A stretch of DNA of 64,000 nt from Minisyncoccota bacterium. Its GTDB lineage: Bacteria; Patescibacteriota; Minisyncoccia; Phycocordibacterales; VMEP01. The stretch is taken from contig JBAZUR010000001.1 in NCBI GenBank assembly GCA_041661305.1, positions 167,077-231,076 of the forward strand, in the 5' to 3' direction. The notes under the pieces were generated by a model that saw only the letters and a list, made by a program, of their open reading frames with translations, did no database searches and had not been told where the DNA came from. Made by a program: the position numbers and the translations under genes. Within the stretch, counting starts at the first letter, position 1, and the number at the start of each line of letters is the position of its first letter. Below are positions 1 to 64,000 of the stretch, piece by piece.

Positions 1-9118: not shown

Positions 9119-9583
9119 TTATTTCTTTTTTAGTTCTTCTATTTCGCGGACGATAGTCATGAGTTGATTCTCTATGTTTGTGAGTAGTTTTTTATCTTCG
9201 CGGTCTTTTTTCTCTTCCTCTGTTTCATCTTCTTGAATATCCTCAACATCCTCCTGAATGTCTTCAACGTCTTCTTGAATTTCCTCAACATCCTCCTGGA
9301 TTTCTTCAATGTCCTCGGAAATTTCTTCGATGTCTTTTTCAACTGCATGTAGTTGGGCAGTGGTGCGGTTTATCGTCAGTTGAATGAAAATTGATAGGTA
9401 TATAGCCTCAAGAGAAACTATTGTTGTTAGAATGAGCATTATCTTATCAAGAGCTACTCCAAAAATAGCTAGCACAAAAATTCCAACAAAAAATAAGGTA
9501 TGAACAACAAGCGATGGGACCGAGCCGATTCCACCGGTAATTTTCATCGAATATTTTTCTAATAGATGTCTGAACCTTTTCAT
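9119..9583 (-). CDS. Membrane protein with a C-terminal acidic tandem-repeat tail (EDIEEIQEDVEEIQEDVEDIQEDVEDIQEDETEEE).
   Basis: N-terminal TM helices. Repeated (E/D)I(Q/E)EDVE units. Confidence 0.55.
   Translation of the reverse strand: MKRFRHLLEKYSMKITGGIGSVPSLVVHTLFFVGIFVLAIFGVALDKIMLILTTIVSLEAIYLSIFIQLTINRTTAQLHAVEKDIEEISEDIEEIQEDVEEIQEDVEDIQEDVEDIQEDETEEEKKDREDKKLLTNIENQLMTIVREIEELKKK
9200..9345. repeat. Degenerate tandem DNA repeats of about 15-18 bp encoding the acidic heptad-like repeats.
   Basis: Repeated units ...tcctcaacatcctcctgaatgtcttcaacgtcttcttgaat... visible in the DNA. Confidence 0.5.
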
Positions 9584-9676
9584 CGGCGCATTATACTCAT
9601 CAAAACGAAAAGTACAAAAAGCTATGCTTTACAAGGGTGTTTGCGAACATTATGATGAGAGCTACAAGTCAAACTT

Positions 9677-12502
9677 ATGGAACAATACGACCACAAGAAA
9701 ATAGAAAAGAAATGGCAAAAAATTTGGGAGGAAGAAAATACTTTTGCGACTAGCGATGATTTAAGTAAACCAAAATCGTATGTTCTTGATATGTTTCCAT
9801 ATCCATCTGGTGAAGGCTTGCACACCGGACACGTTAAGGTTTATACAGCAAGCGATGTTTACGCACGCTATAAACGCTTAAACGGTTTTCGTGTACTTCA
9901 CCCAACGGGATGGGATGCTTTTGGTTTGCCGGCGGAACGGTTTGCGATAAAAAATAAAGTTCACCCTCGAGTTTCTGTTGATAATAATGTCGCGAATTTT
10001 AAGCGACAAATGAAGGCTATCGGCCTTTCGTATGATTGGGATAGGGAAATAGACACCACTGATCCAAAATTTTATAAATGGACACAATGGATGTTTCTTA
10101 AAATGTATGAAAAAGGTTTGGCTTACGAAGCTTATCAGCCGATAGTTTGGTGTCCAACATGCCAGACTGGTTTATCCAACGAAGACTTGGAGGGTAACGC
10201 TTGTGAAATTTGCGGGACTGTTGCGGAAAAGAAGCCAATGCGACAATGGGTTCTTAAAATCACGGAATACGCAGATCGCCTTGTTGACGATTTAGAGATT
10301 TTGAAAGATTGGCCAGAATCATTTAAAGAGGCTGAAAGAAATTGGATAGGAAGAAGCGAAGGATCGGAGATAGATTTTAAAATAGATGGTGTAGATAAAA
10401 AATTTACTATTTTCACAACGCGGGCAGATACGCTTTTCGGAGCAACATATGTTGTTTTGTCGCCTGAACATAAATTAATTTCTGAGCTTAGGCCCAATAT
10501 CAAAAATTGGGATGAAGTTGCTCAATATCAAGAAATAACGAGTAAGAAGACAGAAATAGAGCGAACATCTCTAGGGAAAGAAAAAACCGGCGTAAAACTA
10601 GATGGTGTTTGGGCTATTAACCCTGCAAATGAAGAAAAGTTGCCAATATTTATAGCCGACTACGTACTCGCTCATTATGGGACGGGAGCAATTATGGCTG
10701 TGCCTGCGCACGATGAGCGTGATTTTGATTTTGCAAAGAAATTTAACTTACCTATTAGAACTGTGATTGAGCCAGTTACGGGAGAGGTTCAACAAAACGA
10801 AGAGAAAAGAGAAAGTATAGTTGCGCTTGTGAGAGATCCTAAGAATGGGAAAATTTTGTCTCTTAATTGGGGAGAGAAATACGGGGGTCAATTGTTTGTT
10901 GGCGGAGGTATAGAGGAAGGGGAAGACATAGAGAGTGCTGCCATTAGGGAGACAAAAGAAGAAACTGGATATAGTGAAGTTCGTTTAATCGGCACTTCGG
11001 AGGTAATTCACCATCATTATTTTGCACACTCGAAAGGGGTGGCAAGGAATATCGATGCGATTGGTTTGTATTTTGAGCTTGTTGGAAATAAACAAGAAGC
11101 TTTGTCTCATGATGAATCAGAGAAAGGTAAATTTAAAGTTGAATGGATAACTGAGTCAGAAGCAGAGAAAAACGTGACGGACGCACTACATAGATATGTA
11201 TTTCAAAAATTTATACAAAACAAAGTATATACAGGAAGTGGAATTCTAACCGAGTCAAAAGATTTTAGCGGTATAGATAGTGAGGAAGCAAAAATAAAAA
11301 TTACAGAATTTGTCGGTGGAAAAATAAAAACGACCTATAAGCTCCGCGATTGGGTTTTTTCTCGCCAGCGATATTGGGGTGAGCCAATTCCAATAATCCA
11401 CTGTGAAAAATGCGGGGTTGTTCCGGTGCCAGAAAAAGACTTACCGGTAGTTTTACCAGATGTTAAGTCATATGAACCAACAGGTACGGGCGAGTCTCCA
11501 CTCGCGGAGATTTCAGAATGGGTAAATACAGAATGTCCTAAATGTGGCGGTGCTGGAAAAAGGGAAACAAACACGATGCCACAGTGGGCTGGGTCATCTT
11601 GGTATTACTTGCGTTTTATTGATCCAAATAATAATGAAGCTTTTGTTGACGCAAAAAGCGAAAAAGAGTGGATGCCAGTTGATTTGTATGTTGGTGGAGC
11701 GGAGCACGCAACGAGACATCTTATATACGCACGGTTTTGGCATAAATTTTTATATGATTTAGGAATGGTGTCGAGCAAAGAACCATTCATGCGTCTTGAG
11801 GGTGTTGGTCTTATTTTGGCTGGTGGTGGCGTAAAAATGTCCAAACGTTTGGGAAATATTGTTAACCCAGACGAAATAGTTGAATTATATGGAGCCGATA
11901 CTCTTAGAATTTATGAAATGTTTATGGGTCCTTTTGGACAAGCTAGTATCTGGGAGACTAAATCAATAATTGGTCCAAGAAGATTTTTGGAACGAGTATG
12001 GAAACTACAAGAAAAAATTTCAGACGTTAAAGAAAGCGATAAGACAGAAGTTGTCATTAATCAAACAATAAAAAAAGTTGGAGAAGACATTGAGGGTTTT
12101 AAGTTTAATACAGCAATAAGCCAGATGATGATTTTAACAAGTGCCCTTGAGGCGGAAGAGTACATTTCCCGCAAATCATTTGAGTCATTAGTTTTACTCT
12201 TGGCTCCATTTGCGCCACATTTTTCTGAGGAGTTGTGGGCTATTTTGGGCAACGAAAATTCAATCAATAAAAGTTCTTGGCCAGTATACGAAGAGTCTAA
12301 ATTAGTTGGTGGTACTGTCGTGGTTGCGGTACAAGTAAACGGGAAATTGCGGGATACGCTCTCGTTTAATAACGATGTCTCCGAAGAAGGTGTTGCAAAA
12401 GAAGTTATGGACTCTCCTCGTGTAAAAACATGGATTTCGGATAAAAAAATAAAGAAGACAATTTACATAAAAGGCCGTTTGTTTAGTATTGTTACAGAGT
12501 AA
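9677..12502 (+). CDS. leuS: Leucyl-tRNA synthetase with an embedded NUDIX hydrolase domain (about aa 368-550).
   Basis: Class-I HIGH region (PYPSGEGLHTGHVKVY). TTRADT editing-domain motif. AVPAHDERDFDFA. KMSKRLGN. The internal stretch GGGIEEGEDIESAAIRETKEETGY is a canonical Nudix box (Gx5Ex7REUxEExGU). Confidence 0.9.
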   Translation: MEQYDHKKIEKKWQKIWEEENTFATSDDLSKPKSYVLDMFPYPSGEGLHTGHVKVYTASDVYARYKRLNGFRVLHPTGWDAFGLPAERFAIKNKVHPRVSVDNNVANFKRQMKAIGLSYDWDREIDTTDPKFYKWTQWMFLKMYEKGLAYEAYQPIVWCPTCQTGLSNEDLEGNACEICGTVAEKKPMRQWVLKITEYADRLVDDLEILKDWPESFKEAERNWIGRSEGSEIDFKIDGVDKKFTIFTTRADTLFGATYVVLSPEHKLISELRPNIKNWDEVAQYQEITSKKTEIERTSLGKEKTGVKLDGVWAINPANEEKLPIFIADYVLAHYGTGAIMAVPAHDERDFDFAKKFNLPIRTVIEPVTGEVQQNEEKRESIVALVRDPKNGKILSLNWGEKYGGQLFVGGGIEEGEDIESAAIRETKEETGYSEVRLIGTSEVIHHHYFAHSKGVARNIDAIGLYFELVGNKQEALSHDESEKGKFKVEWITESEAEKNVTDALHRYVFQKFIQNKVYTGSGILTESKDFSGIDSEEAKIKITEFVGGKIKTTYKLRDWVFSRQRYWGEPIPIIHCEKCGVVPVPEKDLPVVLPDVKSYEPTGTGESPLAEISEWVNTECPKCGGAGKRETNTMPQWAGSSWYYLRFIDPNNNEAFVDAKSEKEWMPVDLYVGGAEHATRHLIYARFWHKFLYDLGMVSSKEPFMRLEGVGLILAGGGVKMSKRLGNIVNPDEIVELYGADTLRIYEMFMGPFGQASIWETKSIIGPRRFLERVWKLQEKISDVKESDKTEVVINQTIKKVGEDIEGFKFNTAISQMMILTSALEAEEYISRKSFESLVLLLAPFAPHFSEELWAILGNENSINKSSWPVYEESKLVGGTVVVAVQVNGKLRDTLSFNNDVSEEGVAKEVMDSPRVKTWISDKKIKKTIYIKGRLFSIVTE

Positions 12503-12537
12503 TAATGAAGCCCTTGACCTTTTTTGTATTAAATGAT

Positions 12538-12580
12538 AGAAATTAGAACACACAAATGACTCGGAGGTCATTTCTAATTT
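12538..12580 (+). terminator. Nested stem-loop (inner AAATGAC/GTCATTT, outer AGAAATTAG/CTAATTTCT) between leuS and the next gene; candidate terminator or leader structure.
   Basis: Inverted repeats read directly. Followed by an A/T-rich run. Confidence 0.35.
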
Positions 12581-12590
12581 AAATATCACA

Positions 12591-13619
12591 ATGCCACAGA
12601 TTAATTTTAAACCAAAACAAGTTGTTAAGAAGCTATTAGCCGTTCTTCCTGAGCGTAATTTTGATGTCATTGTTAATCGCTTTGGTTTAGGTGAATCAAG
12701 TGAAGCGAAAACACTAGATGCAATTGGTAAAAAGTATGGCATTACTCGTGAGCGTGTTCGTCAGATTGAAAATTTTTCTCTTCAATCAATTAAAAAATCA
12801 GAGGTTTTTGAGAAGGAAAAAGAAGCCTTTGAAAACCTCTTTTCTGCGGTACAAGCTCTTGGTGCAGTTGTTTCAGAAGAAGAACTACTCGCTCATTTTT
12901 CTGACGACCGAGCCACACAGAACCATATCAATTTTTTCCTAGTCTTGGGTGATGCCTTCGTTCGAGCAAAAGAAGACGGTCATTTTAAGCATCGATGGAC
13001 CGTTGATTCGGAGGTTTCGGAAAAAGTTCATAGTTCACTAAAAAAACTTTACGAAGGATTGAGCGATGAAGAAATAGTCCCCGAGGGGGAACTAGTCACA
13101 CGTTTTTTGGGACACCTTAAAGATGTTTCTGAAAAATATCGCGATGAAGAAATTTTGAAGCGTTGGTTGAAACTTTCTAAGTTAATTGACCGCAATCCAT
13201 TTGGTGAATGGGGACGTGCTTCCTCTTCTAATATTCGTGCTCGTGGTATGAGAGACTATGCCTACCTAGTTTTGCGTAGACACGGTTCCCCAATGCATTT
13301 TTCTGAGGTTGCAAAAGCAATCACAACTTCGTTTAAAAAGAAGGCTCACGTTGCCACTTGCCACAATGAACTCATCAAAGACAAGCGTTTCGTTTTGGTA
13401 GGGCGTGGTTTATACGCCCTTTCTGAGTGGGGCTACAATAAAGGTGTTGTTCGTGACGTTATAAAAGAGCTTTTAAAAAAAGAAGGACCAATGAGTCGTG
13501 AAGATATCTTAAGGCGTGTGATGAAGGAGAGGTATGTGAAGGAAAACACTGTGTTAGTTAATCTCCAAAACACTAACAATTTTAAGAAAAATAAGAGTGG
13601 TTTGTACGTAGCCGTTTAA
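12591..13619 (+). CDS. Sigma-70 region-4-like HTH domain protein (N-terminal about 70 aa) with an uncharacterised 270-aa C-terminal region. Not a canonical sigma factor, as there is no region 2.
   Basis: TLDAIGKKYGITRERVRQIENFSLQSIKK closely resembles sigma-70 region 4.2. Confidence 0.6.
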   Translation: MPQINFKPKQVVKKLLAVLPERNFDVIVNRFGLGESSEAKTLDAIGKKYGITRERVRQIENFSLQSIKKSEVFEKEKEAFENLFSAVQALGAVVSEEELLAHFSDDRATQNHINFFLVLGDAFVRAKEDGHFKHRWTVDSEVSEKVHSSLKKLYEGLSDEEIVPEGELVTRFLGHLKDVSEKYRDEEILKRWLKLSKLIDRNPFGEWGRASSSNIRARGMRDYAYLVLRRHGSPMHFSEVAKAITTSFKKKAHVATCHNELIKDKRFVLVGRGLYALSEWGYNKGVVRDVIKELLKKEGPMSREDILRRVMKERYVKENTVLVNLQNTNNFKKNKSGLYVAV

Positions 13620-13640
13620 TCAAAAAATGATTTTTAAAAA

Positions 13641-13668
13641 AGCGGACTAGTGATGGTCCGCTTTTTTA
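13641..13668 (+). terminator. Rho-independent terminator (AGCGGAC-loop-GTCCGCT followed by TTTTTT).
   Basis: 7-bp GC stem, 8-nt loop and a T6 tract directly after the sigma-r4-like gene. Confidence 0.7.
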
Positions 13669-13705
13669 CTACCACTTAATTTAATTTCGCGATAAGATAT
13701 AAGAG

Positions 13706-14884
13706 ATGGCAGATTACCTTCTATATATACTAGGAATTATTTTTAGAATCATTAACGACACGGCTTCTTTTTGGTTGCCTGTAGTATTAGTTTTCATTTT
13801 CTGGAAAGTATGGCTTTCTTATGTTCGCGCTGATTGGGTATCAAGAATGAAATGGACACTTCTTGAGGTTAAACTCCCGAAGGAAGTATTTAAAACGCCA
13901 ATGGCAATGGAACTTGTTTTAAATGGACTTCAGCAACCAAGTGGGGGGAATAAATGGGACCAATATTGGAAAGGGCGTGTTCCGGACTGGTTTTCATTTG
14001 AATTGGTTTCAATTGAAGGAACGATTCGTGTATACATCAGGGCTCTTTCAAAATATAAGAATATTATCGAAGCCCATGTGTACTCTCAATATCCAGAAGC
14101 CATTATTAGTGAGTCGGCAGACTATACAGAGAATATGCCATGGAGCAACGAAAGCGCTATATCACTTTGGGGTAGTGAATTTGCCTTGACCAAAGAGGAT
14201 CCATATCCAATAAAAACTTACGTCGACTATGGAATGGACAAGGGATATGTTGATGAAAAACAACGAATTGAAACAATGGCGCCAACTCTTGAGTTTTTGG
14301 GCTCACTTCAAAAAGGAGAACAGGTTTGGATTCAAATTCTTGTTCGCGCAACAAGAGGTGACGGTTGGAAAGCTGAGGGCAAGGAAATAATAAAAAAGTT
14401 AATGCATCGTGATGATAAAGATTCTGACAAGGCGGTAACAACAAGATTAACAAAAGGGGAGACAGACGTGATTAATGCAATTGAGAGAAGCATTTCGAAA
14501 CCAGCTTTTGAAGTTGGTATTAGGGGGCTATATTTTGCGGAAGAGGGTAAGTTTAACCCTTCAAATATTACAGCTCTTCTAAGTACGTTCAAGCAGTATT
14601 CATCACACAACTTAAATGGTTTTAAGCCTGGGTGGGGCCTCACTGTGCTTGATTATCCATGGGATGATTTTATGGATATCAGGAAGAAATCAATCCTCAA
14701 GGGGCTATTCGACGCCTACCGACTCAGGTCATATTTCTATGCACCATATGAGCACAAACCATTTGTTTTGAACATTGAGGAATTGGCAACAATTTTCCAT
14801 TTTCCAAGTGGAATTGCGGAAACTCCGACATTAACACGTGTTGATTCGAAGCGCTCTGAGCCACCCGCAAACCTACCGGTTTAA
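13706..14884 (+). CDS. Hypothetical membrane-anchored protein, 392 aa.
   Basis: N-terminal TM helices then a large soluble domain. No recognised motif. Confidence 0.5.
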   Translation: MADYLLYILGIIFRIINDTASFWLPVVLVFIFWKVWLSYVRADWVSRMKWTLLEVKLPKEVFKTPMAMELVLNGLQQPSGGNKWDQYWKGRVPDWFSFELVSIEGTIRVYIRALSKYKNIIEAHVYSQYPEAIISESADYTENMPWSNESAISLWGSEFALTKEDPYPIKTYVDYGMDKGYVDEKQRIETMAPTLEFLGSLQKGEQVWIQILVRATRGDGWKAEGKEIIKKLMHRDDKDSDKAVTTRLTKGETDVINAIERSISKPAFEVGIRGLYFAEEGKFNPSNITALLSTFKQYSSHNLNGFKPGWGLTVLDYPWDDFMDIRKKSILKGLFDAYRLRSYFYAPYEHKPFVLNIEELATIFHFPSGIAETPTLTRVDSKRSEPPANLPV

Positions 14885-14893
14885 AACCTAAAT

Positions 14894-15871
14894 ATGGAGT
14901 TTTTTAAAAAATGTGTTTCTTTGATTTGGCCACTTCATGGGTGGCGGAGATGGCTCGCAGTCACCGTCTTTACGGGAATAGTTTTTTTTGGAACCTTTGT
15001 TTTGCCACCATATAATTTCCCAGCACAAAATTCTATTGAAATTAGTGAGGGTTTGACGCTTTCAGATACCGCGCAATTTTTGAAAGAGAAACACATAGTA
15101 AAATCCGAGACTATCTTTAAAGCGTTAGTTTTTATTCTTGATGGGGAATACGGAGTTCGTTCGGGTGAATATTTTTTCGCGAAGCCAATAAGCGCCATTA
15201 CTTTGGCTTTACGAATTATTCACGGTGACTTTGGTTTTGAAGCGGTAAAACTAACATTTCCAGAAGGTTCAACAATAGAAGAAATGTCACTAATTGCTAA
15301 AAGACGACTCCCAAAATTTAATAGCGAGGAGTTCGCTATTTTGACAGAAGGGAAGGAGGGGTTTCTTTTTCCTGACACATACATGTTTTACACAAACACA
15401 AAAACAGTAAGTGTTGTAAAAGCACTAGATGAGAACTTTAAGGTTAAGACTGTTGTTTTAAAACGTTCTGCAGAAAAGCTTGGTAAAGATTTTAGGGATA
15501 TTGTGATTATGGCTTCTATAATAGAAGAGGAAGCTAGAAAAGAAGAAGACCGAAGGATGATCTCTGGAATTTTGTGGAAAAGAATTAGTATTGGAATGGC
15601 TCTTCAGGTTGATGCGCCATTTATATACTCGGTAGGGAGGAATACTTATGAATTAACGAAAGCAGATTTACGAGCTCCGTCACCATACAATACCTACCAG
15701 AATCGAGGGTTGCCAGTTGGTCCAATTTCAAATCCTGGATTGGATTCATTGGACGCTGCTCTTTACCCAAAGGAATCACCTTATCTTTTCTACCTTTCTG
15801 ATAAAAATGGTACTGTTTATTATGGTAAAGATTTTGAGGAGCATAAAAAAAATATACAGCTATACCTTTAA
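14894..15871 (+). CDS. mltG: Endolytic murein transglycosylase MltG/YceG family, copy 2 (paralog of 4353..5354).
   Basis: RMISGILWKRISIGMALQVDAPFIYS and SPYNTYQNRGLPVGPISNPG align with copy 1. Confidence 0.8.
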   Translation: MEFFKKCVSLIWPLHGWRRWLAVTVFTGIVFFGTFVLPPYNFPAQNSIEISEGLTLSDTAQFLKEKHIVKSETIFKALVFILDGEYGVRSGEYFFAKPISAITLALRIIHGDFGFEAVKLTFPEGSTIEEMSLIAKRRLPKFNSEEFAILTEGKEGFLFPDTYMFYTNTKTVSVVKALDENFKVKTVVLKRSAEKLGKDFRDIVIMASIIEEEARKEEDRRMISGILWKRISIGMALQVDAPFIYSVGRNTYELTKADLRAPSPYNTYQNRGLPVGPISNPGLDSLDAALYPKESPYLFYLSDKNGTVYYGKDFEEHKKNIQLYL

Positions 15872-15899
15872 AAAATAGTAAACGATAAGTAATACAATA

Positions 15900-16451
15900 A
15901 TGAAAAATCAAGTACTCGCATTTATAGATTTGGAAACTACTGGACTTTTGACCAACAGTCACGAGATTATTGAAATAGGGTGTGTCTTGGCGGAACAAAA
16001 GTTTTCTGAAGATGGGGTACTCACTTTAAAATACGTTGATGAGTTTGAGTACAAAGTAAAACCGACACATATTGAGACGGCAGACCCAGTGGGTCTTAGT
16101 ATCAACGGCTATGATGAAAAGGACTGGGTTTCTGCAGTTAGTTTAAAAGAGGCCATAGAAGATATGGCGACAAAGGTTAAGAACGCAATTATGGTTGGAC
16201 ACAATGTTGCTTTTGATTTTGCTTTTTTGGAAAAAGCATTTGAAGAGACTGGTGTGCAAAATCCAATGCATTATCACAAGCTCGACACCATTTCTATTGC
16301 TTATGCCAAATTACATAATTACAAAGGTGTCGAGAAATTTTCACTACGAGCGCTTTGTGAGTATTTGGAGATTGAGAATAAACGAGCACATTCAGCACTT
16401 TCTGATGCTCGAGCCACATATGAGATTTTTCAAAAGCTCATAAATATGTAG
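15900..16451 (+). CDS. DEDDh-family 3'-5' exonuclease (DnaQ/DNA polymerase III epsilon-like).
   Basis: Exo I (FIDLETTGL), Exo II (HNVAFDFAFL), Exo III (HSALSDARATYEIF). Confidence 0.8.
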   Translation: MKNQVLAFIDLETTGLLTNSHEIIEIGCVLAEQKFSEDGVLTLKYVDEFEYKVKPTHIETADPVGLSINGYDEKDWVSAVSLKEAIEDMATKVKNAIMVGHNVAFDFAFLEKAFEETGVQNPMHYHKLDTISIAYAKLHNYKGVEKFSLRALCEYLEIENKRAHSALSDARATYEIFQKLINM

Positions 16452-16610
16452 CATCTTTTGTTTTATCTTATAACTCTGTTATTTACCGATAAAATACATT
16501 GCGGAGTGCGTCGGCACGAGCATAGTAAATTTTCAGCAGAAAATTATACGTGTATTTTATGGGTAAATATTAAAACTTTACCAGCTGTTTTTCTCTGGTA
16601 GGATAGCCTT

Positions 16611-17705
16611 ATGAAGAAAGGAAAAGTATTTGTCGGTCTCTCGGGGGGAGTTGATTCTTCTGTCTCAGCCGCTTTGCTCAAAAAAGAAGGATACGACGTA
16701 GTCGGTGTATTTATAAAGGTTTGGCAACCCGATTTTTTTGCATGTACATGGAAGGAGGATAGGCGTGACGCAATGCGCGTGGCAGCGAAGTTGAGCATTC
16801 CTTTTTTAACTTTGGACTTGGAAAAAGAATATAAAAAAGAGGTAATTGACTACATGATTTCGGAATATGAAGCTGGCAGAACCCCCAACCCAGATATTAT
16901 GTGCAATAAGTATGTTAAATTTGGTGCTTTTTTAAGCTTTGCTCTTAAAAATGGCGCCGACTTTATTGCGACGGGGCACTACGCACAAATTGAAAAAAAG
17001 AGCTCAAGTAAAGTAGTGAAATATAGTTTACTAGCTGGTATCGATAACGAGAAGGATCAATCATATTTTCTTTGGACAATTAAGCAGGAATTGTTACCCA
17101 AAATATTATTTCCAGTAGGTGGTTACAGGAAATCAATGGTGCGCACTTTTGCAAAAAAATTTGACTTAGTGACTTGGGATAAACGGGATAGTCAGGGTTT
17201 GTGTTTTGTTGGTAAGTTAGACATAAAAGATTTTTTGAAACACTACATAAAAACAAAAAAAGGGAAGCTCTTAAATGAAAAAGGGGAAGTGATTGGTCAT
17301 CACGAAGGCGCAGTTTTTCTCACAGAGGGGGAGAGGCGTGGATTTACCGTAACAAAGGGAGAGCAAGGACACAGCGCATTGCCCCAGTATGTTGTTGGTC
17401 GTGATATTAAAAAAAATACTATAACAATATCTCCGCATCCCCAAAAATCTGAAAACACTTCTGATTCGGTTAAACTGAAAGACATCAACCTGCTAGTTGG
17501 CGGTATTAAAGAGGGAGATAAATTTAATGCACGAACTCGATATAGAGAAAAATTACTACCATGCGTTTTGGTAAAAATTGATGTAAGGAAAAAAACAGCA
17601 GAAGTAAAATTTACTACACAGAAGCTGGCTTCCGTTGGGCAGTCCCTTGTTTTGTATAAAAAAAATACTTGTGTAGGCGGGGGAATAATTACTGAAAATA
17701 GTTAA
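16611..17705 (+). CDS. mnmA: tRNA-specific 2-thiouridylase MnmA.
   Basis: PP-loop SGGVDSSV. MnmA-type motifs (NPDIMCN, DQSYFLW). Confidence 0.9.
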   Translation: MKKGKVFVGLSGGVDSSVSAALLKKEGYDVVGVFIKVWQPDFFACTWKEDRRDAMRVAAKLSIPFLTLDLEKEYKKEVIDYMISEYEAGRTPNPDIMCNKYVKFGAFLSFALKNGADFIATGHYAQIEKKSSSKVVKYSLLAGIDNEKDQSYFLWTIKQELLPKILFPVGGYRKSMVRTFAKKFDLVTWDKRDSQGLCFVGKLDIKDFLKHYIKTKKGKLLNEKGEVIGHHEGAVFLTEGERRGFTVTKGEQGHSALPQYVVGRDIKKNTITISPHPQKSENTSDSVKLKDINLLVGGIKEGDKFNARTRYREKLLPCVLVKIDVRKKTAEVKFTTQKLASVGQSLVLYKKNTCVGGGIITENS

Positions 17706-17745
17706 TACTTCTTCTTTTCAGTCAATAGATTTAAGATTTGATTTT

Positions 17746-17792
17746 AAATTCCCTCATTTTTGGAGGTTGAGCCTCCAAAAATGAGGGAATTT
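17746..17792. terminator. 21-bp perfect inverted repeat (AAATTCCCTCATTTTTGGAGG / CCTCCAAAAATGAGGGAATTT) with a 5-nt loop; strong hairpin, likely terminator.
   Basis: Inverted repeat read directly. Flanked by A/T runs on both sides, so possibly bidirectional. Confidence 0.55.
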
Positions 17793-17879
17793 AATTTTAA
17801 TAATTCATGTGTGTATATCTTTAATGTTTTAAGGTGTATCTTTTGATATACTGCTTATAAGTTAATTTACATTAAATTT

Positions 17880-18371
17880 ATGATTTCCGATTTGCTTATT
17901 TTAGTCACACCAGAAAATACAGAAGTTTTTACTCGCCTTTTTCTAGCAATGGCCCTCGGGGCAATACTTGGATTGGAGCGTGTTTTCGCAAAAAAAAGTG
18001 CTGGAATAAGAACATACGCACTTGTTTCAATGGGTTCGGCTTTATTCATTGTGGTTTCAGAGTATGCGGTGAAGCAATACGCTCACACAAACGTACAAAT
18101 TAATCCGCTTCACATTGCCTCAAATATTGTTGTTGGTGTCGGCTTTTTGGGTGCTGGAATGATTATCTTTAAGGATTCAAAGCTCACTGGTCTTACTACC
18201 GCCGCCGGCCTATGGGTTGTTTCTGCAATCGGAATGGCTGTCGGCTTTGGTTATTACATAGCTGCTTTTTTTACAACAATCTTTACGCTTTCTATTTTCA
18301 CAATCCTCTGGTACGTAGAAGAAAAACTATTCACAGCATACAAAGGCATAGACGTCCCAGAGGAGCGTTAA
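17880..18371 (+). CDS. mgtC: MgtC/SapB family membrane protein.
   Basis: FTRLFLAMALGAILGLERVFAKKSAGIRTYALVSMGSALF is a typical MgtC N-terminal domain. Confidence 0.75.
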   Translation: MISDLLILVTPENTEVFTRLFLAMALGAILGLERVFAKKSAGIRTYALVSMGSALFIVVSEYAVKQYAHTNVQINPLHIASNIVVGVGFLGAGMIIFKDSKLTGLTTAAGLWVVSAIGMAVGFGYYIAAFFTTIFTLSIFTILWYVEEKLFTAYKGIDVPEER

Positions 18372-18372
18372 C

Positions 18373-18792
18373 ATGTGGTTTTGGTACGCACTTTTCTCCG
18401 CAATATTCGCCGCCCTTGTAGCGGTTTTTGGTAAGTTGGGGCTCAAGGGGGTTGATACAACATTGGCCACAACTGTCCGTGCTGTAATTATGGCTGGGAT
18501 TCTTTTGGTGACTAGTTTTTCTCTGAAGAAATTTGTTGGATTTTCTATCGCTAGTTTTACTGGGCGTGATTGGTTATTTATTATTCTTTCTGCGGCGGCG
18601 GGAGCGCTCTCTTGGATTTTTTATTTTTCCGCATTAAAGGAAGGGAAGGCTTCAAGTGTTGCGTCCATTGACCGCTTAAGTATTGTTTTTGTTATCGTCT
18701 TTGCCGCCCTCTTCTTAGGGGAAAGCTTAGGGGTTAAAGCACTAATCGGTACGTGTTTAATAGTTGCTGGAGCAATACTCGTTGTACTATAA
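18373..18792 (+). CDS. Small EamA-like/DMT-superfamily membrane protein.
   Basis: Four predicted TM helices. EamA-like half-transporter architecture. Confidence 0.6.
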   Translation: MWFWYALFSAIFAALVAVFGKLGLKGVDTTLATTVRAVIMAGILLVTSFSLKKFVGFSIASFTGRDWLFIILSAAAGALSWIFYFSALKEGKASSVASIDRLSIVFVIVFAALFLGESLGVKALIGTCLIVAGAILVVL

Positions 18793-18810
18793 TTAGTCTA
18801 AGTAAATTTA

Positions 18811-19356
18811 ATGAAAATGATTGAACATAAAAAAATAATTAGTGCGGTTGCTGTCATTGCAGTCGTTGTCATCTTTACTAATTTTTTTATTTATATAAAT
18901 GGTTCAAAAATAAAAAACAAATCCCAAACACAAAATTTGGGGCTTGAACAATTAGAGCAACATATGGCGGTTGGTGTTGTAGAAAAAATATCCGGACAAG
19001 AAATTACTCTTAATAATGCAAAGAAAATACCAGAGAACACTACTTCTGGTGTTAAGTCAGAATCCCTTGTTGTTATCGTTGATCAAGCAACCACAATAGA
19101 GCGATTTGTTGGGAAAGACACCTTAGTTTTTCAAAAAGAATTGGAAGATTTTGCCAAGAAACAGAAAGAATCTCAAAACACAAATACTCCTGTAATGCCA
19201 CCAGAACCATTTACTCGCGTTAAGATTGGTATTAATGATATTAAAGCTGGAGACACCATTGTTGTTTTCTCAACAATAAATATTAAAAAGCTCACTTCGT
19301 TTACAGCTAAGGAGATAAACGTTCAACCAACCAGAATGGCTACATCGTCAAGATAA
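18811..19356 (+). CDS. Hypothetical secreted or membrane-anchored protein.
   Basis: N-terminal TM or signal anchor. No recognised domain. Confidence 0.45.
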   Translation: MKMIEHKKIISAVAVIAVVVIFTNFFIYINGSKIKNKSQTQNLGLEQLEQHMAVGVVEKISGQEITLNNAKKIPENTTSGVKSESLVVIVDQATTIERFVGKDTLVFQKELEDFAKKQKESQNTNTPVMPPEPFTRVKIGINDIKAGDTIVVFSTINIKKLTSFTAKEINVQPTRMATSSR

Positions 19357-19391
19357 GTTAATCCGAATAATGATAACTATTAACTCTAAAA

Positions 19392-21986
19392 ATGAATCAA
19401 CTAATTAAAAGAAATTATGAGTTAGATATCAGTAGTTATATCTATAAAGTAATTTTTGTTTTACTACTATTAATATTTTTAATAGTTCCTAGTTCTTCGT
19501 TGGCGGGAGGAAGTCAGACTTTTACTAGTAGTGGTACATTCTTTGTTCCAAGTGGTGTGACAGCTCTAACTGTGTATGTTGCCGGTGGCGGTGGTGCCGG
19601 AGCTGGTGGTACTAACGAGGGTGCTGGAGCTGGCGGGGGGGGTGGGGGTTATAGCAGTGGAACAATTGCAGTAAGTCCTGGTGGTGCATATGGTGTTACC
19701 GTTGGTGCTGGTGGTTATCATGGAGGAGCTCCTCATTGTGAAGGTGGGGCATCTAGTCCCGGTGGAGACGGTGGTTACTCATATATTGGTGGAATAATTG
19801 CCTATGGCGGTGGTGGTGGGCAAACAGGCGGTGCTCCTGGAGCCGGTGGTTGGGGCAATGTAGCTTATGGTTCGTATGGCTCGTGGCCACCAAGTAGGTG
19901 GGCAAGTAGCGGTGGCGCCGGAGGTTACAGTGGCGCTGGAGGTGCTGGTGGCGCCGGGGGCTCAACGGGCACCGCCGGCACTTGTACTTATTATTATAAT
20001 TGTAATGAGACGTCGTGCGAGTGTGGCGCATGGACTGGTGGGACCCCTGCAGTAAACCCACAACCAGGTGTTTATTATGGAGGTGGAGGTGGAGGTGTTT
20101 GGTCAGCAGCTCCTTTTGTCCCTGCTACTTGTGATTACAGTCCCACTTACGCAGGAAACGGAGCACCAGGATATGTCATTATTTACTGGACCGTAAACCC
20201 TCCCACCGCATCCGCTTCAGTTTCTCCAAATCCCGTTCCCTATAATGCCAATCCTGGATTCACTCTTTCTTCTACAAACGCCTATTATTGCTACCTTCTA
20301 TTAGACTGGTCAACATACTTAGTTGCCGGTTATACAACATCTGGTACTTATTACGCTGGTTCCTTCACTTCTCCAGGAACCCATAGTATTTCCGCTTATT
20401 GTTACAACTCTGAATGGGTCGGCTCCGGCTGGTCAACAACAAATTTTACGGTAAATAATCCTCCCACCGCTTCCGTATCTGTCTCACCAATATCAGTATC
20501 ATACGGTGCTAGCACGAACGTCACCCTTTCTTCGACAAATGCCTATTATTGTCATGTCTACAGAATAAATAGCGTTGGTACTTGGGTTGAGCTACAGAGT
20601 GGATACCTCACCTCTGGTACTTGGAACACAGGTGGTTTGACCGACCCTGGAACACACTATGGAGCGACGTATTGCTACAACTCCTCCTGGGTCGGCTCTG
20701 GTTGGGCGTATGCCGCGTTCACAGTAAGCTCTGCTCCACCTTCCATCAACAACGTCACTATCAGTAACGGTGTTGTGGTCACCAACGCCGTTAACCAATA
20801 CACAATAACCTCAACCGCGACAGATGCCACTGGTGGTAGCGCTATTACCGATGAACTCGCTTTAATAAATTACCAGGGGGTAAATGCTGGTACTTATCGT
20901 GGATATCTTGGATGGTCATCGGTTGGATTCACCCACTTTGGCGGCGCATACAAAACACCACCAATAGCATGTTCTGGTGGTGGCTTAGGGGCAATTTACA
21001 ACGGCTATGGACCACAATACATCAACCTCATATCTTGCAGTACTTCGGTATCAGGGAACACCCGCACTGTCTCATATGTTGTTACCTTCAACACAAATTT
21101 CACTTCTCCGATAAATAGCAACACCATTTCTGGTTATGCCACCAACAGCTCTACTGGCCTATCCAGCGGTTGGTCTCCGTTTAGTGCGTTTACTATTACA
21201 CCAACATGTTCAAATGGTGCCAACAACTATCCAACCTGTAACACCTGCTCTACTCCACTTGGTTGGAATGGAAGTATTTGTACTGTATGTAGTAATGGTG
21301 GTTGTACCAATGGAAATTGTAACAATGGCGCAAACAATCCAGTGAGTTGCTCCACCTGTACCTCACCTGGATTCATTTGGCAGAGCAGTACTAGTTCTTG
21401 TATCCCATCAACCCCACCAACTGCATCAATCATAAGTCCAGCAGTCAACATCACAATATATGATGACCAGATACAACAGTTCACCGGTACAGCTACAGAT
21501 GACGGTACAGTTGTAGCTTACGAATGGCGTACCAGTAATTGCTCCACCGGAACAATTCTTAGCTCTTTAGCAAACTTCGTTAGATCATTTTCTGTTGGCA
21601 CATACACTGTCTATTTCAGAGCTCAAGACAATGCTGGGTCATGGTCAACGAATTGTCCTTCACGAACCATACAGGTAATTGCCCATAATCAAGTTGCAGG
21701 AGTCTGCGGTTCTGCTAACGGTGTCTCATCTCAAAAGAAACCAACATCCAATCTCTGTAACACACTAGGATTACCTGGACCAACTGTATTACCTGTAGGT
21801 ATTGATACTCTTCCTGAAAACAACCCAGCACTCTCTTGGTCTTGGACTTGTGCTGGTGAATATGGCGGTGCTGACACCTTCTGTGGTTCAAACAGCTCTT
21901 GTGGTGATGGCAAGTGCCAGGCTTCAAAGGGAGAGAGCCCTGCTAGGTGCAGGGCGGACTGTAGGGTTAACTTTTTTGAGTTTTAA
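19392..21986 (+). CDS. Large secreted Gly-rich, Cys-rich repeat protein (864 aa), likely cell-surface or adhesin-like. GC-rich compared with its neighbours.
   Basis: Signal/TM segment. Poly-Gly blocks (GGGGAGAGGTNEGAGAGGGGGGY). At least two ~90-aa internal repeats (NPPTAS.SVSP...LSSTNAYYC...SGT...PGTH...YCYNS.WVGSGW..FTV). C-terminal Cys-rich module. Contains a G8 tract at 19635-19642. Confidence 0.7.
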   Translation: MNQLIKRNYELDISSYIYKVIFVLLLLIFLIVPSSSLAGGSQTFTSSGTFFVPSGVTALTVYVAGGGGAGAGGTNEGAGAGGGGGGYSSGTIAVSPGGAYGVTVGAGGYHGGAPHCEGGASSPGGDGGYSYIGGIIAYGGGGGQTGGAPGAGGWGNVAYGSYGSWPPSRWASSGGAGGYSGAGGAGGAGGSTGTAGTCTYYYNCNETSCECGAWTGGTPAVNPQPGVYYGGGGGGVWSAAPFVPATCDYSPTYAGNGAPGYVIIYWTVNPPTASASVSPNPVPYNANPGFTLSSTNAYYCYLLLDWSTYLVAGYTTSGTYYAGSFTSPGTHSISAYCYNSEWVGSGWSTTNFTVNNPPTASVSVSPISVSYGASTNVTLSSTNAYYCHVYRINSVGTWVELQSGYLTSGTWNTGGLTDPGTHYGATYCYNSSWVGSGWAYAAFTVSSAPPSINNVTISNGVVVTNAVNQYTITSTATDATGGSAITDELALINYQGVNAGTYRGYLGWSSVGFTHFGGAYKTPPIACSGGGLGAIYNGYGPQYINLISCSTSVSGNTRTVSYVVTFNTNFTSPINSNTISGYATNSSTGLSSGWSPFSAFTITPTCSNGANNYPTCNTCSTPLGWNGSICTVCSNGGCTNGNCNNGANNPVSCSTCTSPGFIWQSSTSSCIPSTPPTASIISPAVNITIYDDQIQQFTGTATDDGTVVAYEWRTSNCSTGTILSSLANFVRSFSVGTYTVYFRAQDNAGSWSTNCPSRTIQVIAHNQVAGVCGSANGVSSQKKPTSNLCNTLGLPGPTVLPVGIDTLPENNPALSWSWTCAGEYGGADTFCGSNSSCGDGKCQASKGESPARCRADCRVNFFEF

Positions 21987-22038
21987 ACAGAATTTATTTA
22001 ATTGAGAGCTCGCCTTTATTGTATTACAATAGGGGACT

Positions 22039-24000
22039 ATGAACGGAAACGAAATTAGAAAGAACTATTTGGAATATTTTGGCTCGCGAAAACATGCAGT
22101 TATTCCGTCTGCACCGATTATCCCTGAGAACGACCCAACGACACTTTTTACAAGTTCTGGAATGCAACCGTTAATTCCGTATCTTTTGGGTTCTCCACAC
22201 CCAAGGGGCGTGCGCTTGGTCAATTCACAAAAGTGTTTTCGCGCGGAGGATATTGAAGAAGTTGGTGACAATCGCCACACTACTTGTTTTGAAATGTTGG
22301 GAAACTGGTCTTTAGGAGATTATTTCAAAAAAGAACAACTTGGTTGGTTTTTTAATTTTCTTACAGAAGTAGCAAAACTCCAGCCAGAAAAATTATACGT
22401 AACTGTTTTTGCAGGCGAAGAGAAGTATGGAATTCCTCGCGACGATGAATCGGTGGAAATCTGGAAAGAACTTTTTAAAAGTGTTGGTGTTATAGCTAAT
22501 GATGTATTAATTGGAAGCGAAGAGAATGGAGGAAAAGTTGGAATGCAGAGTGGTAGGATTTTTTACTATAACTCCAGGAAAAACTGGTGGAGTCGTTCTG
22601 GTGTACCTGAAAATATGCCAACAGGTGAGCCAGGTGGTCCAGATTCTGAAGTATTTTACGACTTCGGGACACCCCACGACAAAAAATTTGGAGAAAATTG
22701 TCATCCAAATTGCGATTGTGGGCGTTTTATGGAAATCGGTAACTCGGTTTTTATGGAATATCTTAAAATGGACGATGGAAGTTTTTCTTCGCTTCCTCAA
22801 AAAAACGTGGATTTTGGTGGTGGTTTGGAGAGAATTACCGCAGCGAGCATGGATAGTGCTGATATCTTTTCTACGGATTTGTTTTCTCTAATTATTGATT
22901 TTATTGAAAAGCTTTCTGGTAAGAAATATGAAGGAGGAAAAGTAAAAACTGATTCATATTTCCGTATTGTTGCGGACCATATCAAAGGTGCAGTTTTTAT
23001 GATGAGTGGAGGAATTTTACCTTCTAATACTGAGCAAGGATATGTTTTGCGAAGGTTGGTTAGACGTGCAGTGAGATATACTGACGAGCTTGGTATAAAG
23101 CCAAATGAGTTACAAAAAATCGTAGATTCAGTCGCACTGACCTACAAGGAGGCGTACCCAGAAATAATTGAAAACATTGATCATATTCGAGATGGTATTA
23201 AAAACGAAGAGGCAAAGTTTAGAAAGACGTTAGAGGTTGGTATGCGCCAATTTGAAAAAAGAAAGGTGTCTTCGGAGCAGAAACCAAAGGATTCACCTGT
23301 GTTTCGCCATCGCTCGGACGCCATGAGCACGAATACGCGCTCGCGGCGCTCCTCGCTTGACGAAATAAAAAACTCCACTATCAGTGGGCACGAGGCGTTT
23401 CTTCTTTTTACTACGCATGGTTTTCCAATTGAACTAACTCTTGAATTAGCAAAGGAAAAAGAACTTACAGTTGATATCGATGGATTTAAGGAAGAGATGG
23501 AGAAACACAAGGCTTTGTCACGTTCTCAGTCAGACCAAAAATTTAAAGGTGGGTTGGCTGATCATGGAGAAATGGCTGTTAAGTATCACACCGCAACTCA
23601 CTTGCTCCAAAAAGCTCTAAGAGATGTTCTTGGTGAACATGTATTTCAAAAAGGTAGCAATATAACAGGAGAACGTCTTCGCTTTGATTTTTCTCATAAT
23701 CAAAAAATGACAGATGAAGAAAAGCAAAAAGTAGAGAATCTTGTTAACCAAAAAATTGCAGAAGGCCTACCAGTGTCTTACGAGGACGTGCCACTTGAAG
23801 AAGCAGAAAAAAGAGGAGCGATTAGATTGTTTGAGGAAAAATACGGCGACATTGTTCGGGTATATAAAATAGGTGATTTTAGTCTTGAGTTTTGTGGTGG
23901 TCCGCATGTAAGCAATACAAGCGAGCTCGGTAATTTTAAAATCTCAAAAGAAGAAGCTGTTTCTTCTGGGGTGCGTAGAATTAAGGCGATTTTAACCTAA
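22039..24000 (+). CDS. alaS: Alanyl-tRNA synthetase, short form with catalytic and editing regions but no C-Ala domain.
   Basis: N-terminal AlaRS motifs (FTSSGMQPLIPYLLG, FRAEDIEEVGDNRHTTCFEMLGNWS). Editing HxxxH (HTATHLLQKAL). Confidence 0.85.
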   Translation: MNGNEIRKNYLEYFGSRKHAVIPSAPIIPENDPTTLFTSSGMQPLIPYLLGSPHPRGVRLVNSQKCFRAEDIEEVGDNRHTTCFEMLGNWSLGDYFKKEQLGWFFNFLTEVAKLQPEKLYVTVFAGEEKYGIPRDDESVEIWKELFKSVGVIANDVLIGSEENGGKVGMQSGRIFYYNSRKNWWSRSGVPENMPTGEPGGPDSEVFYDFGTPHDKKFGENCHPNCDCGRFMEIGNSVFMEYLKMDDGSFSSLPQKNVDFGGGLERITAASMDSADIFSTDLFSLIIDFIEKLSGKKYEGGKVKTDSYFRIVADHIKGAVFMMSGGILPSNTEQGYVLRRLVRRAVRYTDELGIKPNELQKIVDSVALTYKEAYPEIIENIDHIRDGIKNEEAKFRKTLEVGMRQFEKRKVSSEQKPKDSPVFRHRSDAMSTNTRSRRSSLDEIKNSTISGHEAFLLFTTHGFPIELTLELAKEKELTVDIDGFKEEMEKHKALSRSQSDQKFKGGLADHGEMAVKYHTATHLLQKALRDVLGEHVFQKGSNITGERLRFDFSHNQKMTDEEKQKVENLVNQKIAEGLPVSYEDVPLEEAEKRGAIRLFEEKYGDIVRVYKIGDFSLEFCGGPHVSNTSELGNFKISKEEAVSSGVRRIKAILT

Positions 24001-24029
24001 TGGTGTGATACAATTTCGTAAATAGATCT

Positions 24030-25235
24030 ATGGGATTTTTTTCTAAAAGTGATAAAGAATTCGTCCTCGTGTTTGACGTTGGCAATGGCAGTGTTGGGGT
24101 TGCTGTTGCTGAGGTTTCTAATGAAAAAAGTGGGGAAGGGAAAGCGCAGTTAAAAGAGATTTACAGAGAATCAATACCATTTCAAGAGCACTTACGTTTC
24201 GATAGGTTTATGAACACAGCATCTAAGGCTGTTGAAGGGGCAGCTAGAAAAGTAAAAAGCGAATTAAAATACCCAATAAAAAAAGCATATTTAATTTTGG
24301 CATCACCTTGGTACGCATCACAGACAAGAGTGGTTAACCTAAAGAAGAAGGAGTCCTTTGTTTTTACCGAGGAGATGTTTGAGACTCTTATTTCTCGCGA
24401 GAGTGAATCCTTTCGCAATGAATACATTGACGAGAAGGCCAAAAAAGCAAAACCAGAAAATAACCTTTCCTTGATTGAGCAACATGTCGTTCAGTTAAAG
24501 TGCAACGGCTATGAAGTCGAAGACCCATTTGGTAAAACCGTAAAAACCGTTGAAATGCCACTATATTTGAGTGTGGCTCCGCAGATAGTTTTAGACTCAT
24601 TTGGTGGTGCAGTTCGTAACATTTTCCCCGATATTGAAATTAATTTTGGAACTTTTCCCCTTGCGTATTTTTTTGCTGCTCGTGAAATTTATCCAAAATT
24701 TGACGATGCTTTACTTGTAGATGTTAGCGGTGAGGTTACCGACATTGCCTTTGTTTGGAATGGAGCACTACTTGAGATTGCTTCTTTTCCAATTGGGAGA
24801 AATACGATATTCCGAAGACTATCATCAGCCTTGCATAGACCTGCAGAAGAAATAATCTCTCTTCTTAGTATTGCCAATAAAGAAGGGGTTAGTAAGGACG
24901 TAAATAAAAAAATTGAGAGTGCTCTAGAGAAAGTTGTTGAATCATGGGTAGTTTCTTTTGAAAAAGCTTTAGCTAAACTAGCAGATACTTTTTACCTACC
25001 GGATGAAGTTTTCTTAACTGCTGATGATGACATGAAAAAGTGGCTCACGGGAGGTATCAAGAAAGAGAGTTTTAGTCAGTATGTTATGACACACACTCCT
25101 TTTTCTGTGACCGATATGGGGGACTTGTTTGAGAGACACGGCAAACACCTCTTTGGTAAAAACAAGATAGACACCTTTATTGGAATTGGAGTTCTTTACA
25201 TTATGCACAACAAAGGTCGTAAACTTTCGGATTGA
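24030..25235 (+). CDS. Hypothetical protein, possibly a divergent actin-fold ATPase (FtsA/PilM-like).
   Basis: N-terminal VLVFDVGNGSVGVAVAEV resembles the phosphate-1 loop of FtsA/PilM. Size 401 aa. Weak support. Confidence 0.35.
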   Translation: MGFFSKSDKEFVLVFDVGNGSVGVAVAEVSNEKSGEGKAQLKEIYRESIPFQEHLRFDRFMNTASKAVEGAARKVKSELKYPIKKAYLILASPWYASQTRVVNLKKKESFVFTEEMFETLISRESESFRNEYIDEKAKKAKPENNLSLIEQHVVQLKCNGYEVEDPFGKTVKTVEMPLYLSVAPQIVLDSFGGAVRNIFPDIEINFGTFPLAYFFAAREIYPKFDDALLVDVSGEVTDIAFVWNGALLEIASFPIGRNTIFRRLSSALHRPAEEIISLLSIANKEGVSKDVNKKIESALEKVVESWVVSFEKALAKLADTFYLPDEVFLTADDDMKKWLTGGIKKESFSQYVMTHTPFSVTDMGDLFERHGKHLFGKNKIDTFIGIGVLYIMHNKGRKLSD

Positions 25236-25261
25236 TATCCACTAAGTGATATAATCAAAAC

Positions 25262-26638
25262 ATGAAGGAAAAAAGAATTATAAGTGATGTGATTAGAAGT
25301 CCACACACAGCTAACACTAATACCGGTAGAAGGCCGCTTTCTGATGTCTTGCGAAAAGGAGACACCGGACAAAGCCCGGCAAAAGAATTAGAGAAGAAAC
25401 CACTTTTAAAAAAACCAGATGTTAAACACGTACTACCAGAGCATAATGTTCACCACGAAAGTTCGGTTACTCCTAATTTAAATAAATCAAAAAGTTTTAT
25501 TAAAAAAACCGCTTGGTTCTCTGTGCCACTCGTGGCTATTTTTGTTATCTATATGATGATATCGGTTTTGTTTTCCGGAGCCGACCTAAAGATAGTTCCA
25601 AAGTCTGAGCAAGTTCAAATTTCTGTTGGAATTACGGCCAAGAAAGGTGATCTTAAGGCTCTTGTTCCTTTTGAAACAGTTACCCTTTCTGAGGAATCAA
25701 GCAAGCTCGTAGCGCCAACTGGGACAAAAGATGTTTCCGAAAAAGCTGGTGGCCGAGTTGTAATTTATAACGCGTACAGTACCGCAAGCCAAAAACTCAT
25801 AAAGGATACACGCCTCGAGACACCCGATGGCAAAATTTATCGCATTACTACCGGAGTCGTTGTTCCAGGTCTTAGTGTCGTCAATAAAGAAACTATTCCT
25901 GGGTCAGTTGAGGTTACTGTATCTGCTGATAAGCCAGGCGAACAGTACAATGTTGGATTATCCGATTTCTCCATTCCAGGGTTTAAAGGAGATCCACGAT
26001 ATGAAAAATTTTATGCTCGTTCAAAAGGTGAAATAAAGGGTGGATATGTCGGCAGTGTTCAAACGGCATCCCCAGGGGCAGTTACAGCAGCAAGGAACGA
26101 ACTTAGAACAGCGATTAAGGATTCTTTGACAAAGCAAGTTTCTTCTCAGATACCGGCAACCTTCGTTTTATTCAAAGATGCTGGAAATGTCACTTTTGAA
26201 ACCAAGGACGATGTTAAGAACGCCAGCGGGGTTATCGTTAAGGAAAAAGGTACATATACTGGAATCTTGCTTCCAAGGGAAGCTTTGGCGAAAGAGGTTC
26301 TCAAAAAATCTATTTATACTCTAAAAGAAACTGGACCCGCCACCCTGAAGGATATTGAAAACTTAACTCTTGTATTTCAAAGTGCGGGGTTGCCAGAAAT
26401 GCTTGCTCAAGCGGAAAGCATAGAATTTAGTTTAAGTGGGACTACTACAGTAGAAGCTGTTATCGATTTTGATAAAGTTAAGAAAGATATTTCCGGGAAA
26501 CCACGTAGCGAATTCAACGCGCTTCTTGCAAATTACAGTGGTATTAAGACAGCTACTCTTTCAGTAAATCCGTTTTGGGCCCGCTATCTTCCAGCAGATA
26601 TTGAGAAAATTACGATTACTCAAAGTGCCGATAAATAA
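25262..26638 (+). CDS. Hypothetical membrane-anchored extracytoplasmic protein.
   Basis: Single TM helix after a basic N-terminus, then a 360-aa domain with no recognised motif. Confidence 0.5.
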   Translation: MKEKRIISDVIRSPHTANTNTGRRPLSDVLRKGDTGQSPAKELEKKPLLKKPDVKHVLPEHNVHHESSVTPNLNKSKSFIKKTAWFSVPLVAIFVIYMMISVLFSGADLKIVPKSEQVQISVGITAKKGDLKALVPFETVTLSEESSKLVAPTGTKDVSEKAGGRVVIYNAYSTASQKLIKDTRLETPDGKIYRITTGVVVPGLSVVNKETIPGSVEVTVSADKPGEQYNVGLSDFSIPGFKGDPRYEKFYARSKGEIKGGYVGSVQTASPGAVTAARNELRTAIKDSLTKQVSSQIPATFVLFKDAGNVTFETKDDVKNASGVIVKEKGTYTGILLPREALAKEVLKKSIYTLKETGPATLKDIENLTLVFQSAGLPEMLAQAESIEFSLSGTTTVEAVIDFDKVKKDISGKPRSEFNALLANYSGIKTATLSVNPFWARYLPADIEKITITQSADK

Positions 26639-26697
26639 GAAGGAGGGCCTTTTAAAATTGACTAAAAACTATTATTTTGTTATATTTTCGGGACTAA

Positions 26698-26916
26698 ATG
26701 AGTAACGAAGTAGATCCAGAATTAATCAAAGAAGGGGTTGTAACCGAAGCGTTACCTAGCACCCTTTTTAGGGTTACACTCAAGGATGGATCTGAAATTC
26801 TTGCCTACTTAGGAGGGAAAATGCGCTTCAACCGAATAAAGGTTTTGGTTGGAGATAAAGTTTCCGTACAGCTTGATCCGTACGGAGGTAAGGGGAGGGT
26901 TGTAAAAAGATTATAG
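26698..26916 (+). CDS. infA: Translation initiation factor IF-1.
   Basis: S1-like fold sequence (EGVVTEALPSTLFRVTLKDGSEILAYLGGKMR). 72 aa. Confidence 0.9.
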   Translation: MSNEVDPELIKEGVVTEALPSTLFRVTLKDGSEILAYLGGKMRFNRIKVLVGDKVSVQLDPYGGKGRVVKRL

Positions 26917-27000
26917 GTATTGTAGTATATTGAAGCACTGCACTCCCCGAGAGGGGGATGGGGGTTCTGTTTTTGTTAGTGCAAAATTTTTAATAAAAAA

Positions 27001-27114
27001 ATGAAAGTAAAGTCGTCAGTAAAAAAGAGGTGTGCAAAATGTAAAATGGTACGCCGTAAGGGTTTAGTTGTTATCATTTGCGAAAACCCACGCCATAAGC
27101 AACGACAAGGATAG
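27001..27114 (+). CDS. rpmJ: 50S ribosomal protein L36.
   Basis: Hand-translated 37-aa [40 protein letters not shown] (Zn-ribbon CxxC...C...H). Absent from the ORF track because it is short. Confidence 0.85.
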
Positions 27115-27134
27115 TTTCTAATTTAACGTAAAAC

Positions 27135-27515
27135 ATGAGAATTTTTGGTATAACAGTCCCGGAACAAAAAAGATTAGAGATAGCTCTAACTGTTTTTTTT
27201 GGAATCGGACGTGCAAGAGCTCAGGCTATTCTTGATCGTGCAGGTGTTCCTCATGGCAAAAAAGCTAGCGAATTGACTACAGAAGAAGAGGGTAAGATTC
27301 GTAAAGAAATTGAAGCTATCAAACTCGAAGGAGATTTAAAGCGTGAGATAAGTGGAAACATTAAGCGCTTGAAGGATATCAAGTCGTACCGTGGAACACG
27401 TCATGCAAAACGTTTACCAGCACGTGGTCAGCGTACAAAAACAAATTCTAGAACCGTTCGTGGAAATATTCGTAAGACTATGGGTTCTGGAAGACGTAAG
27501 GCTGAAAAAACATAA
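27135..27515 (+). CDS. rpsM: 30S ribosomal protein S13.
   Basis: MRIFGITVPEQKRLEIALTVFFGIGRARAQ. Confidence 0.95.
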   Translation: MRIFGITVPEQKRLEIALTVFFGIGRARAQAILDRAGVPHGKKASELTTEEEGKIRKEIEAIKLEGDLKREISGNIKRLKDIKSYRGTRHAKRLPARGQRTKTNSRTVRGNIRKTMGSGRRKAEKT

Positions 27516-27523
27516 TCAATAAC

Positions 27524-27958
27524 ATGGGTAAAAAAAGAATTATAAAAAAAGGAGGCAGTGGAGCTGACGAGGGATTGAAGTCTCGTTCTTTGTCCAAGGT
27601 TCCGAAGAAGAAGGTTGCAGCCGGTACTTTGTATGTTGAAGCAACATACAACAACACCAAGCTTCTTTTGGCAGACAAGAGCGGAAACGCTTTGTTTTGG
27701 TCATCATCCGGAGCTTTAGGGTTTAAGGGTGCAAAAAAAGGAACACCTTTTGCAGCTGCTAAAGTAGGAGAGCTTATGGGAGAAAAAGGAATGCTTGTGG
27801 GAATGAAAGAAGTGAACGTAATAATCAAAGGAGTTGGTTCTGGAAGAGAATCATCAGTTCGAGCTTTTCTTTCTAAAGGAATTGATTTGGAGAGTGTTAA
27901 AGACAAGACACCTGTTCCACACAACGGACCAAAGCCTAAGAAGCCACGAAGAATATAA
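27524..27958 (+). CDS. rpsK: 30S ribosomal protein S11.
   Basis: TLYVEATYNNTKLLLADKSGNALFWSSSGALGFKGAKKGTPFAA. Confidence 0.95.
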   Translation: MGKKRIIKKGGSGADEGLKSRSLSKVPKKKVAAGTLYVEATYNNTKLLLADKSGNALFWSSSGALGFKGAKKGTPFAAAKVGELMGEKGMLVGMKEVNVIIKGVGSGRESSVRAFLSKGIDLESVKDKTPVPHNGPKPKKPRRI

Positions 27959-27963
27959 ATATC

Positions 27964-28596
27964 ATGATAATCGATAAAAAATGTAAAGTTTGTCGCCGTG
28001 CTGGAGAAAAACTCTTCCTTAAAGGAGAGAAGTGTTTTACGCCTAAGTGTGTTTTTAATAAGAAACCCTATCCACCAGGCAAACTAGACTCAGAGAGAAA
28101 GCACAAATCAACCCTTACTGAATACGGACGACAGCTTCGCGAGAAACAGAAAGTTCGCAATATTTACGGAGTAAGTGAAAAGCAGTTCTCTAATTACGTG
28201 AAGAAGGCAACGTCCACAAAGGCAGGAAGTCCAGCCGAAAGACTTTATCAGAGCCTAGAAAATAGACTTGATAACATTACTTTTCGTCTTGGTTTATCAA
28301 AATCAAGAACAATGGCTAGACAGATGGTTTCTCATGGACATATCACAGTAAATGGCACGCGCTCAATGATTCCATCACGAGCAATTAAGATTGGAGACGT
28401 TATTGGTGTTCGCGAAGGAAGTAAGGGAACCAACCCAATAATTGAGGCCACAAAGAGAATGGAAGATCATAAAATACCAGGATGGATTGCCTTTGACGCA
28501 AAGAAAGGAACGTCTGAAATAAAGAATTTACCAGCGGAGAAAGATAAAGACATGACAGTCAATTTGAATTCTGTTATTGAATTTTATAGTCGTTAA
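27964..28596 (+). CDS. rpsD: 30S ribosomal protein S4.
   Basis: Zn-ribbon CKVCRR...C..PKC. S4 domain RLDNITFRLGLSKSRTMARQMVSHGHITVNG. Confidence 0.95.
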   Translation: MIIDKKCKVCRRAGEKLFLKGEKCFTPKCVFNKKPYPPGKLDSERKHKSTLTEYGRQLREKQKVRNIYGVSEKQFSNYVKKATSTKAGSPAERLYQSLENRLDNITFRLGLSKSRTMARQMVSHGHITVNGTRSMIPSRAIKIGDVIGVREGSKGTNPIIEATKRMEDHKIPGWIAFDAKKGTSEIKNLPAEKDKDMTVNLNSVIEFYSR

Positions 28597-28621
28597 TAAT
28601 TATAAATTTAAAAGAAATATT

Positions 28622-29587
28622 ATGTCTGACCAAAATATAATTTTACCTTCAAAGCCGAAAGTTATTTCGGAAGAGGGAACAAGTGCTGTTTTTGAAATCG
28701 AGGGTCTTTACCCTGGCTACGGACACACGCTTGGTAACTCACTTCGCCGAATAATTTTATCTTCGCTTCCAGGCGCGGCTATTACGTCACTCAAGATTGA
28801 TGGTGTCAGTCATGAATTTTCAGTTATTGACGGAGTTAAAGAAGATGTTGTTGGGCTACTCTTGAATTTGAAAAAAATTCGCTTTAAGTTACTTACAGAC
28901 GAACCTCAGAAAGTCGAACTCTCTGTCAAAGGTCCCAAGGTGGTTACAGCAAAAGATATTACAACCCCTGGTCAGGTTGAGGTTTTGAGCGAAGATGCTT
29001 ACATCGCAGAGCTTGTCGGAAAAGGTTCATCTTTGACTATTGAAATGACTATTGAAAAAGGCCTCGGTTATGTTCCAAAAGAGGCAATTCACAAGGATAA
29101 GGTTGATATAGGTAACATTGCCGTAGATGCCATTTTCACCCCAATTCGTCGTGTTAATTACGAAGTTGAGAACATGCGCGTTGGTGATCGTACAGACTAC
29201 AATCGTCTACGTATCTTTATTGAGACCGATGGTACCTTAACTCCACGAGAGGCTCTTGAGAATTCAATTGAAGTTATGATTTATCAACTTAAAGCTGTTG
29301 TTGGTTTTAAGGAACCTGAGGCAGAAATCGAAAGCAAAGCTATTTCTGGTGGAGCTCACGACGAAGAAGGAGAAAAGGACCAGGATGATGATGTCATGAA
29401 GACGCGTATCGAAACTCTTGATTTTTCAACTCGAACGTTGAATGCTCTAACTAATGCAAATATCCGAACAATCGGAGGTTTGGCTAGAAAGAAGAAAGAT
29501 GATTTACTTGAAGTCGGCGGTTTAGGAGAAAAAGGAATCCAGGAAATTAAGCGTGTACTCGGTAATTTCGGAATCACACTAAAATAA
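28622..29587 (+). CDS. rpoA: DNA-directed RNA polymerase subunit alpha.
   Basis: GYGHTLGNSLRRIILSSLPGAAITSLKIDGVSHEFS. C-terminal domain (LDFSTRTLNALTNANIRTIGGL). Start placed at the internal ATG (MSDQNI) rather than the 28577 ORF-track start that overlaps rpsD. Confidence 0.9.
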   Translation: MSDQNIILPSKPKVISEEGTSAVFEIEGLYPGYGHTLGNSLRRIILSSLPGAAITSLKIDGVSHEFSVIDGVKEDVVGLLLNLKKIRFKLLTDEPQKVELSVKGPKVVTAKDITTPGQVEVLSEDAYIAELVGKGSSLTIEMTIEKGLGYVPKEAIHKDKVDIGNIAVDAIFTPIRRVNYEVENMRVGDRTDYNRLRIFIETDGTLTPREALENSIEVMIYQLKAVVGFKEPEAEIESKAISGGAHDEEGEKDQDDDVMKTRIETLDFSTRTLNALTNANIRTIGGLARKKKDDLLEVGGLGEKGIQEIKRVLGNFGITLK

Positions 29588-29590
29588 AAC

Positions 29591-29947
29591 ATGCGTCACC
29601 ATAATGCCAACAGAAAATTCGGTCGTGTAAGAAAAGTGAGGAAAGCACTTATGCGTTCTCTTGCACTTGCGCTTATTGTTCGTGGAAAAATAAAGACCAC
29701 GGAAGCAAAAGCAAAAGAGCTTCGACCATATATCGAAAAGTTTGTTACGAGAGCAAAAAAAGATACACTTGCTTCACGCCGTCTTGTCGGGGCAGAATTT
29801 TTCAATAGCACAAAAGAAGTTCAGAAACTTTTTGAGGTTATTGCTCCGAAATATACAGAAAGACCAGGTGGCTATACTCGCATAACCAAACTTTCTACAC
29901 CGAGAAAGGGGGATGCAAGTAAGCTTGCTGTTATTGAATTTATATAA
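29591..29947 (+). CDS. rplQ: 50S ribosomal protein L17.
   Basis: MRHHNANRKFGRVRKVRKALMRSLALALIVRGKIKTT. Confidence 0.95.
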   Translation: MRHHNANRKFGRVRKVRKALMRSLALALIVRGKIKTTEAKAKELRPYIEKFVTRAKKDTLASRRLVGAEFFNSTKEVQKLFEVIAPKYTERPGGYTRITKLSTPRKGDASKLAVIEFI

Positions 29948-29949
29948 AT

Positions 29950-30300
29950 ATGACTATGAAATACACAATTGATGCATCAGGAAGAACGATAGGTAGAGTC
30001 GCAGCGGAAGCGGCGTCAGTACTTATGGGTAAAAACACAACATCTTTTGTGCGTAATAAGGCGCCGGAAATATCTGTTATGGTCACTAACTGTGGAAAAG
30101 CAAAGGTTACAGAAAAGAAACAAAAGCAAACATTATTCCACACATACTCTGGATATCCAGGCGGTTTGAAAGAGAAGCGATTGGAAGAAGTTGCAGCAAA
30201 AAAAGGAATGAGGGAAGTTATGTTGATCGCGATTACTGGAATGCTTCCAAAAAATAAGTTACAGGCTGTGATGTTAAAGAACTTGATTGTTACCGAATAA
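29950..30300 (+). CDS. rplM: 50S ribosomal protein L13 (short form).
   Basis: GRVAAEAASVLMGKN...YSGYPGG...MLPKNKL. Confidence 0.9.
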   Translation: MTMKYTIDASGRTIGRVAAEAASVLMGKNTTSFVRNKAPEISVMVTNCGKAKVTEKKQKQTLFHTYSGYPGGLKEKRLEEVAAKKGMREVMLIAITGMLPKNKLQAVMLKNLIVTE

Positions 30301-30304
30301 AAAT

Positions 30305-30727
30305 ATGGAAACTACAACAACAAAAGCAAAAAAGGAAGGTCGTTACATTGAGACTGTTGGTCGTCGCAAGACATCATCAGCCCGTGTTCGTGTGACCCCA
30401 GCGTCTAAGCTAAACGTTATTGTTAACGACAAGGACTATAAAGAATATTTTCCTACAGAAGATATGCAAGGGATTATCACAGACGCTTTCAACAAAGCAA
30501 AACCACTAGAGAAATATTCTGTTACAGCTCTTGTAAAAGGTGGTGGTATTCATTCTCAGGCCGAAGCAGTGAGACATGGTATTGCTCGAGCACTCTCAAC
30601 AACTGACGAAGAGCTAAAGACACGATTGAAGCGTCTCGGTTACCTAAAACGTGACCCTAGAATGAAAGAAAGACGAAAGTTCGGTTTGAAGAAAGCTCGA
30701 AAGGCTCCACAGTGGTCAAAGCGTTAA
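30305..30727 (+). CDS. rpsI: 30S ribosomal protein S9.
   Basis: VGRRKTSSARVRV...KRDPRMKERRKFGLKKARKAPQWSKR. Start placed at the internal ATG (METTTT) just after the rplM stop. Confidence 0.9.
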   Translation: METTTTKAKKEGRYIETVGRRKTSSARVRVTPASKLNVIVNDKDYKEYFPTEDMQGIITDAFNKAKPLEKYSVTALVKGGGIHSQAEAVRHGIARALSTTDEELKTRLKRLGYLKRDPRMKERRKFGLKKARKAPQWSKR

Positions 30728-30786
30728 TTTTCTCTCGGCGAATCTACTTGTATACTTTGGTCCATAGCTATTAATAGTGCTTTAAG

Positions 30787-31371
30787 TTGTTTAAATTTAT
30801 GACAGATGAAATAAACGAAAACAATATTATAGATGAAGACTTTGCTTTTGAACCCGATGAGAGCGAAGGAGAGCTTTCTGTCTCAAAACAGAAAATCAAA
30901 GATCTTCGCGACAAGCTGAGTGTTGCTCTAAAAGAGCGAGATGAGTATCTCGCAGGGTGGCAGAGAGCGAAAGCGGATTACATTAACGCCCGCAAAGACG
31001 AATTGAACGCGCACTCGAATGCATCCAAGGTTGCAAACGAACGAACGATTTTGGAAATAATTCCGGTACTCGATAGTTTTACGTTGGCATTTGCAAATAA
31101 AGAGGCATGGGAGAAAGTTGATGAAAATTGGCGACGTGGGGTGGAATACATCGCGTCACAACTAAAAACAGCCCTCACAAATATTGGTATGCAGGAAATA
31201 GGTAAGATTGGAGAACATTTTGACCCGAATTACCACAATGCTGTAGAAAATATTCCAACTGATAGTAAAGAATTAGATCACACTGTCGCTGAAATAATTA
31301 AAAATGGATATTTTTTTGAAGGAAAGGTGATTCGGCCATCTGAAGTGAAAGTTTTTATTTTTAAGGAGTAG
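30787..31371 (+). CDS. grpE: Nucleotide exchange factor GrpE.
   Basis: GrpE coiled-coil plus C-terminal beta domain (EIIPVLDSFTLA, HNAVENIPTD, EIIKNGYFFEGKVIRPSEVKV). Confidence 0.85.
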   Translation: MFKFMTDEINENNIIDEDFAFEPDESEGELSVSKQKIKDLRDKLSVALKERDEYLAGWQRAKADYINARKDELNAHSNASKVANERTILEIIPVLDSFTLAFANKEAWEKVDENWRRGVEYIASQLKTALTNIGMQEIGKIGEHFDPNYHNAVENIPTDSKELDHTVAEIIKNGYFFEGKVIRPSEVKVFIFKE

Positions 31372-31389
31372 TTTGAAAGTAAAATAAAG

Positions 31390-31417
31390 TTGACAAACAG
31401 AGAATATTGGGTATAAT
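31390..31417 (+). promoter_or_regulatory. Candidate sigma-70 promoter for dnaK: TTGACA-N16-TATAAT.
   Basis: TTGACA at 31390-31395 and TATAAT at 31412-31417, about 45 nt upstream of the dnaK ATG. Confidence 0.5.
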
Positions 31418-31462
31418 AATGTAAATTAAAAATATTTATTTAATAATTTTTACAATAAAAAT

Positions 31463-33382
31463 ATGGGAAAAATAATTGGTATCGACTTGGGAACAACAAA
31501 TTCGGCTGTCGCCTTAATTGAAGGTGGCGTCCCAAAAATAATTGAAAATATTGAAGGAAATCGCACTACTCCTTCTGTTGTTGCGCTTGCAAAAAATGGC
31601 GAGCGTCTTGTTGGCTTGCTCGCCAAGCGCCAAGCAGTCACCAACCCAGAAAATACTATCTACGGTATTAAGCGTCTTATGGGTCATCGTTTTGATGACG
31701 AAGAAGTTAAGCGCGACAAGAAGTTTTCCTCATACGCAATTGAAGCTAACGAAGACGGTGGGGTTAAGGTAAAGATGGGTACAGATTTTTATCGTCCAGA
31801 GGAAGTTTCAGCAATGATTCTTCAGAAAATAAAGAGTGATGTTGAAGCAAAAATAGGTGAACCAGTAACAGAGGCGGTTATCACCGTACCGGCTTATTTC
31901 GACGACTCACAACGCAAGGCAACAAAAGATGCCGGGAAGATTGCCGGACTTGATGTTAAACGAATCATTAATGAGCCAACAGCAGCAGCTTTGGCATATG
32001 GTTTTAATAATAAAAAAGACGAAAAAATAGTTGTTTATGACTTCGGTGGTGGAACTTTTGACGTTTCTATTCTTGAAGTTGGAAATGATGTTATTGAAGT
32101 AAAAGCAACTGATGGTGACTCACATATGGGTGGTGAGGATATCGACCAGAAGATTGTTGCTTGGATTGCAGAGCAATTTAAGAAAGAAAGTGGTATTGAT
32201 ATCACAAAAGATGTTTTGGCACTTCAGAGATTGAAAGAGGCTGCAGAAAAAGCAAAGCACGAGCTTTCAACAACAACAGAATCGGAAATAAACATTCCGT
32301 TTATAAGTTCAGATGCATCTGGCCCAAAACATCTTCTTCTTAAGATGTCCCGTACAACCCTTGAAGAACTTGCTCGCGAGTTTATTGATCGCTCGATTGA
32401 AATTACAAAAAGAGCTTTTGAAAAATCTCCGGTTAAGATGAATGAGATTAATGAAATAGTTATGGTTGGTGGACAAACTCGTATGCCTGCCATTATTGCC
32501 GCTGTTAAAGAATTGTTTGGTAAGGAGCCAAACCGCTCAATAAACCCAGACGAAGTTGTTGCAGCTGGTGCAGCCGTTCAAGCGGGCGTCTTGCAAGGAG
32601 ATGTTCGCGACATATTACTTCTAGACGTTATTCCATTATCGCTTGGCATTGAGACATTTGGAGGTGTTGCTACAAAGTTGATTGAAAAGAACACAACTAT
32701 CCCAACATCAAAGTCACAAGTTTTCTCTACCGCTGCCGACAACCAAACATCAGTCGAGATACATATTGTCCAGGGCGAGCGTCCAATGGCCGCCGACAAC
32801 AAGTCATTAGGAAGATTTATCCTAGATGGTGTTCCACCAGCACCGCGTGGTATGCCTCAAGTAGAGGTTGCCCTTGATGTTGATGCAAACGGAATTCTAA
32901 ATGTTACAGCAAAAGAGAAGACGAGTGGAAAAACTCAAAGTATTCGCATCGAGGCAAGTTCCGGTCTAACAGACGCAGATATTGAGCGAATGACTAAAGA
33001 AGCGGAACTGCACGCAGATGAAGATAAGAAGAAAAAAGAAATTGCCGATACAAAAAATGACTCAGAAATATTAGTTTATACTGCCGAGAAATCACTTCGT
33101 GATGCTGGAGATAAGGTACCAGCTGATATTAAAACAGCGGTAGAAGCAAAAATAGCAGAGCTAAAATCTGTTAAAGATGGTACAGATATCGAGGCAATTA
33201 AAAAAGCCTCATCAGAACTTTCACTCGAAATGCAAAAAATAGGTGAAGCAATGATGAAGGCACAGCAGGAAAGTGGAGCAACGGAAACTCCTAAAGAGGG
33301 TGGAAGTGGGGCACCTGAAGAGAAGATTCATGACGCAGATTTCAAAGAAGGGGAGAATCCAGACGCCAACAAAACAGCCTAA
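31463..33382 (+). CDS. dnaK: Chaperone DnaK (Hsp70).
   Basis: [35 protein letters not shown]. Confidence 0.95.
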
Positions 33383-33385
33383 TAT

Positions 33386-33423
33386 CATGAAAAAGACCAC
33401 CAATTTAGAGGGTGGTCTTTTTC
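33386..33423. terminator. 18-bp perfect inverted repeat (ATCATGAAAAAGACCACC / GGTGGTCTTTTTCATGAT) with a 9-nt loop, T-run on the plus strand and A-run upstream; strong, possibly bidirectional terminator after dnaK.
   Basis: Inverted repeat read directly. Confidence 0.7.
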
Positions 33424-33599
33424 ATGATTAATATCTTCACCTTTATTTGTTTTTATGTATAATTCCGTATAATCAATCCCGTACGAAATCATGAAGTTAT
33501 GTTTACGGGATAAAAACAAAATTAAGTAGATTGTTAAGAAAAGAAAGATTGTATTAAAATTAACTAAGGAAACGTCAGACGTTTCTAATTTCTAACGGG

Positions 33600-34679
33600 A
33601 TGCAAAAAGATTACTATCAAATTTTGGGTGTTGAGAGAAAAGCGTCGAAAGATGAAATAAAAAAAGCTTTTCATAAACTCGCCCACAAATATCATCCCGA
33701 CAAAAAAGGAGGTGATGAAGCGCGCTTCAAAGAGGTGAATGAGGCATACCAGGTTCTTTCTAATGAAAAGAAGCGTTCAGAGTATGACACATATGGGCAG
33801 GTGTTCAGCGATGGAAGTGGCCCACAACAAGGAGCCAATAATGGGTTCCAAGGGTTTGATCCATCACAGTTTGGCGATTTTGATTTTAGTAACGCGGGTG
33901 GATTTGGCGACATTTTTAGTGAAATTTTTGGAGGTGGGCGAGGTGGGACACAAAGTCGTCGCGGTTCAGATATTTCAATTGAAATTACTATTAATTTCGA
34001 TGACTCAATTTTTGGAACTACTCGAAAGGTTTTAATAACAAAGCGCTCCTTGTGTGATGTTTGTAAGGGTAATGGCGAAAAACCTGGAACCAAGCGCAAG
34101 AAATGTGAGACCTGTAACGGCCAAGGAAAAGTTCGTGAGACAAAGAAATCCTTTATTGGAGTGTTCACGAGTGTTCGTGAATGTGACGCGTGTGCTGGGT
34201 CTGGAACAATCCCTGAAGATAAGTGTTCGGGCTGTAAGGGTCAGGGTGTTTTGAGGAAGCAGGAAGAAATTTCTATTCACGTTCCAGCTGGCATTGAAAA
34301 CGGAGAGATGATTCGTCTTTCGGGAATGGGGGAAGCGGTACAACGTGGTATTTCTGGTGACTTGTATGTAAAGATAAGCGTTCTTCCCCATAAGTCCCTG
34401 AAACGTGAAGGAAATAATCTAACAATGAATCTTGATATTAAGATGACGGAAGCATTGCTTGGTGGTGAACGCTCCATCGAAACACTAGATGGAAAGATTG
34501 ATCTTAAAATTCCAGAAGGGGTGAACACTGGAGAAGTTTTACGTCTTAAGGGTAAAGGTGTTCCAATGGGGAATAGCCAGAGAGGAGATTTGTTGGTAAA
34601 AATAAAAGTTATTCTCCCTCAAAAACTTTCCAAAAAAGCACGCGGAATAGTTGAGACGCTTAGAGGAGAAGGAATGTAA
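33600..34679 (+). CDS. dnaJ: Chaperone DnaJ.
   Basis: J-domain (DYYQILGV...HPDK). G/F region. Four CxxCxGxG zinc-finger repeats. Confidence 0.9.
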
Positions 34680-35323
34680 TGAAAGATTTTTTACCACCAC
34701 TTCTTTTGCAGAAAATTGTTTGGATCCCAACTAGGCTTTTTTTAATTTTTTTTGCAAAACTTGAGGTGCGTGGTTTAGAGAATCTCGAAGGACTAAAAGG
34801 TAAAGTTGTTTTTGTTAGCAATCATAGTAGTGAACTTGACCCAATTTTACTTCCAGCTGCCCTGCCTTTATTTTCCCCTCTTTCGCCAATTTTTTATACC
34901 TCAAGAGAAAAAGAGTTTTATGAACGTCACTCGTTTTTAAAATGGCTTTTCTATCGCGAATGGTTTTTTGAAATTTGGGGGGCGCATCAAATTCAGGTTG
35001 GGAAACATGACTATGAGAAATCTTTAGAAAAGCATAAGGAAATTTTGAATAGTGGTGGCTCTCTTTTTATTTTTCCCGAGGGACGGAAAACAACAGACGG
35101 GAGCATTTTGCCTGCTCATGGTGGTGCCGCATATCTTGCGAGGGCAACTGGTGCTCCAATTGTTCCAACTTCAATTAGAGGAGTTTTTAAAATAAAGCTA
35201 AGAGATTTTCTTTTAAGGCGCGCCAAGATTGTCCTTGTTTTTAGTGCTCCAATAATCCCGCTTAGTGACGATTATAAAGCTGAGGTTCAAAAAGTTATGG
35301 ATATCATAGCCAAGAATCTTTAA
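34679..35323 (+). CDS. 1-acyl-sn-glycerol-3-phosphate acyltransferase-like (PlsC family), copy 1.
   Basis: Acyltransferase blocks (VFVSNHSSELDP, FIFPEGRKTTDG). Start ATG overlaps the dnaJ stop (ATGTAATGA). Confidence 0.75.
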   Translation: MKDFLPPLLLQKIVWIPTRLFLIFFAKLEVRGLENLEGLKGKVVFVSNHSSELDPILLPAALPLFSPLSPIFYTSREKEFYERHSFLKWLFYREWFFEIWGAHQIQVGKHDYEKSLEKHKEILNSGGSLFIFPEGRKTTDGSILPAHGGAAYLARATGAPIVPTSIRGVFKIKLRDFLLRRAKIVLVFSAPIIPLSDDYKAEVQKVMDIIAKNL

Positions 35324-35333
35324 TTTAAAAACC

Positions 35334-35624
35334 ATCGAAACAAAAAAATTTCAACGGAATATTGAGGATTTTATCTGCAGTGAATGCAGTTTTTCTGTTG
35401 AGGGTAATGGGTACACAAACCATTGCCCCAAGTGCTTATGGAGTAAACACGTGGATATAAATCCAGGTGATCGCGAGTCTGAGTGCTTAGGCGCCATGGA
35501 GCCAATAGGAGTGGAACTTAAAGCGGGGGATTATGTGATCACACATCAATGTGTTAAGTGTAGTTTTGTTCGAAAAAACAAAACCACAAAAGAAGATGAT
35601 TTTAGGGTGATATTAAGCCTATAG
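35334..35624 (+). CDS. RNHCP-domain small protein. The start is uncertain: no in-frame ATG, GTG or TTG after the upstream stop at 35307-35309. The frame reads ...ETKKFQRNIEDFICSECSFSVEGNGYTNHCPKCLWSKHVD...CVKCSF...
   Basis: Hand-translated frame with the TNHCPKCLWSKHVD motif and paired Cys. Absent from the ORF track because no canonical start exists. Confidence 0.45.
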   Translation: METKKFQRNIEDFICSECSFSVEGNGYTNHCPKCLWSKHVDINPGDRESECLGAMEPIGVELKAGDYVITHQCVKCSFVRKNKTTKEDDFRVILSL

Positions 35625-35654
35625 TTAATTTAGTAACGATAAACAGACTTTTGT

Positions 35655-36977
35655 ATGATACAAGTTATTATAGAAAAAAGCGGAGAGAAGATATCTTTTG
35701 ATATCGATACTAATTTTCGTACTGCAATTTTAGGAGAAAATGGTATCGGTAAAACAAGTATTCTTGAAAGTATTACACTAAAGTCTTCAAAAAATGATTG
35801 GTTAACTGTTCATGTTCCAGAGCGAGTTAAGATAGTTTTTCTTTCCCAAATTGAAACTAATACAGGCCTTGTTTCTGGTGGAGAACATATGAAAAAAAGA
35901 CTTGAGTATCTTTTTTCCCAAAAAGCAGATCTCTATGTATTAGACGAGCCAACAAATAATCTCGATGAGAAAAATATTTCTTGGCTTAAAAAACATATTG
36001 TTGAAAACAAATTATCAATTATATTTACTAGTCATAATATAAATTTTATTGACGATTGTGCAGAAGTAATATTTTACCTAGATTCTAAAGGTGTTGAAAA
36101 AACAAAAGAACGATGTTCTTTGTATTTAGTATCGCGTAAAAAAAAGATTGAAAGAGAGTTTTTAATGTATGATATCGCTATTAAAAAACAAGAAGAACTT
36201 AAAGATGCTGCCCGAAAAGCAAAACAACACAGCGAGGCTGGAGAAAAATGGAAGGGAACAGATAACGACAAGTATTTAAGAGGATTTAATAGAAATTCTG
36301 CTGGTAAAGGAGCGGCCACGGCAAGAATGCTTGGAGAAAGGGCAGAAAAAATAAGCGTTGAAAAACCACAACATGACCCCATTCCGAAAGCCCTGTTTTT
36401 GGACTTAGGTTTTGTCGGTAATTTATTTAACTTACTTTCTACATCTTTATCGCAAAAAAGAATTAGTCTTTTAGTAAATAGCGGAGATAAAATTCTTATT
36501 ACTGGACCAAATGGTGTCGGAAAGACCACCTTTCTCGATTATTTAGTAGGTCTTTTAAATGGTCTAGCGCAAAAAAGTGAAGATATGTTTAATCGTGGCG
36601 GTAAATTTTCATATTATTATATTTCACAAAATTGGTATGAAAATTTAAATGACCAGACGGTAGGAGAATACCTAAAAAACTTTGGTTTAAATGAGGCAGA
36701 AATCTATAGGTCAATTTCTTTTAATCATATAGACAAGTCTATTTTAAATAAAAAATTTAAGAATGTATCACCAGGGATAAGAATTAAAGTTCTTTTAGGG
36801 GCTCTTTCTTGTAAAAAATTAGATTTAATAATTTGGGATGAACCAACAAACCATCTTGATGTTATGACTCAATACGTCTTAAGGGATGCACTTCTAAAAT
36901 ACGCTGGATCTCTTATTCTTGTTTCGCATGATAGATTATTTTTGGACGATAGTTCGTTTACCCGTGTTACGTTGTAA
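35655..36977 (+). CDS. Minimal ABC-F family ATPase (two tandem NBDs, no TM domain, no NBD1 arm).
   Basis: Walker A GENGIGKTS and GPNGVGKTT. Q-loop VFLSQ. Signature VSGGEHMKKRL. ABC-F-type Walker B/D-loop LDEPTNNLD and WDEPTNHLD. Inter-NBD linker CSLYLVSRKK. The second signature is degenerate (VSPGI). Confidence 0.7.
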   Translation: MIQVIIEKSGEKISFDIDTNFRTAILGENGIGKTSILESITLKSSKNDWLTVHVPERVKIVFLSQIETNTGLVSGGEHMKKRLEYLFSQKADLYVLDEPTNNLDEKNISWLKKHIVENKLSIIFTSHNINFIDDCAEVIFYLDSKGVEKTKERCSLYLVSRKKKIEREFLMYDIAIKKQEELKDAARKAKQHSEAGEKWKGTDNDKYLRGFNRNSAGKGAATARMLGERAEKISVEKPQHDPIPKALFLDLGFVGNLFNLLSTSLSQKRISLLVNSGDKILITGPNGVGKTTFLDYLVGLLNGLAQKSEDMFNRGGKFSYYYISQNWYENLNDQTVGEYLKNFGLNEAEIYRSISFNHIDKSILNKKFKNVSPGIRIKVLLGALSCKKLDLIIWDEPTNHLDVMTQYVLRDALLKYAGSLILVSHDRLFLDDSSFTRVTL

Positions 36978-37012
36978 TAAAATGTTTAAATTAACATATA
37001 CAAGTAGCCTTT

Positions 37013-37841
37013 TTATGAGCGCTCCTTTATAAGCTTGTATAACAATGGACGGATAGTCGTAATATCTTTATGGAACGACAAGTGACCAAGCGGTAGTTTG
37101 TGGATAGCAATACCATATTTTTTGCAAATAGTACTCAGTTCCGAAATTTTAATTTGATTATCTTCTTCTCCCGCAACAACAGTACATTTTGATGGGTTAA
37201 ACATGGGATCCTTTGAAAGCATGTCGAGAGATATTAGTTCATCACTCAAGAGTTTCTTCCAGTTTTGGTTAGAATATCGATAGGCGCCACTAAATGCTTC
37301 TTTTATAAATGAATCCAATGTCTCTATTCCTGGTACTTCCGACATGGAATAGGCCGGGGATAGTGCAATCACAGACGTAATATCTTCACTGAGGCTAGTA
37401 TTAAGAGCAACCAACCCCCCCCAAACTAGACCCTAGAACCAACACGCGATTAACGTTAAAATTTTTCCCCTGCAAGACTACTCCACTTTTAAGACTGTGC
37501 GCTAATTTTCGAATATCTTCCGCTGGGTTATGGTCAAGAAACTCACCACCCGATTCCCATGTTCCTTTAAGTCTTGGGTAAAAAGCTGCATACCCCCACG
37601 AACATAAAAGATTGAGGAATGATAAAAGTTCTGGTGTGCGTGGCAAACCATCAAGAACTATTATTGCCAAGTTATAATTTTCCGGAAGACAATATTCGAA
37701 GACAACATCATCGATTGACCCGCATTGCAAACGTTCCTTTTCTCTTGAAGGTAGGATGCGGGATGCAAGGTTCTCCTTAAAATATTTAACAAGTTTTTTA
37801 GAAATACTTTCAATGACAGTGAGGTATGAATTTTTTACCAT
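37013..37841 (-). pseudogene. Alpha/beta-hydrolase (GxSxG, dienelactone-hydrolase/peptidase-like) split by a +1 frameshift inside a G8 homopolymer (minus strand; C8 on plus at 37415-37422).
   Basis: ORF 37401..37841 ends ...LVLGSSLGGVGCS*. ORF 37013..37414 begins (TTG) LVALNTSLSED. Deleting one G restores a continuous ...GSSLGGLVALNTS... nucleophile-elbow sequence. Confidence 0.65.
37415..37422. repeat. C8/G8 homopolymeric tract at the frameshift site.
   Basis: ccaaCCCCCCCCaaac read directly. Such tracts are rare in this AT-rich context. Confidence 0.8.
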
Positions 37842-37956
37842 ATTTAACTATTGTATCTCAATATTATTTTTACCAAAATAAACACAAATTTTTATATTTA
37901 CTCACAAACAATACTAGTATCAATGACATTTTGTTTTATACAATATCTTTTTTGCA

Positions 37957-38871
37957 TTATTTTTTCGTTAAAACATCCGCAATTTTTATAAAAAAATCCT
38001 CATCTACTTTCTTTTTATTGTTTATATATTCCCAAAAGAAATCTTTACAATAAAAGGAATATAAATAATAAACTCTATGAAAATTATGATTATTTTTTTG
38101 ATTAAATTTTCCAATTAATAATTCTTCCTTGTCCCTGTATTTTTTAGGATTGTATTTTTGTAAATTATATATATTCTCTTTTTCTCCAAGATAACTAAAA
38201 TCCCAGTTTGAGAATAAGTTTGCAAGTATCTCTCTTGTTATATAATACCCATTTCCAAATTCTTTTTTTAGTAAGAACCATGACTTATAGAAATTCTCTT
38301 CTCTCGGCTTAAAAACTGTTTTAATTTTCTCTAAAACATGATCCCTTTCATATAGATGTGCAAGTTCGTGAACTAAATTAATTTTCAAATTTTCAATATA
38401 ACCTTTGCTTTTTTTGTTTAGCACATAAACATAAATAGAATTTGTTCTGGAGCTTGCACTAGCGCCAACATTTTTTCTGTCCGAATAGGTAGGGATGAGA
38501 TATACGGCGACGTTCTTGACTTTAGTCCCGTAAAAATTCCCCATAGCTTTTACTATGTCCTCAGTCTCAAAATTTTCTATTATATTTTTGGTGAATATAA
38601 AATTTTTGCCATTTCTTATCTCAAAGTCTTTTTTCGAAATTATATTTTCTATATATGAAAATAGTTTTTTTTCTAATTCTTGACCACCTTCTTTTTTTTC
38701 AGTCAACAAAGATTTTATTTCTTTTAAATTTTTATGCGTAAAAAATATTTTTTTTACGTTCAGGAACTCTTCTTTTGCGAAAGATGGAAGCATTTTACCT
38801 TCTTTCTCTTTAATGAAGTTAATTACCAATCTATCAACAAAGACCTTGTAGCCGTAATTTATTTTTAACAT
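37957..38871 (-). CDS. Putative zinc metallopeptidase (HExxH), hypothetical. Very AT-rich.
   Basis: HELAHLYERDH motif with downstream Glu. 304 aa. No signal peptide obvious. Confidence 0.55.
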   Translation of the reverse strand: MLKINYGYKVFVDRLVINFIKEKEGKMLPSFAKEEFLNVKKIFFTHKNLKEIKSLLTEKKEGGQELEKKLFSYIENIISKKDFEIRNGKNFIFTKNIIENFETEDIVKAMGNFYGTKVKNVAVYLIPTYSDRKNVGASASSRTNSIYVYVLNKKSKGYIENLKINLVHELAHLYERDHVLEKIKTVFKPREENFYKSWFLLKKEFGNGYYITREILANLFSNWDFSYLGEKENIYNLQKYNPKKYRDKEELLIGKFNQKNNHNFHRVYYLYSFYCKDFFWEYINNKKKVDEDFFIKIADVLTKK

Positions 38872-38966
38872 ATCGTGGAGTTATTTATTGATAGCTATTT
38901 TAAGATTAATTTAAATGAAAACGGGCAGAAGCGCAAAACTTCTACCCGTATGACCCAGAAAGTGGG

Positions 38967-39053
38967 TCAAGCCGGGGGATTCCCGGGGTTGTTGCCCTGT
39001 TCGTCCGCTGGGGTGGAATCCCAGTCGTCGTCGCCACCAAACAACTTTTTCAT
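38967..39053 (-). CDS. Candidate small ORF (28 aa, MKKLFGGDDDWDSTPADEQGNNPGNPPA) with a strong RBS, inside a GC-rich about 160-bp element upstream of the HExxH gene.
   Basis: AAGGAGA then 7 nt then ATG on the minus strand. Local GC is far above the flanks. Could instead be a structured RNA. Confidence 0.25.
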   Translation of the reverse strand: MKKLFGGDDDWDSTPADEQGNNPGNPPA

Positions 39054-39247
39054 CTGAGTCTCCTTGCGACTTACCGGTTGAGAAATCTCAACCATTTAAT
39101 AATCCAATTAAAGCATGACGCTTTATTTGCGTTGTGTCAACGAGTTTATAATTTTATGGAAATACGGTGTGTTTAGACAAATATAACCTAAAAAAGTGTT
39201 TTAATTTTTTGCCACAATGTGTTACAAGGGGTATATTTTAAAGTAAT

Positions 39248-39700
39248 ATGAAAATAAAGATAAAATCTAAAAAGATTTTAGAAAAATCATACGGTATAAT
39301 TGTTGCTTATAAACAAAGCAGTACGGAGACAAAATACCTTATTATTCAAAGCAAAGGTACGAATGATTGGAGTTTTCCAAAAGGACATGCCGAAAAAGAT
39401 GAAACTTCAGTTGAGACTGCATTAAGAGAACTAAAGGAGGAAACCGGAATCTCGCAAATAAGTCTTATTCCCGATGTGTCATTCTCTGATAAGTACAGAT
39501 ATAAAGCCAATGGTATATGGAATCGAAAACAAGCTACATTCTTTGTTGGTATTACAGATAATCTAAATGTAAAAATACAACAAGAAGAAGTGGTAAATTA
39601 TATCTGGTCTAATTATGATGATGCGGTAAAAATTCTAACTTTTGAAAATCAACGAAAAATCTTGCGTGAAGCCTATTCTAAAATACTAGAAATCAATTAG
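39248..39700 (+). CDS. NUDIX hydrolase (Ap4A/NTP pyrophosphohydrolase-like).
   Basis: Canonical Nudix box GHAEKDETSVETALRELKEETGIS. Confidence 0.8.
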   Translation: MKIKIKSKKILEKSYGIIVAYKQSSTETKYLIIQSKGTNDWSFPKGHAEKDETSVETALRELKEETGISQISLIPDVSFSDKYRYKANGIWNRKQATFFVGITDNLNVKIQQEEVVNYIWSNYDDAVKILTFENQRKILREAYSKILEIN

Positions 39701-39798
39701 TAATAAGTCACAGTGTGTTCCTATGTACTGAAAATAATAATTATAGTATTGTAGTGTAATCCTACATAAACAGATAGATCCAGTTTAAATTGATTTTT

Positions 39799-41139
39799 AT
39801 GACCAAAGTTATTACACGTTTTCCACCTTCCCCAACTGGAGAAATTCATATTGGCAACATGCGAACCATGTTGTTTAATTATTTGTATGCAAAATATTTT
39901 AATGGAGAGATTTTCCTTAGGTTTGAGGATACTGATAAAGAAAGGAGTAAAAAGGAATACGAATCTATTGTCATAGATGGGTTACATGCTTTAGGTTTAA
40001 ATTTTGACCATGGTCCATTCAGGCAATCAGAAAGAGGTGCTATCTATAAAGAAAAATTATTAGAACTCATCAAGCTTGGACGTGCTTATGAAGCTGAAGA
40101 CTCATTGGGTGGTTCTGGAAAAGCCATTAGGTTCAAGAATCCGAACAAAATTATAACCTTTGATGACAAAGTTCGTGGTCATGTATCTATTGATTCAAGT
40201 ATTTTTGGTGACTTTGTTATTGCGAGGAATATTGATAATCCAATTTACCATTTTGCTGTTGTTGTGGATGACATGGATATGGGAGTTACCCATATAATTA
40301 GGGGGGAAGACCATATTACAAGTACTCCTAGGCAGATACTTCTACTAGAAGCTTTGGGTGGGAACATACCCGTTTATGCTCATTTGCCACTCATTGTTGG
40401 CGAAGACAAGAAGAAATTGTCTAAACGACATGGTGCCACCTCTGTCAGCGGTTTTTTAAAGCAAGGTTATTTGCCGTCTGCTTTAGTTAATTATCTTGCA
40501 TTCTTGGGATGGAACCCTGGGGGCGAACGGGAAATATACTCATTAAAAGAGTTAACTGAGATATTTGGTTTGGATAGAGTGGGCAAAAATCCAGCTAAAT
40601 TTGATTACAATAAACTCAATAATATAAATTATCATTACATGATTAATTTATCCGAAGACGAATATAGGACAAATCTTTTTATGTTTTTAAATGAAGAATA
40701 CTCCAAACTTTTTAATGCTAATTTCACTATTTCTAATACAGTAATACAAAATGTAATAAAACCAAGAATAAAAAAGTTTTCGGAAGTGTCGGACATGATC
40801 ACTAACGGGGAACTAGATTATTTTTTTAAGAAGCCACCAGTAAATTATGATTTGATTCGGTTTAAAACTGATTCTATTGAAAAGACAAAAAGCATTCTTG
40901 AAAAGTTAAAGGTATTAATAGGGAACATATCAAGTAATGACTGGAACACGGATGGTTTGAAAAATAATATATCTACGCTTTTTACAGAATACGGTGTTGG
41001 AAATGTTCTCCACCCTCTAAGAGTTGTTTTATCGGGGAAAAAAGAATCTCCAGATCCATTCACGTTAAGCTATATTCTGGGCAAAAAAGAGACTTTGGAG
41101 CGAATTGATTCCTGTCTTGCTAAGCCAAATAATTTGTAA
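39799..41139 (+). CDS. gltX: Glutamyl-tRNA synthetase, copy 1 (within the AT-rich island).
   Basis: PSPTGEIHIGNMRTMLFNYLYA (HIGH region), KLSKRHG (KMSKS), full-length anticodon-binding domain. The ORF-track start at 39790 is TTG; ATG at 39799 (MTKVITRF) preferred. Confidence 0.85.
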   Translation: MTKVITRFPPSPTGEIHIGNMRTMLFNYLYAKYFNGEIFLRFEDTDKERSKKEYESIVIDGLHALGLNFDHGPFRQSERGAIYKEKLLELIKLGRAYEAEDSLGGSGKAIRFKNPNKIITFDDKVRGHVSIDSSIFGDFVIARNIDNPIYHFAVVVDDMDMGVTHIIRGEDHITSTPRQILLLEALGGNIPVYAHLPLIVGEDKKKLSKRHGATSVSGFLKQGYLPSALVNYLAFLGWNPGGEREIYSLKELTEIFGLDRVGKNPAKFDYNKLNNINYHYMINLSEDEYRTNLFMFLNEEYSKLFNANFTISNTVIQNVIKPRIKKFSEVSDMITNGELDYFFKKPPVNYDLIRFKTDSIEKTKSILEKLKVLIGNISSNDWNTDGLKNNISTLFTEYGVGNVLHPLRVVLSGKKESPDPFTLSYILGKKETLERIDSCLAKPNNL

Positions 41140-42038
41140 TGAAATATATTGACAATTCAACTTATAAATATAACAAAACGTACCCAATAGTTAAGTTGTC
41201 GGATATTTATTTAGATCAAAAAGATGAAGGGGTGTTGTTAGAAAAAATTAAAGATTCCCCCTGGTATATATACAGTTCAGATTTGATTAAAAAAAATTCA
41301 TTCCTAAAATTAAAACAAATAATATCGTTAACCAAAGACGTTGAGTTAATAGTAAAAACATATTATCCCAATATTAATATCAAGCACCTTTCTATTGGTG
41401 GATCTTATCTTTTCAAAAACGGAGAGTCCAATGATATTGACTTTAACGTAATAGTTGAGGGTAGCTTTTTTGATTATATGGATGTTTTTGAGTTTGATGA
41501 AATTAATAAAAAATTATTTTCCAAAGTCAAAAAAATATCCTTTATGATTTTTGGCGAGGATGATTTATTGTTTGACACTAATATTGATGACACCATTGAA
41601 ACCACTAATTATATCCATACCTCGCTTTGTATGAGAGAGGGGGTTGTTTTCTCGATTAGAAATATCCTTGTGCATGGGTTCGATATATGTAAAAAAGAAA
41701 TTGACACACATAATTTGATAATAAGAATTAAAAGACAGTTGTATCATGCTCGACTCTTGGTTGACGGTAAGGTTAATATACATACAACACAAGAAGAAAG
41801 ATTAGCAAAAGCAGTTAGTCGTATATGTGAAGCAGCTTTTTACCTATCATTAGTATTTCCAGAATTAAAAATTGACCCCGAATCAGTTTTTGAAAGAGAA
41901 ACGACATTGATTACAGAAGGCAACGCAACTGGCGCTTATAGCTGGCTTAAAGAGGTTGAATTTATAGCAGATAATATTGTTGTGAAAGTTTTAAATAATG
42001 GTTATCATGACTCCGTAAGCCCCTATCGTCTAACGTAG
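41139..42038 (+). CDS. Pol-beta-superfamily nucleotidyltransferase domain protein (about 300 aa; MNT/AbiEii/CCA-like GS...DxD core).
   Basis: LSIGGSYLFKNGESNDIDFNVIV matches the hG[GS]-x(9-13)-DhDh NTase motif. Start ATG overlaps the gltX stop (TAATG). Confidence 0.5.
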   Translation: MKYIDNSTYKYNKTYPIVKLSDIYLDQKDEGVLLEKIKDSPWYIYSSDLIKKNSFLKLKQIISLTKDVELIVKTYYPNINIKHLSIGGSYLFKNGESNDIDFNVIVEGSFFDYMDVFEFDEINKKLFSKVKKISFMIFGEDDLLFDTNIDDTIETTNYIHTSLCMREGVVFSIRNILVHGFDICKKEIDTHNLIIRIKRQLYHARLLVDGKVNIHTTQEERLAKAVSRICEAAFYLSLVFPELKIDPESVFERETTLITEGNATGAYSWLKEVEFIADNIVVKVLNNGYHDSVSPYRLT

Positions 42039-42088
42039 GACGTCATCTAATTGAGATGAAAATTTAGGTTCGATACCTAGTAGGGGTT
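42019..42088 (+). ncRNA. tRNA-like cloverleaf candidate (non-canonical anticodon loop) overlapping the 3' end of the NTase gene.
   Basis: Acceptor GCCCCTA/TAGGGGT (7 bp incl. G:U). D-stem GTC/GAC. Anticodon stem TCATC/GATGA with loop TAATTGA (no U33). T-arm TTAGG-TTCGATA-CCTAG (near-consensus T-loop). Not validated by any tool. Confidence 0.2.
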
Positions 42089-42098
42089 CTAGAAAAAA

Positions 42099-43283
42099 AT
42101 GTCAAAAAAGGTGATATTAAATAGCCAGTGTCTCCCTAAAAAGAACTACCATTGTGGAAACGCTGTCAGTCATATTGTTTCTGAAATATCTTATCTTTTT
42201 TTTACTGAATTTGATAAAAAAAATGATTTTTATTTTGTGAATGATTCTTGGAATTTGCATGGTTTACCATTTGAGACCATGTACGTTGAAAAGTTTGGCT
42301 CAAATATAAATTACGAAAAAATAAAAGATTTTGCCGAGGAATGTATTAATTATGCAAAGCACGAAAAATCTTTTTTTAGCAACATTAAGCTTGGTCCAAA
42401 CATTATTGAGCATTCAGATACTGATCCGGAGTTTGTTAGATATACAACCGATATATTTCATGAATTAATAGATAGTAAAATCATTATTAAGACAGGAAAT
42501 CATTATTCTCTTGATCTATTATCAATTAAGAACACTTTAAATTTTGATGGAATAAAAATATTTCCAAGTCAACATAGAACAACAATAGTAAACGACGCAA
42601 AAATGATAAATGGTTTATATCCGATTACAAAAAATAGAGTTTTTTCGCCAAGTATTAATATAGATAATATTAACTACGTTATAAATCCTATTTTTCAGTC
42701 TTTTGTATATCCTTTGTATATAAGCGAAAAGTATGGATTTAATTACCCGGTTTTTTTGTTTACGAGTTCATCTGGACATGGAATGCTTAAGTGGCATTAT
42801 CTTAGAAATATTGTTTCTTTTGCATTGTCACAAAATCATCCGTATGAAAACCTGGTTTTGCACGGGAATATCCTGGGCGCAAACAATAGAAGAATGAGTA
42901 AACATGACAACAATGTTGTTAAGCCGTCGGATTTATATAAAATTCTACCCGATAGAAGATTTGTTAGGCACGTACTAATCAAGTCTATCTCGGACAAAGA
43001 TTTAATGCTTCAGACTGATATCTCTTTTTCAGAATTTAACAAAATAAAGAATAAATTGGACATAATACACACTAATGAATTTAATATACTAAATCCTAAA
43101 AACTTAAATATTACATTGACTAGTATTAAAAACGATTTAAAAAACTTTAAAATAAAAAAAGCTTTTGATTGTTTTGTTGATTTTATTAGAAGAGCCCAGA
43201 TAGTACAAACAGATAGCGTTGTTGATGGCGAGTTTCTTGAGTTAATAAAAATCTGTAATGTTTTTTATGGAAACAAAAAATAA
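42099..43283 (+). CDS. Degenerate GluRS-like class-I aaRS paralog (394 aa); catalytic motifs mutated.
   Basis: NYHCGNAVSHIVSEISYLF aligns with the GluRS HIGH region (HIGN..RTxLFNxLxA). VLHGNILGANNRRMSKHDNNVV aligns with the GluRS HLPLI....KLSKRHG block. Confidence 0.5.
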   Translation: MSKKVILNSQCLPKKNYHCGNAVSHIVSEISYLFFTEFDKKNDFYFVNDSWNLHGLPFETMYVEKFGSNINYEKIKDFAEECINYAKHEKSFFSNIKLGPNIIEHSDTDPEFVRYTTDIFHELIDSKIIIKTGNHYSLDLLSIKNTLNFDGIKIFPSQHRTTIVNDAKMINGLYPITKNRVFSPSINIDNINYVINPIFQSFVYPLYISEKYGFNYPVFLFTSSSGHGMLKWHYLRNIVSFALSQNHPYENLVLHGNILGANNRRMSKHDNNVVKPSDLYKILPDRRFVRHVLIKSISDKDLMLQTDISFSEFNKIKNKLDIIHTNEFNILNPKNLNITLTSIKNDLKNFKIKKAFDCFVDFIRRAQIVQTDSVVDGEFLELIKICNVFYGNKK

Positions 43284-43369
43284 TACCTAGAATTCATAAG
43301 ACTTTTGGGGTATAATTTTTCCATGAGTCTTTATAAAATTTCTTATATTTTGGTGCGTGAAGTAAAAAT

Positions 43370-44059
43370 ATGAAGCACCAAGATAATTTACTGCTTGAAA
43401 CTGCTTACCACGTAATAAGAATAATTCTCTCCCCTTTAGTTAAGTTGTTTTGGATTAAACAAGTGGTCGGCCTTGAGAATATACCGCAAAAAGGTGCTGT
43501 AATATTTGCTTTTAACCACCAAAGTTACTTTGATTTTATTTGTTTTATTGCTGTGTGCCCTCGCCATGTTCATTATCTTTCAGCAGAAAAATTTTTCACC
43601 AACTCTTTTTGGAACCCAATCATGAAAATAATGGGACAAATTAGAGTTGAAAGAACAAGTAAAGATAAAAGAGCGCTACATAATTTAATTCAAAAACATT
43701 TGGAAAACGGTAAAATTATTGGGATTTTTCCAGAGGGGACAAGGTCCCCACACCCCGAGAAAATGCTTGAAGCCTATAGTGGAGTAGCTCGATATTCATA
43801 TCACGGCAATGTTCCCGTTATCCCTGTAGGGATTAAGGGAGCATATGAGGTAATGTCTCGTTTTGACAAAAAACCAAAAGTTAGAAAAAGTATCGAAATT
43901 ATTATCGATAAACCAATTGACTTGTCGCCGTATCATCACAGTAAATTAAACCGAAAAGCTTTTAAGGTGATAACAAATAAAATAATGGTAAGAATTGCAG
44001 AACTTTCAGGAAAAGCTTATCCATATAAAATTTATCCTCCATGGCCACAGAAAATCTAG
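43370..44059 (+). CDS. 1-acyl-sn-glycerol-3-phosphate acyltransferase-like (PlsC family), copy 2.
   Basis: VIFAFNHQSYFDFI (HX4D-type block), IFPEGTRSP. Confidence 0.75.
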   Translation: MKHQDNLLLETAYHVIRIILSPLVKLFWIKQVVGLENIPQKGAVIFAFNHQSYFDFICFIAVCPRHVHYLSAEKFFTNSFWNPIMKIMGQIRVERTSKDKRALHNLIQKHLENGKIIGIFPEGTRSPHPEKMLEAYSGVARYSYHGNVPVIPVGIKGAYEVMSRFDKKPKVRKSIEIIIDKPIDLSPYHHSKLNRKAFKVITNKIMVRIAELSGKAYPYKIYPPWPQKI

Positions 44060-44706
44060 CAATTTTTGATATTGACGGAACGCTAATTCGTGGGCAAAGC
44101 CAGAAGTCTTTGCTTATGTTTCTTTACAGCGGGGGTTATATTTCACATTGGTATTATTTCAAAATAATGATTTGGTTCATCTTATATCAACTGCACTTCA
44201 TCGATAGTCCAAAAAAAGTAATGGAGTACGCTTTTTCTGTTTTTAAGAATACTCGAGAAGATAGAGCAAAAGAAATTATTGATGAATATTTTGAATTACA
44301 TTTAAAATATAAATTTTATAATGATGGCTTGAAGCTTATTGAGCAACTAAAGGGAGAGGGGTACAGAATTATATTGATATCAAATGCTATTAATTTGATT
44401 GTAGAGAGGATTGAAAAATACCTCAAAGCTGATGATTCAATTGGAACAATACTCGAGGTAGTTGACGGGCGACTTACTGGAAAGATTGATGGTTCAATCG
44501 TATATGGTTTAGAAAAAAAGAGGGTACTTGAAGAATATTCACGCAAAAACGACATAAAATTAAGCAATGCTTCTGCCTACGGAGACCATATTTCAGATAT
44601 CTCTATGTTAGAATTGGTAGGTCACCCATTTGTTGTTAACCCATCAAATAGGCTAAGTAGTATTGCAATCAAAAAGGGGTGGCCAATATTGATTTTTAAA
44701 AACTGA
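44041..44706 (+). CDS. HAD-superfamily hydrolase, subfamily IB (phosphoserine-phosphatase-like).
   Basis: Motif I IFDIDGTL. Capped HAD-IB architecture. Motif III/IV (GDHISD). Confidence 0.7.
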   Translation: MATENLAIFDIDGTLIRGQSQKSLLMFLYSGGYISHWYYFKIMIWFILYQLHFIDSPKKVMEYAFSVFKNTREDRAKEIIDEYFELHLKYKFYNDGLKLIEQLKGEGYRIILISNAINLIVERIEKYLKADDSIGTILEVVDGRLTGKIDGSIVYGLEKKRVLEEYSRKNDIKLSNASAYGDHISDISMLELVGHPFVVNPSNRLSSIAIKKGWPILIFKN

Positions 44707-44707
44707 A

Positions 44708-46297
44708 ATGAACCTTTTTTACATATCAAGTATTCTTATTTTTTTCGCCAGCTTAGCATTTGGGCTATTTGTTTATGTTAATAACACAAGAGCAAGGTTA
44801 AATAGCTCGTGGTTTTTATTTTCGTCCCTAATTGCTTTTTGGGGGTTTTCTCTTTATGGGGTGACTTCAGCAAAAGATATTGAGACCGCAATGTTATGGC
44901 AATATGCACTTGATGTAATTGCGATTTTCATTCCCGTTCTCTATGTAAATTTTATTTTAAGTTTTCTTGGAATAAAAAATAAAGTAGTCATCTATACAAC
45001 CTTTATTATAGGGTTATTATTGGCAATTTTAAGTACCACAGAATTTTTTAAGGTTGGAATAATAGATCGGTTTGGTTTTTATTGGATAAATCCCGGGCCT
45101 TACTACTTACTCTTTCCAGCGTTCTTTATTCTTTGTGTTATATACGCTTTGTTTCTTCTTTTTCAGGCATACACAAATGACAAAAATAATAAGCGTTTAC
45201 GTGCACAAATACGACTTCAGATAATTGCTGGTGTGATTGGTTTTAGTGGTGGAATTACGAATTTTTTACCACAATTTTTCAACATTTTTCCGTTCGGTAA
45301 TTATTTTGTTCTACTTTATATTTTTTTCATTAGTTATTCTATTATTAAATATAAATTTTTTGATCTCAAAACAGCTGCAACTGAATTATTCGCGGGCGGT
45401 GTTGTTATCTTATTTTTCTTTAATTTGCTTACGTCTGTCACCATTCAAGATTGGCTTATTAGGGCATTACTATTAGCTCTCGTGTCATTCTTTAGTGTTC
45501 TTATTGTGCGCGGTGTTTCAAAAGAAGTTAGGGCGCGCGAACAAATTGAGTTGTTGGCCAACGATTTAAAAATCGCGAATGAGCGTCTGCAATTTTTGGA
45601 CAAACAAAAATCGGAATTCGTTTCCATCGCCTCGCATCAACTAAGAAGCCCACTCACGGCCATTAAAGGATATACATCAATGGTTCTTGAAGGTTCGTTT
45701 GGTTTTATTGAGCCAAAAACAAGAGAGGCTGTTGATAGAATTTTTCAATCAGCGCAAAATCTTGTGGGAATTGTTGACGATCTTCTTAATATAACTCGTC
45801 TTGAGCAAGGGAGAATGGAATACTCTTTTGAAAAAGTTGATTTATCAGCACTGACAAAAGAAATTGTTGATTCACTTTACCCGAATGCATTAAATAAAAA
45901 ATTAGGCTTAACTTTTGAAAACGACAAAGCTACGGATTATTTTGTTAATGCTGACTTACTTAAAATTCGACAGGTCGTACTCAATTTGGTTGATAATGCA
46001 ATTAAATATACGCGCGAGGGAGCAGTTAAGGTAAATGTTTCTAAAATTAATAATGGAAAAGGAGTGCGCGTTGCTGTTGCCGACACCGGTGTTGGAATTA
46101 CCCCCGAGCTCCGTTCACGTCTTTTTGAAAAATTTAGTCGTGGCGATGAGGTTAGCAAGTTGCACACAAATGGCACAGGTCTTGGTTTGTATATCGCCAA
46201 GCAAATGATTGAGGCCCACAAAGGGACTATTGGTGTTAATTCTGACGGAGAGGGTAAGGGCTCAACATTCTATATAGAAATACCTACGCTTAATTAA
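44708..46297 (+). CDS. Sensor histidine kinase with N-terminal multi-TM sensor domain. Orphan, as no response regulator is adjacent.
   Basis: About 7 TM helices. HisKA H-box (VSIASHQLRSPLTAIKGY). HATPase_c N/G boxes (LVDNAIKYT, DTGVGI, GTGLGL). Confidence 0.8.
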   Translation: MNLFYISSILIFFASLAFGLFVYVNNTRARLNSSWFLFSSLIAFWGFSLYGVTSAKDIETAMLWQYALDVIAIFIPVLYVNFILSFLGIKNKVVIYTTFIIGLLLAILSTTEFFKVGIIDRFGFYWINPGPYYLLFPAFFILCVIYALFLLFQAYTNDKNNKRLRAQIRLQIIAGVIGFSGGITNFLPQFFNIFPFGNYFVLLYIFFISYSIIKYKFFDLKTAATELFAGGVVILFFFNLLTSVTIQDWLIRALLLALVSFFSVLIVRGVSKEVRAREQIELLANDLKIANERLQFLDKQKSEFVSIASHQLRSPLTAIKGYTSMVLEGSFGFIEPKTREAVDRIFQSAQNLVGIVDDLLNITRLEQGRMEYSFEKVDLSALTKEIVDSLYPNALNKKLGLTFENDKATDYFVNADLLKIRQVVLNLVDNAIKYTREGAVKVNVSKINNGKGVRVAVADTGVGITPELRSRLFEKFSRGDEVSKLHTNGTGLGLYIAKQMIEAHKGTIGVNSDGEGKGSTFYIEIPTLN

Positions 46298-46387
46298 TTT
46301 TTTTGATATAGACCAGTATTAATATACATGCTACTATCTTTATGATTAGTCAATCCTGACTGATGCTATTTTTTATGGAGGTGTAAT

Positions 46388-46588
46388 ATGGGTTGGTTTG
46401 GCTGGGGTTCTGATGGAAAGGGCGGGGATGTGAATGTGAAAGTCACACACACCCCTACAACAACCAAAACAGAGGTGTTGAAATCCTCTGACGGTGATCG
46501 TAGCAACCACTCTCACCAGGGTATCACACACAACGTTTTTACAGGCAAAACATCCAGTTTTCACGCTGACCCGAAAAAGAGCCGCTGA
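46388..46588 (+). CDS. Small Gly/Ser/Asp-rich 'MGW' protein, paralog A (66 aa).
   Basis: GGAGG RBS 6 nt upstream. Homologous to the 49242..49445 ORF (MGWFGWGSD...TEVLKSSDGD.SNHSHQGITH vs MGWGNWFSD...YEVLRDTGGSKSDHQHII). Confidence 0.55.
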   Translation: MGWFGWGSDGKGGDVNVKVTHTPTTTKTEVLKSSDGDRSNHSHQGITHNVFTGKTSSFHADPKKSR

Positions 46589-46607
46589 GATTTGCCTGCC
46601 TTCACTT

Positions 46608-46635
46608 AAAGCGTTTTTGTTTTCAAGAACGCTTT
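46608..46635. terminator. Hairpin AAAGCGTT-loop-AACGCTTT followed by a T-run between convergent genes.
   Basis: Read directly. 8-bp stem, 12-nt loop, TTTTTTT. Confidence 0.45.
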
Positions 46636-46642
46636 TTTTATT

Positions 46643-46978
46643 TCATATTTCAATAGTACGGAGTTTTTTCGCGATATCTTCAGTTGAAGAGAACTCTTTT
46701 GGTATTACGTTATCTACCTCTTCTGCGTACAACATTATGTCTGTTGCAATACTACTCAAATCTTCGTCGATGTTGTCTAGTAACGATATTGCTAGATAAT
46801 AAATTTTTGCCTGCTCTGTTTTTGGGATAAGCTTTAACCCGCTTTTCAAGAGTTTCATTACTTCGTCTCTGTTCTTTCCATCTGTAGAGGATATTTTTTT
46901 AAAAAAACCTTGATCCTTAAAGCCGTACTGGTTTATGTATTTTTGTGATTCGATATTTTTCCCAACATTATATTCCAT
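46643..46978 (-). CDS. Hypothetical protein.
   Basis: 111-aa ORF. No motif. Confidence 0.4.
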   Translation of the reverse strand: MEYNVGKNIESQKYINQYGFKDQGFFKKISSTDGKNRDEVMKLLKSGLKLIPKTEQAKIYYLAISLLDNIDEDLSSIATDIMLYAEEVDNVIPKEFSSTEDIAKKLRTIEI

Positions 46979-47100
46979 ATTTTAATTATATCCTGAATTG
47001 CAAAATTCTACGAGCGCGCCGTGGAACCCTCCATTAAATGTAAAAAACACTACGTAGGGCGTCGAAAAAGTCTGGGGTTTTTTATGATACGATAAGCACT

Positions 47101-47637
47101 ATGAATTATTTGGCCACATTACACGATAAAGATATTTTTCCTCAACCAATTAACAAGATCCCTGATTATTATGAAAAAAGGGTAACGGTTAAAGCTATTG
47201 CAAAAAACAAAAAAGGGCAATTTGCTTTTGTCACTAACCCGATTCATAAATTTTGTCTTTTGGCAGGAGGTGGTGTAGAAAACACTAATCTTGAAGCTGA
47301 AATTAAAAGGGAGTGTCTTGAAGAGCTCCGTTATGAAGTTGATGTTGTGGATATTGTTGGTAAAATACACGAGTTTCGTAATAGAGACGCTAAGGAATAT
47401 GAAACTACTTGTTTTTTAGTAGAAACAAAAAATGAAATAAACGAAGATCTCAGGACAGACGATGAAAAGAAAAACGATCTTTTTGTTGTATGGCTTGATG
47501 GCGAGGAGGCTAAGAAAATTTTAGAAGAACAAATTGTGAAGGTTAAGAATGGCGAGATGGTTTTTTATAATACTGCATTTAACGCAGTAAGAGATAAAAT
47601 TTTCTTTGAGGCAATTTACGGTAAGGAGGGTGTTTAG
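47101..47637 (+). CDS. NUDIX-fold protein with a degenerate Nudix box.
   Basis: KRVTVKAIAKNKKGQFAFV beta-strand context. LAGGGVENTNLEAEIKRECLEELRYE approximates REUxEE but the upstream Glu spacing is off. Confidence 0.45.
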   Translation: MNYLATLHDKDIFPQPINKIPDYYEKRVTVKAIAKNKKGQFAFVTNPIHKFCLLAGGGVENTNLEAEIKRECLEELRYEVDVVDIVGKIHEFRNRDAKEYETTCFLVETKNEINEDLRTDDEKKNDLFVVWLDGEEAKKILEEQIVKVKNGEMVFYNTAFNAVRDKIFFEAIYGKEGV

Positions 47638-47652
47638 ATAAAAAAATCAGGT

Positions 47653-47967
47653 ATGAAAAAAATAGTTGATGATTTCAATAATGATATAAAAATAGTGATT
47701 GGTTTTATTCAAGCCGATAAGATAGAAGACGCTCGCAGTTTTTTTAATAATGATATTGTTAAAAAATATGAAAAAGAAATTAGAGACAAAAAAAGCCCGA
47801 TAGTTTTTTTCGAGATATTTTTTACAGAAATAGATGATTATCTTAATAATGATGTTGCGAAAATTCTAGGAGTTATTAAGAAAGATGATATTGTGAGGAG
47901 TTTTTATGGCGATTATGTGGAAGATTTAAAATTGGCTATAAACAAAGAGCAGGGTCAAAATACGTAA
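47653..47967 (+). CDS. Hypothetical protein.
   Basis: 104 aa, AT-rich. No motif. Confidence 0.4.
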   Translation: MKKIVDDFNNDIKIVIGFIQADKIEDARSFFNNDIVKKYEKEIRDKKSPIVFFEIFFTEIDDYLNNDVAKILGVIKKDDIVRSFYGDYVEDLKLAINKEQGQNT

Positions 47968-47971
47968 ATAT

Positions 47972-48484
47972 ATGGACAAGATTTATAAAATTGAATACGT
48001 TGATGCATCTTATACTTATGAAAAAAAGATAGCACAAACAAAATTGGATTCATGTGAAGCGTATGGATATGTAGAAAAAAATGGAAGCAATATAATTATT
48101 AGTTTTATAAAAAAAATGGGGGTAGTCGGTAGTTTGGTGGCAAATAAGGAAAAAATTATCGAGGGATTAGTCATTCCAGATACAGCTTTAATCTCTAGGG
48201 TTAAATCATACAAAACAGATATTTTGAATGATATGAAAGTTGGACTATCGATTTCTGTGACATGGCGCGACGTAATTCACGTTGCTAATTTACCGATATA
48301 TGAATGTCCAACTATGTATACAGAAGGAATTTTGTTTGAAATTAAAAAAGATTACGTTATTTTAAAAGACCCAAAAACAATGCGTATACAACCAAAGCCT
48401 CTTAAAAATCACCCTAGTAGTGGATTGCCAACTTATTTAGTGATTCCGATATCTTTTATTTCTAGTATTGAGGTTTTTAAATAA
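47972..48484 (+). CDS. Hypothetical protein.
   Basis: 170 aa. Shares a short YEC-containing motif with the next ORF. Confidence 0.4.
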   Translation: MDKIYKIEYVDASYTYEKKIAQTKLDSCEAYGYVEKNGSNIIISFIKKMGVVGSLVANKEKIIEGLVIPDTALISRVKSYKTDILNDMKVGLSISVTWRDVIHVANLPIYECPTMYTEGILFEIKKDYVILKDPKTMRIQPKPLKNHPSSGLPTYLVIPISFISSIEVFK

Positions 48485-48488
48485 AAAT

Positions 48489-48725
48489 ATGAAAAAATTA
48501 CCCACCAAAAATGATGACGGAAATCCTCTCGTGAATGTTGTTGTGAGGGTCAGTGACGGTAATGTATACGAATGTGTGGGGGTTTTAATGGAGGAAAATG
48601 GGGACTCAATCGAAGTGGCTTTTAACGCTGTAAATAAAAAAGTTATGGACTCTTTGGTTTTTAAAAAAACCGACATACTTAGTATTAATATTCTAGATCC
48701 GCTAACTATAGAAGAGCTCACTTAA
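48489..48725 (+). CDS. Hypothetical small protein. Start placed at the internal ATG (MKKLPTK) after the upstream stop.
   Basis: 78 aa. No motif. Confidence 0.35.
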   Translation: MKKLPTKNDDGNPLVNVVVRVSDGNVYECVGVLMEENGDSIEVAFNAVNKKVMDSLVFKKTDILSINILDPLTIEELT

Positions 48726-48820
48726 TTTGTTCTACATTAAAGCTCGAAAAAACAAAAGCTTTAGTATTCAAAAAAAGAGGTAAAAAGTATGTCCAGATAT
48801 CTCTTGTCATCACTTATTTT

Positions 48821-49216
48821 TTGAGTCATAATAAAAAAATGTTAAACCATCAAAACGGGGTAAATATTGAGGAAATATTTGAGGAAGATTTGCGATCAGA
48901 AATAACAATACTTCTTCAGAATAATCAAAATGAACACATTGTGTTTTTAAAAAATACTCTTAAAAAGAATTTAAATATCAGTAAGCAGTTACGAGTATTA
49001 GTAGAATATGGTCTTACTCACGTAAAAGACAAGGGGGCTGACTTTGCACTTGCTAATTATTTTTTTATTCTCTCGGGTATAAAAAATATCCATAGCGACA
49101 CGCGTAGTTTTTTTACCGACATGATGATTTTTTGTGAAGAAGATGAATATACTGCACTTAAAAATATTTCCGAAATAAAAAATTATTACAATAAAAAAAT
49201 ACTCCCGCTCTTATAA
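48821..49216 (+). CDS. Hypothetical protein.
   Basis: 131 aa. No motif. Confidence 0.4.
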   Translation: MSHNKKMLNHQNGVNIEEIFEEDLRSEITILLQNNQNEHIVFLKNTLKKNLNISKQLRVLVEYGLTHVKDKGADFALANYFFILSGIKNIHSDTRSFFTDMMIFCEEDEYTALKNISEIKNYYNKKILPLL

Positions 49217-49241
49217 AAAGAATTGGAGTATTTGGGGGGAT

Positions 49242-49445
49242 TTATCGTTTCGACTTGTTTGGGAGAGCGTGCGCTCGTTCTGCGCGTCCGTCGGAACTCC
49301 TCTCCACGATAATGTGTTGATGGTCGCTTTTACTTCCACCCGTGTCGCGCAAAACCTCGTATGTTGTTCCGCCGTCGCTTCTTGATTCCGTTTTTTCACT
49401 AACAGAATCCCCATTACTATCACTGAACCAATTACCCCAGCCCAT
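49242..49445 (-). CDS. Small Gly/Ser/Asp-rich 'MGW' protein, paralog B (67 aa). Convergent with the preceding block.
   Basis: GAGGAG RBS. Homologous to 46388..46588. A G7 tract at about 49234-49240 lies just past its stop. Confidence 0.55.
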   Translation of the reverse strand: MGWGNWFSDSNGDSVSEKTESRSDGGTTYEVLRDTGGSKSDHQHIIVERSSDGRAERAHALPNKSKR

Positions 49446-49603
49446 AGCGTTCTCCTCATAAAGACGAAAGGAAACCTCTCTTCTGACTCATTTAAATTCG
49501 CCATTAATATACAGTCTCGCGCACTTTACTGTTCAGTCAACGCCACCAAGGTTACTACATCAAAAGCTTTTAAAATAGGCCGTATTTTGCTATTATTTTA
49601 GCT

Positions 49604-50581
49604 ATGTCTGACCAAAAAATAATGCTTTCCGGGGTTAAACCGACAGGGGAGCCACATATTGGTAACTATTTTGGCGCTATGCGCCAGTTTGTCGCGCTTC
49701 AAGAAAGCTACAAAGGTTTTGTTTTTGTAGCTAATTATCACGCCCTAACCAACAATCCAACAAAAGAAGAACTTCTCGCCAACTCAAAAAACGTTGTTGC
49801 TACTTATCTTGCCATAGGACTTGATCCAAAAAAGACTACACTGTTCCTTCAGTCCGACATGCCGGAGGTCGCGGAGCTGATGGTTATTTTTAATAATCTG
49901 ATAACTGTGCCGTATCTTTCCAGAGCACACGCATACAAAGATGCCACCGCAAAAGGCAACGAAGCCAACGTTGGTGTTTTTGAGTATCCAGTGCTTATGG
50001 CGGCAGATATACTACTTTACGGAGCAGACGTTGTTCCTGTTGGTCAGGACCAAAAACAACATTTAGAAATTGCTCGCGATATCGCGGAGAAATTCAATCG
50101 CATTTACGGCGAGACATTCAAACTTCCCGAAGCATATATTTTAGAAGATGTTAAAACTGTGGTTGGAACCGATGGCAGGAAGATGAGTAAAAGCTACGGC
50201 AACACCATTCCTCTTTTTGCTGAATATGATGAGATAAAAAAAGCAGTGATGTCTATTCCAACCGACTCAAAAGGTGTTGAGGACGGAAAGGACCCAGAAA
50301 CTTGTAATGTGTTTGCTCTACATAAACTTTTTGCTGGGGACGAACTTCCTGCGCTTGAGAAACGCTATCGAGAAGGCGGTATTGGTTACAAAGAATCTAA
50401 AGAGATTTTAGTTGAAAGTATTGAAAAATTTATTGCACCGCTTCGAGAAAAACGCAAAGCTATTTTGGAAAACGATTCAGTTATTTTAGAGACTCTTAAA
50501 TCTGGACGTGAGACTGCACAAAAAATAGTAAAAGATAAAATGAATGAAGTCAGAGAGAAGGTTGGTTTAATAACTACATAA
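49604..50581 (+). CDS. trpS: Tryptophanyl-tRNA synthetase.
   Basis: GVKPTGEPHIGNYFGA (HIGH). KMSKSYGN. Confidence 0.9.
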   Translation: MSDQKIMLSGVKPTGEPHIGNYFGAMRQFVALQESYKGFVFVANYHALTNNPTKEELLANSKNVVATYLAIGLDPKKTTLFLQSDMPEVAELMVIFNNLITVPYLSRAHAYKDATAKGNEANVGVFEYPVLMAADILLYGADVVPVGQDQKQHLEIARDIAEKFNRIYGETFKLPEAYILEDVKTVVGTDGRKMSKSYGNTIPLFAEYDEIKKAVMSIPTDSKGVEDGKDPETCNVFALHKLFAGDELPALEKRYREGGIGYKESKEILVESIEKFIAPLREKRKAILENDSVILETLKSGRETAQKIVKDKMNEVREKVGLITT

Positions 50582-50583
50582 TT

Positions 50584-51972
50584 ATGAAAAGAACATATAT
50601 AAAGGAATTAAGTGAGCATATTGGCGAGGAGGTCTCAATTTCTGGGTGGGTTGATGTTCGTCGTGATCAAGGGAAGCTTGTTTTTTTTGATTTTCGAGAT
50701 ATGACCGGGAAGGTTCAAGGTGTTGTTCTTCCAGCTTCATCTGCAATGGAAATAGCCAAGGGAATTCGTGATGAATTTGTCGTTACAGTAAAAGGGAAAG
50801 TCAACGAACGACCAGAAAAAAACAAACAAAATGACCGACTGAACGGTGGTATTGAGCTTGAAATTTTAGAGATAAATATTCTAAATACAGCGGAGCCCAT
50901 GCCTTTTGATATCCACACTGACACTCGTGAGATAAACGAAGAGGTGCGATTGAAGCATCGATATCTTGATTTGCGAAGCGAGCGTATGCAGAAAAATATT
51001 AGAATGCGCGACAAAATAATCGCTTTTTTCCGTGACTATATGCATAAAAATGATTTTGTTGAAATTGAAACACCAATGCTCATGAAAGGAACACCTGAGG
51101 GTAGCCGTGAATACGTTATTCCGTCTCGTTTACAGCAAGGGAAATTTTATGTTTTACCACAATCACCACAACAATTTAAGCAACTCTCAATGGTTGCCGG
51201 GTTCGAGAAATATTTTCAAATTGCTCGTTGTATGCGCGATGAAGATCAACGAGGCGATCGTCAGCCAGAATTTACTCAGCTAGACTTCGAAATGTCATTC
51301 GTCGAAAGAGAAGATATTCTTGCGTATACTGAAGAGATGTTTATAGAACTCGTGACAAAACTCTATCCTGAAAAGAAAATAACTAGAATTCCTTTTCCTC
51401 GTATAACCTACAAAGAATCTATGGAGAAGTACGGTAGCGACAAGCCTGATATGCGTGAGGATAAAAATAATCCAGATGAGCTAGCCTTTGCTTGGGTTGT
51501 TGATTTTCCAATGTTTGAGAAAACTAAAGAAGGGGAAGTACAGGCAGCACATCATCCATTTTGTGCAATCAACCCAGAGGATCGAGAAAAATTTATGTCT
51601 GGTGAAGATATTTTTTCCATCCGAGCTAATTCATATGATCTAGTATTGAATGGGTACGAACTTTCTTCCGGTTCAATTCGTATTCACGAAGAAGCAGAAC
51701 AGAAGAGAGTCTTTGAATTACTAGGTATCAGTGAAGAAGAACAAAAAGTAAAATTTGGACACATGCTGTCTGCGTTTAAGTTTGGAGCACCTCCACATGG
51801 AGGATTTGCGCCGGGAATTGATAGAATTGTTATGCTACTACAGAACGAGCCAAATATTCGAGAAGTTATTTCTTTCCCAAAAACTGGAGAGGGTAAAGAT
51901 CTTATGATGGAGGCGCCATCTGAAATTAGCGACAAACAACTAAAAGAACTCGGTATTAAAATTGTTAAATAA
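50584..51972 (+). CDS. aspS: Aspartyl-tRNA synthetase, compact form without the GAD insertion domain.
   Basis: N-terminal OB anticodon-binding domain. Class-II motif 2 (FRDEDQRGDRQPEFTQLDFEMSF). Motif 3 (GGFAPGIDRIVMLL). Confidence 0.85.
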   Translation: MKRTYIKELSEHIGEEVSISGWVDVRRDQGKLVFFDFRDMTGKVQGVVLPASSAMEIAKGIRDEFVVTVKGKVNERPEKNKQNDRLNGGIELEILEINILNTAEPMPFDIHTDTREINEEVRLKHRYLDLRSERMQKNIRMRDKIIAFFRDYMHKNDFVEIETPMLMKGTPEGSREYVIPSRLQQGKFYVLPQSPQQFKQLSMVAGFEKYFQIARCMRDEDQRGDRQPEFTQLDFEMSFVEREDILAYTEEMFIELVTKLYPEKKITRIPFPRITYKESMEKYGSDKPDMREDKNNPDELAFAWVVDFPMFEKTKEGEVQAAHHPFCAINPEDREKFMSGEDIFSIRANSYDLVLNGYELSSGSIRIHEEAEQKRVFELLGISEEEQKVKFGHMLSAFKFGAPPHGGFAPGIDRIVMLLQNEPNIREVISFPKTGEGKDLMMEAPSEISDKQLKELGIKIVK

Positions 51973-51980
51973 AACAGACG

Positions 51981-52721
51981 ATGACAGAAACTTATCGTGT
52001 TAAAACTAGTACATTTGAGGGGCCGATGGAGCTCCTCCTTTCTCTAATAGAAAAAAGAAAGCTATTTATAAATGAGGTATCGCTCGCAAGCGTTACTGAT
52101 GAATACCTGACTTTTCTAAAAGGAGCCACATCTATATCTATTGGAAGTATCGCAAATTTTATTGTTATCGCTTCAACTCTTTTGTTGGTTAAATCTCGGT
52201 CATTGCTTCCTGATTTCACACTTACCAGCGAAGAGGAGGAGTCAATTGGGGACCTTGAGAACCGACTAAGGCTATATAAAATAGTTCGTGATATTATCCC
52301 AAATCTCCGCACTTTGTTTTCGGGCAATATGATTTTTACTCGTCCGTTTTCGAGAGGCAAGGAAGTTGTTTTTCTTCCAGATCAAGCAATGACACAAGAA
52401 AATTTGCGTGGAGCAATTTTTGGAATAATTGAAAGATTGCCTAAAAAAACTTTAGTTCCAGAGGTTGCAGTTAAGAAAGTCATTACAATCGAAGAAATGA
52501 TAAATAGTTTAACAGAGAGAATTACAGCTGGTATGTCGATGAGTTTTAGAAAAATTTCAAACGGGGAGGGGAGTAAAGAAGCTAGGGTCCATATGATTGT
52601 GAGTTTTCTGGCATTACTCGAGCTTGTTAAGCAGGGAATTTTTGAGGTTAAGCAATCATCGCATTTCGATGATATTATTATTGAGAAAAATGCTGGCACG
52701 GAAGTGGAGGCAATTATATAA
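51981..52721 (+). CDS. scpA: Segregation and condensation protein A.
   Basis: FEGPMELLLSLIEKRKLFINEVSLASVTDEYL. Confidence 0.8.
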   Translation: MTETYRVKTSTFEGPMELLLSLIEKRKLFINEVSLASVTDEYLTFLKGATSISIGSIANFIVIASTLLLVKSRSLLPDFTLTSEEEESIGDLENRLRLYKIVRDIIPNLRTLFSGNMIFTRPFSRGKEVVFLPDQAMTQENLRGAIFGIIERLPKKTLVPEVAVKKVITIEEMINSLTERITAGMSMSFRKISNGEGSKEARVHMIVSFLALLELVKQGIFEVKQSSHFDDIIIEKNAGTEVEAII

Positions 52722-52722
52722 A

Positions 52723-53316
52723 ATGACATTAGATGCAAAAATAGAAGCTTTACTTTTTTTTAAAACTGATCCAGTTTCATATAAAGAGTTGTCAAAAATA
52801 CTGGTAGTTTCAGAAGAAGAAATTTTGAGAGGATTGGAACTGCTTGAGGAAAAATTAAGCGAGCGCGGAATTTGTCTTCTAAAAAAAGACGAATCAGTTA
52901 TGCTCGGAACATCAAGTGAGATGAGTGCTACAATTGAGACGCTTATCAAGGAGGAATTGGACCGTGACTTGGGAAAAGCTGGGCTTGAAACTATGGCTAT
53001 AGTTTTATATCGCGGACCAATACTAAAGAGTGAAATTGACTATATTCGTGGTGTAAATTCAGGGTTTATCCTCCGAAACTTACTAGTTCGTGGATTAGTT
53101 GAAAAAGAACAAAATCCTTCTGGACGTGGTTTCGTTTATCGGCCTACGTTTGAGCTAATGCAACATCTTGGTGTAGCAGAGATAGAAAAACTCCCAGATT
53201 TTGAGGAGATTAACAAGTCCTTAACCGCAGGTATCAAACAAGGTAAAAATGAACCCGACGAGCCAGCAGAGGATGCTCCACAGGAGTTAAACACACAAAC
53301 CGATGAACAGATCTAA
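52723..53316 (+). CDS. scpB: Segregation and condensation protein B.
   Basis: KIEALLFFKTDPVSYKELSKIL, ETLAIVLYRGPILKSEIDYIRGV. Start placed at the internal ATG after the scpA stop. Confidence 0.8.
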   Translation: MTLDAKIEALLFFKTDPVSYKELSKILVVSEEEILRGLELLEEKLSERGICLLKKDESVMLGTSSEMSATIETLIKEELDRDLGKAGLETMAIVLYRGPILKSEIDYIRGVNSGFILRNLLVRGLVEKEQNPSGRGFVYRPTFELMQHLGVAEIEKLPDFEEINKSLTAGIKQGKNEPDEPAEDAPQELNTQTDEQI

Positions 53317-54223
53317 AGATGTCACACTTATTTTAATACTTGGAGTTACCCTTTCGATAGGTGTTTTTTCATCGTTTGGTTTGCCGATTTCTCCAACTAA
53401 GAACCAAGCGGCGGTGATAACAATAAACGAGAAAAGTGGAATCTCTTATTTCGATAATCTTTTTTTGGAAGCAAAAGCAGTGTATGTATGGGATATAAAG
53501 AACGACGAAGTTCTATATGAAAAAAATTCAACGCTACAGCTTCCACTCGCGTCGCTAAACAAAATAATGACTGCTATTGTAGCGCTGGAAGGGAAGACGG
53601 AAACAATTGTAATAAACTCCGCAGACATTCGCGCCACCGGAGACTCTGGGTTTAAACAAGGGGAACTTTTTGAGAAGAAGGAAATCGTTAAACTAATGTT
53701 AACTTCGTCTTCAAATGATGCAGCTTCGGCTATCGCCTCAAGCTACAGTGATGTTTCTGTCGGTGTTGATCCAAAGCAAAAATTTATAGAGGCAATGAAT
53801 AATAAAGCGGAGGAATTAGGCCTTGAACAAACATACTATCTAAATGAGTCTGGCCTTGATTTAACTGAAACAATTAGTGGTGGTCATGGTTCTGCTAAAG
53901 ATATCGCCAAGCTTTTGTATTATGGCGTAGTACACCATTCTGACGTTTTTGCGGTTACCACTGAGACCTCCGAAAAAATTTCATCAAAAGAAAGAAGTCA
54001 CTTAGTTAAAAACACGAACACACTGGTGGAAACTTTCCCCGGTATTTTAGCCTCAAAAACAGGTTTTACAGATATGGCACAAGGTAATCTCGCCGTTGTT
54101 TTTAATTTAGGATTAAATCGTCCGATTGCTGTTGTTGTTTTGGGTTCTACGTACGATGGACGTTTCGAGGATACAAGAAAACTAGTTTCCACAACCATCA
54201 AACTGTTAGGGGAGAGGGAATAG
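53303..54223 (+). CDS. D-alanyl-D-alanine carboxypeptidase (peptidase S11, low-MW PBP).
   Basis: Signal/TM segment. SxxK (ASLNKIM). SGN-like (SSSND). KTG (KTGFT). Confidence 0.75.
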   Translation: MNRSKDVTLILILGVTLSIGVFSSFGLPISPTKNQAAVITINEKSGISYFDNLFLEAKAVYVWDIKNDEVLYEKNSTLQLPLASLNKIMTAIVALEGKTETIVINSADIRATGDSGFKQGELFEKKEIVKLMLTSSSNDAASAIASSYSDVSVGVDPKQKFIEAMNNKAEELGLEQTYYLNESGLDLTETISGGHGSAKDIAKLLYYGVVHHSDVFAVTTETSEKISSKERSHLVKNTNTLVETFPGILASKTGFTDMAQGNLAVVFNLGLNRPIAVVVLGSTYDGRFEDTRKLVSTTIKLLGERE

Positions 54224-54270
54224 CTTTTTGCTCCTAGGGGTAAATTCTGTATAATGACTTAGATAACTCT

Positions 54271-55326
54271 ATGGTCTTAGATGTATTAAAAGTTTTTCTC
54301 CCAGCATTCTCGGCCTTTCTAATAGGTATTAGTATTACGCCGATCATTACTCATTATCTCTATAAGTATGAGTTTTGGAAGAAGAAAGCTCGTACTGAAG
54401 GACTGGGTGGTGGCGGAACGCCAATCTTCAATAAACTTCATAAAGAAAAAGAAGTTGGAACACCGCGAATGGGGGGTATTGTTGTTTGGGCGAGTGCGCT
54501 TATTACAACGATTGGTTTTGCGCTGTTACATTTCTTCTCCCCAGACGTTGCAACTGAAAAGTTGAATTTTTTAAGTCGCAACCAAACATGGCTACCACTC
54601 TTCACCTTAATTGTTGGTTCTTTGGTTGGAATTATTGACGACTTTCTCGTGGTTAAAGGTCGTGGAGGGTATATCGCCGGGGGACTACCGCTGACAATAA
54701 GAATAGTGGTTGTCTTAGCTCTTGGTTTTATTGGTGGTTGGTGGTTTTTTGACAAACTAGAGGTGACGAGCGTTTTCATACCATTTATTGGCAGTTTTGA
54801 TCTTGGGTATCTTTTTATACTCTTCTTTATGCTCGTCATGCTAGCAATTTTTTCGGGTGGAGTTATTGACGGAATTGACGGTCTTTCTGGTGGAATTATG
54901 GCCGCAATTTTTTCTGCTTACTCAATTATTGCCTTCTTCCAGGGGCAAATCGACCTAGCTGCCTTCTGCGCAACAATTGTTGGTGGTCTATTAGCCTTTT
55001 TGTGGTTTAACATACCTCCAGCAAGATTTTACATGTCAGAAACTGGGATGCTTGGACTTACAACCTCGCTCACAGTTGTTGCTTTTCTGACAGACGGAGT
55101 TGCGGTTCTCCCAATCATCGCCTTCCCACTTTTCGTAGCATCTCTATCGGTTATTATTCAGGTCCTTTCAAAAAAACTGCGTAATGGTAAAAAAGTTTTT
55201 CTTGTTGCACCACTTCATCACCACTTTGAGGCTCTCGGCTGGCCAGCATACAAAGTTACTATGCGCTTTTGGATCATATCGGTTGTTTTCGCATTAATTG
55301 GGGTAGTCATCACCCTTCTTGGATGA
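54271..55326 (+). CDS. mraY: Phospho-N-acetylmuramoyl-pentapeptide transferase.
   Basis: KEVGTPRMGGIV. Multiple TM helices. DDFLVVKG, DGIDGLSGG. Confidence 0.9.
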   Translation: MVLDVLKVFLPAFSAFLIGISITPIITHYLYKYEFWKKKARTEGLGGGGTPIFNKLHKEKEVGTPRMGGIVVWASALITTIGFALLHFFSPDVATEKLNFLSRNQTWLPLFTLIVGSLVGIIDDFLVVKGRGGYIAGGLPLTIRIVVVLALGFIGGWWFFDKLEVTSVFIPFIGSFDLGYLFILFFMLVMLAIFSGGVIDGIDGLSGGIMAAIFSAYSIIAFFQGQIDLAAFCATIVGGLLAFLWFNIPPARFYMSETGMLGLTTSLTVVAFLTDGVAVLPIIAFPLFVASLSVIIQVLSKKLRNGKKVFLVAPLHHHFEALGWPAYKVTMRFWIISVVFALIGVVITLLG

Positions 55327-56422
55327 TATGCGTGGCGCATCATTCGACAAAATTTTCATTGGAATTGTTTTGACTCTTCTCGTTACCGGGATGTTTGCAT
55401 TTTGGTCCGCTTCTCTTGGTATTCTTGCGAAAAGCGAAGCAATTTTTTTCAATATGATTTCTAGTCAGTTTCTACTTGGAGTCTGTGGGGGACTTGTGGC
55501 TTTTGTTTTTTTTGCTTTAACTCCATATAAAAAGTGGAAAAAATTTGCACTTCCTATTTTAATTTTTTCGTCGATAACTGCAGCATTGGTTTTTGTTAAT
55601 GGTATCGGTTTTGAGCATGGTGGTGCGAAAAGATGGATACATGTTTTTGGTTTTTCGTTACAACCATCTGAGTTTTTAAAATTTGGAATAATAATATATG
55701 CCGCTGCTTGGTATTCTTGGGTAAAAAATCGCGTTATAAATTGGCGCTATGGTTTACTTCCTTTTCTCTTACTTATTGGTCTTGCCGCTGCACTAATCAT
55801 TACTGAACCAGACACGGGAACATTCCTTGTATTATCGGCTGGGGTTTTTTCGATATATCTTGCAGCGGGCGCTCCAACTAAACATGTCGTAATCATGATA
55901 CTTCTAGGTTTAGTTGCTTTTACGGGGTTGGTTTCTGCTCGGCCTTATCTTATGGACCGCATAACAACTTTTATGAATCCATCAAGTGATCCGCTTGGAT
56001 CTTCGTATCAAATCCAGCAATCATTAGTTGCAATTGGTTCTGGGGGCATTACAGGGCGAGGATATGGACAGAGCGTTCAAAAATTTAATTTTTTACCAGA
56101 ACCAGTTGGTGATTCTATTTTTGCTGTCTGGAGTGAGGAGTTTGGATTTATTGGTAGCGTTATTTTTGTTCTACTTTTTCTGTCATTTACCTTGCGGGGA
56201 CTGCGTATAGCAAACACAGCAAACGATAATTTCGGCAAGTTTCTTGCGACAGGGTTCGTTGTAATGATTTCAGTAGAGTCGTTCCTAAATATCGCCGCAC
56301 TAACAGGGATCGTGCCACTTACGGGAGTACCCCTTATTTTTGTGAGCCAAGGGGGGACAGCGCTCCTCTTTGCTCTCGCAGAAGTCGGAATTGTAGCTAA
56401 TATATCGCGTTTTTCGGCCTAA
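55319..56422 (+). CDS. ftsW: SEDS-family peptidoglycan glycosyltransferase (FtsW/RodA).
   Basis: 10-TM profile, PSEFLKFGIII, EPDTGT. Position between mraY and murG. Confidence 0.8.
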   Translation: MDDMRGASFDKIFIGIVLTLLVTGMFAFWSASLGILAKSEAIFFNMISSQFLLGVCGGLVAFVFFALTPYKKWKKFALPILIFSSITAALVFVNGIGFEHGGAKRWIHVFGFSLQPSEFLKFGIIIYAAAWYSWVKNRVINWRYGLLPFLLLIGLAAALIITEPDTGTFLVLSAGVFSIYLAAGAPTKHVVIMILLGLVAFTGLVSARPYLMDRITTFMNPSSDPLGSSYQIQQSLVAIGSGGITGRGYGQSVQKFNFLPEPVGDSIFAVWSEEFGFIGSVIFVLLFLSFTLRGLRIANTANDNFGKFLATGFVVMISVESFLNIAALTGIVPLTGVPLIFVSQGGTALLFALAEVGIVANISRFSA

Positions 56423-56504
56423 ATTACTTAAAAAGTTGGTAGTTTTTTGCTATACTTCTCCTTATATGTAAGGATTTTTATTCACCTACATATTTTACAA
56501 TTCT

Positions 56505-57632
56505 ATGAAAATTCTATTTACGGGAGGGGGGAGTGGTGGTCATTTTTATCCAATTATTGCCATAGCACAGAAAGTAAACGAGCTAGTTCAAAAGGAAAAA
56601 ATTCTTGATGCCAAGTTATATTTTATGTCAGATAGCCCCTACAACAAGGCGGCTTTATATGAAAATGAGATGGTGTTTGTTTTTGCAAGCGCGGGGAAAA
56701 TGCGCAGATATTTTTCACTACTCAACTTAATTGATATTTTTAAAACAGCAATAGGAGTTGTTAAGGCGTTTTGGAGTATGTACTTAATATATCCAGATGT
56801 TGTAGTTGGGAAGGGTGGTTATGCCAGCTTTCCAGCTCTTATGGCAGCTAAGTTATTAAAAATCCCTGTCGTCATTCACGAATCAGATTCATTTCCAGGT
56901 AGAACAAATTTGTGGGCTGGAAAATTCGCGGAGCGCATCGCAGTATCATATGAAGAGGCAGGTAAACATTTTCCAATGAGTAAGGTCGCTTTTACTGGTC
57001 AGCCAGTTCGAAAAGAGATTTTAATTCCACTTCAAAGTGGAGCGTACGAATATCTTAAGCTCAAAAAGGATATTCCAACAATTTTGATATTAGGGGGTTC
57101 ATTTGGTGCAAAATTAATTAACGAGGCGGTTGTAGATATTTTGCCAGAGCTTTTAGAAAAATATCAAGTGATTCATCAAGTTGGTGGTGAGCACATGAAA
57201 GAAACGGAAGCGTTGGCTTCTGTGGTTCTCGCTAATAGCGAGCACAAAGATAGGTATCGAGTGTTTGGTTATTTGAATTCTTTAGCGCTTAGAATGGCGG
57301 CGGGGACCGCATCAGTAATAATTTCTCGTGGAGGTTCAACTCTTTTTGAAATTGCCGCATGGGGACTACCTTCAATCATAATTCCAATCACAGATTCAAA
57401 TGGGGATCATCAACGAAAGAACGCGTTCAATTATGGGCGTTCTGGTGCAGCTGTAATTATCGAAGAAGTTAATCTAAGCCCTCACTTACTTCTATCCGAG
57501 ATTACAGGAATAATGGAAAACGCAGAGCGAAAAGAAAAAATGTCTAAGGAAGCAAAAGCTTTTTACAAAGAGGATGCTGCTGAAAAAATTGCTAAAGAAG
57601 TCCTAAAAATTGCTTTGCGTCACGAAAAATAA
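56505..57632 (+). CDS. murG: Undecaprenyldiphospho-muramoylpentapeptide beta-N-acetylglucosaminyltransferase.
   Basis: FTGGGSGGHFYP. C-terminal GT-B domain (RGGSTLFE). Confidence 0.9.
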   Translation: MKILFTGGGSGGHFYPIIAIAQKVNELVQKEKILDAKLYFMSDSPYNKAALYENEMVFVFASAGKMRRYFSLLNLIDIFKTAIGVVKAFWSMYLIYPDVVVGKGGYASFPALMAAKLLKIPVVIHESDSFPGRTNLWAGKFAERIAVSYEEAGKHFPMSKVAFTGQPVRKEILIPLQSGAYEYLKLKKDIPTILILGGSFGAKLINEAVVDILPELLEKYQVIHQVGGEHMKETEALASVVLANSEHKDRYRVFGYLNSLALRMAAGTASVIISRGGSTLFEIAAWGLPSIIIPITDSNGDHQRKNAFNYGRSGAAVIIEEVNLSPHLLLSEITGIMENAERKEKMSKEAKAFYKEDAAEKIAKEVLKIALRHEK

Positions 57633-57635
57633 ATT

Positions 57636-58988
57636 ATGTCTTCAAATGAACAAGTACGTGTTCGAATAGCTCCATCTCCAACGGGGCTTTTCCATATAGG
57701 GACCGCCCGAACGGCTCTTTTCAATTTTCTTTTTGCAAGGAAACATAACGGTGTCTTTATTGTGCGGATTGAGGATACAGACAAAGAAAGATCCCGAAAA
57801 GAGTACGAAGAGAGCATTTTAGAGGGATTATCTTGGCTTAATATTAAACACGAAGAATTTTACCGTCAGTCAGAGAGAACAGAAATATACCGTAAGTACC
57901 TTGAAAAATTAATTGCATCTGGTTCTGCTTATGTTTCAAAAGAGGAAGCAGGGGAAGGTAAAAGAAGTGAGGTCATCCGCTTTAAAAACCCAAACCATTC
58001 AATAACTTTTGACGACTTGATTCGTGGTCCAATCACTTTTCATACCGAGGAACTTGGCGACTTTGTTATTGCAAAGGACATGGAAACCCCGCTTTATCAT
58101 CTTGCTGTAACAATTGATGATCATGAAATGAAGATCACACACGTAATTCGCGGTGAAGATCATATTTCAAATACACCTCGTCAAATTTTACTCCTCGAGG
58201 CTATTGGAGCGACTATTCCAACATACGCACATTTGCCATTAATACTTGCTCCGGATAAGTCAAAATTGTCAAAAAGACACGGAGCAGTTGCTTTAACTGA
58301 ATATCGCGAGAACGGATTTTTACCAGAAGCAATAATAAATTTTTTAGCATTACTTGGTTGGTCACCTCAAAGTAGGGGAGAGGACGAAGAGGTTTTAAAC
58401 TTCGATGAACTTGTTGAAAAATTTGAGCTTGAAAAAGTCGGGAAAAGTGGAGCTATTTTTGATTTGAAAAAATTGGAATGGCTGAACAAGCAATATATTA
58501 AAAAAGTTCCGGAAGAGAAACTTATCAGCATGATAAAAAACGAAATTTCTTCACATAATATTTTCATCGCCGATGAAAAGAAGTTACTTCGCGCTATACC
58601 CTTAATTTCTGAGAAAATTTCTACGATTAAAGAGGCGGGGACTGTTTGGCTAGAGGAATTATCCTTTCTTTCAAAAAACCCAGAATACGATGTGGCTAAA
58701 TTGGTTTGGAAGGAGGAAACTACCGCAAAGACCAGAGAAAATCTTTCGAAAATTCTAGAAATATTAAATAGCGTAGAAAGCGCTGATTTTTCTGCTGAAC
58801 GAATTAAGGAATTAATTTTCCCATTTGCCGATGAGGTTGGTAGAGGTGGAGTTTTATGGCCGATGAGATTTTCCTTAACTGGACAGGACAAATCACCCGA
58901 CCCATTTATGAGTGCTTATTTTCTTGGAAAAGAAGAGTCCATATTAAGAATTTCTAAGGCGATTAAACTATTAGAAAAAAATGAATAG
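57636..58988 (+). CDS. gltX: Glutamyl-tRNA synthetase, copy 2 (in core dcw-adjacent context).
   Basis: APSPTGLFHIGTARTALFNFLFA, KLSKRHG. Full length (450 aa). Confidence 0.9.
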   Translation: MSSNEQVRVRIAPSPTGLFHIGTARTALFNFLFARKHNGVFIVRIEDTDKERSRKEYEESILEGLSWLNIKHEEFYRQSERTEIYRKYLEKLIASGSAYVSKEEAGEGKRSEVIRFKNPNHSITFDDLIRGPITFHTEELGDFVIAKDMETPLYHLAVTIDDHEMKITHVIRGEDHISNTPRQILLLEAIGATIPTYAHLPLILAPDKSKLSKRHGAVALTEYRENGFLPEAIINFLALLGWSPQSRGEDEEVLNFDELVEKFELEKVGKSGAIFDLKKLEWLNKQYIKKVPEEKLISMIKNEISSHNIFIADEKKLLRAIPLISEKISTIKEAGTVWLEELSFLSKNPEYDVAKLVWKEETTAKTRENLSKILEILNSVESADFSAERIKELIFPFADEVGRGGVLWPMRFSLTGQDKSPDPFMSAYFLGKEESILRISKAIKLLEKNE

Positions 58989-60303
58989 TCTTTTTGTAAA
59001 AAAATTTACTTTGTTTCTTTCTCTACTGATTCTTAGTATACCTTTGGTGAGCTTTGCTGAGGAAGTAGTCACACCCAACACAACAGAAGCTGTGTCGCAA
59101 AAATCAGCCTATCAAATAGAGATAGATAAGAGGAACGAAGAGATCGCCAAACTTGAAGCTGAGATAAAACAATATCAGGGGCAAATTGAAATAACAGCAA
59201 AAGAAGCTGCAACCCTGAAAAGTCTTATAAAACAGCTTGATTTAACGCGAGCAAAATTATCTACAAATATTAAACTTACCGAGAAAAAAATATCTGGCGC
59301 AAATACAACTCTAAATAAACTCAGTGAACAAATTGAAGACAAAAACCTAAGAGTTAAAAATAGCCGTGAGGTAATCGCAAAAAATATAAGAATTGTTTCT
59401 GAAAAAGAAGGGGAGTCAACAATAGAAATACTTCTTTCTGAATCGAGTTTTTCAGATGTTTGGGTTTCGCTCGATCAAACAGCGCAATTTGAGCGTGCTG
59501 TTAAAGACCATATTGATGAATTGAGGGAGGTAAAACAAAGTCTTGTTAAAGACAAGACAGCTGCAGAAAACGTTAAAAAAACACTAGTCAGTCTTAAAAG
59601 TAATCTTGGTGATCAAAAAATTCTTGTTGATCAAAATAAAAACGAAAAAACAAAAGTCTTAAAAGAAACTAGTAGTAAAGAGTCAGAGTACAAGAAACTA
59701 CTAGCAGAGCGTCTAGAGAAAAAAGAGCAGTTGGAGGCTGAAATTTTAGACTTTGAATCCAAGATTAAACTTGACGTTGATATTTCAAAATTACCATCTG
59801 CAGGGAAAGGAATATTAAGCTGGCCAGTTTCTTCTGTAAGAATTACCCAATACTTTGGGAAAACACCTTTTGCTACAAAAAACCCGCAAGTTTACAACGG
59901 AATGGGGCATAACGGGATTGATTTTGGTGTGCCAATCGGAACACCAATTAAATCATCTGCCAGTGGTGTTGTTTATGGGACAGGGAATACTGACACAGCG
60001 TGTTATGGAGTCTCTTACGGTAAGTGGGTTCTTGTTAGACACGAAAATGGTCTAGCTACGTTATATGCTCATCTATCTTTAATTAAAGTTTCCACTGGTG
60101 ACAATGTTCAGTCGGGAGATATTATTGGTTATAGTGGAAATACAGGCTACTCAACTGGCCCACATCTACACTTTACAGTTTATGCAGCGGATGCCGTCCA
60201 CATATCAGGCCCAACTGAGTATAAGAGTAGGATTTGTGGGACATACCTACGAATGCCAGTCGCACCTAAGGCTGGTTACCTTAATCCCTTGTCTTATTTG
60301 TAA
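58981..60303 (+). CDS. M23-family peptidoglycan metalloendopeptidase with an N-terminal coiled-coil region (EnvC/NlpD-like).
   Basis: Signal peptide. Long coiled-coil. LytM domain (GHNGIDFGVPIGTPI, HLHFTVY). Confidence 0.8.
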   Translation: MNSLFVKKFTLFLSLLILSIPLVSFAEEVVTPNTTEAVSQKSAYQIEIDKRNEEIAKLEAEIKQYQGQIEITAKEAATLKSLIKQLDLTRAKLSTNIKLTEKKISGANTTLNKLSEQIEDKNLRVKNSREVIAKNIRIVSEKEGESTIEILLSESSFSDVWVSLDQTAQFERAVKDHIDELREVKQSLVKDKTAAENVKKTLVSLKSNLGDQKILVDQNKNEKTKVLKETSSKESEYKKLLAERLEKKEQLEAEILDFESKIKLDVDISKLPSAGKGILSWPVSSVRITQYFGKTPFATKNPQVYNGMGHNGIDFGVPIGTPIKSSASGVVYGTGNTDTACYGVSYGKWVLVRHENGLATLYAHLSLIKVSTGDNVQSGDIIGYSGNTGYSTGPHLHFTVYAADAVHISGPTEYKSRICGTYLRMPVAPKAGYLNPLSYL

Positions 60304-60342
60304 AAATTACCCATAATTTCTACATAGCAATCTAAAAATTAA

Positions 60343-60687
60343 ATGACAACAAAAAAAGCAAACGGAGGATTTTTAAAACTATTGATTATAATCATAATAG
60401 GAATTTTTATTTTAAGTGCAATGAATGTTGACCTACGCGAGCTTGTTAACTCACCAGTAATGCAAAATAACATTGCATACGTTTACGGTGGAGTTAAGGG
60501 TGTTTGGGATAGCTACTTGAGGACTCCCGTTATGTTTTTTTGGAACAATACATTCAAAAATGTAATAATCGTGCCGTTTGCAGAAAATATGCATCGGATG
60601 ATTAGTGGACAGGGAACGTCAACATTTTTTAGTTTGGTCCCACAATTTAATATTGCGACCTCAACAGCAACCTCGACTTCAAATTAA
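60343..60687 (+). CDS. Hypothetical small membrane protein.
   Basis: 114 aa with an N-terminal TM helix. Confidence 0.4.
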   Translation: MTTKKANGGFLKLLIIIIIGIFILSAMNVDLRELVNSPVMQNNIAYVYGGVKGVWDSYLRTPVMFFWNNTFKNVIIVPFAENMHRMISGQGTSTFFSLVPQFNIATSTATSTSN

Positions 60688-60992
60688 AGCAATAAAGATT
60701 TCTAGCTAACTGCTTTTAAGAGAATCGTAGAGGGGAGCACTTTTTGTGCCTACGTGTCGTAAAAGGTATATTGTGCGACATGTATATAATCTCAGCCTAG
60801 CCCTCCCCTAAGGCCATCTTGACCAGAGGAAAACGCATACTTAAAAAATGAATTGTGTTTGATTTTTTAATTACGATCTCTAAACCTTCTACTTATATTT
60901 AATTTAAAAAATTAGCGTCACTTATTTAGGTATTTTATGAACATTCTTGTTTGTAGCTAAATGGTTGCCTTCTAACCCATACGACCCAAAAT

Positions 60993-61007
60993 CCCCTATT
61001 TTAGGGG
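60993..61007 (-). terminator. Short hairpin CCCCTA-TTT-TAGGGG just past the 3' end of the 61019..62101 minus-strand gene.
   Basis: Read directly. Weak U-tract. Confidence 0.3.
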
Positions 61008-61018
61008 TATATGGTCTA

Positions 61019-62101
61019 TTATCTTTCCTTCTGTAAAAGAACTGGTGCCTTTGTTACATTCACAACTACAAAAGTTGTTCTTCCAACAAGTGCGCCTGTT
61101 GTAGTTTCTACGCTACATCTAAAGCGCCCTGGTGTTAAGTTTTGTTTTTGACTATATCCACGATAACCGTTGTCTCGTCCACCTGTTATCGTAAAAGGGA
61201 CAATAGATACCGTACTCCACTCATTAGACATTTCGTCATAATGTTCCCATCTGTGATTTATGCCGGTCGATAATTTTACAGGAGCAAAGACGGAACTAAA
61301 ACAGTACACTGATTCATTATTGTATTTATTAAAAACCTTTTTTGTGTCGCTTAAAAATTCATACCACTCCGGTTTTTCGTACAGGGTTTTGTAGTTGGCA
61401 TTGTCAGCTCTCTCCACAAGATGGTATATACCAATCTCCTGAAGTGACAGTGGAACCGGAGGAATGATATTCAAAAAATAGAAAGCATTGAAGGCGACAA
61501 ATATTCCTCCTATGTATAGCGATACCTTTTTTAGTTCATTAGCAATGTCTTTTGAAGTGAGGTGTAAAACAAGCAACAGCATCCCGGCAGAGATCAAACT
61601 TATAACACTACTCAAGAAAAATACTGAGTCACCCATTTTCCCAAGCACCATAGGCACAACAAACGTTAGGTAAAGCAAAGAAAGAAAGTACCAGACCGAA
61701 ATATGGAAAATAATTTTAGAATATTTTTCTCGCATGAATTCATTTCCAATAAGAAATACCCCTAAAATTAACAAGAAAAGAGAGCTTCCTTCAAACGTGC
61801 CACTCTTTCCATATAGGAACAGGAAACTTCCGGCGATATTACCGAAGGCAAATTGCACCAAAGCAAGCAGAATAATAGGCGTTATTTCACCTCTCTTTCT
61901 GTATAGTGACAAAAGCGCGATACCAAGCGCTGCGCCAATAAGATAAGAGAGTAAAATTATATTTCCAAGCAACTGGTCTGGTCTTGCGAATGTAAAAAAA
62001 TCCCAAATAAAACCAAGTAGTATAGACACCGCTCCAACATGTCTTTCGTATTTTTGTAGATATTCTTTAAAAATATTAAGTATTGATGTTGGTGGGGTCA
62101 T
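61019..62101 (-). CDS. Hypothetical polytopic membrane protein with a C-terminal extracytoplasmic domain.
   Basis: About 7 TM helices then a 150-aa soluble tail. No motif. Confidence 0.5.
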   Translation of the reverse strand: MTPPTSILNIFKEYLQKYERHVGAVSILLGFIWDFFTFARPDQLLGNIILLSYLIGAALGIALLSLYRKRGEITPIILLALVQFAFGNIAGSFLFLYGKSGTFEGSSLFLLILGVFLIGNEFMREKYSKIIFHISVWYFLSLLYLTFVVPMVLGKMGDSVFFLSSVISLISAGMLLLVLHLTSKDIANELKKVSLYIGGIFVAFNAFYFLNIIPPVPLSLQEIGIYHLVERADNANYKTLYEKPEWYEFLSDTKKVFNKYNNESVYCFSSVFAPVKLSTGINHRWEHYDEMSNEWSTVSIVPFTITGGRDNGYRGYSQKQNLTPGRFRCSVETTTGALVGRTTFVVVNVTKAPVLLQKER

Positions 62102-62118
62102 TTATTTATTTTTCAAGA

Positions 62119-63006
62119 TTAAATTTCAAAACGCACTGGAATTGAAATTGATGCATCGTTTTCCGGAAGACCAGATGGGTTATCTTTTTTGAGAATCAGT
62201 GTCCCCGTTTTAGTTAACGGCTTTGAAAAAGTTAGAGTGACCTCAAATGGAACAAATTCGGTTGTCATCCAGTCAGTCTTTGCTTGTGCTGGAGATAAAA
62301 CAAGCTCTTTGCCATTTGCGTCAATTAGCACTACAGGAAACGAAGCCTCGAAATACCAGTTCCCTCTCGCCTCTCCTTTTACAACGAGAGGACTTTTGAC
62401 TACAGTATTTTCTAGTGGCTGACTTACAAAAATTTTATCATTCAAAAGCGCAGTATCATTTCGTTTTGAAATTTTAAATTTTAAGACGTAATCGGGCGTA
62501 TTTATTTTTGTTTTAGAGTTTGGGTACGGGGCCACTTCTACAAGCTCAATTTGTTCAACCTCAGTAGTAATTGGAGTACCATTTAATGTGGCAGTCATTT
62601 CACTTTCACCTAATCCACTTAAAATTTTAATTTTTACTCGCACCGTCCCAGCCTGAATACAGGTCACATCACTAGGACAGCGACTGTCCTCAACAATAGA
62701 AATTGGGGTCACGCTGACACCTAAGCCACTCTTCGTCTCCCCTATTTTTGCTTCTAAAATAAGGCTTTTTTCGCTTACGACTACGGGGCACTCTGCAAAT
62801 TCACATTTTGGACCAGATCTTCCAACAGCAGATCCATCAGGACAAATCTTTGCCTCCATCGTGCATGCAATTTGGTCAGTGTTTGGTTTTAGAAAAACCA
62901 TTAATACTGAAGCAGAAACAGCTAAGAGAACTATTAACAATATTACAATTTCAAATGTTTTTTTCATTATATTTTTATTTAATTTTGCACTTAATTTTAA
63001 CCGCAT
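62119..63006 (-). CDS. Hypothetical secreted or anchored protein.
   Basis: N-terminal TM or signal anchor, Cys pairs, beta-rich composition. Confidence 0.45.
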   Translation of the reverse strand: MRLKLSAKLNKNIMKKTFEIVILLIVLLAVSASVLMVFLKPNTDQIACTMEAKICPDGSAVGRSGPKCEFAECPVVVSEKSLILEAKIGETKSGLGVSVTPISIVEDSRCPSDVTCIQAGTVRVKIKILSGLGESEMTATLNGTPITTEVEQIELVEVAPYPNSKTKINTPDYVLKFKISKRNDTALLNDKIFVSQPLENTVVKSPLVVKGEARGNWYFEASFPVVLIDANGKELVLSPAQAKTDWMTTEFVPFEVTLTFSKPLTKTGTLILKKDNPSGLPENDASISIPVRFEI

Positions 63007-63922
63007 CGATATCTGCTTGAGTTAGTGTTTGATTTTTGCTCATGTTTAACTTGTACATAATTGCATTTTTATCTTCCACGTGTGGCAAGCCTAGCGCATG
63101 CCCGAGTTCGTGTGCCAACACTCTCACAAGTTTGGTGTGGCTACTAAACTCATAAATATCAATTTCTTCGTTTCCCTGACCATCGTTTCGATAAACACCT
63201 TCTTCGAACTCTTCCCCCCTAGTGTCGCCAATCTCGTTATATTTTCTAACGTCAATATTAAGTGCATTGGCAATATTGTTTAGCACGACAACTATAGATT
63301 TTATGTTTGCAACATATCCATTAACGACTCCTTGTAAAATTTTAATCTCCTCAATCTCAGCATCAATAATTTTTGCCTCAGCTTGAAGTTTTTCATATTC
63401 ATTTTTTGGAGCGCCACCTTTTGAGTTCCAATAAACAACCTGCTTATCATATGCATCACGCCTTTCATCAAAGGCCGCTAAACGCACATCGTAGTTAGCC
63501 TTTGCTTTATTGTATAGATCAACTAACTCAGTGTATTTTTGATTAAGTTCATCGTAGTTACTCCTGTTTTCATCTACAACTAACCCTAAACTTTTTAGGT
63601 TTGCCGTTGCTTCCTGACGATAATCATAAATAAGACTTACTTTCACATTTCCGTCGACAGCATTTGAAAAAAGATCAAGACCTATTTGTTTTTCCCAAAT
63701 ATCCTCCGCTTCTTTAAGCGCGGAAAGAAAATCTCCCCTTGAAATACCGAACCGACTATCAAAAGCAACGAGTTCATATGTAATTGGCTCATCGCATGGC
63801 GCATAGACCGACTGAATATTGTTTAAAATTATCTCCAGCCGCCCTTTGATTGGATCCTGGAAAACATAGCCAAAAACCCCAATCACCACAACGTAAATAA
63901 GGAATTTTGATAGTTGCTTCAT
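62975..63922 (-). CDS. Metzincin-like zinc metalloprotease (HExxHxxGxxH, matrixin/M10-like) with an N-terminal anchor and coiled-coil region.
   Basis: VLAHELGHALGLPH motif followed by a Met-turn-like AIMY. Confidence 0.65.
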   Translation of the reverse strand: MKQLSKFLIYVVVIGVFGYVFQDPIKGRLEIILNNIQSVYAPCDEPITYELVAFDSRFGISRGDFLSALKEAEDIWEKQIGLDLFSNAVDGNVKVSLIYDYRQEATANLKSLGLVVDENRSNYDELNQKYTELVDLYNKAKANYDVRLAAFDERRDAYDKQVVYWNSKGGAPKNEYEKLQAEAKIIDAEIEEIKILQGVVNGYVANIKSIVVVLNNIANALNIDVRKYNEIGDTRGEEFEEGVYRNDGQGNEEIDIYEFSSHTKLVRVLAHELGHALGLPHVEDKNAIMYKLNMSKNQTLTQADIDAVKIKCKIK

Positions 63923-64000
63923 ATTAAATAAATCTATTCATATCTTAGAGCTTCGATTGGGCTTTTAGCTGCAGCCTTACGAGCTGGATAAATTCCGAAA

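What the first reader, a model, noticed from the sequence alone, without database searches (positions are those of the whole stretch)
41139..42098. Pol-beta nucleotidyltransferase translationally coupled to GluRS, with a tRNA-like fold at its 3' end
The NTase ATG overlaps the gltX copy-1 stop (TAATG), implying co-translation with a GluRS. Its GS...DxD core (IGGSYLFKNGESNDIDFNVIV) and about 300-aa size fit the AbiEii/MenT-type or MNT-type NTases. Some of these nucleotidylate tRNA acceptor ends and act as toxins. The sequence spanning its last codons and the following spacer folds on paper into a cloverleaf: acceptor GCCCCTA/TAGGGGT, D-stem GTC/GAC, anticodon stem TCATC/GATGA, and a T-arm with a near-consensus TTCGATA loop. 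The anticodon loop is non-canonical (TAATTGA, no U33), so it is not an ordinary tRNA gene. It could be a tRNA mimic, substrate or decoy for the flanking enzymes. In that case NTase, tRNA-like RNA and GluRS-like pseudo-enzyme would form a tRNA-directed module.
Basis: inference. Interest (0 to 1): 0.6.

Follow-up and report, generated by a model that had tools for sequence, protein, structure and literature searches.

The report
Orphan tRNA with dedicated enzyme operon
The "tRNA-like fold" is a real, conserved tRNA gene derived from glutamine tRNA whose anticodon no longer matches glutamine. In a few uncultured candidate-phyla-radiation (CPR) bacteria it always travels with a second glutamyl-tRNA synthetase, an unclassified nucleotidyltransferase and a stripped-down synthetase-like enzyme, which suggests an undescribed tRNA-dependent pathway.

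Summary
The NTase ATG overlaps the GluRS stop (TAATG). The 299-aa protein has a conserved G-S...DxD Pol-beta core. Window 42019..42089 is a tRNA: ARAGORN calls it, Rfam RF00005 scores 39.2 bits against a gathering score of 29, and the MFE is a cloverleaf with z = -3.6.

- The RNA (here "tRNA*") is a conserved gene, found in 8 lineages. Of 21 base pairs, 9 show compensatory changes and 98.8% of cells are paired.
- Its body is tRNA-Gln type. Its anticodon wanders between lineages (CUU, CUA, AUA, AUU). This lineage has A33, and one relative has only a 5-nt anticodon loop.
- It lies directly upstream of a 394-aa minimal class Ia (Leu/Met/Ile-like) synthetase-like enzyme, not a GluRS-like pseudo-enzyme.
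- It belongs to a Paceibacterota/Saccharibacteria operon: [NUDIX]-GluRS paralogue-NTase-tRNA*-aaRS-like.
- A sister operon type replaces this NTase and the tRNA with a PF01909 NTase plus a SAM methyltransferase.
- The NTase is not AbiEii/MenT or MNT. It is a rare, unclassified family, elsewhere fused to APS kinase and paired with a 2H phosphoesterase.
- The ORF/tRNA overlap is incidental.

Best reading (about 0.45): a dedicated acyl-carrier tRNA that does not depend on its anticodon. Main rival (about 0.25): programmed mistranslation, as with tRNAProX/ProRSx. I found no prior description.

The parts
39248..39700 (+). NUDIX hydrolase gene heading the module
   Evidence: PF00293 E = 7.9e-16. A NUDIX gene sits at the same position in L002, L013 and L023, and nearby in L009 and L014.
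39790..41139 (+). GluRS paralogue (copy 1; the likely true start is the ATG at 39799)
   Evidence: TIGR00464 419.6 bits; PF00749 plus the PF19269 anticodon-binding domain. It is 63-68% identical to the module-linked GluRS of L009 and L023 but only 42% identical to window copy 2.
41139..42038 (+). Pol-beta-fold nucleotidyltransferase, unclassified family 'NTase A'. The conserved part ends near residue 287 (about 42000).
   Evidence: G-S...DxD motif with invariant D99/D101/E140. AF2 model pLDDT 88.6: an NTase domain plus a C-terminal helical bundle, with residues 288-299 disordered. No Pfam, NCBIfam or PADLOC hit. Only 94 relatives among 1.84 billion representative proteins.
41980..42008 (+). 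Promoter-like site TTGTGA-17-TATCAT, ending 10 nt upstream of the tRNA 5' end and lying inside the NTase ORF
   Evidence: An equivalent TTGnnn-17-TAnnnT ends 7-10 nt upstream of tRNA* in L011/L018, L024, L023, L019 and L022, with a 16-nt-spacer variant in L009. The background rate is 49 sites per 128,000 strand positions.
42019..42089 (+). tRNA* : tRNA-Gln-derived orphan tRNA. Anticodon AUU at 42050..42052, A33 at 42049, discriminator U at 42088, C74 at 42089, no encoded CCA.
   Evidence: ARAGORN; RF00005 39.2 bits; cloverleaf MFE z = -3.59; 88 bits to family model R1; covariation in three of the four stems across 8 lineages, the D stem being invariant.
42099..43283 (+). Minimal class Ia aminoacyl-tRNA-synthetase-like enzyme (394 aa), with no CP1 editing domain and a reduced C-terminal helical domain
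   Evidence: PF00133 E = 2.2e-8 over the KMSKS region. IleRS is the best PDB sequence hit. AF2 pLDDT 92.2. Foldseek TMq 0.70-0.77 to M. mobile LeuRS, MetRS, MshC and IleRS. Conserved motifs are YHCGNA, WNLHGLPxE, NPIFQS, KWHY and PMSKH. NCBI name: 'class I tRNA ligase family protein', MFA6077629.1, Candidatus Paceibacterota.
43370..44706 (+). Variable accessory genes: PlsC-type acyltransferase (43370..44059) and HAD hydrolase (44041..44706)
   Evidence: PF01553 and PF12710. The 93%-identical relative L002 has a methyltransferase here instead, so these are not core. An NTase A-like domain is fused to a HAD domain in P0094.
57636..58988 (+). GluRS copy 2, in the MurG-GluRS-M23 peptidase synteny (context only, not part of the module)
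   Evidence: PF00749/PF19269. MurG lies at 56505..57632 and the M23 peptidase at 58981..60303. L022 (MurG upstream, GluRS-M23 downstream) and, in part, L021 (GluRS upstream, M23 downstream) show similar neighbours around the module.

Best explanation
What it is (about 0.9 confidence). Window 42019..42089 is an expressed, structurally constrained tRNA gene, here called tRNA*.
- It is a paralogue of tRNA-Gln. It keeps the Glx-type body (U11-A24, U13.G22, A46, 4-nt variable loop, U35).
- Its anticodon has moved off Gln in single-nucleotide steps between lineages: CUU, CUA, AUA, AUU.
- In this lineage it has also lost U33 and the G18G19 pair.
- It is the RNA component of a CPR-restricted operon: [NUDIX]-GluRS paralogue-Pol-beta NTase-tRNA*-minimal class Ia aaRS-like ligase.

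How it most likely works (inferred, about 0.45). tRNA* is not an ordinary decoder. It is a dedicated acyl carrier or cofactor that works independently of its anticodon.
1. It is transcribed from its own promoter together with the aaRS-like gene and matured like other tRNAs of these genomes (N73-C74 encoded, CCA added afterwards).
2. It is then esterified by the co-inherited GluRS paralogue, which can still read the Glx-type body and U35, and/or by the minimal class Ia-like enzyme. That enzyme keeps the ATP motifs but has lost the editing domain, most of the anticodon-binding domain, and the conserved Asp that holds the substrate alpha-amino group.
3. The acyl-tRNA* then serves a non-ribosomal, tRNA-dependent reaction.
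4. The NTase acts on an adenosine-terminated partner: the tRNA* 3' end, or the adenylate or product. This fits its repeated linkage elsewhere to APS kinase (an adenosine 3'-OH kinase), 2H phosphoesterase, NUDIX and carboxyl methyltransferases.

Shown: the identity, conservation and linkage of the parts. Inferred: who charges tRNA*, with what, and what the NTase modifies.
For: The tRNA is real and under selection.
- Detection and folding.
- Family model R1 finds it at 81-98 bits in 10 loci.
- 98.8% of cells are paired; 9 of 21 pairs have compensatory changes; 0 of 500 shuffles reach this; slid controls give 40-56% pairing.

Its origin is tRNA-Gln.
- The body pattern TCGTCTAA..GGACR..AATYTARGTTC hits 80 IMG/VR tRNAs: 75 are tRNA-Gln and none is tRNA-Glu.
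- Co-resident tRNA-Gln genes score 61-62 bits on R1.

Decoding does not appear to be required.
- The anticodon differs between lineages: ATT, ATA x3, CTT x3, CTA.
- A33 is fixed in window, L002 and L013.
- L022 keeps the acceptor, D and T arms but has a 4-bp/5-nt anticodon arm and a GUGC T-loop. It still sits with an NTase, the aaRS-like gene and a GluRS.
- The G18G19 pair is lost in 6 of 9 lineages. Pair 51-63 is A-U in all tRNA*, against G-C in co-resident tRNA-Gln.
- AAU makes up 38 per 1000 codons here, so an efficient mis-decoder would be costly.

Linkage is conserved.
- tRNA* ends 0-31 nt before the aaRS-like start in 7 lineages.
- GluRS, an NTase and the aaRS-like gene are co-located across 13 lineages.
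- The module GluRS forms its own clade: 63-68% identity within it, 42% to window copy 2.
- NTase A in L024 matches the family at E = 8e-40 although the gene order differs.

The aaRS-like enzyme is a reduced class Ia core with HCGN and MSKH motifs and an invariant WN(L)HG.

NTase A is linked to adenosine-ribose chemistry: an APS-kinase fusion (E = 7e-43) and 2H-NTase-APSK operons.

A conserved promoter-like site precedes tRNA*.

From the literature.
- GluRS identity elements (U35, U11-A24, U13-G22:A46, delta-47) and rejection of G1-C72 by GluRS2 (PMC9976931).
- That review also lists 49-65 and 51-63 as EF-Tu identity pairs replaced in the S. aureus non-proteinogenic tRNA-Gly.
Against: - Apart from positions 34 and 36 (and 33 in this lineage) the anticodon loop stays canonical: 7 nt, U32, U33 in 7 of 8 lineages, U35, purines at 37 and 38. 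The T-loop is canonical in 8 of 9. That is what a decoding tRNA would keep, although GluRS anticodon-domain binding could explain it too.
- No known aminoacyl-tRNA-dependent transferase (Fem/GNAT, MprF, CDPS, LanB/PEARL, L/F-transferase) is in the conserved core. The consuming step therefore has to be assigned to the aaRS-like enzyme or the NTase without direct evidence.
- Type B operons have the same aaRS-like gene and a GluRS but no tRNA* within about 5 kb, so the RNA is not indispensable in cis.
- The NTase's best structural matches are small-molecule (aminoglycoside) adenylyltransferases, not RNA-end enzymes.
- No expression or charging data exist.
Confidence: 0.45

Rival explanations
1. 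Programmed mistranslation by a dual-identity tRNA, as in tRNAProX/ProRSx. The module GluRS paralogue glutamylates tRNA*, possibly followed by amidation to Gln where U1-A72 is kept. Alternatively the aaRS-like enzyme loads another residue. The tRNA then decodes AAU here (UAU, AAG or UAG in other lineages) with the wrong amino acid, probably at low level or under stress.
For: - The architecture matches the validated precedent: a tRNA body of one identity, an anticodon of another including A34 and even the same AUU, and a distinct isoform of the cognate synthetase next door (PMC10404621, abstract and section 5).
- The module GluRS is a separate clade.
- The anticodon loop is otherwise canonical: 7 nt, U33 in 7 of 8 lineages, R37. 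Changes are concentrated at the codon-specifying positions 34 and 36, and each is a single step.
- The T-loop is canonical.
- The locus with a CUA anticodon has 12 TAA and 1 TAG stops among 13 genes (not significant).
Against: - A33 in this lineage.
- G18G19 is lost in most lineages.
- L022 has no usable anticodon loop yet keeps the module.
- Type B operons lack the tRNA.
- It gives no role to the invariably linked NTase and aaRS-like enzyme.
- AAU, UAU and AAG are among the commonest codons in these AT-rich genomes.
- From memory of Roy et al. 2007 (listed as ref. 409 in PMC9976931; that paper was not read here): Glu on a tRNA-Gln body is a poor EF-Tu ligand.
Confidence: 0.25
2. Cis-acting tRNA-mimic leader. 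The tRNA fold is the 5' leader of the aaRS-like mRNA. It is bound by the aaRS-like protein (or GluRS) for autoregulation, or is cut out by RNase P/Z to set mRNA stability and translation. It is never used as a free acyl acceptor.
For: - tRNA* always lies 0-31 nt upstream of the aaRS-like start codon, and a promoter-like site lies just upstream of the tRNA. The two are therefore almost certainly one transcript.
- In L019 the ATG follows the tRNA directly, so processing would leave a leaderless mRNA.
Against: - The complete tRNA is conserved with covariation, including the acceptor end, N73-C74 and the T-loop. This is more than the known operator mimics keep.
- In L022 the tRNA is separated from the aaRS-like gene by the NTase gene.
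- tRNA genes inside protein operons are common without being regulatory.
Confidence: 0.1
3. The NTase is a MenT/AbiEii- or MNT-like toxin that nucleotidylates tRNA acceptor ends, and the tRNA-like RNA is its decoy, antitoxin or substrate.
For: - It is a Pol-beta NTase next to a tRNA-shaped RNA.
- The module lies in a lower-GC stretch, 36-46 kb.
- Some tRNA-targeting toxins are NTases (general knowledge).
Against: - No similarity to DUF1814/AbiEii, MenT or MNT by Pfam, PADLOC, PDB profile search or Foldseek.
- There is no two-gene toxin-antitoxin layout.
- The NTase is translationally coupled to a GluRS, or in other genomes to a 2H phosphoesterase and an APS kinase.
- The module is vertically conserved with co-diverging proteins.
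- It is absent from IMG/VR.
Confidence: 0.05
4. A decaying tRNA pseudogene or a chance cloverleaf with no function.
For: A33, the odd anticodon, the missing G19 and the overlap with an ORF look pseudogene-like in a single sequence.
Against: - It is conserved in 8 lineages whose neighbouring proteins have diverged to 44-58% identity.
- 9 of 21 pairs carry compensatory changes and 98.8% of cells are paired.
- A promoter-like site is conserved.
- RF00005 gives 39 bits.
Confidence: 0.02

Closest known systems
tRNAProX / ProRSx dual-identity tRNAs of Streptomyces and Kitasatospora (Schuntermann et al. 2023, PMC10404621)
   Same: - A tRNA with the body of one amino-acid identity and the anticodon of another.
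- A34-type anticodons, including AUU.
- The anticodon differs between lineages.
- It is encoded in an operon next to a distinct, co-evolving isoform of the cognate synthetase, together with other enzyme genes. In one lineage here (L022) the module lies a few genes downstream of murG, while the tRNAProX genes are encoded directly upstream of a murG-like gene.
   Different: - The body here is tRNA-Gln, not tRNA-Pro, and the hosts are CPR bacteria.
- The constant partners are a minimal class Ia-like enzyme and a Pol-beta NTase, which the ProX operon lacks.
- This lineage lacks U33 and G19, and one relative has no anticodon loop.
- Decoding is untested here and was demonstrated for ProX.
Non-proteinogenic tRNA-Gly of Staphylococcus, dedicated to peptidoglycan bridge synthesis
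   Same: - Extra tRNA copies kept out of translation and used as aminoacyl donors.
- Pairs 49-65 and 51-63 are replaced (PMC9976931).
- From memory: loss of G18G19 and a GUGC sequence in place of GTPsiC. The L022 copy shows that same GUGC.
   Different: - Those tRNAs keep the cognate Gly anticodon and use the housekeeping GlyRS and Fem transferases.
- Here the anticodon is non-cognate, a synthetase paralogue and a synthetase-like enzyme are dedicated to the module, and no Fem-type transferase is linked.
Truncated synthetase paralogues acting on or with tRNA: GluQRS/YadB, SbzA, MshC, cyclodipeptide synthases (review PMC9437257)
   Same: A class I synthetase catalytic core that has lost tRNA anticodon recognition and been put to a non-translational acyl-transfer reaction. 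MshC is among the structural matches.
   Different: - The fold is closest to the Leu/Met/Ile class Ia synthetases, not to GluRS.
- HIGH-like and KMSKS-like motifs are kept, but the class Ia Asp of 'WDxHG' is an invariant Asn.
- It comes with its own tRNA gene and an NTase. None of the known paralogues has both.
GluRS1/GluRS2 duplication with tRNA-Gln-specific GluRS2 (Helicobacter, Acidithiobacillus; PMC9976931)
   Same: Two divergent GluRS genes occur in one genome. The tRNA beside copy 1 has a tRNA-Gln body and lacks the G1-C72 pair that GluRS2 rejects.
   Different: The linked tRNA does not carry a Gln anticodon. Whether copy 1 is a GluRS2-type enzyme was not tested.
ANT/KNTase-type two-domain adenylyltransferases (ANT(4'), AAD(9), AadA) and HalB
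   Same: An N-terminal Pol-beta NTase domain followed by a C-terminal helical bundle. These are the best, though weak, structural matches.
   Different: - Identity is only 9-15%, TM-score at most 0.36 on the query (0.47 on the target) and E at least 1.7e-3.
- There is no resistance-gene context.
- This family is fused or linked to APS kinase, 2H phosphoesterase, methyltransferases and synthetases.

Membership tests
tRNA (Rfam RF00005) | Covariance-model score at or above the gathering threshold over the full-length model | tested here: met
   39.2 bits against a gathering score of 29, model positions 1-71, E = 1.9e-7. ARAGORN also calls it.
tRNA (Rfam RF00005) | Cloverleaf supported by covariation in homologues | tested here: met
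   8 lineages, 98.8% of cells paired, 9 of 21 pairs with changes on both sides, 0 of 500 shuffles as high.
Canonical elongator tRNA | 7-nt anticodon loop with U33 and a purine at 37 | tested here: not met
   The window loop is UAAUUGA, with A33 at 42049 and G37. U33 is present in the other 7 lineages. L022 has a 5-nt loop.
Canonical elongator tRNA | G18G19 in the D-loop pairing with Psi55 and C56 of a T-Psi-C loop | tested here: not met
   The window D-loop is AACGUA, with a single G. GG is lost in 6 of 9 lineages but present in co-resident tRNA-Gln and tRNA-Glu. The window T-loop UUCGAUA is canonical.
tRNA-Gln / Glx-type tRNA | Glx-type body: U11-A24, U13.G22, A46, 4-nt variable loop (delta-47), U35 | tested here: met
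   All are invariant in the 8 lineages. The body pattern retrieves tRNA-Gln in 75 of 80 IMG/VR hits.
tRNA-Gln / Glx-type tRNA | Gln anticodon (YUG) and U1-A72 | tested here: not met
   The window has anticodon AUU and a G1.U72 pair. U1-A72 is kept only in the CUU subgroup (L011, L018, L024).
Dual-identity tRNA with dedicated synthetase isoform (tRNAProX type) | Body of one identity combined with the anticodon of another | tested here: met
   A tRNA-Gln body with Asn, Tyr, Lys or amber anticodons.
Dual-identity tRNA with dedicated synthetase isoform (tRNAProX type) | An adjacent, phylogenetically distinct isoform of the synthetase matching the tRNA body | tested here: met
   Module GluRS clade: 63-68% identity among window copy 1, L009 and L023, and 42% to window copy 2.
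Dual-identity tRNA with dedicated synthetase isoform (tRNAProX type) | Decodes the non-cognate codon on the ribosome | not testable with these tools
   This needs reporter assays or proteomics. A33, the lost G19 and the L022 variant argue against it as the conserved function.
AbiEii / MenT (DUF1814) NTase toxins | Sequence or structural membership of PF08843/DUF1814, with an adjacent antitoxin | tested here: not met
   No Pfam hit in any of 19 members at E <= 1. No PADLOC hit. No MenT or AbiEii among the 50 best-ranked Foldseek matches shown. The neighbours are GluRS, tRNA and the aaRS-like gene.
MNT (minimal NTase of HEPN-MNT pairs) | A ~100-150-aa NTase with an adjacent HEPN partner | tested here: not met
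   The protein is 299 aa with two domains. MNT-type chains appear only at E about 0.5-1.5 with TMq 0.12-0.18. No HEPN gene is adjacent.
Aminoglycoside/antibiotic NTases (ANT/KNTase) | Firm sequence or structure membership | tested here: inconclusive
   These are the top Foldseek hits, but at E 1.7e-3 to 5e-2, 9-14% identity, and TM-score 0.23-0.36 on the query (0.24-0.42 on the target). The PDB profile search gives only a 0.044 hit to an unrelated small NTase domain.
Pol-beta nucleotidyltransferase superfamily | G-[SG] ... [DE]h[DE]h motif plus a third carboxylate on the NTase fold | tested here: met
   GGS...DID are invariant or nearly so, plus E140. The AF2 model is an alpha/beta NTase domain and all the best fold matches are NTases.
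Class Ia aminoacyl-tRNA synthetase (downstream gene) | Rossmann catalytic fold with HIGH and KMSKS motifs | tested here: met
   TMq 0.70-0.77 to LeuRS, MetRS and IleRS. H18-C-G-N21 and M266-S-K268-H are conserved.
Class Ia aminoacyl-tRNA synthetase (downstream gene) | CP1 editing domain (Ile/Leu/Val type) and a full anticodon-binding domain | tested here: not met
   394 aa against about 820-940 aa for canonical IleRS and LeuRS. There is no editing-domain hit, whereas the window's own LeuRS has one. Only about 90 helical residues follow the stem-contact region.
Class Ia aminoacyl-tRNA synthetase (downstream gene) | Conserved Asp of the 'WDxHG' motif, which binds the substrate alpha-ammonium group (its role is taken from memory of IleRS/MetRS/LeuRS structures) | tested here: not met
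   Invariant W51-N52 in 23 sequences, aligned to GWDCHGLPIE of IleRS.

The most novel reading that the evidence does not exclude
CPR bacteria carry a previously undescribed orthogonal pair: a minimal, anticodon-blind class Ia-like ligase and a tRNA-Gln-derived carrier tRNA. With a dedicated GluRS and a Pol-beta NTase, this pair builds or delivers a non-canonical acyl group on tRNA. That would be a new tRNA-dependent pathway, possibly for cell-envelope or metabolite synthesis, or a natural template for genetic-code expansion. It would be neither translation nor any known aa-tRNA transferase system.
Probability: 0.3. Interest if true: 0.85.

Novelty: new variant of a known kind. Interest (0 to 1): 0.7.

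Why it matters
- Dedicated tRNA/synthetase pairs outside the standard set are rare: Sec, Pyl, tRNAProX and the Staphylococcus cell-wall tRNA-Gly. Each changed how coding or tRNA-dependent chemistry is understood.
- Here a tRNA-Gln-derived RNA keeps full tRNA architecture while its anticodon drifts, and once disappears. It is locked to a 394-aa class Ia core that lacks the editing domain and most of the anticodon-binding domain.
- If the pair charges, it would be a naturally orthogonal, anticodon-independent system from organisms with minimal genomes. That is of interest for synthetase evolution (a near-minimal class Ia enzyme), for CPR physiology and for genetic-code engineering.
- It also defines two uncharacterised NTase families by their context.
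- Filtered Rfam scans miss this tRNA, so standard pipelines may miss such genes.

Tried and rejected
- **Rfam over 2.4 kb and over the whole window** found nothing at the site. This was a filter artefact, because the 131-nt scan gives 39.2 bits.
- **tRNA-Glu origin.** I first thought the body was tRNA-Glu-like (the L020 tRNA-Glu scores 71 bits). I rejected this for tRNA-Gln after the body pattern retrieved 75 tRNA-Gln and no tRNA-Glu.
- **Are the type B 317-351-aa proteins NTase A homologues?** hhalign matched only the G-S/DxD motif. They are a separate PF01909 family.
- **Diverged tRNA* in type B loci.** A search with filters off found none.
- **Phage origin.** Neither the aaRS-like protein nor NTase A occurs in IMG/VR.
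- **Amber-suppressor reading for the CUA locus.** Stop usage of 12 TAA to 1 TAG is suggestive, but the sample is too small.
- **Generic promoter/terminator scan.** Uninformative on its own: 27 sites against 25.6 expected.
- **The tRNA 3' acceptor strand as a Shine-Dalgarno for the aaRS-like gene.** The spacing is inconsistent across loci, so I dropped it.
- **Literature.** Seven searches found no description of this module.

Full report
**1. Observation check**

The window is AT-rich DNA from a Candidatus Paceibacterota (CPR) bacterium. The aaRS-like protein it encodes is NCBI MFA6077629.1.

GluRS ORF 39790..41139 is a bona fide GluRS (TIGR00464 419.6 bits; PF00749 plus PF19269). Its TAA stop shares its last A with the ATG of ORF 41139..42038.

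That 299-aa ORF carries IGGSYLF..NDIDFNVIV. In an alignment of 19 homologues S85, S89, D99, D101 and E140 are invariant and G87/G88 are in at least 90%. This is a Pol-beta-type NTase signature.

At 42019..42089:
- ARAGORN calls a tRNA with anticodon ATT.
- Rfam's tRNA model gives 39.2 bits (gathering score 29, E = 1.9e-7) over the full model when 131 nt are scanned.
- The MFE structure is the cloverleaf (-26 kcal/mol, z = -3.59).

The same tRNA was not reported in the 2.4-kb e-value scan or the whole-window gathering scan. That is a speed-filter loss, not a low score.

**2. The ORF/tRNA overlap is incidental**

The last ~12 residues of the ORF (YHDSVSPYRLT) have no counterpart in homologues, apart from the 93% relative P0002, which shares the same tail. 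They are disordered in the AlphaFold model (pLDDT < 50 for residues 288-299; overall 88.6). In L009 the NTase stops 50 nt before the tRNA. In L024 the NTase lies downstream of the aaRS-like gene.

**3. The RNA is a conserved gene**

I collected loci through homologues of the NTase and of the downstream protein. A tRNA lies 0-31 nt upstream of the aaRS-like start codon in window/L002/L013, L009(=L015), L014, L023, L019, L024 and L011/L018.

A covariance model built from 8 sequences (R1) scores these at 81-98 bits. It also finds a degenerate copy in L022 at 61 bits.

On the 8-lineage alignment:
- 98.8% of cells form standard pairs.
- 9 of 21 pairs show changes on both sides: 4 in the acceptor stem, 3 in the anticodon stem and 2 in the T stem.
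- No shuffle of 500 reaches this, and sliding the partner strand drops pairing to 40-56%.

A pseudogene or a chance fold is excluded.

**4. It derives from tRNA-Gln, and its anticodon is not conserved**

The body motif TCGTCTAA..GGACR..AATYTARGTTC retrieved 80 tRNAs from IMG/VR. Of these, 75 are tRNA-Gln (62 UUG, 13 CUG) and none is tRNA-Glu.

Co-resident tRNA-Gln genes in L019 and L023 share the D-arm and variable loop and score 61-62 bits on R1. The L020 tRNA-Glu scores 71 bits.

tRNA* keeps U11-A24, U13.G22, A46, a 4-nt variable loop and U35. The tRNA identity review lists these among the determinants for GluRS. It does not have G1-C72, the pair that tRNA-Gln-specific GluRS2 rejects (PMC9976931).

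The anticodons are CUU (L011, L018, L024), CUA (L019), AUA (L009, L014, L023) and AUU (window group). Starting from Gln CUG, these form a chain of single-nucleotide steps.

Within the loop, U32, U35 and purines at 37 and 38 are constant. U33 is constant except in the window lineage, which has A33 in three independent assemblies.

Other departures from a working elongator:
- G18G19 is disrupted in 6 of 9 lineages but intact in the neighbouring tRNA-Gln and tRNA-Glu genes.
- Pair 51-63 is A-U in every tRNA*, against G-C in co-resident tRNA-Gln.
- The L022 copy has a 4-bp stem with a 5-nt loop in place of the anticodon arm, and a GUGCGAAC T-loop, yet it keeps the acceptor, D and T stems.

Like ordinary tRNAs of these genomes, tRNA* encodes N73-C74 but not CCA. 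It should therefore be matured by the general machinery.

**5. The module**

I built profile HMMs from the session's alignments and ran them on all loci.

*Type A:* [NUDIX]-GluRS-NTase A-tRNA*-aaRS-like.
- Window, L002, L013, L023, L014 and L009 have this order.
- L024 has GluRS-tRNA*-aaRS-like-NTase A.
- L019 lacks GluRS.
- L011 and L018 are cut after the aaRS-like start.

*Type B:* GluRS-NTase B-SAM methyltransferase-aaRS-like.
- Found in L010/L012, L020, L021, L016 and L025.
- No tRNA* lies within about 5 kb, even with filters off.
- In L020 a canonical tRNA-Glu(UUC) follows GluRS.
- L022 is intermediate: degenerate tRNA*-NTase B-aaRS-like-x-GluRS.

After removing near-duplicates, the counts across lineages are:
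- a GluRS within the locus in 11 of 13;
- a Pol-beta NTase next to the aaRS-like gene in 12 of 12 assessable;
- tRNA* in 8 of 13, including every NTase A-type locus.

NTase B is a different family. hhalign matches only the motif, and all 5 members hit PF01909.

Window GluRS copy 1 groups with the module GluRS of L009 and L023 (63-68% identity). It is only 42% identical to window copy 2 (57636..58988), which lies in the MurG-GluRS-M23 synteny. The GluRS is therefore a co-inherited paralogue, not a chance neighbour.

Neither the aaRS-like protein nor NTase A is found in IMG/VR.

**6. The proteins**

*NTase A*
- It has no Pfam, NCBIfam or PADLOC match.
- It has only 94 relatives at E <= 1e-3 among 1.84 billion representative proteins.
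- The confident model is an NTase domain plus a helical bundle.
- Its best PDB matches are ANT(4')-IIb, AAD(9), AadA and HalB. These are weak: E >= 1.7e-3, 9-15% identity, TM-score at most 0.36 on the query and 0.47 on the target.
- No MenT or AbiEii structure appears among the 50 matches shown, and MNT chains appear only as marginal hits. Its refutation condition, 'firmly an antibiotic NTase', is not met either.

Outside the module the same family sits in 2H phosphoesterase-NTase A-APS kinase operons (L004 lacks the kinase; L006-L008 have it). It is fused to a strong APS-kinase domain in P0013 (E = 7e-43). More distant members are fused to LD-carboxypeptidase S66, to PCMT, PEMT and class I methyltransferases, and to HAD. 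APS kinase phosphorylates the 3'-OH of an adenylyl group. I infer that NTase A makes or handles an adenylyl-terminated substrate.

*aaRS-like protein*
- pLDDT 92.2.
- Class Ia fold: TMq 0.70-0.77 to the CP1-less Mycoplasma mobile LeuRS, MetRS, MshC, IleRS and CysRS.
- IleRS is the best sequence match.
- It keeps H18-x-G-N21 and M-S-K268-H, has no editing domain, and has only about 90 helical residues after the KMSKS region.
- The class Ia 'WDxHG' Asp is an invariant Asn. From memory of IleRS, MetRS and LeuRS structures, that Asp binds the substrate alpha-ammonium group. The activated acid may therefore not be a standard alpha-amino acid, or the enzyme may bind an acyl-tRNA instead.

**7. Expression signals**

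A TTGnnn-17-TAnnnT element ends 7-10 nt upstream of the tRNA 5' end in the window (41980..42008), L011/L018, L024, L023, L019 and L022. L009 has a 16-nt-spacer version 15 nt upstream.

In the window this pattern occurs 49 times in 128,000 strand positions. That gives about 3e-3 per locus for the observed placement. The flanks of the window, L023, L019, L022 and L009 are otherwise dissimilar.

tRNA* and the aaRS-like gene are thus very probably one transcription unit that starts at the tRNA.

**8. Mechanism**

The data show a tRNA-shaped RNA under selection for its acceptor, D and T architecture and for U35. It is not under selection for a particular codon specificity. It is tied to a GluRS paralogue, a minimal ATP-motif-bearing class Ia core and an NTase.

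My best reading (about 0.45) is a dedicated, anticodon-independent acyl-carrier tRNA. It would be charged by the module GluRS and/or the minimal ligase and consumed in a non-ribosomal reaction. The NTase would act on the adenosine end of the tRNA or of an adenylate.

Support:
- the L022 variant without an anticodon loop;
- A33;
- the lost G19;
- the changed 51-63 pair;
- the high frequency of the codons that would be misread (AAU is 38 per 1000).

Against:
- the loop is otherwise canonical;
- no known aa-tRNA transferase is in the core;
- type B operons lack the RNA.

The main rival (about 0.25) is programmed mistranslation. The architecture mirrors tRNAProX/ProRSx, including an AUU anticodon and an adjacent distinct synthetase isoform (PMC10404621).

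**9. Novelty**

Seven full-text searches found no description of this tRNA, of the minimal class Ia-like family or of either NTase family in this context. The searched library is incomplete, so an earlier report cannot be excluded.

The nearest precedents are tRNAProX/ProRSx, the Staphylococcus non-proteinogenic tRNA-Gly, and truncated synthetase paralogues such as GluQRS, SbzA and MshC (PMC9437257, PMC9976931). I class the finding as a new variant of a known kind: an orphan or dual-identity tRNA with dedicated enzymes. There is a real chance that the chemistry is new.

**10. Limits**

- All loci are metagenomic fragments. I could not inspect the whole tRNA, GatCAB or GlnRS complement of any genome.
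- No expression or biochemical data exist.
- Some identity-element and EF-Tu arguments rest on cited reviews or on memory, and are marked as such.

Noticed in passing
window 9677..12502 (+): The housekeeping LeuRS (941 aa) has a NUDIX domain (PF00293, E = 3.7e-14, residues 378-509) inserted right after its editing domain. With the free-standing NUDIX gene at the head of the module, this makes two NUDIX-synthetase associations in one genome.
   Followed up: no
window 56505..60303 (+); L022 1907..10461: MurG-GluRS copy 2-M23 peptidase synteny. In L022 the degenerate module is inserted between the MurG side and GluRS-M23. The tRNAProX operons of Streptomyces are also encoded upstream of a murG-like gene.
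   Followed up: partly
window 36000..46000: A lower-GC stretch (0.31-0.34 against 0.38-0.40 in the flanks) contains the whole module, plus an ABC-type ATPase and several ORFs with no family hit. It may be an acquired island.
   Followed up: no
L065 3302..3349, L094 4069..4116, L096 6020..6067 (IMG/VR contigs of 90-401 kb): Three IMG/VR viral contigs (two over 360 kb) carry tRNAs with the same D-arm and T-arm as tRNA*. The T-arm is identical to the L019 copy. Their loop is CUUAUAC (anticodon UAU), which may be another anticodon-shifted Gln-type tRNA.
   Followed up: no
P0050, P0079, P0082, P0085, P0094, P0090, P0091, P0104: NTase A-like domains occur fused to LD-carboxypeptidase S66, to PEMT, PCMT and class I methyltransferases, and to HAD. 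They also occur inside giant 2-7-thousand-residue proteins.
   Followed up: partly
L004 4466..5864; L006 4478..6402: NTase A also occurs without the tRNA or the aaRS-like gene. In these loci it overlaps an upstream 2H phosphoesterase (PF13563) gene and is followed by an APS kinase. In P0013 the APS kinase is fused to it.
   Followed up: partly
L021 4123..5195: NTase B is split over two reading frames (4123-4359 and 4335-5195), which is either a frameshift or an assembly error. The public gene call there is an ORF on the opposite strand.
   Followed up: no
window 42019..42089: Method note. Rfam cmscan in gathering mode over the 64-kb window, and in e-value mode over 2.4 kb, both missed a tRNA that scores 39 bits in a 131-nt scan. 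AT-rich atypical tRNAs can be lost by the speed filters.
   Followed up: yes
window 49604..51972 (+): A TrpRS/TyrRS-type (PF00579) gene and an Asp/Lys/Asn-type class II synthetase gene are adjacent. With LeuRS, AlaRS and two GluRS genes, the window is unusually rich in synthetases.
   Followed up: no

Follow-up and report, generated by a model that had tools for sequence, protein, structure and literature searches.

Synthetase paralogs that act in non-translational chemistry are already known, as are tRNAs reserved for non-ribosomal use. Among the latter, B. cereus tRNA-Other is an atypical paralog of a standard tRNA that serves a purpose other than ordinary decoding. The S. aureus tRNA-Gly for FemXAB is likewise a paralog of a standard tRNA, charged by a synthetase and kept for a non-decoding purpose (PMC9976931). 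Among the enzymes, the MetRS-like proteins of hydrazine synthetases (PyrN, Spb40 and Tri28) are tRNA-independent and are accompanied by a zinc cupin partner and a lysine N-hydroxylase (PMC8664883). The ascamycin/dealanylascamycin cluster combines an APS kinase, a sulfotransferase and a UbiE-like methyltransferase with a full AlaRS homolog and a second AlaRS homolog of 370 aa (PMC4257720).

Here, we analyze a 64,000-nucleotide stretch of a Minisyncoccota genome (henceforth termed the window) that encodes T, a synthetase-like protein embedded in a compact gene cassette. Literature searches for a described equivalent of this cassette returned nothing relevant; in the literature searched, we did not find a class Ia core of fewer than 400 residues whose gene is linked to those for a tRNA-Glu-derived RNA of its own, for a GluRS paralog and for a terminal nucleotidyltransferase (NTase). 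The window contains the following cassette genes:

39248 to 39700, plus strand: NUDIX hydrolase, a probable accessory member (PF00293, E=8e-16)
39790 to 41139, plus strand: GluRS1, a full-length, cassette-linked GluRS paralog (PF00749, E=5.5e-81; PF19269; TIGR00464, E=1.6e-125)
41139 to 42038, plus strand: U, an orphan Pol-beta-type NTase of 299 aa, recognized by family motifs and weak profile matches
42019 to 42089, plus strand: tRNA-Glu-derived gene with a non-canonical anticodon loop (ARAGORN, Rfam RF00005)
42099 to 43283, plus strand: T, a minimal class Ia aminoacyl-tRNA-synthetase-like protein

Family, fold and active site of T

An earlier note, made from the sequence alone, had described T as a degenerate GluRS paralog encoded two protein genes 3' of a full GluRS. 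The open reading frame is real, its product has 394 aa, the gene order is as described, and T is indeed a class I synthetase homolog with non-canonical signature motifs. GluRS paralogy, however, did not hold, since profiles and an AlphaFold model place T in class Ia. The by-eye alignment with GluRS is at chance level (best BLASTP E=1.3 for T against GluRS1; hhalign probability 1.6% for the family profile against GluRS1). PF00749 matched neither T at E<=1 nor any of the 23 T-family members at E<=0.01, while the class Ia profile PF00133 matched all 23. GluRS, GlnRS and YadB chains were absent at E<=10 from a PDB profile search with T, and GluRS-type catalytic domains are not the structures closest to the T model. 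Together, these results rule out an assignment to GluRS, GlnRS or Glu-Q-RS (class Ib).

The model (pLDDT 92) has the class Ia fold of IleRS, ValRS, LeuRS and MetRS, and profile matches put equivalents of HIGH and KMSKS at homologous positions of the Rossmann fold. The CP1 editing domain is missing and the C-terminal helical domain is truncated: about 70 residues of short strands lie between the two Rossmann halves of the model, and four helices (residues 306-390) make up the C-terminal region. Unlike the window's LeuRS, T was not matched by PF08264 or PF13603. By sequence and predicted structure, T is a rare, stripped-down relative of the Ile, Leu, Val and Met synthetases. About 25 homologs, from Paceibacterota, share 29-58% identity, and T, an accessory gene, occurs in 3 of 185,579 species representatives. 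We did not find T on viral contigs and thus rejected a phage origin. An intact reading frame and motifs kept in about 25 homologs rule out random decay into a pseudogene.

Three motifs define the active site:

42150 to 42161, plus strand: HCGN, the HIGH equivalent, residues 18-21, aligned to HVGH/HLGH of IleRS
42249 to 42275, plus strand: WNLHGLPFE, the equivalent of class Ia GWDxHGLPxE with Asp replaced by Asn, residues 51-59, from alignment
42891 to 42905, plus strand: RMSKH, the KMSKS-loop equivalent, residues 265-269, aligned to IleRS KMSKS

NYHCGN (residues 16-21) and RMSKH, both singled out in the earlier note, are the true class I HIGH and KMSKS positions; the IleRS profile alignment pairs HcGNaiS with HVGHALG and pMSKhsnn with KMSKSKGN. 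H18, G20 and N21 occur in 22/22 T-family members with a residue there. S267 and K268 are invariant (23/23), M266 is present in 22/23 and H269 in 21/23, and residue 265 varies (P in 14, R in 7, I and T in one each), giving the family motifs HxGN and [PRIT]MSKH. H255 and G256 are found in all 23 members, and D262 is conserved in all or nearly all. W51, N52, G55 and E59 are likewise present in 23/23, and the segment around them aligns to WDCHGLPIE/WDTHGLPVE of IleRS and GWDAFGLPAE of the window's LeuRS. The Asp of the GWD/GTD motif is therefore replaced by Asn52 throughout the family. In structures of IleRS, LeuRS, ValRS and MetRS, this Asp binds the α-ammonium group of the substrate.

In the earlier note, ATP-binding residues were said to be substituted in both motifs. 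This applies to the fourth HIGH residue (H to N) and the first KMSKS position, whereas the first His, the Gly and K268 (the second Lys) are conserved. The first His, the Gly and the MSK Lys are the residues most critical for class I ATP chemistry. HIGN is the normal motif of the neighboring GluRS1, HIGN, HIGG and HIGT were found in the GluRS enzymes compared, TrpRS has TIGN, and GlnRS has VMSKR. Asn at HIGH position 4 in a presumably active neighboring GluRS thus counts for the competence of T. Because the variant motifs are conserved across about 25 homologs, they are not products of decay, and their conservation indicates that they are held by purifying selection.

The reading preferred in the earlier note, a dead pseudo-synthetase that only binds tRNA(Glu) or a tRNA-like RNA as a regulator, chaperone, decoy or specificity subunit for GluRS or the NTase, is consequently quite unlikely. 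It would explain why the α-ammonium-binding Asp is Asn in every member and why the fourth HIGH and first KMSKS residues are non-canonical for class Ia, and the Asp-to-Asn change could simply reduce activity. Sister short families also carry [WY]N at the Asn52-equivalent site, together with SIGQ or TLGH and either RMSNR or no KMSKS; they have lost the catalytic Lys and are still conserved, so the core function of the clade might be binding, and the wider clade may not depend on adenylation. A tRNA-like element shortly before the T start codon could moreover be a cis-acting autoregulatory mimic. However, it is difficult to see why H18, G20, N21, M266, S267, K268, H255, G256 and D262 would be conserved if T had no nucleotide-binding or catalytic role. 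Asn at HIGH position 4 and a non-Lys residue at the first KMSKS position are both known from active class I enzymes, and a degenerate pseudo-enzyme is unsupported given that the variant motifs are fixed across homologs of 29-58% identity.

The upstream tRNA-Glu-like gene

Between the NTase gene and T lies a tRNA gene that the first reading of the sequence had missed. Whole-window scans, Rfam included, also failed to detect it, whereas a local search with RF00005 gave 39.2 bits (gathering score 29), showing that atypical tRNA genes can escape a standard whole-contig Rfam scan. The minimum free energy fold is a cloverleaf (-26 kcal/mol, z=-3.85). In an alignment of seven homologous tRNAs, 98.6% of cells pair and 10 pairs show compensatory changes, a result equaled by 0/500 shuffles; the covariance model scores the window copy at 83.7 bits. 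This copy has the loop UAAUUGA with A33 and the triplet AUU, a G1.U72 pair and U73, and CCA is not encoded.

The tRNA-Glu identity elements include the augmented D-helix, i.e., U11-A24, U13.G22(..A46) and the absence of nucleotide 47, and the bacterial set additionally comprises U34, U35, C36, A37 and G1-C72 (PMC9976931). The cassette tRNAs keep the augmented D-helix elements, with U11-A24, U13.G22 and a 4-nt variable loop in 7/7 copies. From the anticodon and 1-72 set, only U35 is retained outside one lineage, L010. Close relatives have different triplets (AUU, AUA, CUA or CUU), and positions 1 and 72 form G.U, A-U or U-A. L010 alone has a canonical tRNA-Glu (UUC, G1-C72, CCA), located between GluRS and the gene for N, the Pol-beta NTase that partners T in loci other than U-type cassettes. 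In L011, the tRNA-Glu-like RNA 5' of N-T has a truncated anticodon arm with a 4-bp stem and a 5-nt loop.

The tRNA gene lies directly upstream of T in the window and L021, in L022, L023 and L003, and in L013/L026, i.e., in five lineages with 1-29 nt between the tRNA and the T start codon. L003 keeps it beside U-T with no GluRS nearby. In four of the 11 T lineages (L004, L007, L009 and L012/L014), the fetched flanks contained no tRNA gene. A tRNA(Glu)-related role, as proposed in the earlier note, is strongly suggested by this adjacent tRNA-Glu-derived gene, and from homology and adjacency we infer that T binds tRNA.

With its weak 1-72 pair and its variable or defective anticodon loop, the cassette tRNA most likely serves as a carrier outside translation and not as a decoder. 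The window and L021 copies share the loop UAAUUGA with A33. Against a carrier, U33 is present in the other five copies, U33 and a purine at position 37 are kept in 6/7 of the 7-nt loops, and given such loops the cassette tRNA could conceivably still decode. A T-stem change of the kind that evades EF-Tu was not seen, as the 50-64 and 51-63 pairs are the same as in the L010 tRNA-Glu.

If these tRNAs decoded, T and its tRNA might form an orthogonal translational pair in a pylT-pylS-like arrangement that inserts a residue at reassigned or ambiguous codons (UAG in L003; AAG, UAU or AAU elsewhere), which we consider extremely improbable. The tRNA directly 5' of a synthetase-like gene and the six canonical loops would fit this arrangement, an anticodon-blind enzyme would tolerate anticodon changes, and in L003 the anticodon is CUA and TAG is rare as a stop (1/17). 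However, the anticodon differs between close relatives while the T pocket residues are invariant, A34 anticodons (AUU, AUA) are atypical for bacterial decoding, and the window and L011 copies have A33 and the shortened anticodon arm, respectively. TAG is also a common stop in the window (10/43), reassigning the abundant sense codons AAU, UAU and AAG would be highly deleterious, and Asn at the α-ammonium site argues against a standard amino acid.

Cassette partners and a proposed pathway

The functional tie of T to its neighboring GluRS and NTase that the earlier note suspected is borne out across genomes. Among 11 T lineages, GluRS is present in 9, a Pol-beta NTase in 10 and the tRNA in 7, often with a methyltransferase; the flanks of L012-L014 and L026 were screened for partner families only (tblastn or HMM). 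GluRS lies within three genes of T in 9/11 lineages in differing orders and orientations. The genes are packed in an operon-like fashion with no terminator: the GluRS1 stop overlaps the U start (TAATG), the stop and start codons of M, a further partner family, and T overlap, and the window has no terminator-like site from the NUDIX gene to the end of T except two weak intragenic matches.

GluRS1 carries HIGN and KLSKR and is 64-66% identical to the cassette GluRS of L022 and L023 but only 43% identical to the second GluRS of the window (57636-58988); the cassette-linked enzymes form a separate clade. In L004, L011 and L012, the linked GluRS occurs in a GluRS-M23 arrangement, as does the second GluRS of the window, and thus looks like a housekeeping enzyme and not an extra resistant copy.

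U was matched by no Pfam or NCBIfam model. Its family of about 20 conserves SIGGSYLF..NDIDFNVIV and FMIFGEDD and gives weak profile matches to the MNT-type NTase 9xbd (E=0.044) and, with hhalign, to the NTase core of family N (E=0.0055). We rejected U as a divergent member of N or M, as it has only the NTase core motif in common with N and none with M. U lies directly upstream of the tRNA and T in the window, L021, L022, L023 and L003. Among the U homologs, one carries a fused APS-kinase domain (E=7e-43), and the gene of a second overlaps one for a 2H phosphoesterase. The N model (pLDDT 92.5) combines an NTase core nearest to RNA 3'-terminal transferases with an OB fold. It is also found apart from T, in variable or defense regions of actinomycetes and next to inositol-1-phosphate synthase, and for this reason its role need not involve T or tRNA; inositol-1-phosphate synthase adjoins the cassette only in L011. 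The M profile has the RNA 3'-end methyltransferase HEN1 among its top matches.

An ortholog of the NUDIX gene (91% identity) lies upstream of GluRS1 in L021; L022 has a 39%-identical NUDIX gene directly 3' of T, and L023 has one 2 kb downstream. The PlsC-type acyltransferase and HAD genes 3' of T in the window do not belong to the cassette: a methyltransferase takes their place in the 93%-identical L021, and they are absent elsewhere. A 363-aa neighbor of N in Haloactinospora appeared class Ia-like by eye (HLWNCAT, a CxxC knuckle and LSRTRGHG), but hhalign against T and a Zn-knuckle sister family found no relation.

The conserved cassette suggests an undescribed tRNA-based side pathway in CPR bacteria. 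The best explanation, which we regard as evenly balanced between right and wrong, is that T is an active enzyme for the acceptor end of a dedicated tRNA-Glu-like carrier and is blind to the anticodon. Built from a Rossmann core with a short connective insertion where CP1 would be, and with its anticodon-binding helical domain reduced to a stub, T would work on the 3' acceptor end without reading the anticodon, and the loss of most of this domain fits a substrate with a freely varying anticodon. We infer a catalytically competent T and the following order of steps. The tRNA would first be matured, and the linked NTase (U or N) might build or alter its 3' end; the cassette-linked GluRS would then load it with glutamate. 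T would next use ATP for a second acyl-adenylate-type step at the acceptor end, either activating a carboxylate without a free α-ammonium group, such as the side chain of the tRNA-bound Glu or another acid, or directly acylating A76. Accessory enzymes that vary between lineages (SAM methyltransferase, NUDIX, kinase or APS kinase, sulfotransferase, phosphatase) may finally tailor the product.

A broader version, for which we have only tentative confidence, is that CPR bacteria possess a self-contained acyl-carrier system that is based on tRNA and shielded from translation. In such a system, a dedicated GluRS would load a non-decoding tRNA-Glu paralog, T would carry out ATP-dependent chemistry on the tRNA-bound residue or on A76, and Asn at the α-ammonium site would reflect a carboxylate or non-amino-acid substrate. 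T would then lie near the "urzyme-plus" core that has been proposed for ancestral synthetases, and it would be the first class Ia core that stands alone and has a private tRNA.

The main rival dispenses with the tRNA as a substrate. T could be an ATP-dependent ligase for a small molecule, plausibly of the aminoacyl-nucleoside or sulfo-nucleotide type, with the NTase, methyltransferase, kinase or APS kinase, sulfotransferase, phosphatase and NUDIX as tailoring enzymes and the linked GluRS and private tRNA as Glu donor and/or self-resistance copy; this is unlikely, though it deserves serious weight. Known class Ia paralogs of similar size (MshC and the hydrazine-synthetase MetRS-like proteins) are tRNA-independent, and for PyrN-type proteins, which activate L-Glu, this is experimentally established (PMC8664883). 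The order in L023 is APS kinase, GluRS, U, tRNA, T and sulfotransferase, a 55%-identical sulfotransferase flanks the L003 cassette, and together with the U-APS kinase fusion these neighbors fit small-molecule chemistry better than a tRNA carrier. The ascamycin cluster has a similar gene combination (PMC4257720), two GluRS genes in the window genome are as expected of a resistant-target arrangement, and Asn in place of the α-ammonium-binding Asp suggests an unusual acid substrate. Sulfur genes, however, occur in only 2-3 T lineages and are missing from the window, L021, L022 and all N-M-T loci, and the neighborhood of T showed no genes for sulfate adenylyltransferase, sulfatase or radical-SAM proteins. 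The ligase reading is further disfavored by the conserved tRNA gene just 5' of T in five lineages, kept even without GluRS in L003, by the OB fold of N, typical of nucleic-acid binders, by the housekeeping-like GluRS-M23 arrangements, and by the missing affinity of T to MshC or PyrN and missing cupin and N-hydroxylase genes detailed below.

We also considered that the cassette might be a module for conflict or stress (defense, toxin-antitoxin-like or tRNA repair) that targets the 3' ends of tRNAs, with acceptor ends modified or repaired by the NTase and tRNA recognized or re-charged by T. The contexts of the partners lend this some plausibility: in Haloactinospora, N lies inside a BREX island beside an APH-like kinase, and the S. 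lydicus copy lies in a variable region close to a His_Phos_1 phosphatase; the 2H phosphoesterase that a U homolog overlaps belongs to a family involved in RNA-end healing, and HEN1 is among the top matches of the M profile. The L007/L008 cassette sits amid IS110, resolvase and ParA genes, and U-T and N-M cassettes share a variable slot beside a conserved methyltransferase-histidine kinase pair. Such a module is nonetheless very unlikely. A known defense system was rejected, as PADLOC gave no match for T or U and only marginal ones for N and M. T is not on viral contigs, the structural similarities of its partners are all generic to their folds, and linkage to an apparently housekeeping GluRS-M23 pair in several genomes points to a physiological role.

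Should T charge or process the cassette RNA, it would be a natural minimal class Ia enzyme with anticodon-independent recognition, of relevance to models of synthetase evolution and to the engineering of orthogonal pairs. In CPR bacteria, which are still poorly understood, the cassette would then stand for a new pathway that depends on tRNA, and a broad family of orphan NTases with members in Streptomyces as well would gain a function.

Comparison with known systems

The class Ia synthetases closest to T are IleRS by sequence, and the CP1-less LeuRS of Mycoplasma mobile (3ziu) and MetRS by structure. T differs from them in size (394 aa compared to 500-1000 aa, with an anticodon-binding domain of about 90 residues), in its motifs (Asp to an invariant Asn, HxGH to HxGN, and a first KMSKS Lys that is not conserved), and in being an accessory gene paired with a tRNA of variable anticodon.

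Similarity to MshC, the Cys:GlcN-Ins ligase and CysRS paralog, is not significant (E=3); the sequence affinity of T lies with IleRS and not with CysRS. No MshA-, MshB- or MshD-like neighbors were seen near T, and mycothiol production is not known from CPR bacteria. T showed no sequence match to PyrN- or Spb40-type MetRS-like domains (none to PyrN at E<=10), and neither the Pfam-annotated gene tables nor the further neighbors scanned contained a cupin or flavin N-monooxygenase next to T; unlike the hydrazine-synthetase proteins, T is linked to a tRNA gene and GluRS. The gene set of the L023 cassette is comparable to that of the ascamycin cluster, whose synthetase homologs are, unlike class Ia T, class II and AlaRS-like.

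T is comparable to Glu-Q-RS (YadB) and GluRS2-type enzymes, class I synthetase paralogs that are truncated or duplicated and whose tRNA targets have changed, and the window genome has two GluRS genes. A weak 1-72 pair, as present in the cassette tRNA, is a determinant used by GluRS2-type enzymes and amidotransferases (PMC9976931). In contrast to the FemXAB tRNA-Gly and tRNA-Other, the cassette tRNA derives from tRNA-Glu, its anticodon triplet drifts between lineages, and its gene sits with those for its own GluRS paralog, for an NTase and for a class Ia-like enzyme of minimal size.

Fold and conserved residues of T

The open reading frame at 42099-43283 was confirmed to encode 394 amino acids. 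Its product, T, comes from a Candidatus Paceibacterota (CPR) genome; an identical protein is listed at NCBI as "class I tRNA ligase family protein". The features discussed here are:

39790-41139 (+), GluRS1, the GluRS that accompanies T
41139-42038 (+), U, an orphan Pol-beta-type nucleotidyltransferase (NTase)
42019-42089, tRNA gene
42099-43283 (+), T
57636-58988 (+), GluRS2 (HIGT/KLSKR), overlapping the start of a peptidase M23 gene at 58981-60303 (+)

The earlier note had read T as a degenerate GluRS paralog that looked like a pseudo-enzyme or a protein with a different substrate, based on two peptides assigned to class I signature positions. HMMER alignments to IleRS structures bear out both assignments: NYHCGNAVS pairs with HLHLGHALN/HVGHALG and RRMSKHDNNVV with KMSKSKGNVV, and WNLHGLPFE likewise pairs with WDCHGLPIE. 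Homology to class I synthetases therefore holds. The proposed GluRS paralogy does not, since likeness to the neighboring GluRS is at chance level (BLASTP best E=1.3; hhalign probability 1.6% for the family profile against GluRS1) and the GluRS/GlnRS Pfam model is matched by none of 23 family members. All 23 match PF00133 (class I synthetases for I, L, M, V), and 13 also match the MetRS model. By sequence, the nearest characterized relatives are IleRS (the 14 best PDB profile matches, to E=3.4e-12), then ValRS, LeuRS, and MetRS; in the same search, CysRS was marginal, MshC fell short of significance (E=3), and no match to GluRS, GlnRS, or Glu-Q-RS appeared even at E<=10. The tabulated values for T against known families are 30.3 for MetRS, 28.4 for CysRS, 28.2 for ValRS, 27.9 for LeuRS, 26.8 for IleRS, 26.1 for the PyrN MetRS-like domain, 25.9 for MshC, about 19-22 for ArgRS, at most 19.9 for GluRS, 17.3 for Glu-Q-RS, and at most 16 for GlnRS. 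The top Foldseek match is the naturally CP1-less LeuRS of Mycoplasma mobile. T is a bare class Ia core: two Rossmann halves and a KMSKS loop, with a connective segment of ~70 residues and short strands replacing CP1, and four C-terminal helices (residues 306-390) in place of a full anticodon-binding domain. The normal LeuRS of the window, in contrast, has editing and anticodon-binding domains.

The signature motifs of T are not decayed. In 23 homologs with 29-58% identity to the window protein, H18, G20, and N21 are kept in 22/22, W51, N52, G55, and E59 as well as H255, G256, S267, and K268 in 23/23, and M266 in 22/23; the only varying motif position is the first K of KMSKS (P in 14, R in seven, I and T in one each). 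Of the residues ranked as most important for class I ATP chemistry, HIGH contributes its first His and its Gly, and KMSKS its second Lys; these counts show that all three are retained. A fourth HIGH position occupied by Asn, Gly, or Thr (HIGN, HIGG, HIGT) is normal in the GluRSs of T loci. In class Ia enzymes (IleRS, LeuRS, ValRS, MetRS), the Asp of the GWD motif binds the α-ammonium group of the substrate. This position is an invariant Asn in the T family, and two sister families of short class Ia-like proteins have Asn there too. Going by the alignments, this exchange appears the most telling change in T and points to an altered acid substrate, not to loss of function.

The T family is very rare. 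A set of 5.8 billion proteins yielded 25 clusters, and one of 1.84 billion gave 22 representatives at E<=1e-30; three loci were found in 185,579 species genomes, six in a metagenome contig collection, and none on viral contigs. Next below it in the search come other class Ia-like proteins of 380-480 aa whose motifs are more degenerate (SIGQ/TLGH; RMSNR or none); one group among them is clearly a sister over its full length (hhalign probability 99.9%, E=1e-36). At least two such sister families of 380-480 aa occur in metagenomes (proteins P0033, P0038-P0048, P0052, P0055, and P0060, outside the window), the first with a CxxC...CxxC knuckle and SIGQ/RMSNR, the second with TLGH and no KMSKS. The Asn52 change and the more degenerate sisters could be taken to indicate a pseudo-enzyme or regulator, a reading that we consider improbable because the ATP-site residues are invariant across such divergent homologs.

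T cassettes and their tRNA-Glu-like genes

The genomic context of T was surveyed in 11 non-redundant lineages. N denotes a second NTase family (PF01909) and M a generic UbiG/BioC/HEN1-like SAM methyltransferase.

Table. Cassette layouts, with pair 1-72, position 73, and triplet 34-36 of the tRNA copies
Window (= L001, L002), L021: NUDIX - GluRS - U - tRNA - T; G.U, U, AUU (with A33)
L022: GluRS - U - tRNA - T - NUDIX; G.U, U, AUA
L023 (plus fragment L025): APS kinase - GluRS - U - tRNA - T - sulfotransferase; G.U, U, AUA
L003: sulfotransferase - U - tRNA - T; A-U, U, CUA
L013, L026: GluRS - tRNA - T; U-A, A, CUU
L010: GluRS - tRNA-Glu - N - M - T; canonical tRNA-Glu, G1-C72, A73, UUC, CCA encoded
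L011: tRNA-like - N - T - x - GluRS - M23; G1-C72, A73, CCA encoded, anticodon arm cut to a 4-bp stem and 5-nt loop
L004-L006, L012, L014: GluRS - N - M - T - peptidase M23
L009: GluRS (reverse strand) - His_Phos_1 - N - M - T - APH
L007, L008, L024: N - M - T

T is the last gene of a co-directional array in every lineage. A GluRS lies within three genes of it in 9/11 lineages, M accompanies it in 5/11, and an NTase in 10/11, which sustains the suggested NTase partnership. Stop and start codons overlap in the cassettes (M/T by 4-8 nt; GluRS1/U as TAATG). The window genome has two GluRS genes: GluRS2 shows the GluRS-M23 arrangement of other genomes, and GluRS1 belongs to a distinct clade, 64-66% identical to the cassette GluRSs of L022 and L023 and 43% to GluRS2. 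The GluRS-M23 pair also flanks N-M-T in L004, L011, and L012, suggesting that the cassette inserts beside an ancestral pair. One slot, bounded by DnaK-DnaJ-PlsC on one side and a conserved Methyltransf_20 - HisKA_7TM kinase pair on the other, is common to U-tRNA-T (window, L021) and inositol-1-phosphate synthase - N - M (Yonathbacteria L017), which suggests a variable-island hotspot; the stretches concerned are window 44708-46297, L021 9128-11654, and L017 5797-9871.

The tRNA gene, missed in the earlier note, lies within the 60-nt "spacer" before T, its first 20 nt overlapping the end of U. It was called by ARAGORN and scored 39.2 bits with the Rfam tRNA model (gathering score 29) in a small search region of 111 nt; a whole-window gathering scan and a 351-nt E-value scan left it unreported, the former apparently through speed filters. 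CPR annotations may often lack atypical tRNAs for such filter-dependent reasons. Alone, the sequence folds as a cloverleaf (-26 kcal/mol, z=-3.85). Homologous genes occupy the equal position in L021, L022, L023, L003, L013, and L026, and a covariance model built from these T-adjacent tRNAs found the extra copy directly upstream of N-T in L011 (61 bits) and no tRNA gene in the fetched flanks of four lineages. Cloverleaf pairing holds in 98.6% of cells of the seven-sequence alignment, with compensatory changes at 10 pairs; none of 500 shuffles reached this value, and slid controls gave 40-57%.

All cassette copies are tRNA-Glu-like, with U11-A24, U13.G22, and a variable loop of 4 nt as invariant features. 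In bacterial tRNA-Glu these serve as identity elements, termed the "augmented D-helix" (PMC9976931), so the tRNA-Glu connection drawn earlier holds. RF00005 scores descend from 57.6 in L010 through 52.8, 49.2, and 43.3 to 39.2 in the window. CCA is encoded in none of the seven T-adjacent copies. Their discriminator base lies 1-29 nt upstream of the T ATG, and tRNA and T are thus almost certainly co-transcribed. U35 is the only constant anticodon position in the 7-nt loops, hence the variant triplets are all N-U-N. The genes of the window, L022, L023, L003, L013, and L026 also mostly keep U32, U33, and a purine at position 37. As far as these few sequences tell, the anticodon loop is still constrained by something although its triplet drifts. 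A translational orthogonal pair of T and tRNA is very unlikely given A33 in the window copy, the A34 anticodons, the truncated arm in L011, pocket residues of T that stay invariant despite differing anticodons, and the frequency of TAG as a stop codon in the window; in L003 the two might conceivably form such a pair. L003, the sole U-tRNA-T locus without GluRS, carries a tRNA-Gln(UUG) on the opposite strand at 11880-11954 (-), ~700 nt downstream of T.

The canonical LeuRS of the window (9677-12502 (+), 941 aa) holds an inserted NUDIX domain (residues 378-509; PF00293, E=3.7e-14) directly after the CP1 editing domain; with the separate NUDIX genes beside GluRS-U-tRNA-T, a NUDIX-synthetase association recurs in this genome. 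AlaRS (22039-24000 (+)) is short (653 aa) and ends at the tRNA_SAD domain, apparently without C-Ala. An 864-aa protein with a glycine-rich domain (PF21722; 19392-21986 (+)) marks the sole GC-rich stretch (46% vs 31-40% elsewhere), where GC skew is reversed.

Partner genes

The predicted model of N (pLDDT 92.5) has a two-part architecture that would fit single-stranded nucleic-acid ends. Its family is much larger than that of T (at least 185 clusters), with full-length homologs ~40% identical in Streptomyces, Nocardiopsis, and relatives, located in variable or defence regions (L016 9060-12160; L015 7146-11903). In Haloactinospora alba, an APH-like kinase, N, and a 363-aa unknown protein lie within a BREX island (PglY, PglZ ... 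BrxD). S. lydicus has N with a His_Phos_1 phosphatase and a methyltransferase; this cassette looks degraded, its kinase and 363-aa gene being fragments. N-M pairs without T adjoin inositol-1-phosphate synthase (L017). P0176, a U homolog, carries a fused APS-kinase domain (E=7e-43), and a sulfotransferase-like gene lies beside U-tRNA-T in two arrangements (L023/L025 and L003, 55% identical). The gene of a U-family NTase 46% identical to U, with no T nearby, overlaps the gene upstream of it, which encodes a 2H phosphoesterase ("2'-5' RNA ligase", PF13563; L019 7466-8864, L020 1186-2584).

Reading roles from folds and neighborhoods, these partners would form an accessory set suited to chemistry at ribose hydroxyls, phosphates, or nucleotides, and their putative substrate would be either a small nucleoside or the 3' end of an RNA. 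The neighborhoods of N, U, and M and the resemblances of their folds might also indicate a module that acts on tRNA 3' ends in conflict or repair, but these hints are generic, and we hold this to be quite improbable.

A proposed two-step scheme and known systems

That T is an active, anticodon-blind enzyme working on the acceptor end of a dedicated tRNA-Glu-like RNA accounts for most observations, and we give this reading an even chance; any specific chemistry deserves considerably less confidence. Lacking an anticodon-binding domain, T would leave the anticodon of its substrate free to vary, and the conserved ATP-site residues suggest that it is probably still catalytic. The tRNA gene abuts the T start codon even in GluRS-less L003, making T-tRNA the primary link. 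Retained GluRS identity elements and a co-traveling GluRS clade suggest that the RNA is probably still glutamylated. The weak 1-72 pair of the cassette tRNAs matches a determinant for enzymes that handle tRNA-bound Glu, namely amidotransferases and GluRS2-type enzymes (PMC9976931). Together, these five points favor a scheme in which GluRS would load Glu onto the tRNA-Glu-like RNA and T would then perform an ATP-dependent step on the loaded acceptor end. A candidate for this step is adenylation of a carboxylate without an α-ammonium group, which would rationalize the Asp-to-Asn exchange. In a close alternative, T might charge the RNA directly.

A tRNA-independent small-molecule ligase has real precedents in MshC and the MetRS-like proteins of hydrazine synthetases. 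One of the latter, PyrN, activates L-Glu without tRNA (PMC8664883), and the ascamycin cluster holds a comparable mix of APS kinase, sulfotransferase, UbiE-like methyltransferase, and full-length and truncated synthetase homologs (PMC4257720); one of the two GluRSs could then act as donor or provide self-resistance. This reading is rather doubtful given the tRNA gene: T also has no sequence affinity to either precedent family and no cupin or hydroxylase partners, and the sulfur genes are patchily distributed.

Overall, class I homology, the NTase partnership, and the tRNA-Glu connection survive from the earlier note; GluRS paralogy falls, and pseudo-enzyme status is not supported. T is a synthetase paralog with a dedicated tRNA, a kind already known. 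Judged from gene content, what is particular to its cassette is a combination of which we found no description in the literature searched: a minimal class Ia core that shares its locus with a GluRS paralog, a terminal NTase, and a private tRNA-Glu paralog that is apparently non-decoding.

Follow-up and report, generated by a model that had tools for sequence, protein, structure and literature searches.

Type II toxin-antitoxin systems such as MazEF are compact pairs of cognate genes in which a small constrained protein is matched with a faster-evolving acidic partner; they persist in islands, duplicate into diverged cognate pairs, and are transferred horizontally. Effector-immunity pairs of polymorphic toxin systems also duplicate and diverge, and orphan immunity genes spread on mobile elements. 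Protein-protein pairs of the toxin-antitoxin or immunity kind are usually co-transcribed, and a convergent layout is atypical (PMC4773802). We analyzed a stretch of 64,000 nucleotides from a Minisyncoccota bacterium (hereafter, the window) and observed two genes for small proteins, MGW-A and MGW-B, each lying tail-to-tail with a gene for an acidic partner protein, pA and pB, respectively. The genetic architecture is very probably that of a two-gene module present twice, its copies having diverged and lying as mirror images of each other. With type II toxin-antitoxin systems the locus shares the make-up of the pair, the persistence in islands, the duplication, and the horizontal transfer; however, MGW and partner genes are adjacent but convergent in 12 of 12 pairs and are separated by a hairpin rather than joined in one operon. 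Neither protein is related in sequence or fold to known toxin or antitoxin families, and the partner has no DNA-binding domain, whether RHH, HTH, AbrB, or Phd-type. Furthermore, MGW occurs as a viable orphan, and its toxicity is hypothetical. As in polymorphic toxin systems, the pairs have duplicated and diverged and MGW spreads as an orphan on mobile elements; unlike in those systems, we found no secretion, trafficking, or toxin domain in either protein, no linkage to T6SS, T7SS, or CDI, and a convergent arrangement.

MGW-A (66 amino acids [aa]; 46388-46588, plus strand) and MGW-B (67 aa; 49242-49445, minus strand) belong to a real family of small proteins, in which they are true paralogs. 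The homology that an earlier note had proposed for the two ORFs held: BLASTP aligned them over their full length with 24 of 67 identities (36%, E=1e-9), and one family profile recovered both (E=2e-22 for MGW-A and E=1e-31 for MGW-B). We found the motifs it had listed in both proteins (MGW..W.SD, (T/Y)EVL(K/R), H.H, and a basic C-terminus), together with strong ribosome-binding sites, read in the sequence as GGAGG upstream of MGW-A (46377-46381, plus strand) and GAGGAG upstream of MGW-B (49452-49457, minus strand; CTCCTC on the plus strand). A GGAGG-type site lies at the same distance in all MGW orthologs. MGW-A is a divergent A-type member with orthologs at 95%, 68%, and 67% identity, and MGW-B is a typical B-type member with 11 close homologs at 66-100% identity; the family as a whole amounts to 43 clusters at 50% identity among 1.84 billion representatives. 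Between orthologs, dN/dS was 0.06-0.13 (0.10 for MGW-A versus lineage L017 and 0.06 for MGW-B versus lineage L010), and strong purifying selection extends across phyla. Between MGW-A and MGW-B, dS was saturated, so the A/B duplication is ancient. Structure prediction, one of the checks suggested earlier, gave a single four-stranded antiparallel beta-sheet as the predicted MGW fold, and the AlphaFold2 (AF2) model was confident over the full length (pLDDT 92; 91.7 for MGW-B). The low dN/dS, the consensus ribosome-binding sites, and the confident AF2 model indicate that the MGW genes are real. They are also GC-richer than their surroundings, as had been noted (about 0.49-0.50 versus 0.27-0.38 nearby). 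MGW genes have a GC content of 0.40-0.56 in genomes of 0.36-0.57, and the level tracks the family across genomes, so its cause is amino-acid composition rather than foreign origin.

Across 46 family members, W6, H42, and H44 are invariant and W3, K18, and G53 nearly so, and the alignment contains no conserved Cys. Conservation is uniform along the protein, and nearly the whole surface is conserved, even across phyla. The proteins are extremely hydrophilic (GRAVY -1.0 to -1.6), with a composition rich in Thr, Ser, Asp, Glu, and Lys.

The partner proteins are 100-150 aa long, acidic (pI 4.2-5.8), and all-helical, and they share the motif YGL...YFFILS.I..I....RDFFTD.M..CE. In the window they are pA (111 aa; 46643-46978, minus strand) and pB (125 aa; 48839-49216, plus strand; AF2 pLDDT 87.9, pTM 0.85, 6-7 helices). 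An hhalign comparison of the pA and pB families gave E=4.2e-5 (probability 70%, 65 columns), and BLASTP matched pA to members of the pB family at E=1e-5 and 3e-5; judged by these sequence comparisons, pA and pB are distant paralogs. The window thus holds two mirror-image copies of the module, and it is the mirror orientation that places the small genes outermost. The partner HMM was built from 12 sequences with pA among them, so the pA score of E=1e-29 is no independent test; the partner in L017, outside the building set, scored E=5e-18. This L017 protein is an ortholog of pA (56% identical) and its gene is convergent to an A-type MGW gene. Homologs of pB, at 34-69% identity, are convergent to MGW genes in L005, L009, L010, L015/19, L018, L021, L027, L029, and L038. 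The two outermost genes of the bracketed block, which the earlier note had passed over as enclosed hypotheticals, are the conserved convergent partners of the adjacent MGW genes.

We then compared the arrangement across lineages. The MGW and partner genes are 15-56 nt apart and convergent in all 12 CPR-type lineages with enough flank (window A, window B, L005-8/31, L009, L010-14, L015/19/20, L017, L018/30, L021/28, L027, L029, and L038/39). A hairpin lies in the gap in 11 of these 12 pairs and often overlaps the partner's last codons. Between MGW-A and pA, a terminator scan detected a 12-bp hairpin followed by a T-run, a shared terminator (46608-46635; -15.8 kcal/mol, z=-3.2). Between pB and MGW-B, inverted repeat I12 forms a hairpin over the pB stop codon (49197-49233; -14.2 kcal/mol in context), and hairpins of this type, built from the partner's last codons, are also present in L010, L015, L027, L029, and L038. 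Pairing follows type: A-type MGW goes with a pA-type partner in the window and in L017, and B-type with pB-type. Across pairwise comparisons, MGW identity and partner identity are correlated (r=0.80), with MGW at 65-85% among typical B-type pairs and 45-56% to the outlying L038, and partners at 22-65%. All other neighbors of the module vary between lineages. The MGW gene and its partner form a conserved, co-inherited unit, and the six-gene block between the two MGW genes is lineage-specific. The link that the earlier note had sought between the MGW paralogs and the genes inside the bracket is real for the adjacent partners, to which the paralogs are functionally linked. Each MGW gene has its own promoter region and consensus ribosome-binding site, and the partner gene lies on the opposite strand.

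Outside CPR-type genomes, MGW is also present in peat bacteria that encode TonB, where it has no partner, and the proteins of the two groups are ~75% identical. Solitary MGW genes neighbor integrase, HipA, resolvase, and Type ISP genes. A unit of ~292 bp, comprising a -10-like box, a Shine-Dalgarno sequence, the ORF, and a short hairpin, recurs at 96.6% identity in two contexts that are otherwise unrelated; it is the sole DNA common to both islands. We considered an integron cassette, which would have a promoterless ORF followed by an attC site and an integron integrase in the vicinity; the shared downstream DNA was only 34 bp, shorter than typical attC sites, and the unit has a -10-like box of its own. 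This self-contained promoter-ORF-terminator-like unit recalls the 'morons' of phages and islands; however, MGW was not found in IMG/VR, INPHARED, or PLSDB, and we rejected a phage or plasmid origin. Because MGW is present there without its partner, it has a partner-independent role, and it is probably not an unconditionally lethal toxin.

Our best explanation as a whole, that of a duplicated module encoding a cognate binding pair, is a tentative one that we hold to be somewhat short of probable. Its mechanistic part, a binding pair with an antagonist, is possible but on the doubtful side. MGW and partner products would form a cognate binding pair, with MGW as the effector under constraint; the partner, which evolves faster and is specific to each lineage, would serve as an antagonist, regulator, or chaperone. 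The A and B pairs would be cognate and insulated from each other, and the module would work as accessory modules of the toxin-antitoxin or effector-immunity kind do, differing from them in its convergent transcription with overlapping 3' ends. The conservation of the MGW surface suggests binding of a universally conserved cellular component, or of a metal through the HxH. Convergent transcription counts against a toxin-antitoxin or immunity pair, because such pairs are usually co-transcribed. The occurrence of MGW without the partner, the missing resemblance of both proteins to known toxin, antitoxin, immunity, or defence families, and the partner's lack of a DNA-binding domain also count against the proposed mechanism. 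The duplication may be immunity-like, as the earlier note had suggested. In its boldest form, the proposal is an undescribed class of addiction- or defence-type modules whose two proteins each have a new fold and whose regulation works via convergent transcription with overlapping 3' ends. MGW would bind a universally conserved cellular target and be countered by the CPR-specific partner as cognate antagonist, the two copies in the genome would be insulated paralogous pairs, and the effector gene would be a self-contained unit of ~290 bp exchanged between CPR episymbionts and diderm bacteria. We regard that full form as unlikely.

Genomes of CPR/Patescibacteria are tiny, and for roughly half of the genes in them no function is known. 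MGW has been kept with its partner through heavy local turnover, duplicated under streamlining, and shared with TonB-encoding bacteria, which makes it unlikely to be neutral. An antagonistic module, whether toxin-antitoxin- or immunity-like, would be an addition to the known families, new in its folds and unusual in its convergent layout, and would serve as a marker for accessory islands and for gene flow between CPR organisms and other bacteria.

The main alternative is that MGW acts alone as a non-toxic housekeeping or stress protein that binds metal (through HxH) or nucleic acid, with the partner a CPR-specific regulator, chaperone, or coupled protein and the duplication yielding two isoforms. 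We consider this a real, if less than even, possibility. The solitary occurrence of MGW in other bacteria fits it, as do the extreme hydrophilicity, the invariant Trp and His-x-His, the strong ribosome-binding site, and the purifying selection across phyla. The predicted sheet also weakly resembles the nucleic-acid-binding sheets of WRKY and Pur-alpha type (Foldseek TM 0.44-0.51, E about 1), a match that is not significant; against 6j4f (WRKY/GCM1-type), E was 0.9 and TM 0.48-0.51. Like the WRKY/GCM1 domain and the PUR repeat, MGW is a four-stranded antiparallel sheet of ~60 aa, and its HxH recalls the zinc ligands of WRKY. However, MGW has no Cys ligands and no WRKYGQK motif, its HxH lies on another strand, and no sequence similarity was detected. 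We rejected MGW as a WRKY/GCM1-type zinc domain, which would call for C-C-H-H (or C-C-H-C) zinc ligands and a WRKYGQK-like DNA-contact strand: the family has no conserved Cys. Further against a stand-alone role, the family is rare and patchy, its contexts are hypervariable or mobile rather than core operons, and family searches detected no known stress-protein signature. As a stand-alone metal or nucleic-acid binder, MGW would still be a compact four-stranded sheet with no significant Foldseek match in PDB or BFVD.

A role for MGW as a graspetide-type RiPP precursor or scaffold, cross-linked by an ATP-grasp maturase with the N-terminal MGWxxWF as leader recognition motif, is improbable. Graspetide (omega-ester) clusters with MvdC/MvdD-type ATP-grasp enzymes encode small products rich in Thr, Ser, Asp, Glu, and Lys, as MGW is, and the aromatic N-terminus of MGW is conserved. 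Homologous ATP-grasp RiPP-maturase genes lie ~1.1 kb from the module in L010 and L009 (TIGR04187 E=7e-66 and 3e-55, respectively), and the L009 maturase has no obvious small precursor ORF beside it. However, the L010 maturase has its own adjacent 64-aa candidate precursor outside the MGW family, 10 of the 12 lineages have no ATP-grasp gene near the module (L009 and L010-14 being the two that do), and tblastn with both relatives' maturases detected none in the 64-kb window. The invariant residues are W, W, H, and H rather than a Thr/Ser-Asp/Glu core, and the uniformly conserved protein is confidently predicted to fold over its full length, where a leader and a disordered core would be expected of a precursor. 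The precursor-peptide idea in the earlier note is weakened by three of these observations: the confident full-length fold, the invariant Trp and His, and the absence of a maturase from the window.

It is more improbable still that MGW and partner are functionally unrelated and adjacent only through inherited synteny or hitch-hiking. The loci that have a partner all belong to a single broad group of CPR/Paceibacteria-like contigs, and the interaction of the two proteins is itself a proposal, both of which leave some room for it. Yet the two genes stay together even where identity has fallen to 45-55% for MGW (L038) and 22-35% for the partner and all other neighbors have been replaced, and the ancient A/B duplication kept both genes in the same geometry. 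Moreover, the DNA block conserved between L005 and L018 (positions 7887-8619) is just the pair plus ~110 bp upstream, with strain-level gene turnover on both sides.

The last alternative, that the paralogs are protein-coding terminal inverted repeats of a mobile six-gene cassette, agrees with their inverted placement at either end of a block that the closest relative lacks, but we judge it almost certainly wrong and refuted by the absence of DNA-level repeats: similarity is confined to the protein level (36%) and stops at the ORF ends when end A is aligned with the reverse complement of end B, a repeat search for flanking direct or inverted repeats gave only short AT-rich chance matches, no target duplications were found at the block ends, no recombinase, transposase, or integrase family was matched by any of the eight genes between 46388 and 49445, MGW genes elsewhere are single, and the A-B duplication is ancient. 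The 'bracketed cassette' of the earlier note is thus retired, and a defined two-gene unit stands in its place. The block, described there as five genes, encloses six, and the 'G7 tract' after MGW-B is a G6 at 49234-49239 that is not conserved in relatives. Between the two modules lie a NUDIX hydrolase gene (178 aa; 47101-47637, plus strand; Pfam NUDIX E=1.8e-6) and three unannotated genes (104, 170, and 78 aa; 47653-48725, plus strand) in an operon with it (gaps of 4-15 nt in the ORF list). These four intervening cargo genes accompany the pair only in near-identical strains. The 104-, 170-, and 78-aa proteins had zero matches in family searches, and of the three just the 170-aa one turns up again close to another MGW module (in L029; 32% identity, E=4e-20). 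Family members occurring singly in unrelated contexts had been named beforehand as evidence against a cassette, and this is largely what we observed; the claimed linkage survives for the enclosed outermost genes (46643-46978 and 48839-49216), which are conserved with MGW, and not for the block as a unit.

The closest relative, L010 (MGW-B 85% identical), has one MGW gene, in a B module, and at the corresponding site a different insert, a graspetide cassette. Beside pB, L010 retains 66 nt that duplicate the HisK 3' end, the mark of an insertion where the window has module A and the NUDIX gene. HisK - pB - MGW-B - trpS is the most likely order of the ancestral locus, into which a second module and a NUDIX operon were inserted in the window's lineage and a graspetide cassette in a sister lineage. 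The module persists in hypervariable, mobile-element-rich islands: MazEF adjoins it in L018, and an rve-domain integrase gene (IS-like) adjoins it in L006. 

Searches of Pfam, NCBIfam, PHROGs, and PADLOC with MGW and partner proteins gave no accepted match and no known toxin, antitoxin, immunity, or defence family. Two weak hits were judged spurious, a Tox-PAAR-like match of MGW-A (E=0.11) and Pfam PF14157 YmzC-like (1 of 46 members at E=1e-3, with the window proteins unmatched). The MGW family profile matched no PDB chain at E<=10, and a partner match to IL-15 in the PDB profile search (E=0.01) was rejected. Foldseek gave nothing below E=0.07 for MGW in PDB and BFVD and nothing below E=3.5 for the partner in PDB. 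The literature on graspetides in CPR and on convergent protein toxin-antitoxin pairs yielded nothing specific. Several candidate members were also excluded: the large proteins P0047 and P0055 are adhesins with Ig-like repeats whose match is confined to a local 'H.F.VV..D..G' hairpin, and neither the L010 64-aa ORF nor an 'MGWF' ORF in L029 belongs to the family. A by-eye look in the window for an operator shared upstream of the four module genes showed only short, unconvincing motifs. Rfam gave nothing above threshold over 45800-50000; a sub-threshold mmgR match corresponded to the terminator hairpin. In L027, duplicated ORFs upstream of the module read, by sequence inspection only, as Y1/IS200-like transposases.

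The feature at this locus is a new, uncharacterized two-gene module, present twice, whose function we infer. Both of its families are new, its convergent layout is unusual, and its distribution crosses phyla. Each copy pairs a small MGW gene with a partner: MGW-A (46388..46588, + strand, 66 aa) lies tail-to-tail with pA (46643..46978, 111 aa), and directly downstream of MGW-B (49242..49445, − strand, 67 aa), on the other strand, lies pB (48839..49216, 125 aa). The earlier note had positioned both MGW ORFs correctly, and both are real genes. Their products are homologous end to end (36% identity, E = 1e-9, BLASTP), each has the strong ribosome-binding site attributed to it, a GGAGG-type sequence 6-7 nt 5′ of the ATG, and both genes are indeed GC-richer than their surroundings (~0.5 versus 0.27-0.38). 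MGW orthologs have 0.40-0.56 GC despite genomes spanning 0.36 to 0.57 GC; because orthologs keep similar GC across genomes, we attribute this content to a composition rich in Gly, Asp, Ser, Arg, and His rather than to a foreign origin. A G tract does follow MGW-B, but it is a G6 (49234-49239), not a G7, and it is not common to relatives.

Word-indexed searches returned 11 close homologs of MGW-B (66-100% identity) and three of MGW-A (67-95%), all of 66-69 aa and without annotation; one source labels the organism Candidatus Paceibacterota, under which the window protein carries the locus tag WC724_01320. Searching 1.84 billion cluster representatives with a profile (E ≤ 1e-3) defined a family of 43 clusters, nearly all of them stand-alone proteins of 54-99 aa, in which W6, H42, and H44 are invariant and W3, K18, and G53 near-invariant. 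The dN/dS among orthologs was 0.06-0.13, with dS saturating. AlphaFold2, given a 46-sequence alignment, modeled MGW confidently from residue 1 onward (pLDDT 91.7, pTM 0.73), with four predicted β strands at residues 14-21, 27-33, 43-49, and 55-61.

Homologs of pB (34-69% identical) occupied the same tail-to-tail position beside MGW on related contigs (L005-8/L031, L009, L010-14, L015/19/20, L018/30, L021/28, L027, L029, and L038/39), and all neighbors other than the pair itself differed between loci. On contig L017, an MGW-A-like gene (68% identical) faces a pA homolog (56% identical). pA matched the L010 and L005 partners (E = 1e-5 and 3e-5, BLASTP), and hhalign of two small alignments of the pA and pB families gave E = 4.2e-5 and a probability of 70% over 65 columns, with YGL / YFFILS / TD.M..(C/A)EE in register; these alignments make pA a distant paralog of pB. 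Scanning every locus with profiles recovered MGW together with a partner in 12/12 distinct CPR-type lineages having enough flank. The gaps between the two genes measured 15-56 nt and held a strong hairpin in 11/12 pairs, often made from the partner's final codons (...ILPLL*), so the MGW transcript must run into the 3′ end of the partner. The partners are acidic (pI 4.2-5.8) and predicted to be all-helical (pLDDT 87.9, pTM 0.85). The module is conserved, convergent, duplicated, and found in accessory regions. The window holds two mirror-image copies around four central genes, MGW-A> <pA, NUDIX-104-170-78, pB> <MGW-B, and the enclosed block contains six genes, not five.

Of the earlier interpretation, the paralogy and the link of the MGW genes to enclosed genes stand, the latter through pA and pB as conserved convergent partners; the ideas of a cassette, of terminal repeats, and of precursors fail. 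When end A was compared with the reverse complement of end B, DNA similarity was confined to the coding regions, and a search of 46000-49800 for flanking repeats yielded only short AT-rich chance matches, which together refute the MGW paralogs as terminal repeats. No recombinase was found in or beside the block. Nor do the paralogs bracket a cassette: the closest distinct relative (L010-L014; MGW-B 85% identical) lacks MGW-A, pA, and all four central genes. The window arrangement is shared by L001-L004 and L023, which are near-identical strains (~94% DNA identity where they align).

L010 (also L011-L014) has the same histidine kinase, but between it and pB carries a graspetide-type cassette at 1596..2820 with three genes, namely a 64-aa ORF with the terminus TTYRTDGGDSGSDEAH, a RiPP maturase of the ATP-grasp type (TIGR04187, E = 7e-66), and a gene of 168 aa. 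The 3′ end of the kinase is duplicated beside pB as a 66-nt copy (L010 949-1014), a remnant that marks an insertion. Because of these other genes and the kinase remnant, we consider HisK - pB - MGW-B - trpS the most likely ancestral locus; different cargo would then have entered one site, lineage by lineage. Against the otherwise near-identical strains L001/L003/L023, the window shows 99-100% identity in the NUDIX and 104-aa genes, falling to 85% and 83% in the adjacent 170-aa and 78-aa proteins (47972..48725). So abrupt a local change points to recombination or diversifying selection.

The MGW gene also exists and moves alone. A metagenome scan recovered peat contigs of 51-57% GC encoding MGW proteins 66-75% identical in amino acids to MGW-B, beside TonB-family and CarboxypepD_reg proteins, and we found no partner gene on these contigs. 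Because TonB implies a diderm host, they are probably not CPR. One identical MGW protein from peat, P0067, present in 46 blocks, occurs in two unrelated contexts, one beside a Y-family polymerase, DUF5677, and TonB and the other beside a phage-type integrase, DUF4365, HipA, Type ISP, and DUF6876. The only DNA common to both (L033 7953-8244 and L036 7953-8244) is ~292 bp at 96.6% identity: the MGW ORF, the 48 bp before it with a −10-like box and SD, and the 34 bp after it with a small hairpin. The same interval recurs at 83% identity in a third context (L032 543-839). As judged by eye only, the unit may have an imperfect terminal inverted repeat of 11-13 nt, TTCTCAGTAGAGG / CCTCACTGGAA. Searches of phage and plasmid collections did not recover MGW.

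Where the two genes occur together, MGW-A-like members accompany pA-type partners and MGW-B-like members pB-type partners. Among typical B-type pairs, MGW identity is 65-85% (45-56% against the outlying L038), whereas partner identity is only 22-65%; the pairwise identities of the two proteins correlate (r = 0.80, from mutually non-independent values). The pattern is that of a co-inherited cognate pair, with MGW the more constrained member. MGW, pA, and pB had no match in Pfam, NCBIfam, PHROGs, or PADLOC, sequence profile searches of the PDB with MGW and partner gave nothing credible, and fold searches found no match for either protein in the PDB, nor for MGW in BFVD.

We tentatively propose mutual binding of the two products, with MGW as an effector and the partner as its lineage-specific antagonist or regulator. 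The near-complete conservation of the MGW surface across phyla suggests that MGW would act on a universally conserved component or through a metal site at HxH. In such working the pair would resemble a toxin-antitoxin or effector-immunity system. However, it is not a type II toxin-antitoxin system by the features tested, since the genes are not co-transcribed and have neither a recognized toxin or antitoxin domain nor a DNA-binding domain. The existence of orphan MGW also argues against an unconditionally lethal toxin. The main rival, about as likely as the binding model, sees MGW as a non-toxic protein that works alone in stress, metal binding, or nucleic-acid binding, its partner serving as a dedicated regulator or chaperone. 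That MGW is a graspetide precursor, the substrate of an ATP-grasp maturase, is very improbable: such maturases lie ~1.1 kb from the module in L009 (a homolog at 9326..10315) and L010, but the window has none, the MGW invariants are W/W/H/H, the predicted fold is confident over the full length, and L010 has its own unrelated precursor candidate.

Genes around the module in CPR loci are also prone to turnover. MazEF is near it in L018 and an IS-like rve-domain integrase gene in L006, and unrelated inserts flank it on both sides when L005 is compared with L018. On the 100-kb contig L027, where the module has 57% GC, a near-identical ORF pair (2230..2904 and 3355..3960) sits ~1-3 kb upstream; from sequence inspection, not a domain search, we read these as Y1/IS200-like transposases (motif MPNHWHLVV). 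L005 has three copies of a 128-nt repeat at ~870 nt spacing (6923-7050, 7783-7910, and 8663-8790), upstream of a 94-aa ORF, MGW, and the partner. Each holds a 38-44 nt palindrome, TCTGCCAATTCTCGCGAyyGCGAAAATTGGCAGA, and the repeat, which has no equivalent in the window, may act as a shared operator or represent a MITE-like element.

Several gene families recur in shuffled order near the module in different CPR lineages (L029 672..1175 and 2247..3380, L018 3322..4556, and L039 2532..2771): homologs of the window 170-aa gene, a DUF397-like small protein, an α/β-hydrolase-like protein (136-141 aa; two tandem copies in L029), NUDIX, and HAD hydrolases. Upstream of the 170-aa homolog in L029, a small hydrophilic ORF (408..605, + strand) starts (MRE)MGWFTNF...; it has only the N-terminal MGW motif in common with the family (4.7 bits) and was rejected as a member. 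L009 encodes a HisKA_7TM-type kinase homologous to window 44708..46297. 5′ of the window kinase lie an acyltransferase and a HAD hydrolase (43370..44706), and at that site near-identical and related strains encode a methyltransferase, among other genes (L001 14759..16882, L010 4541..7657), which is further strain-level turnover around the locus. ARAGORN also placed a tRNA-Asn at 42019..42089 (+ strand), whose anticodon, ATT, is unusual.
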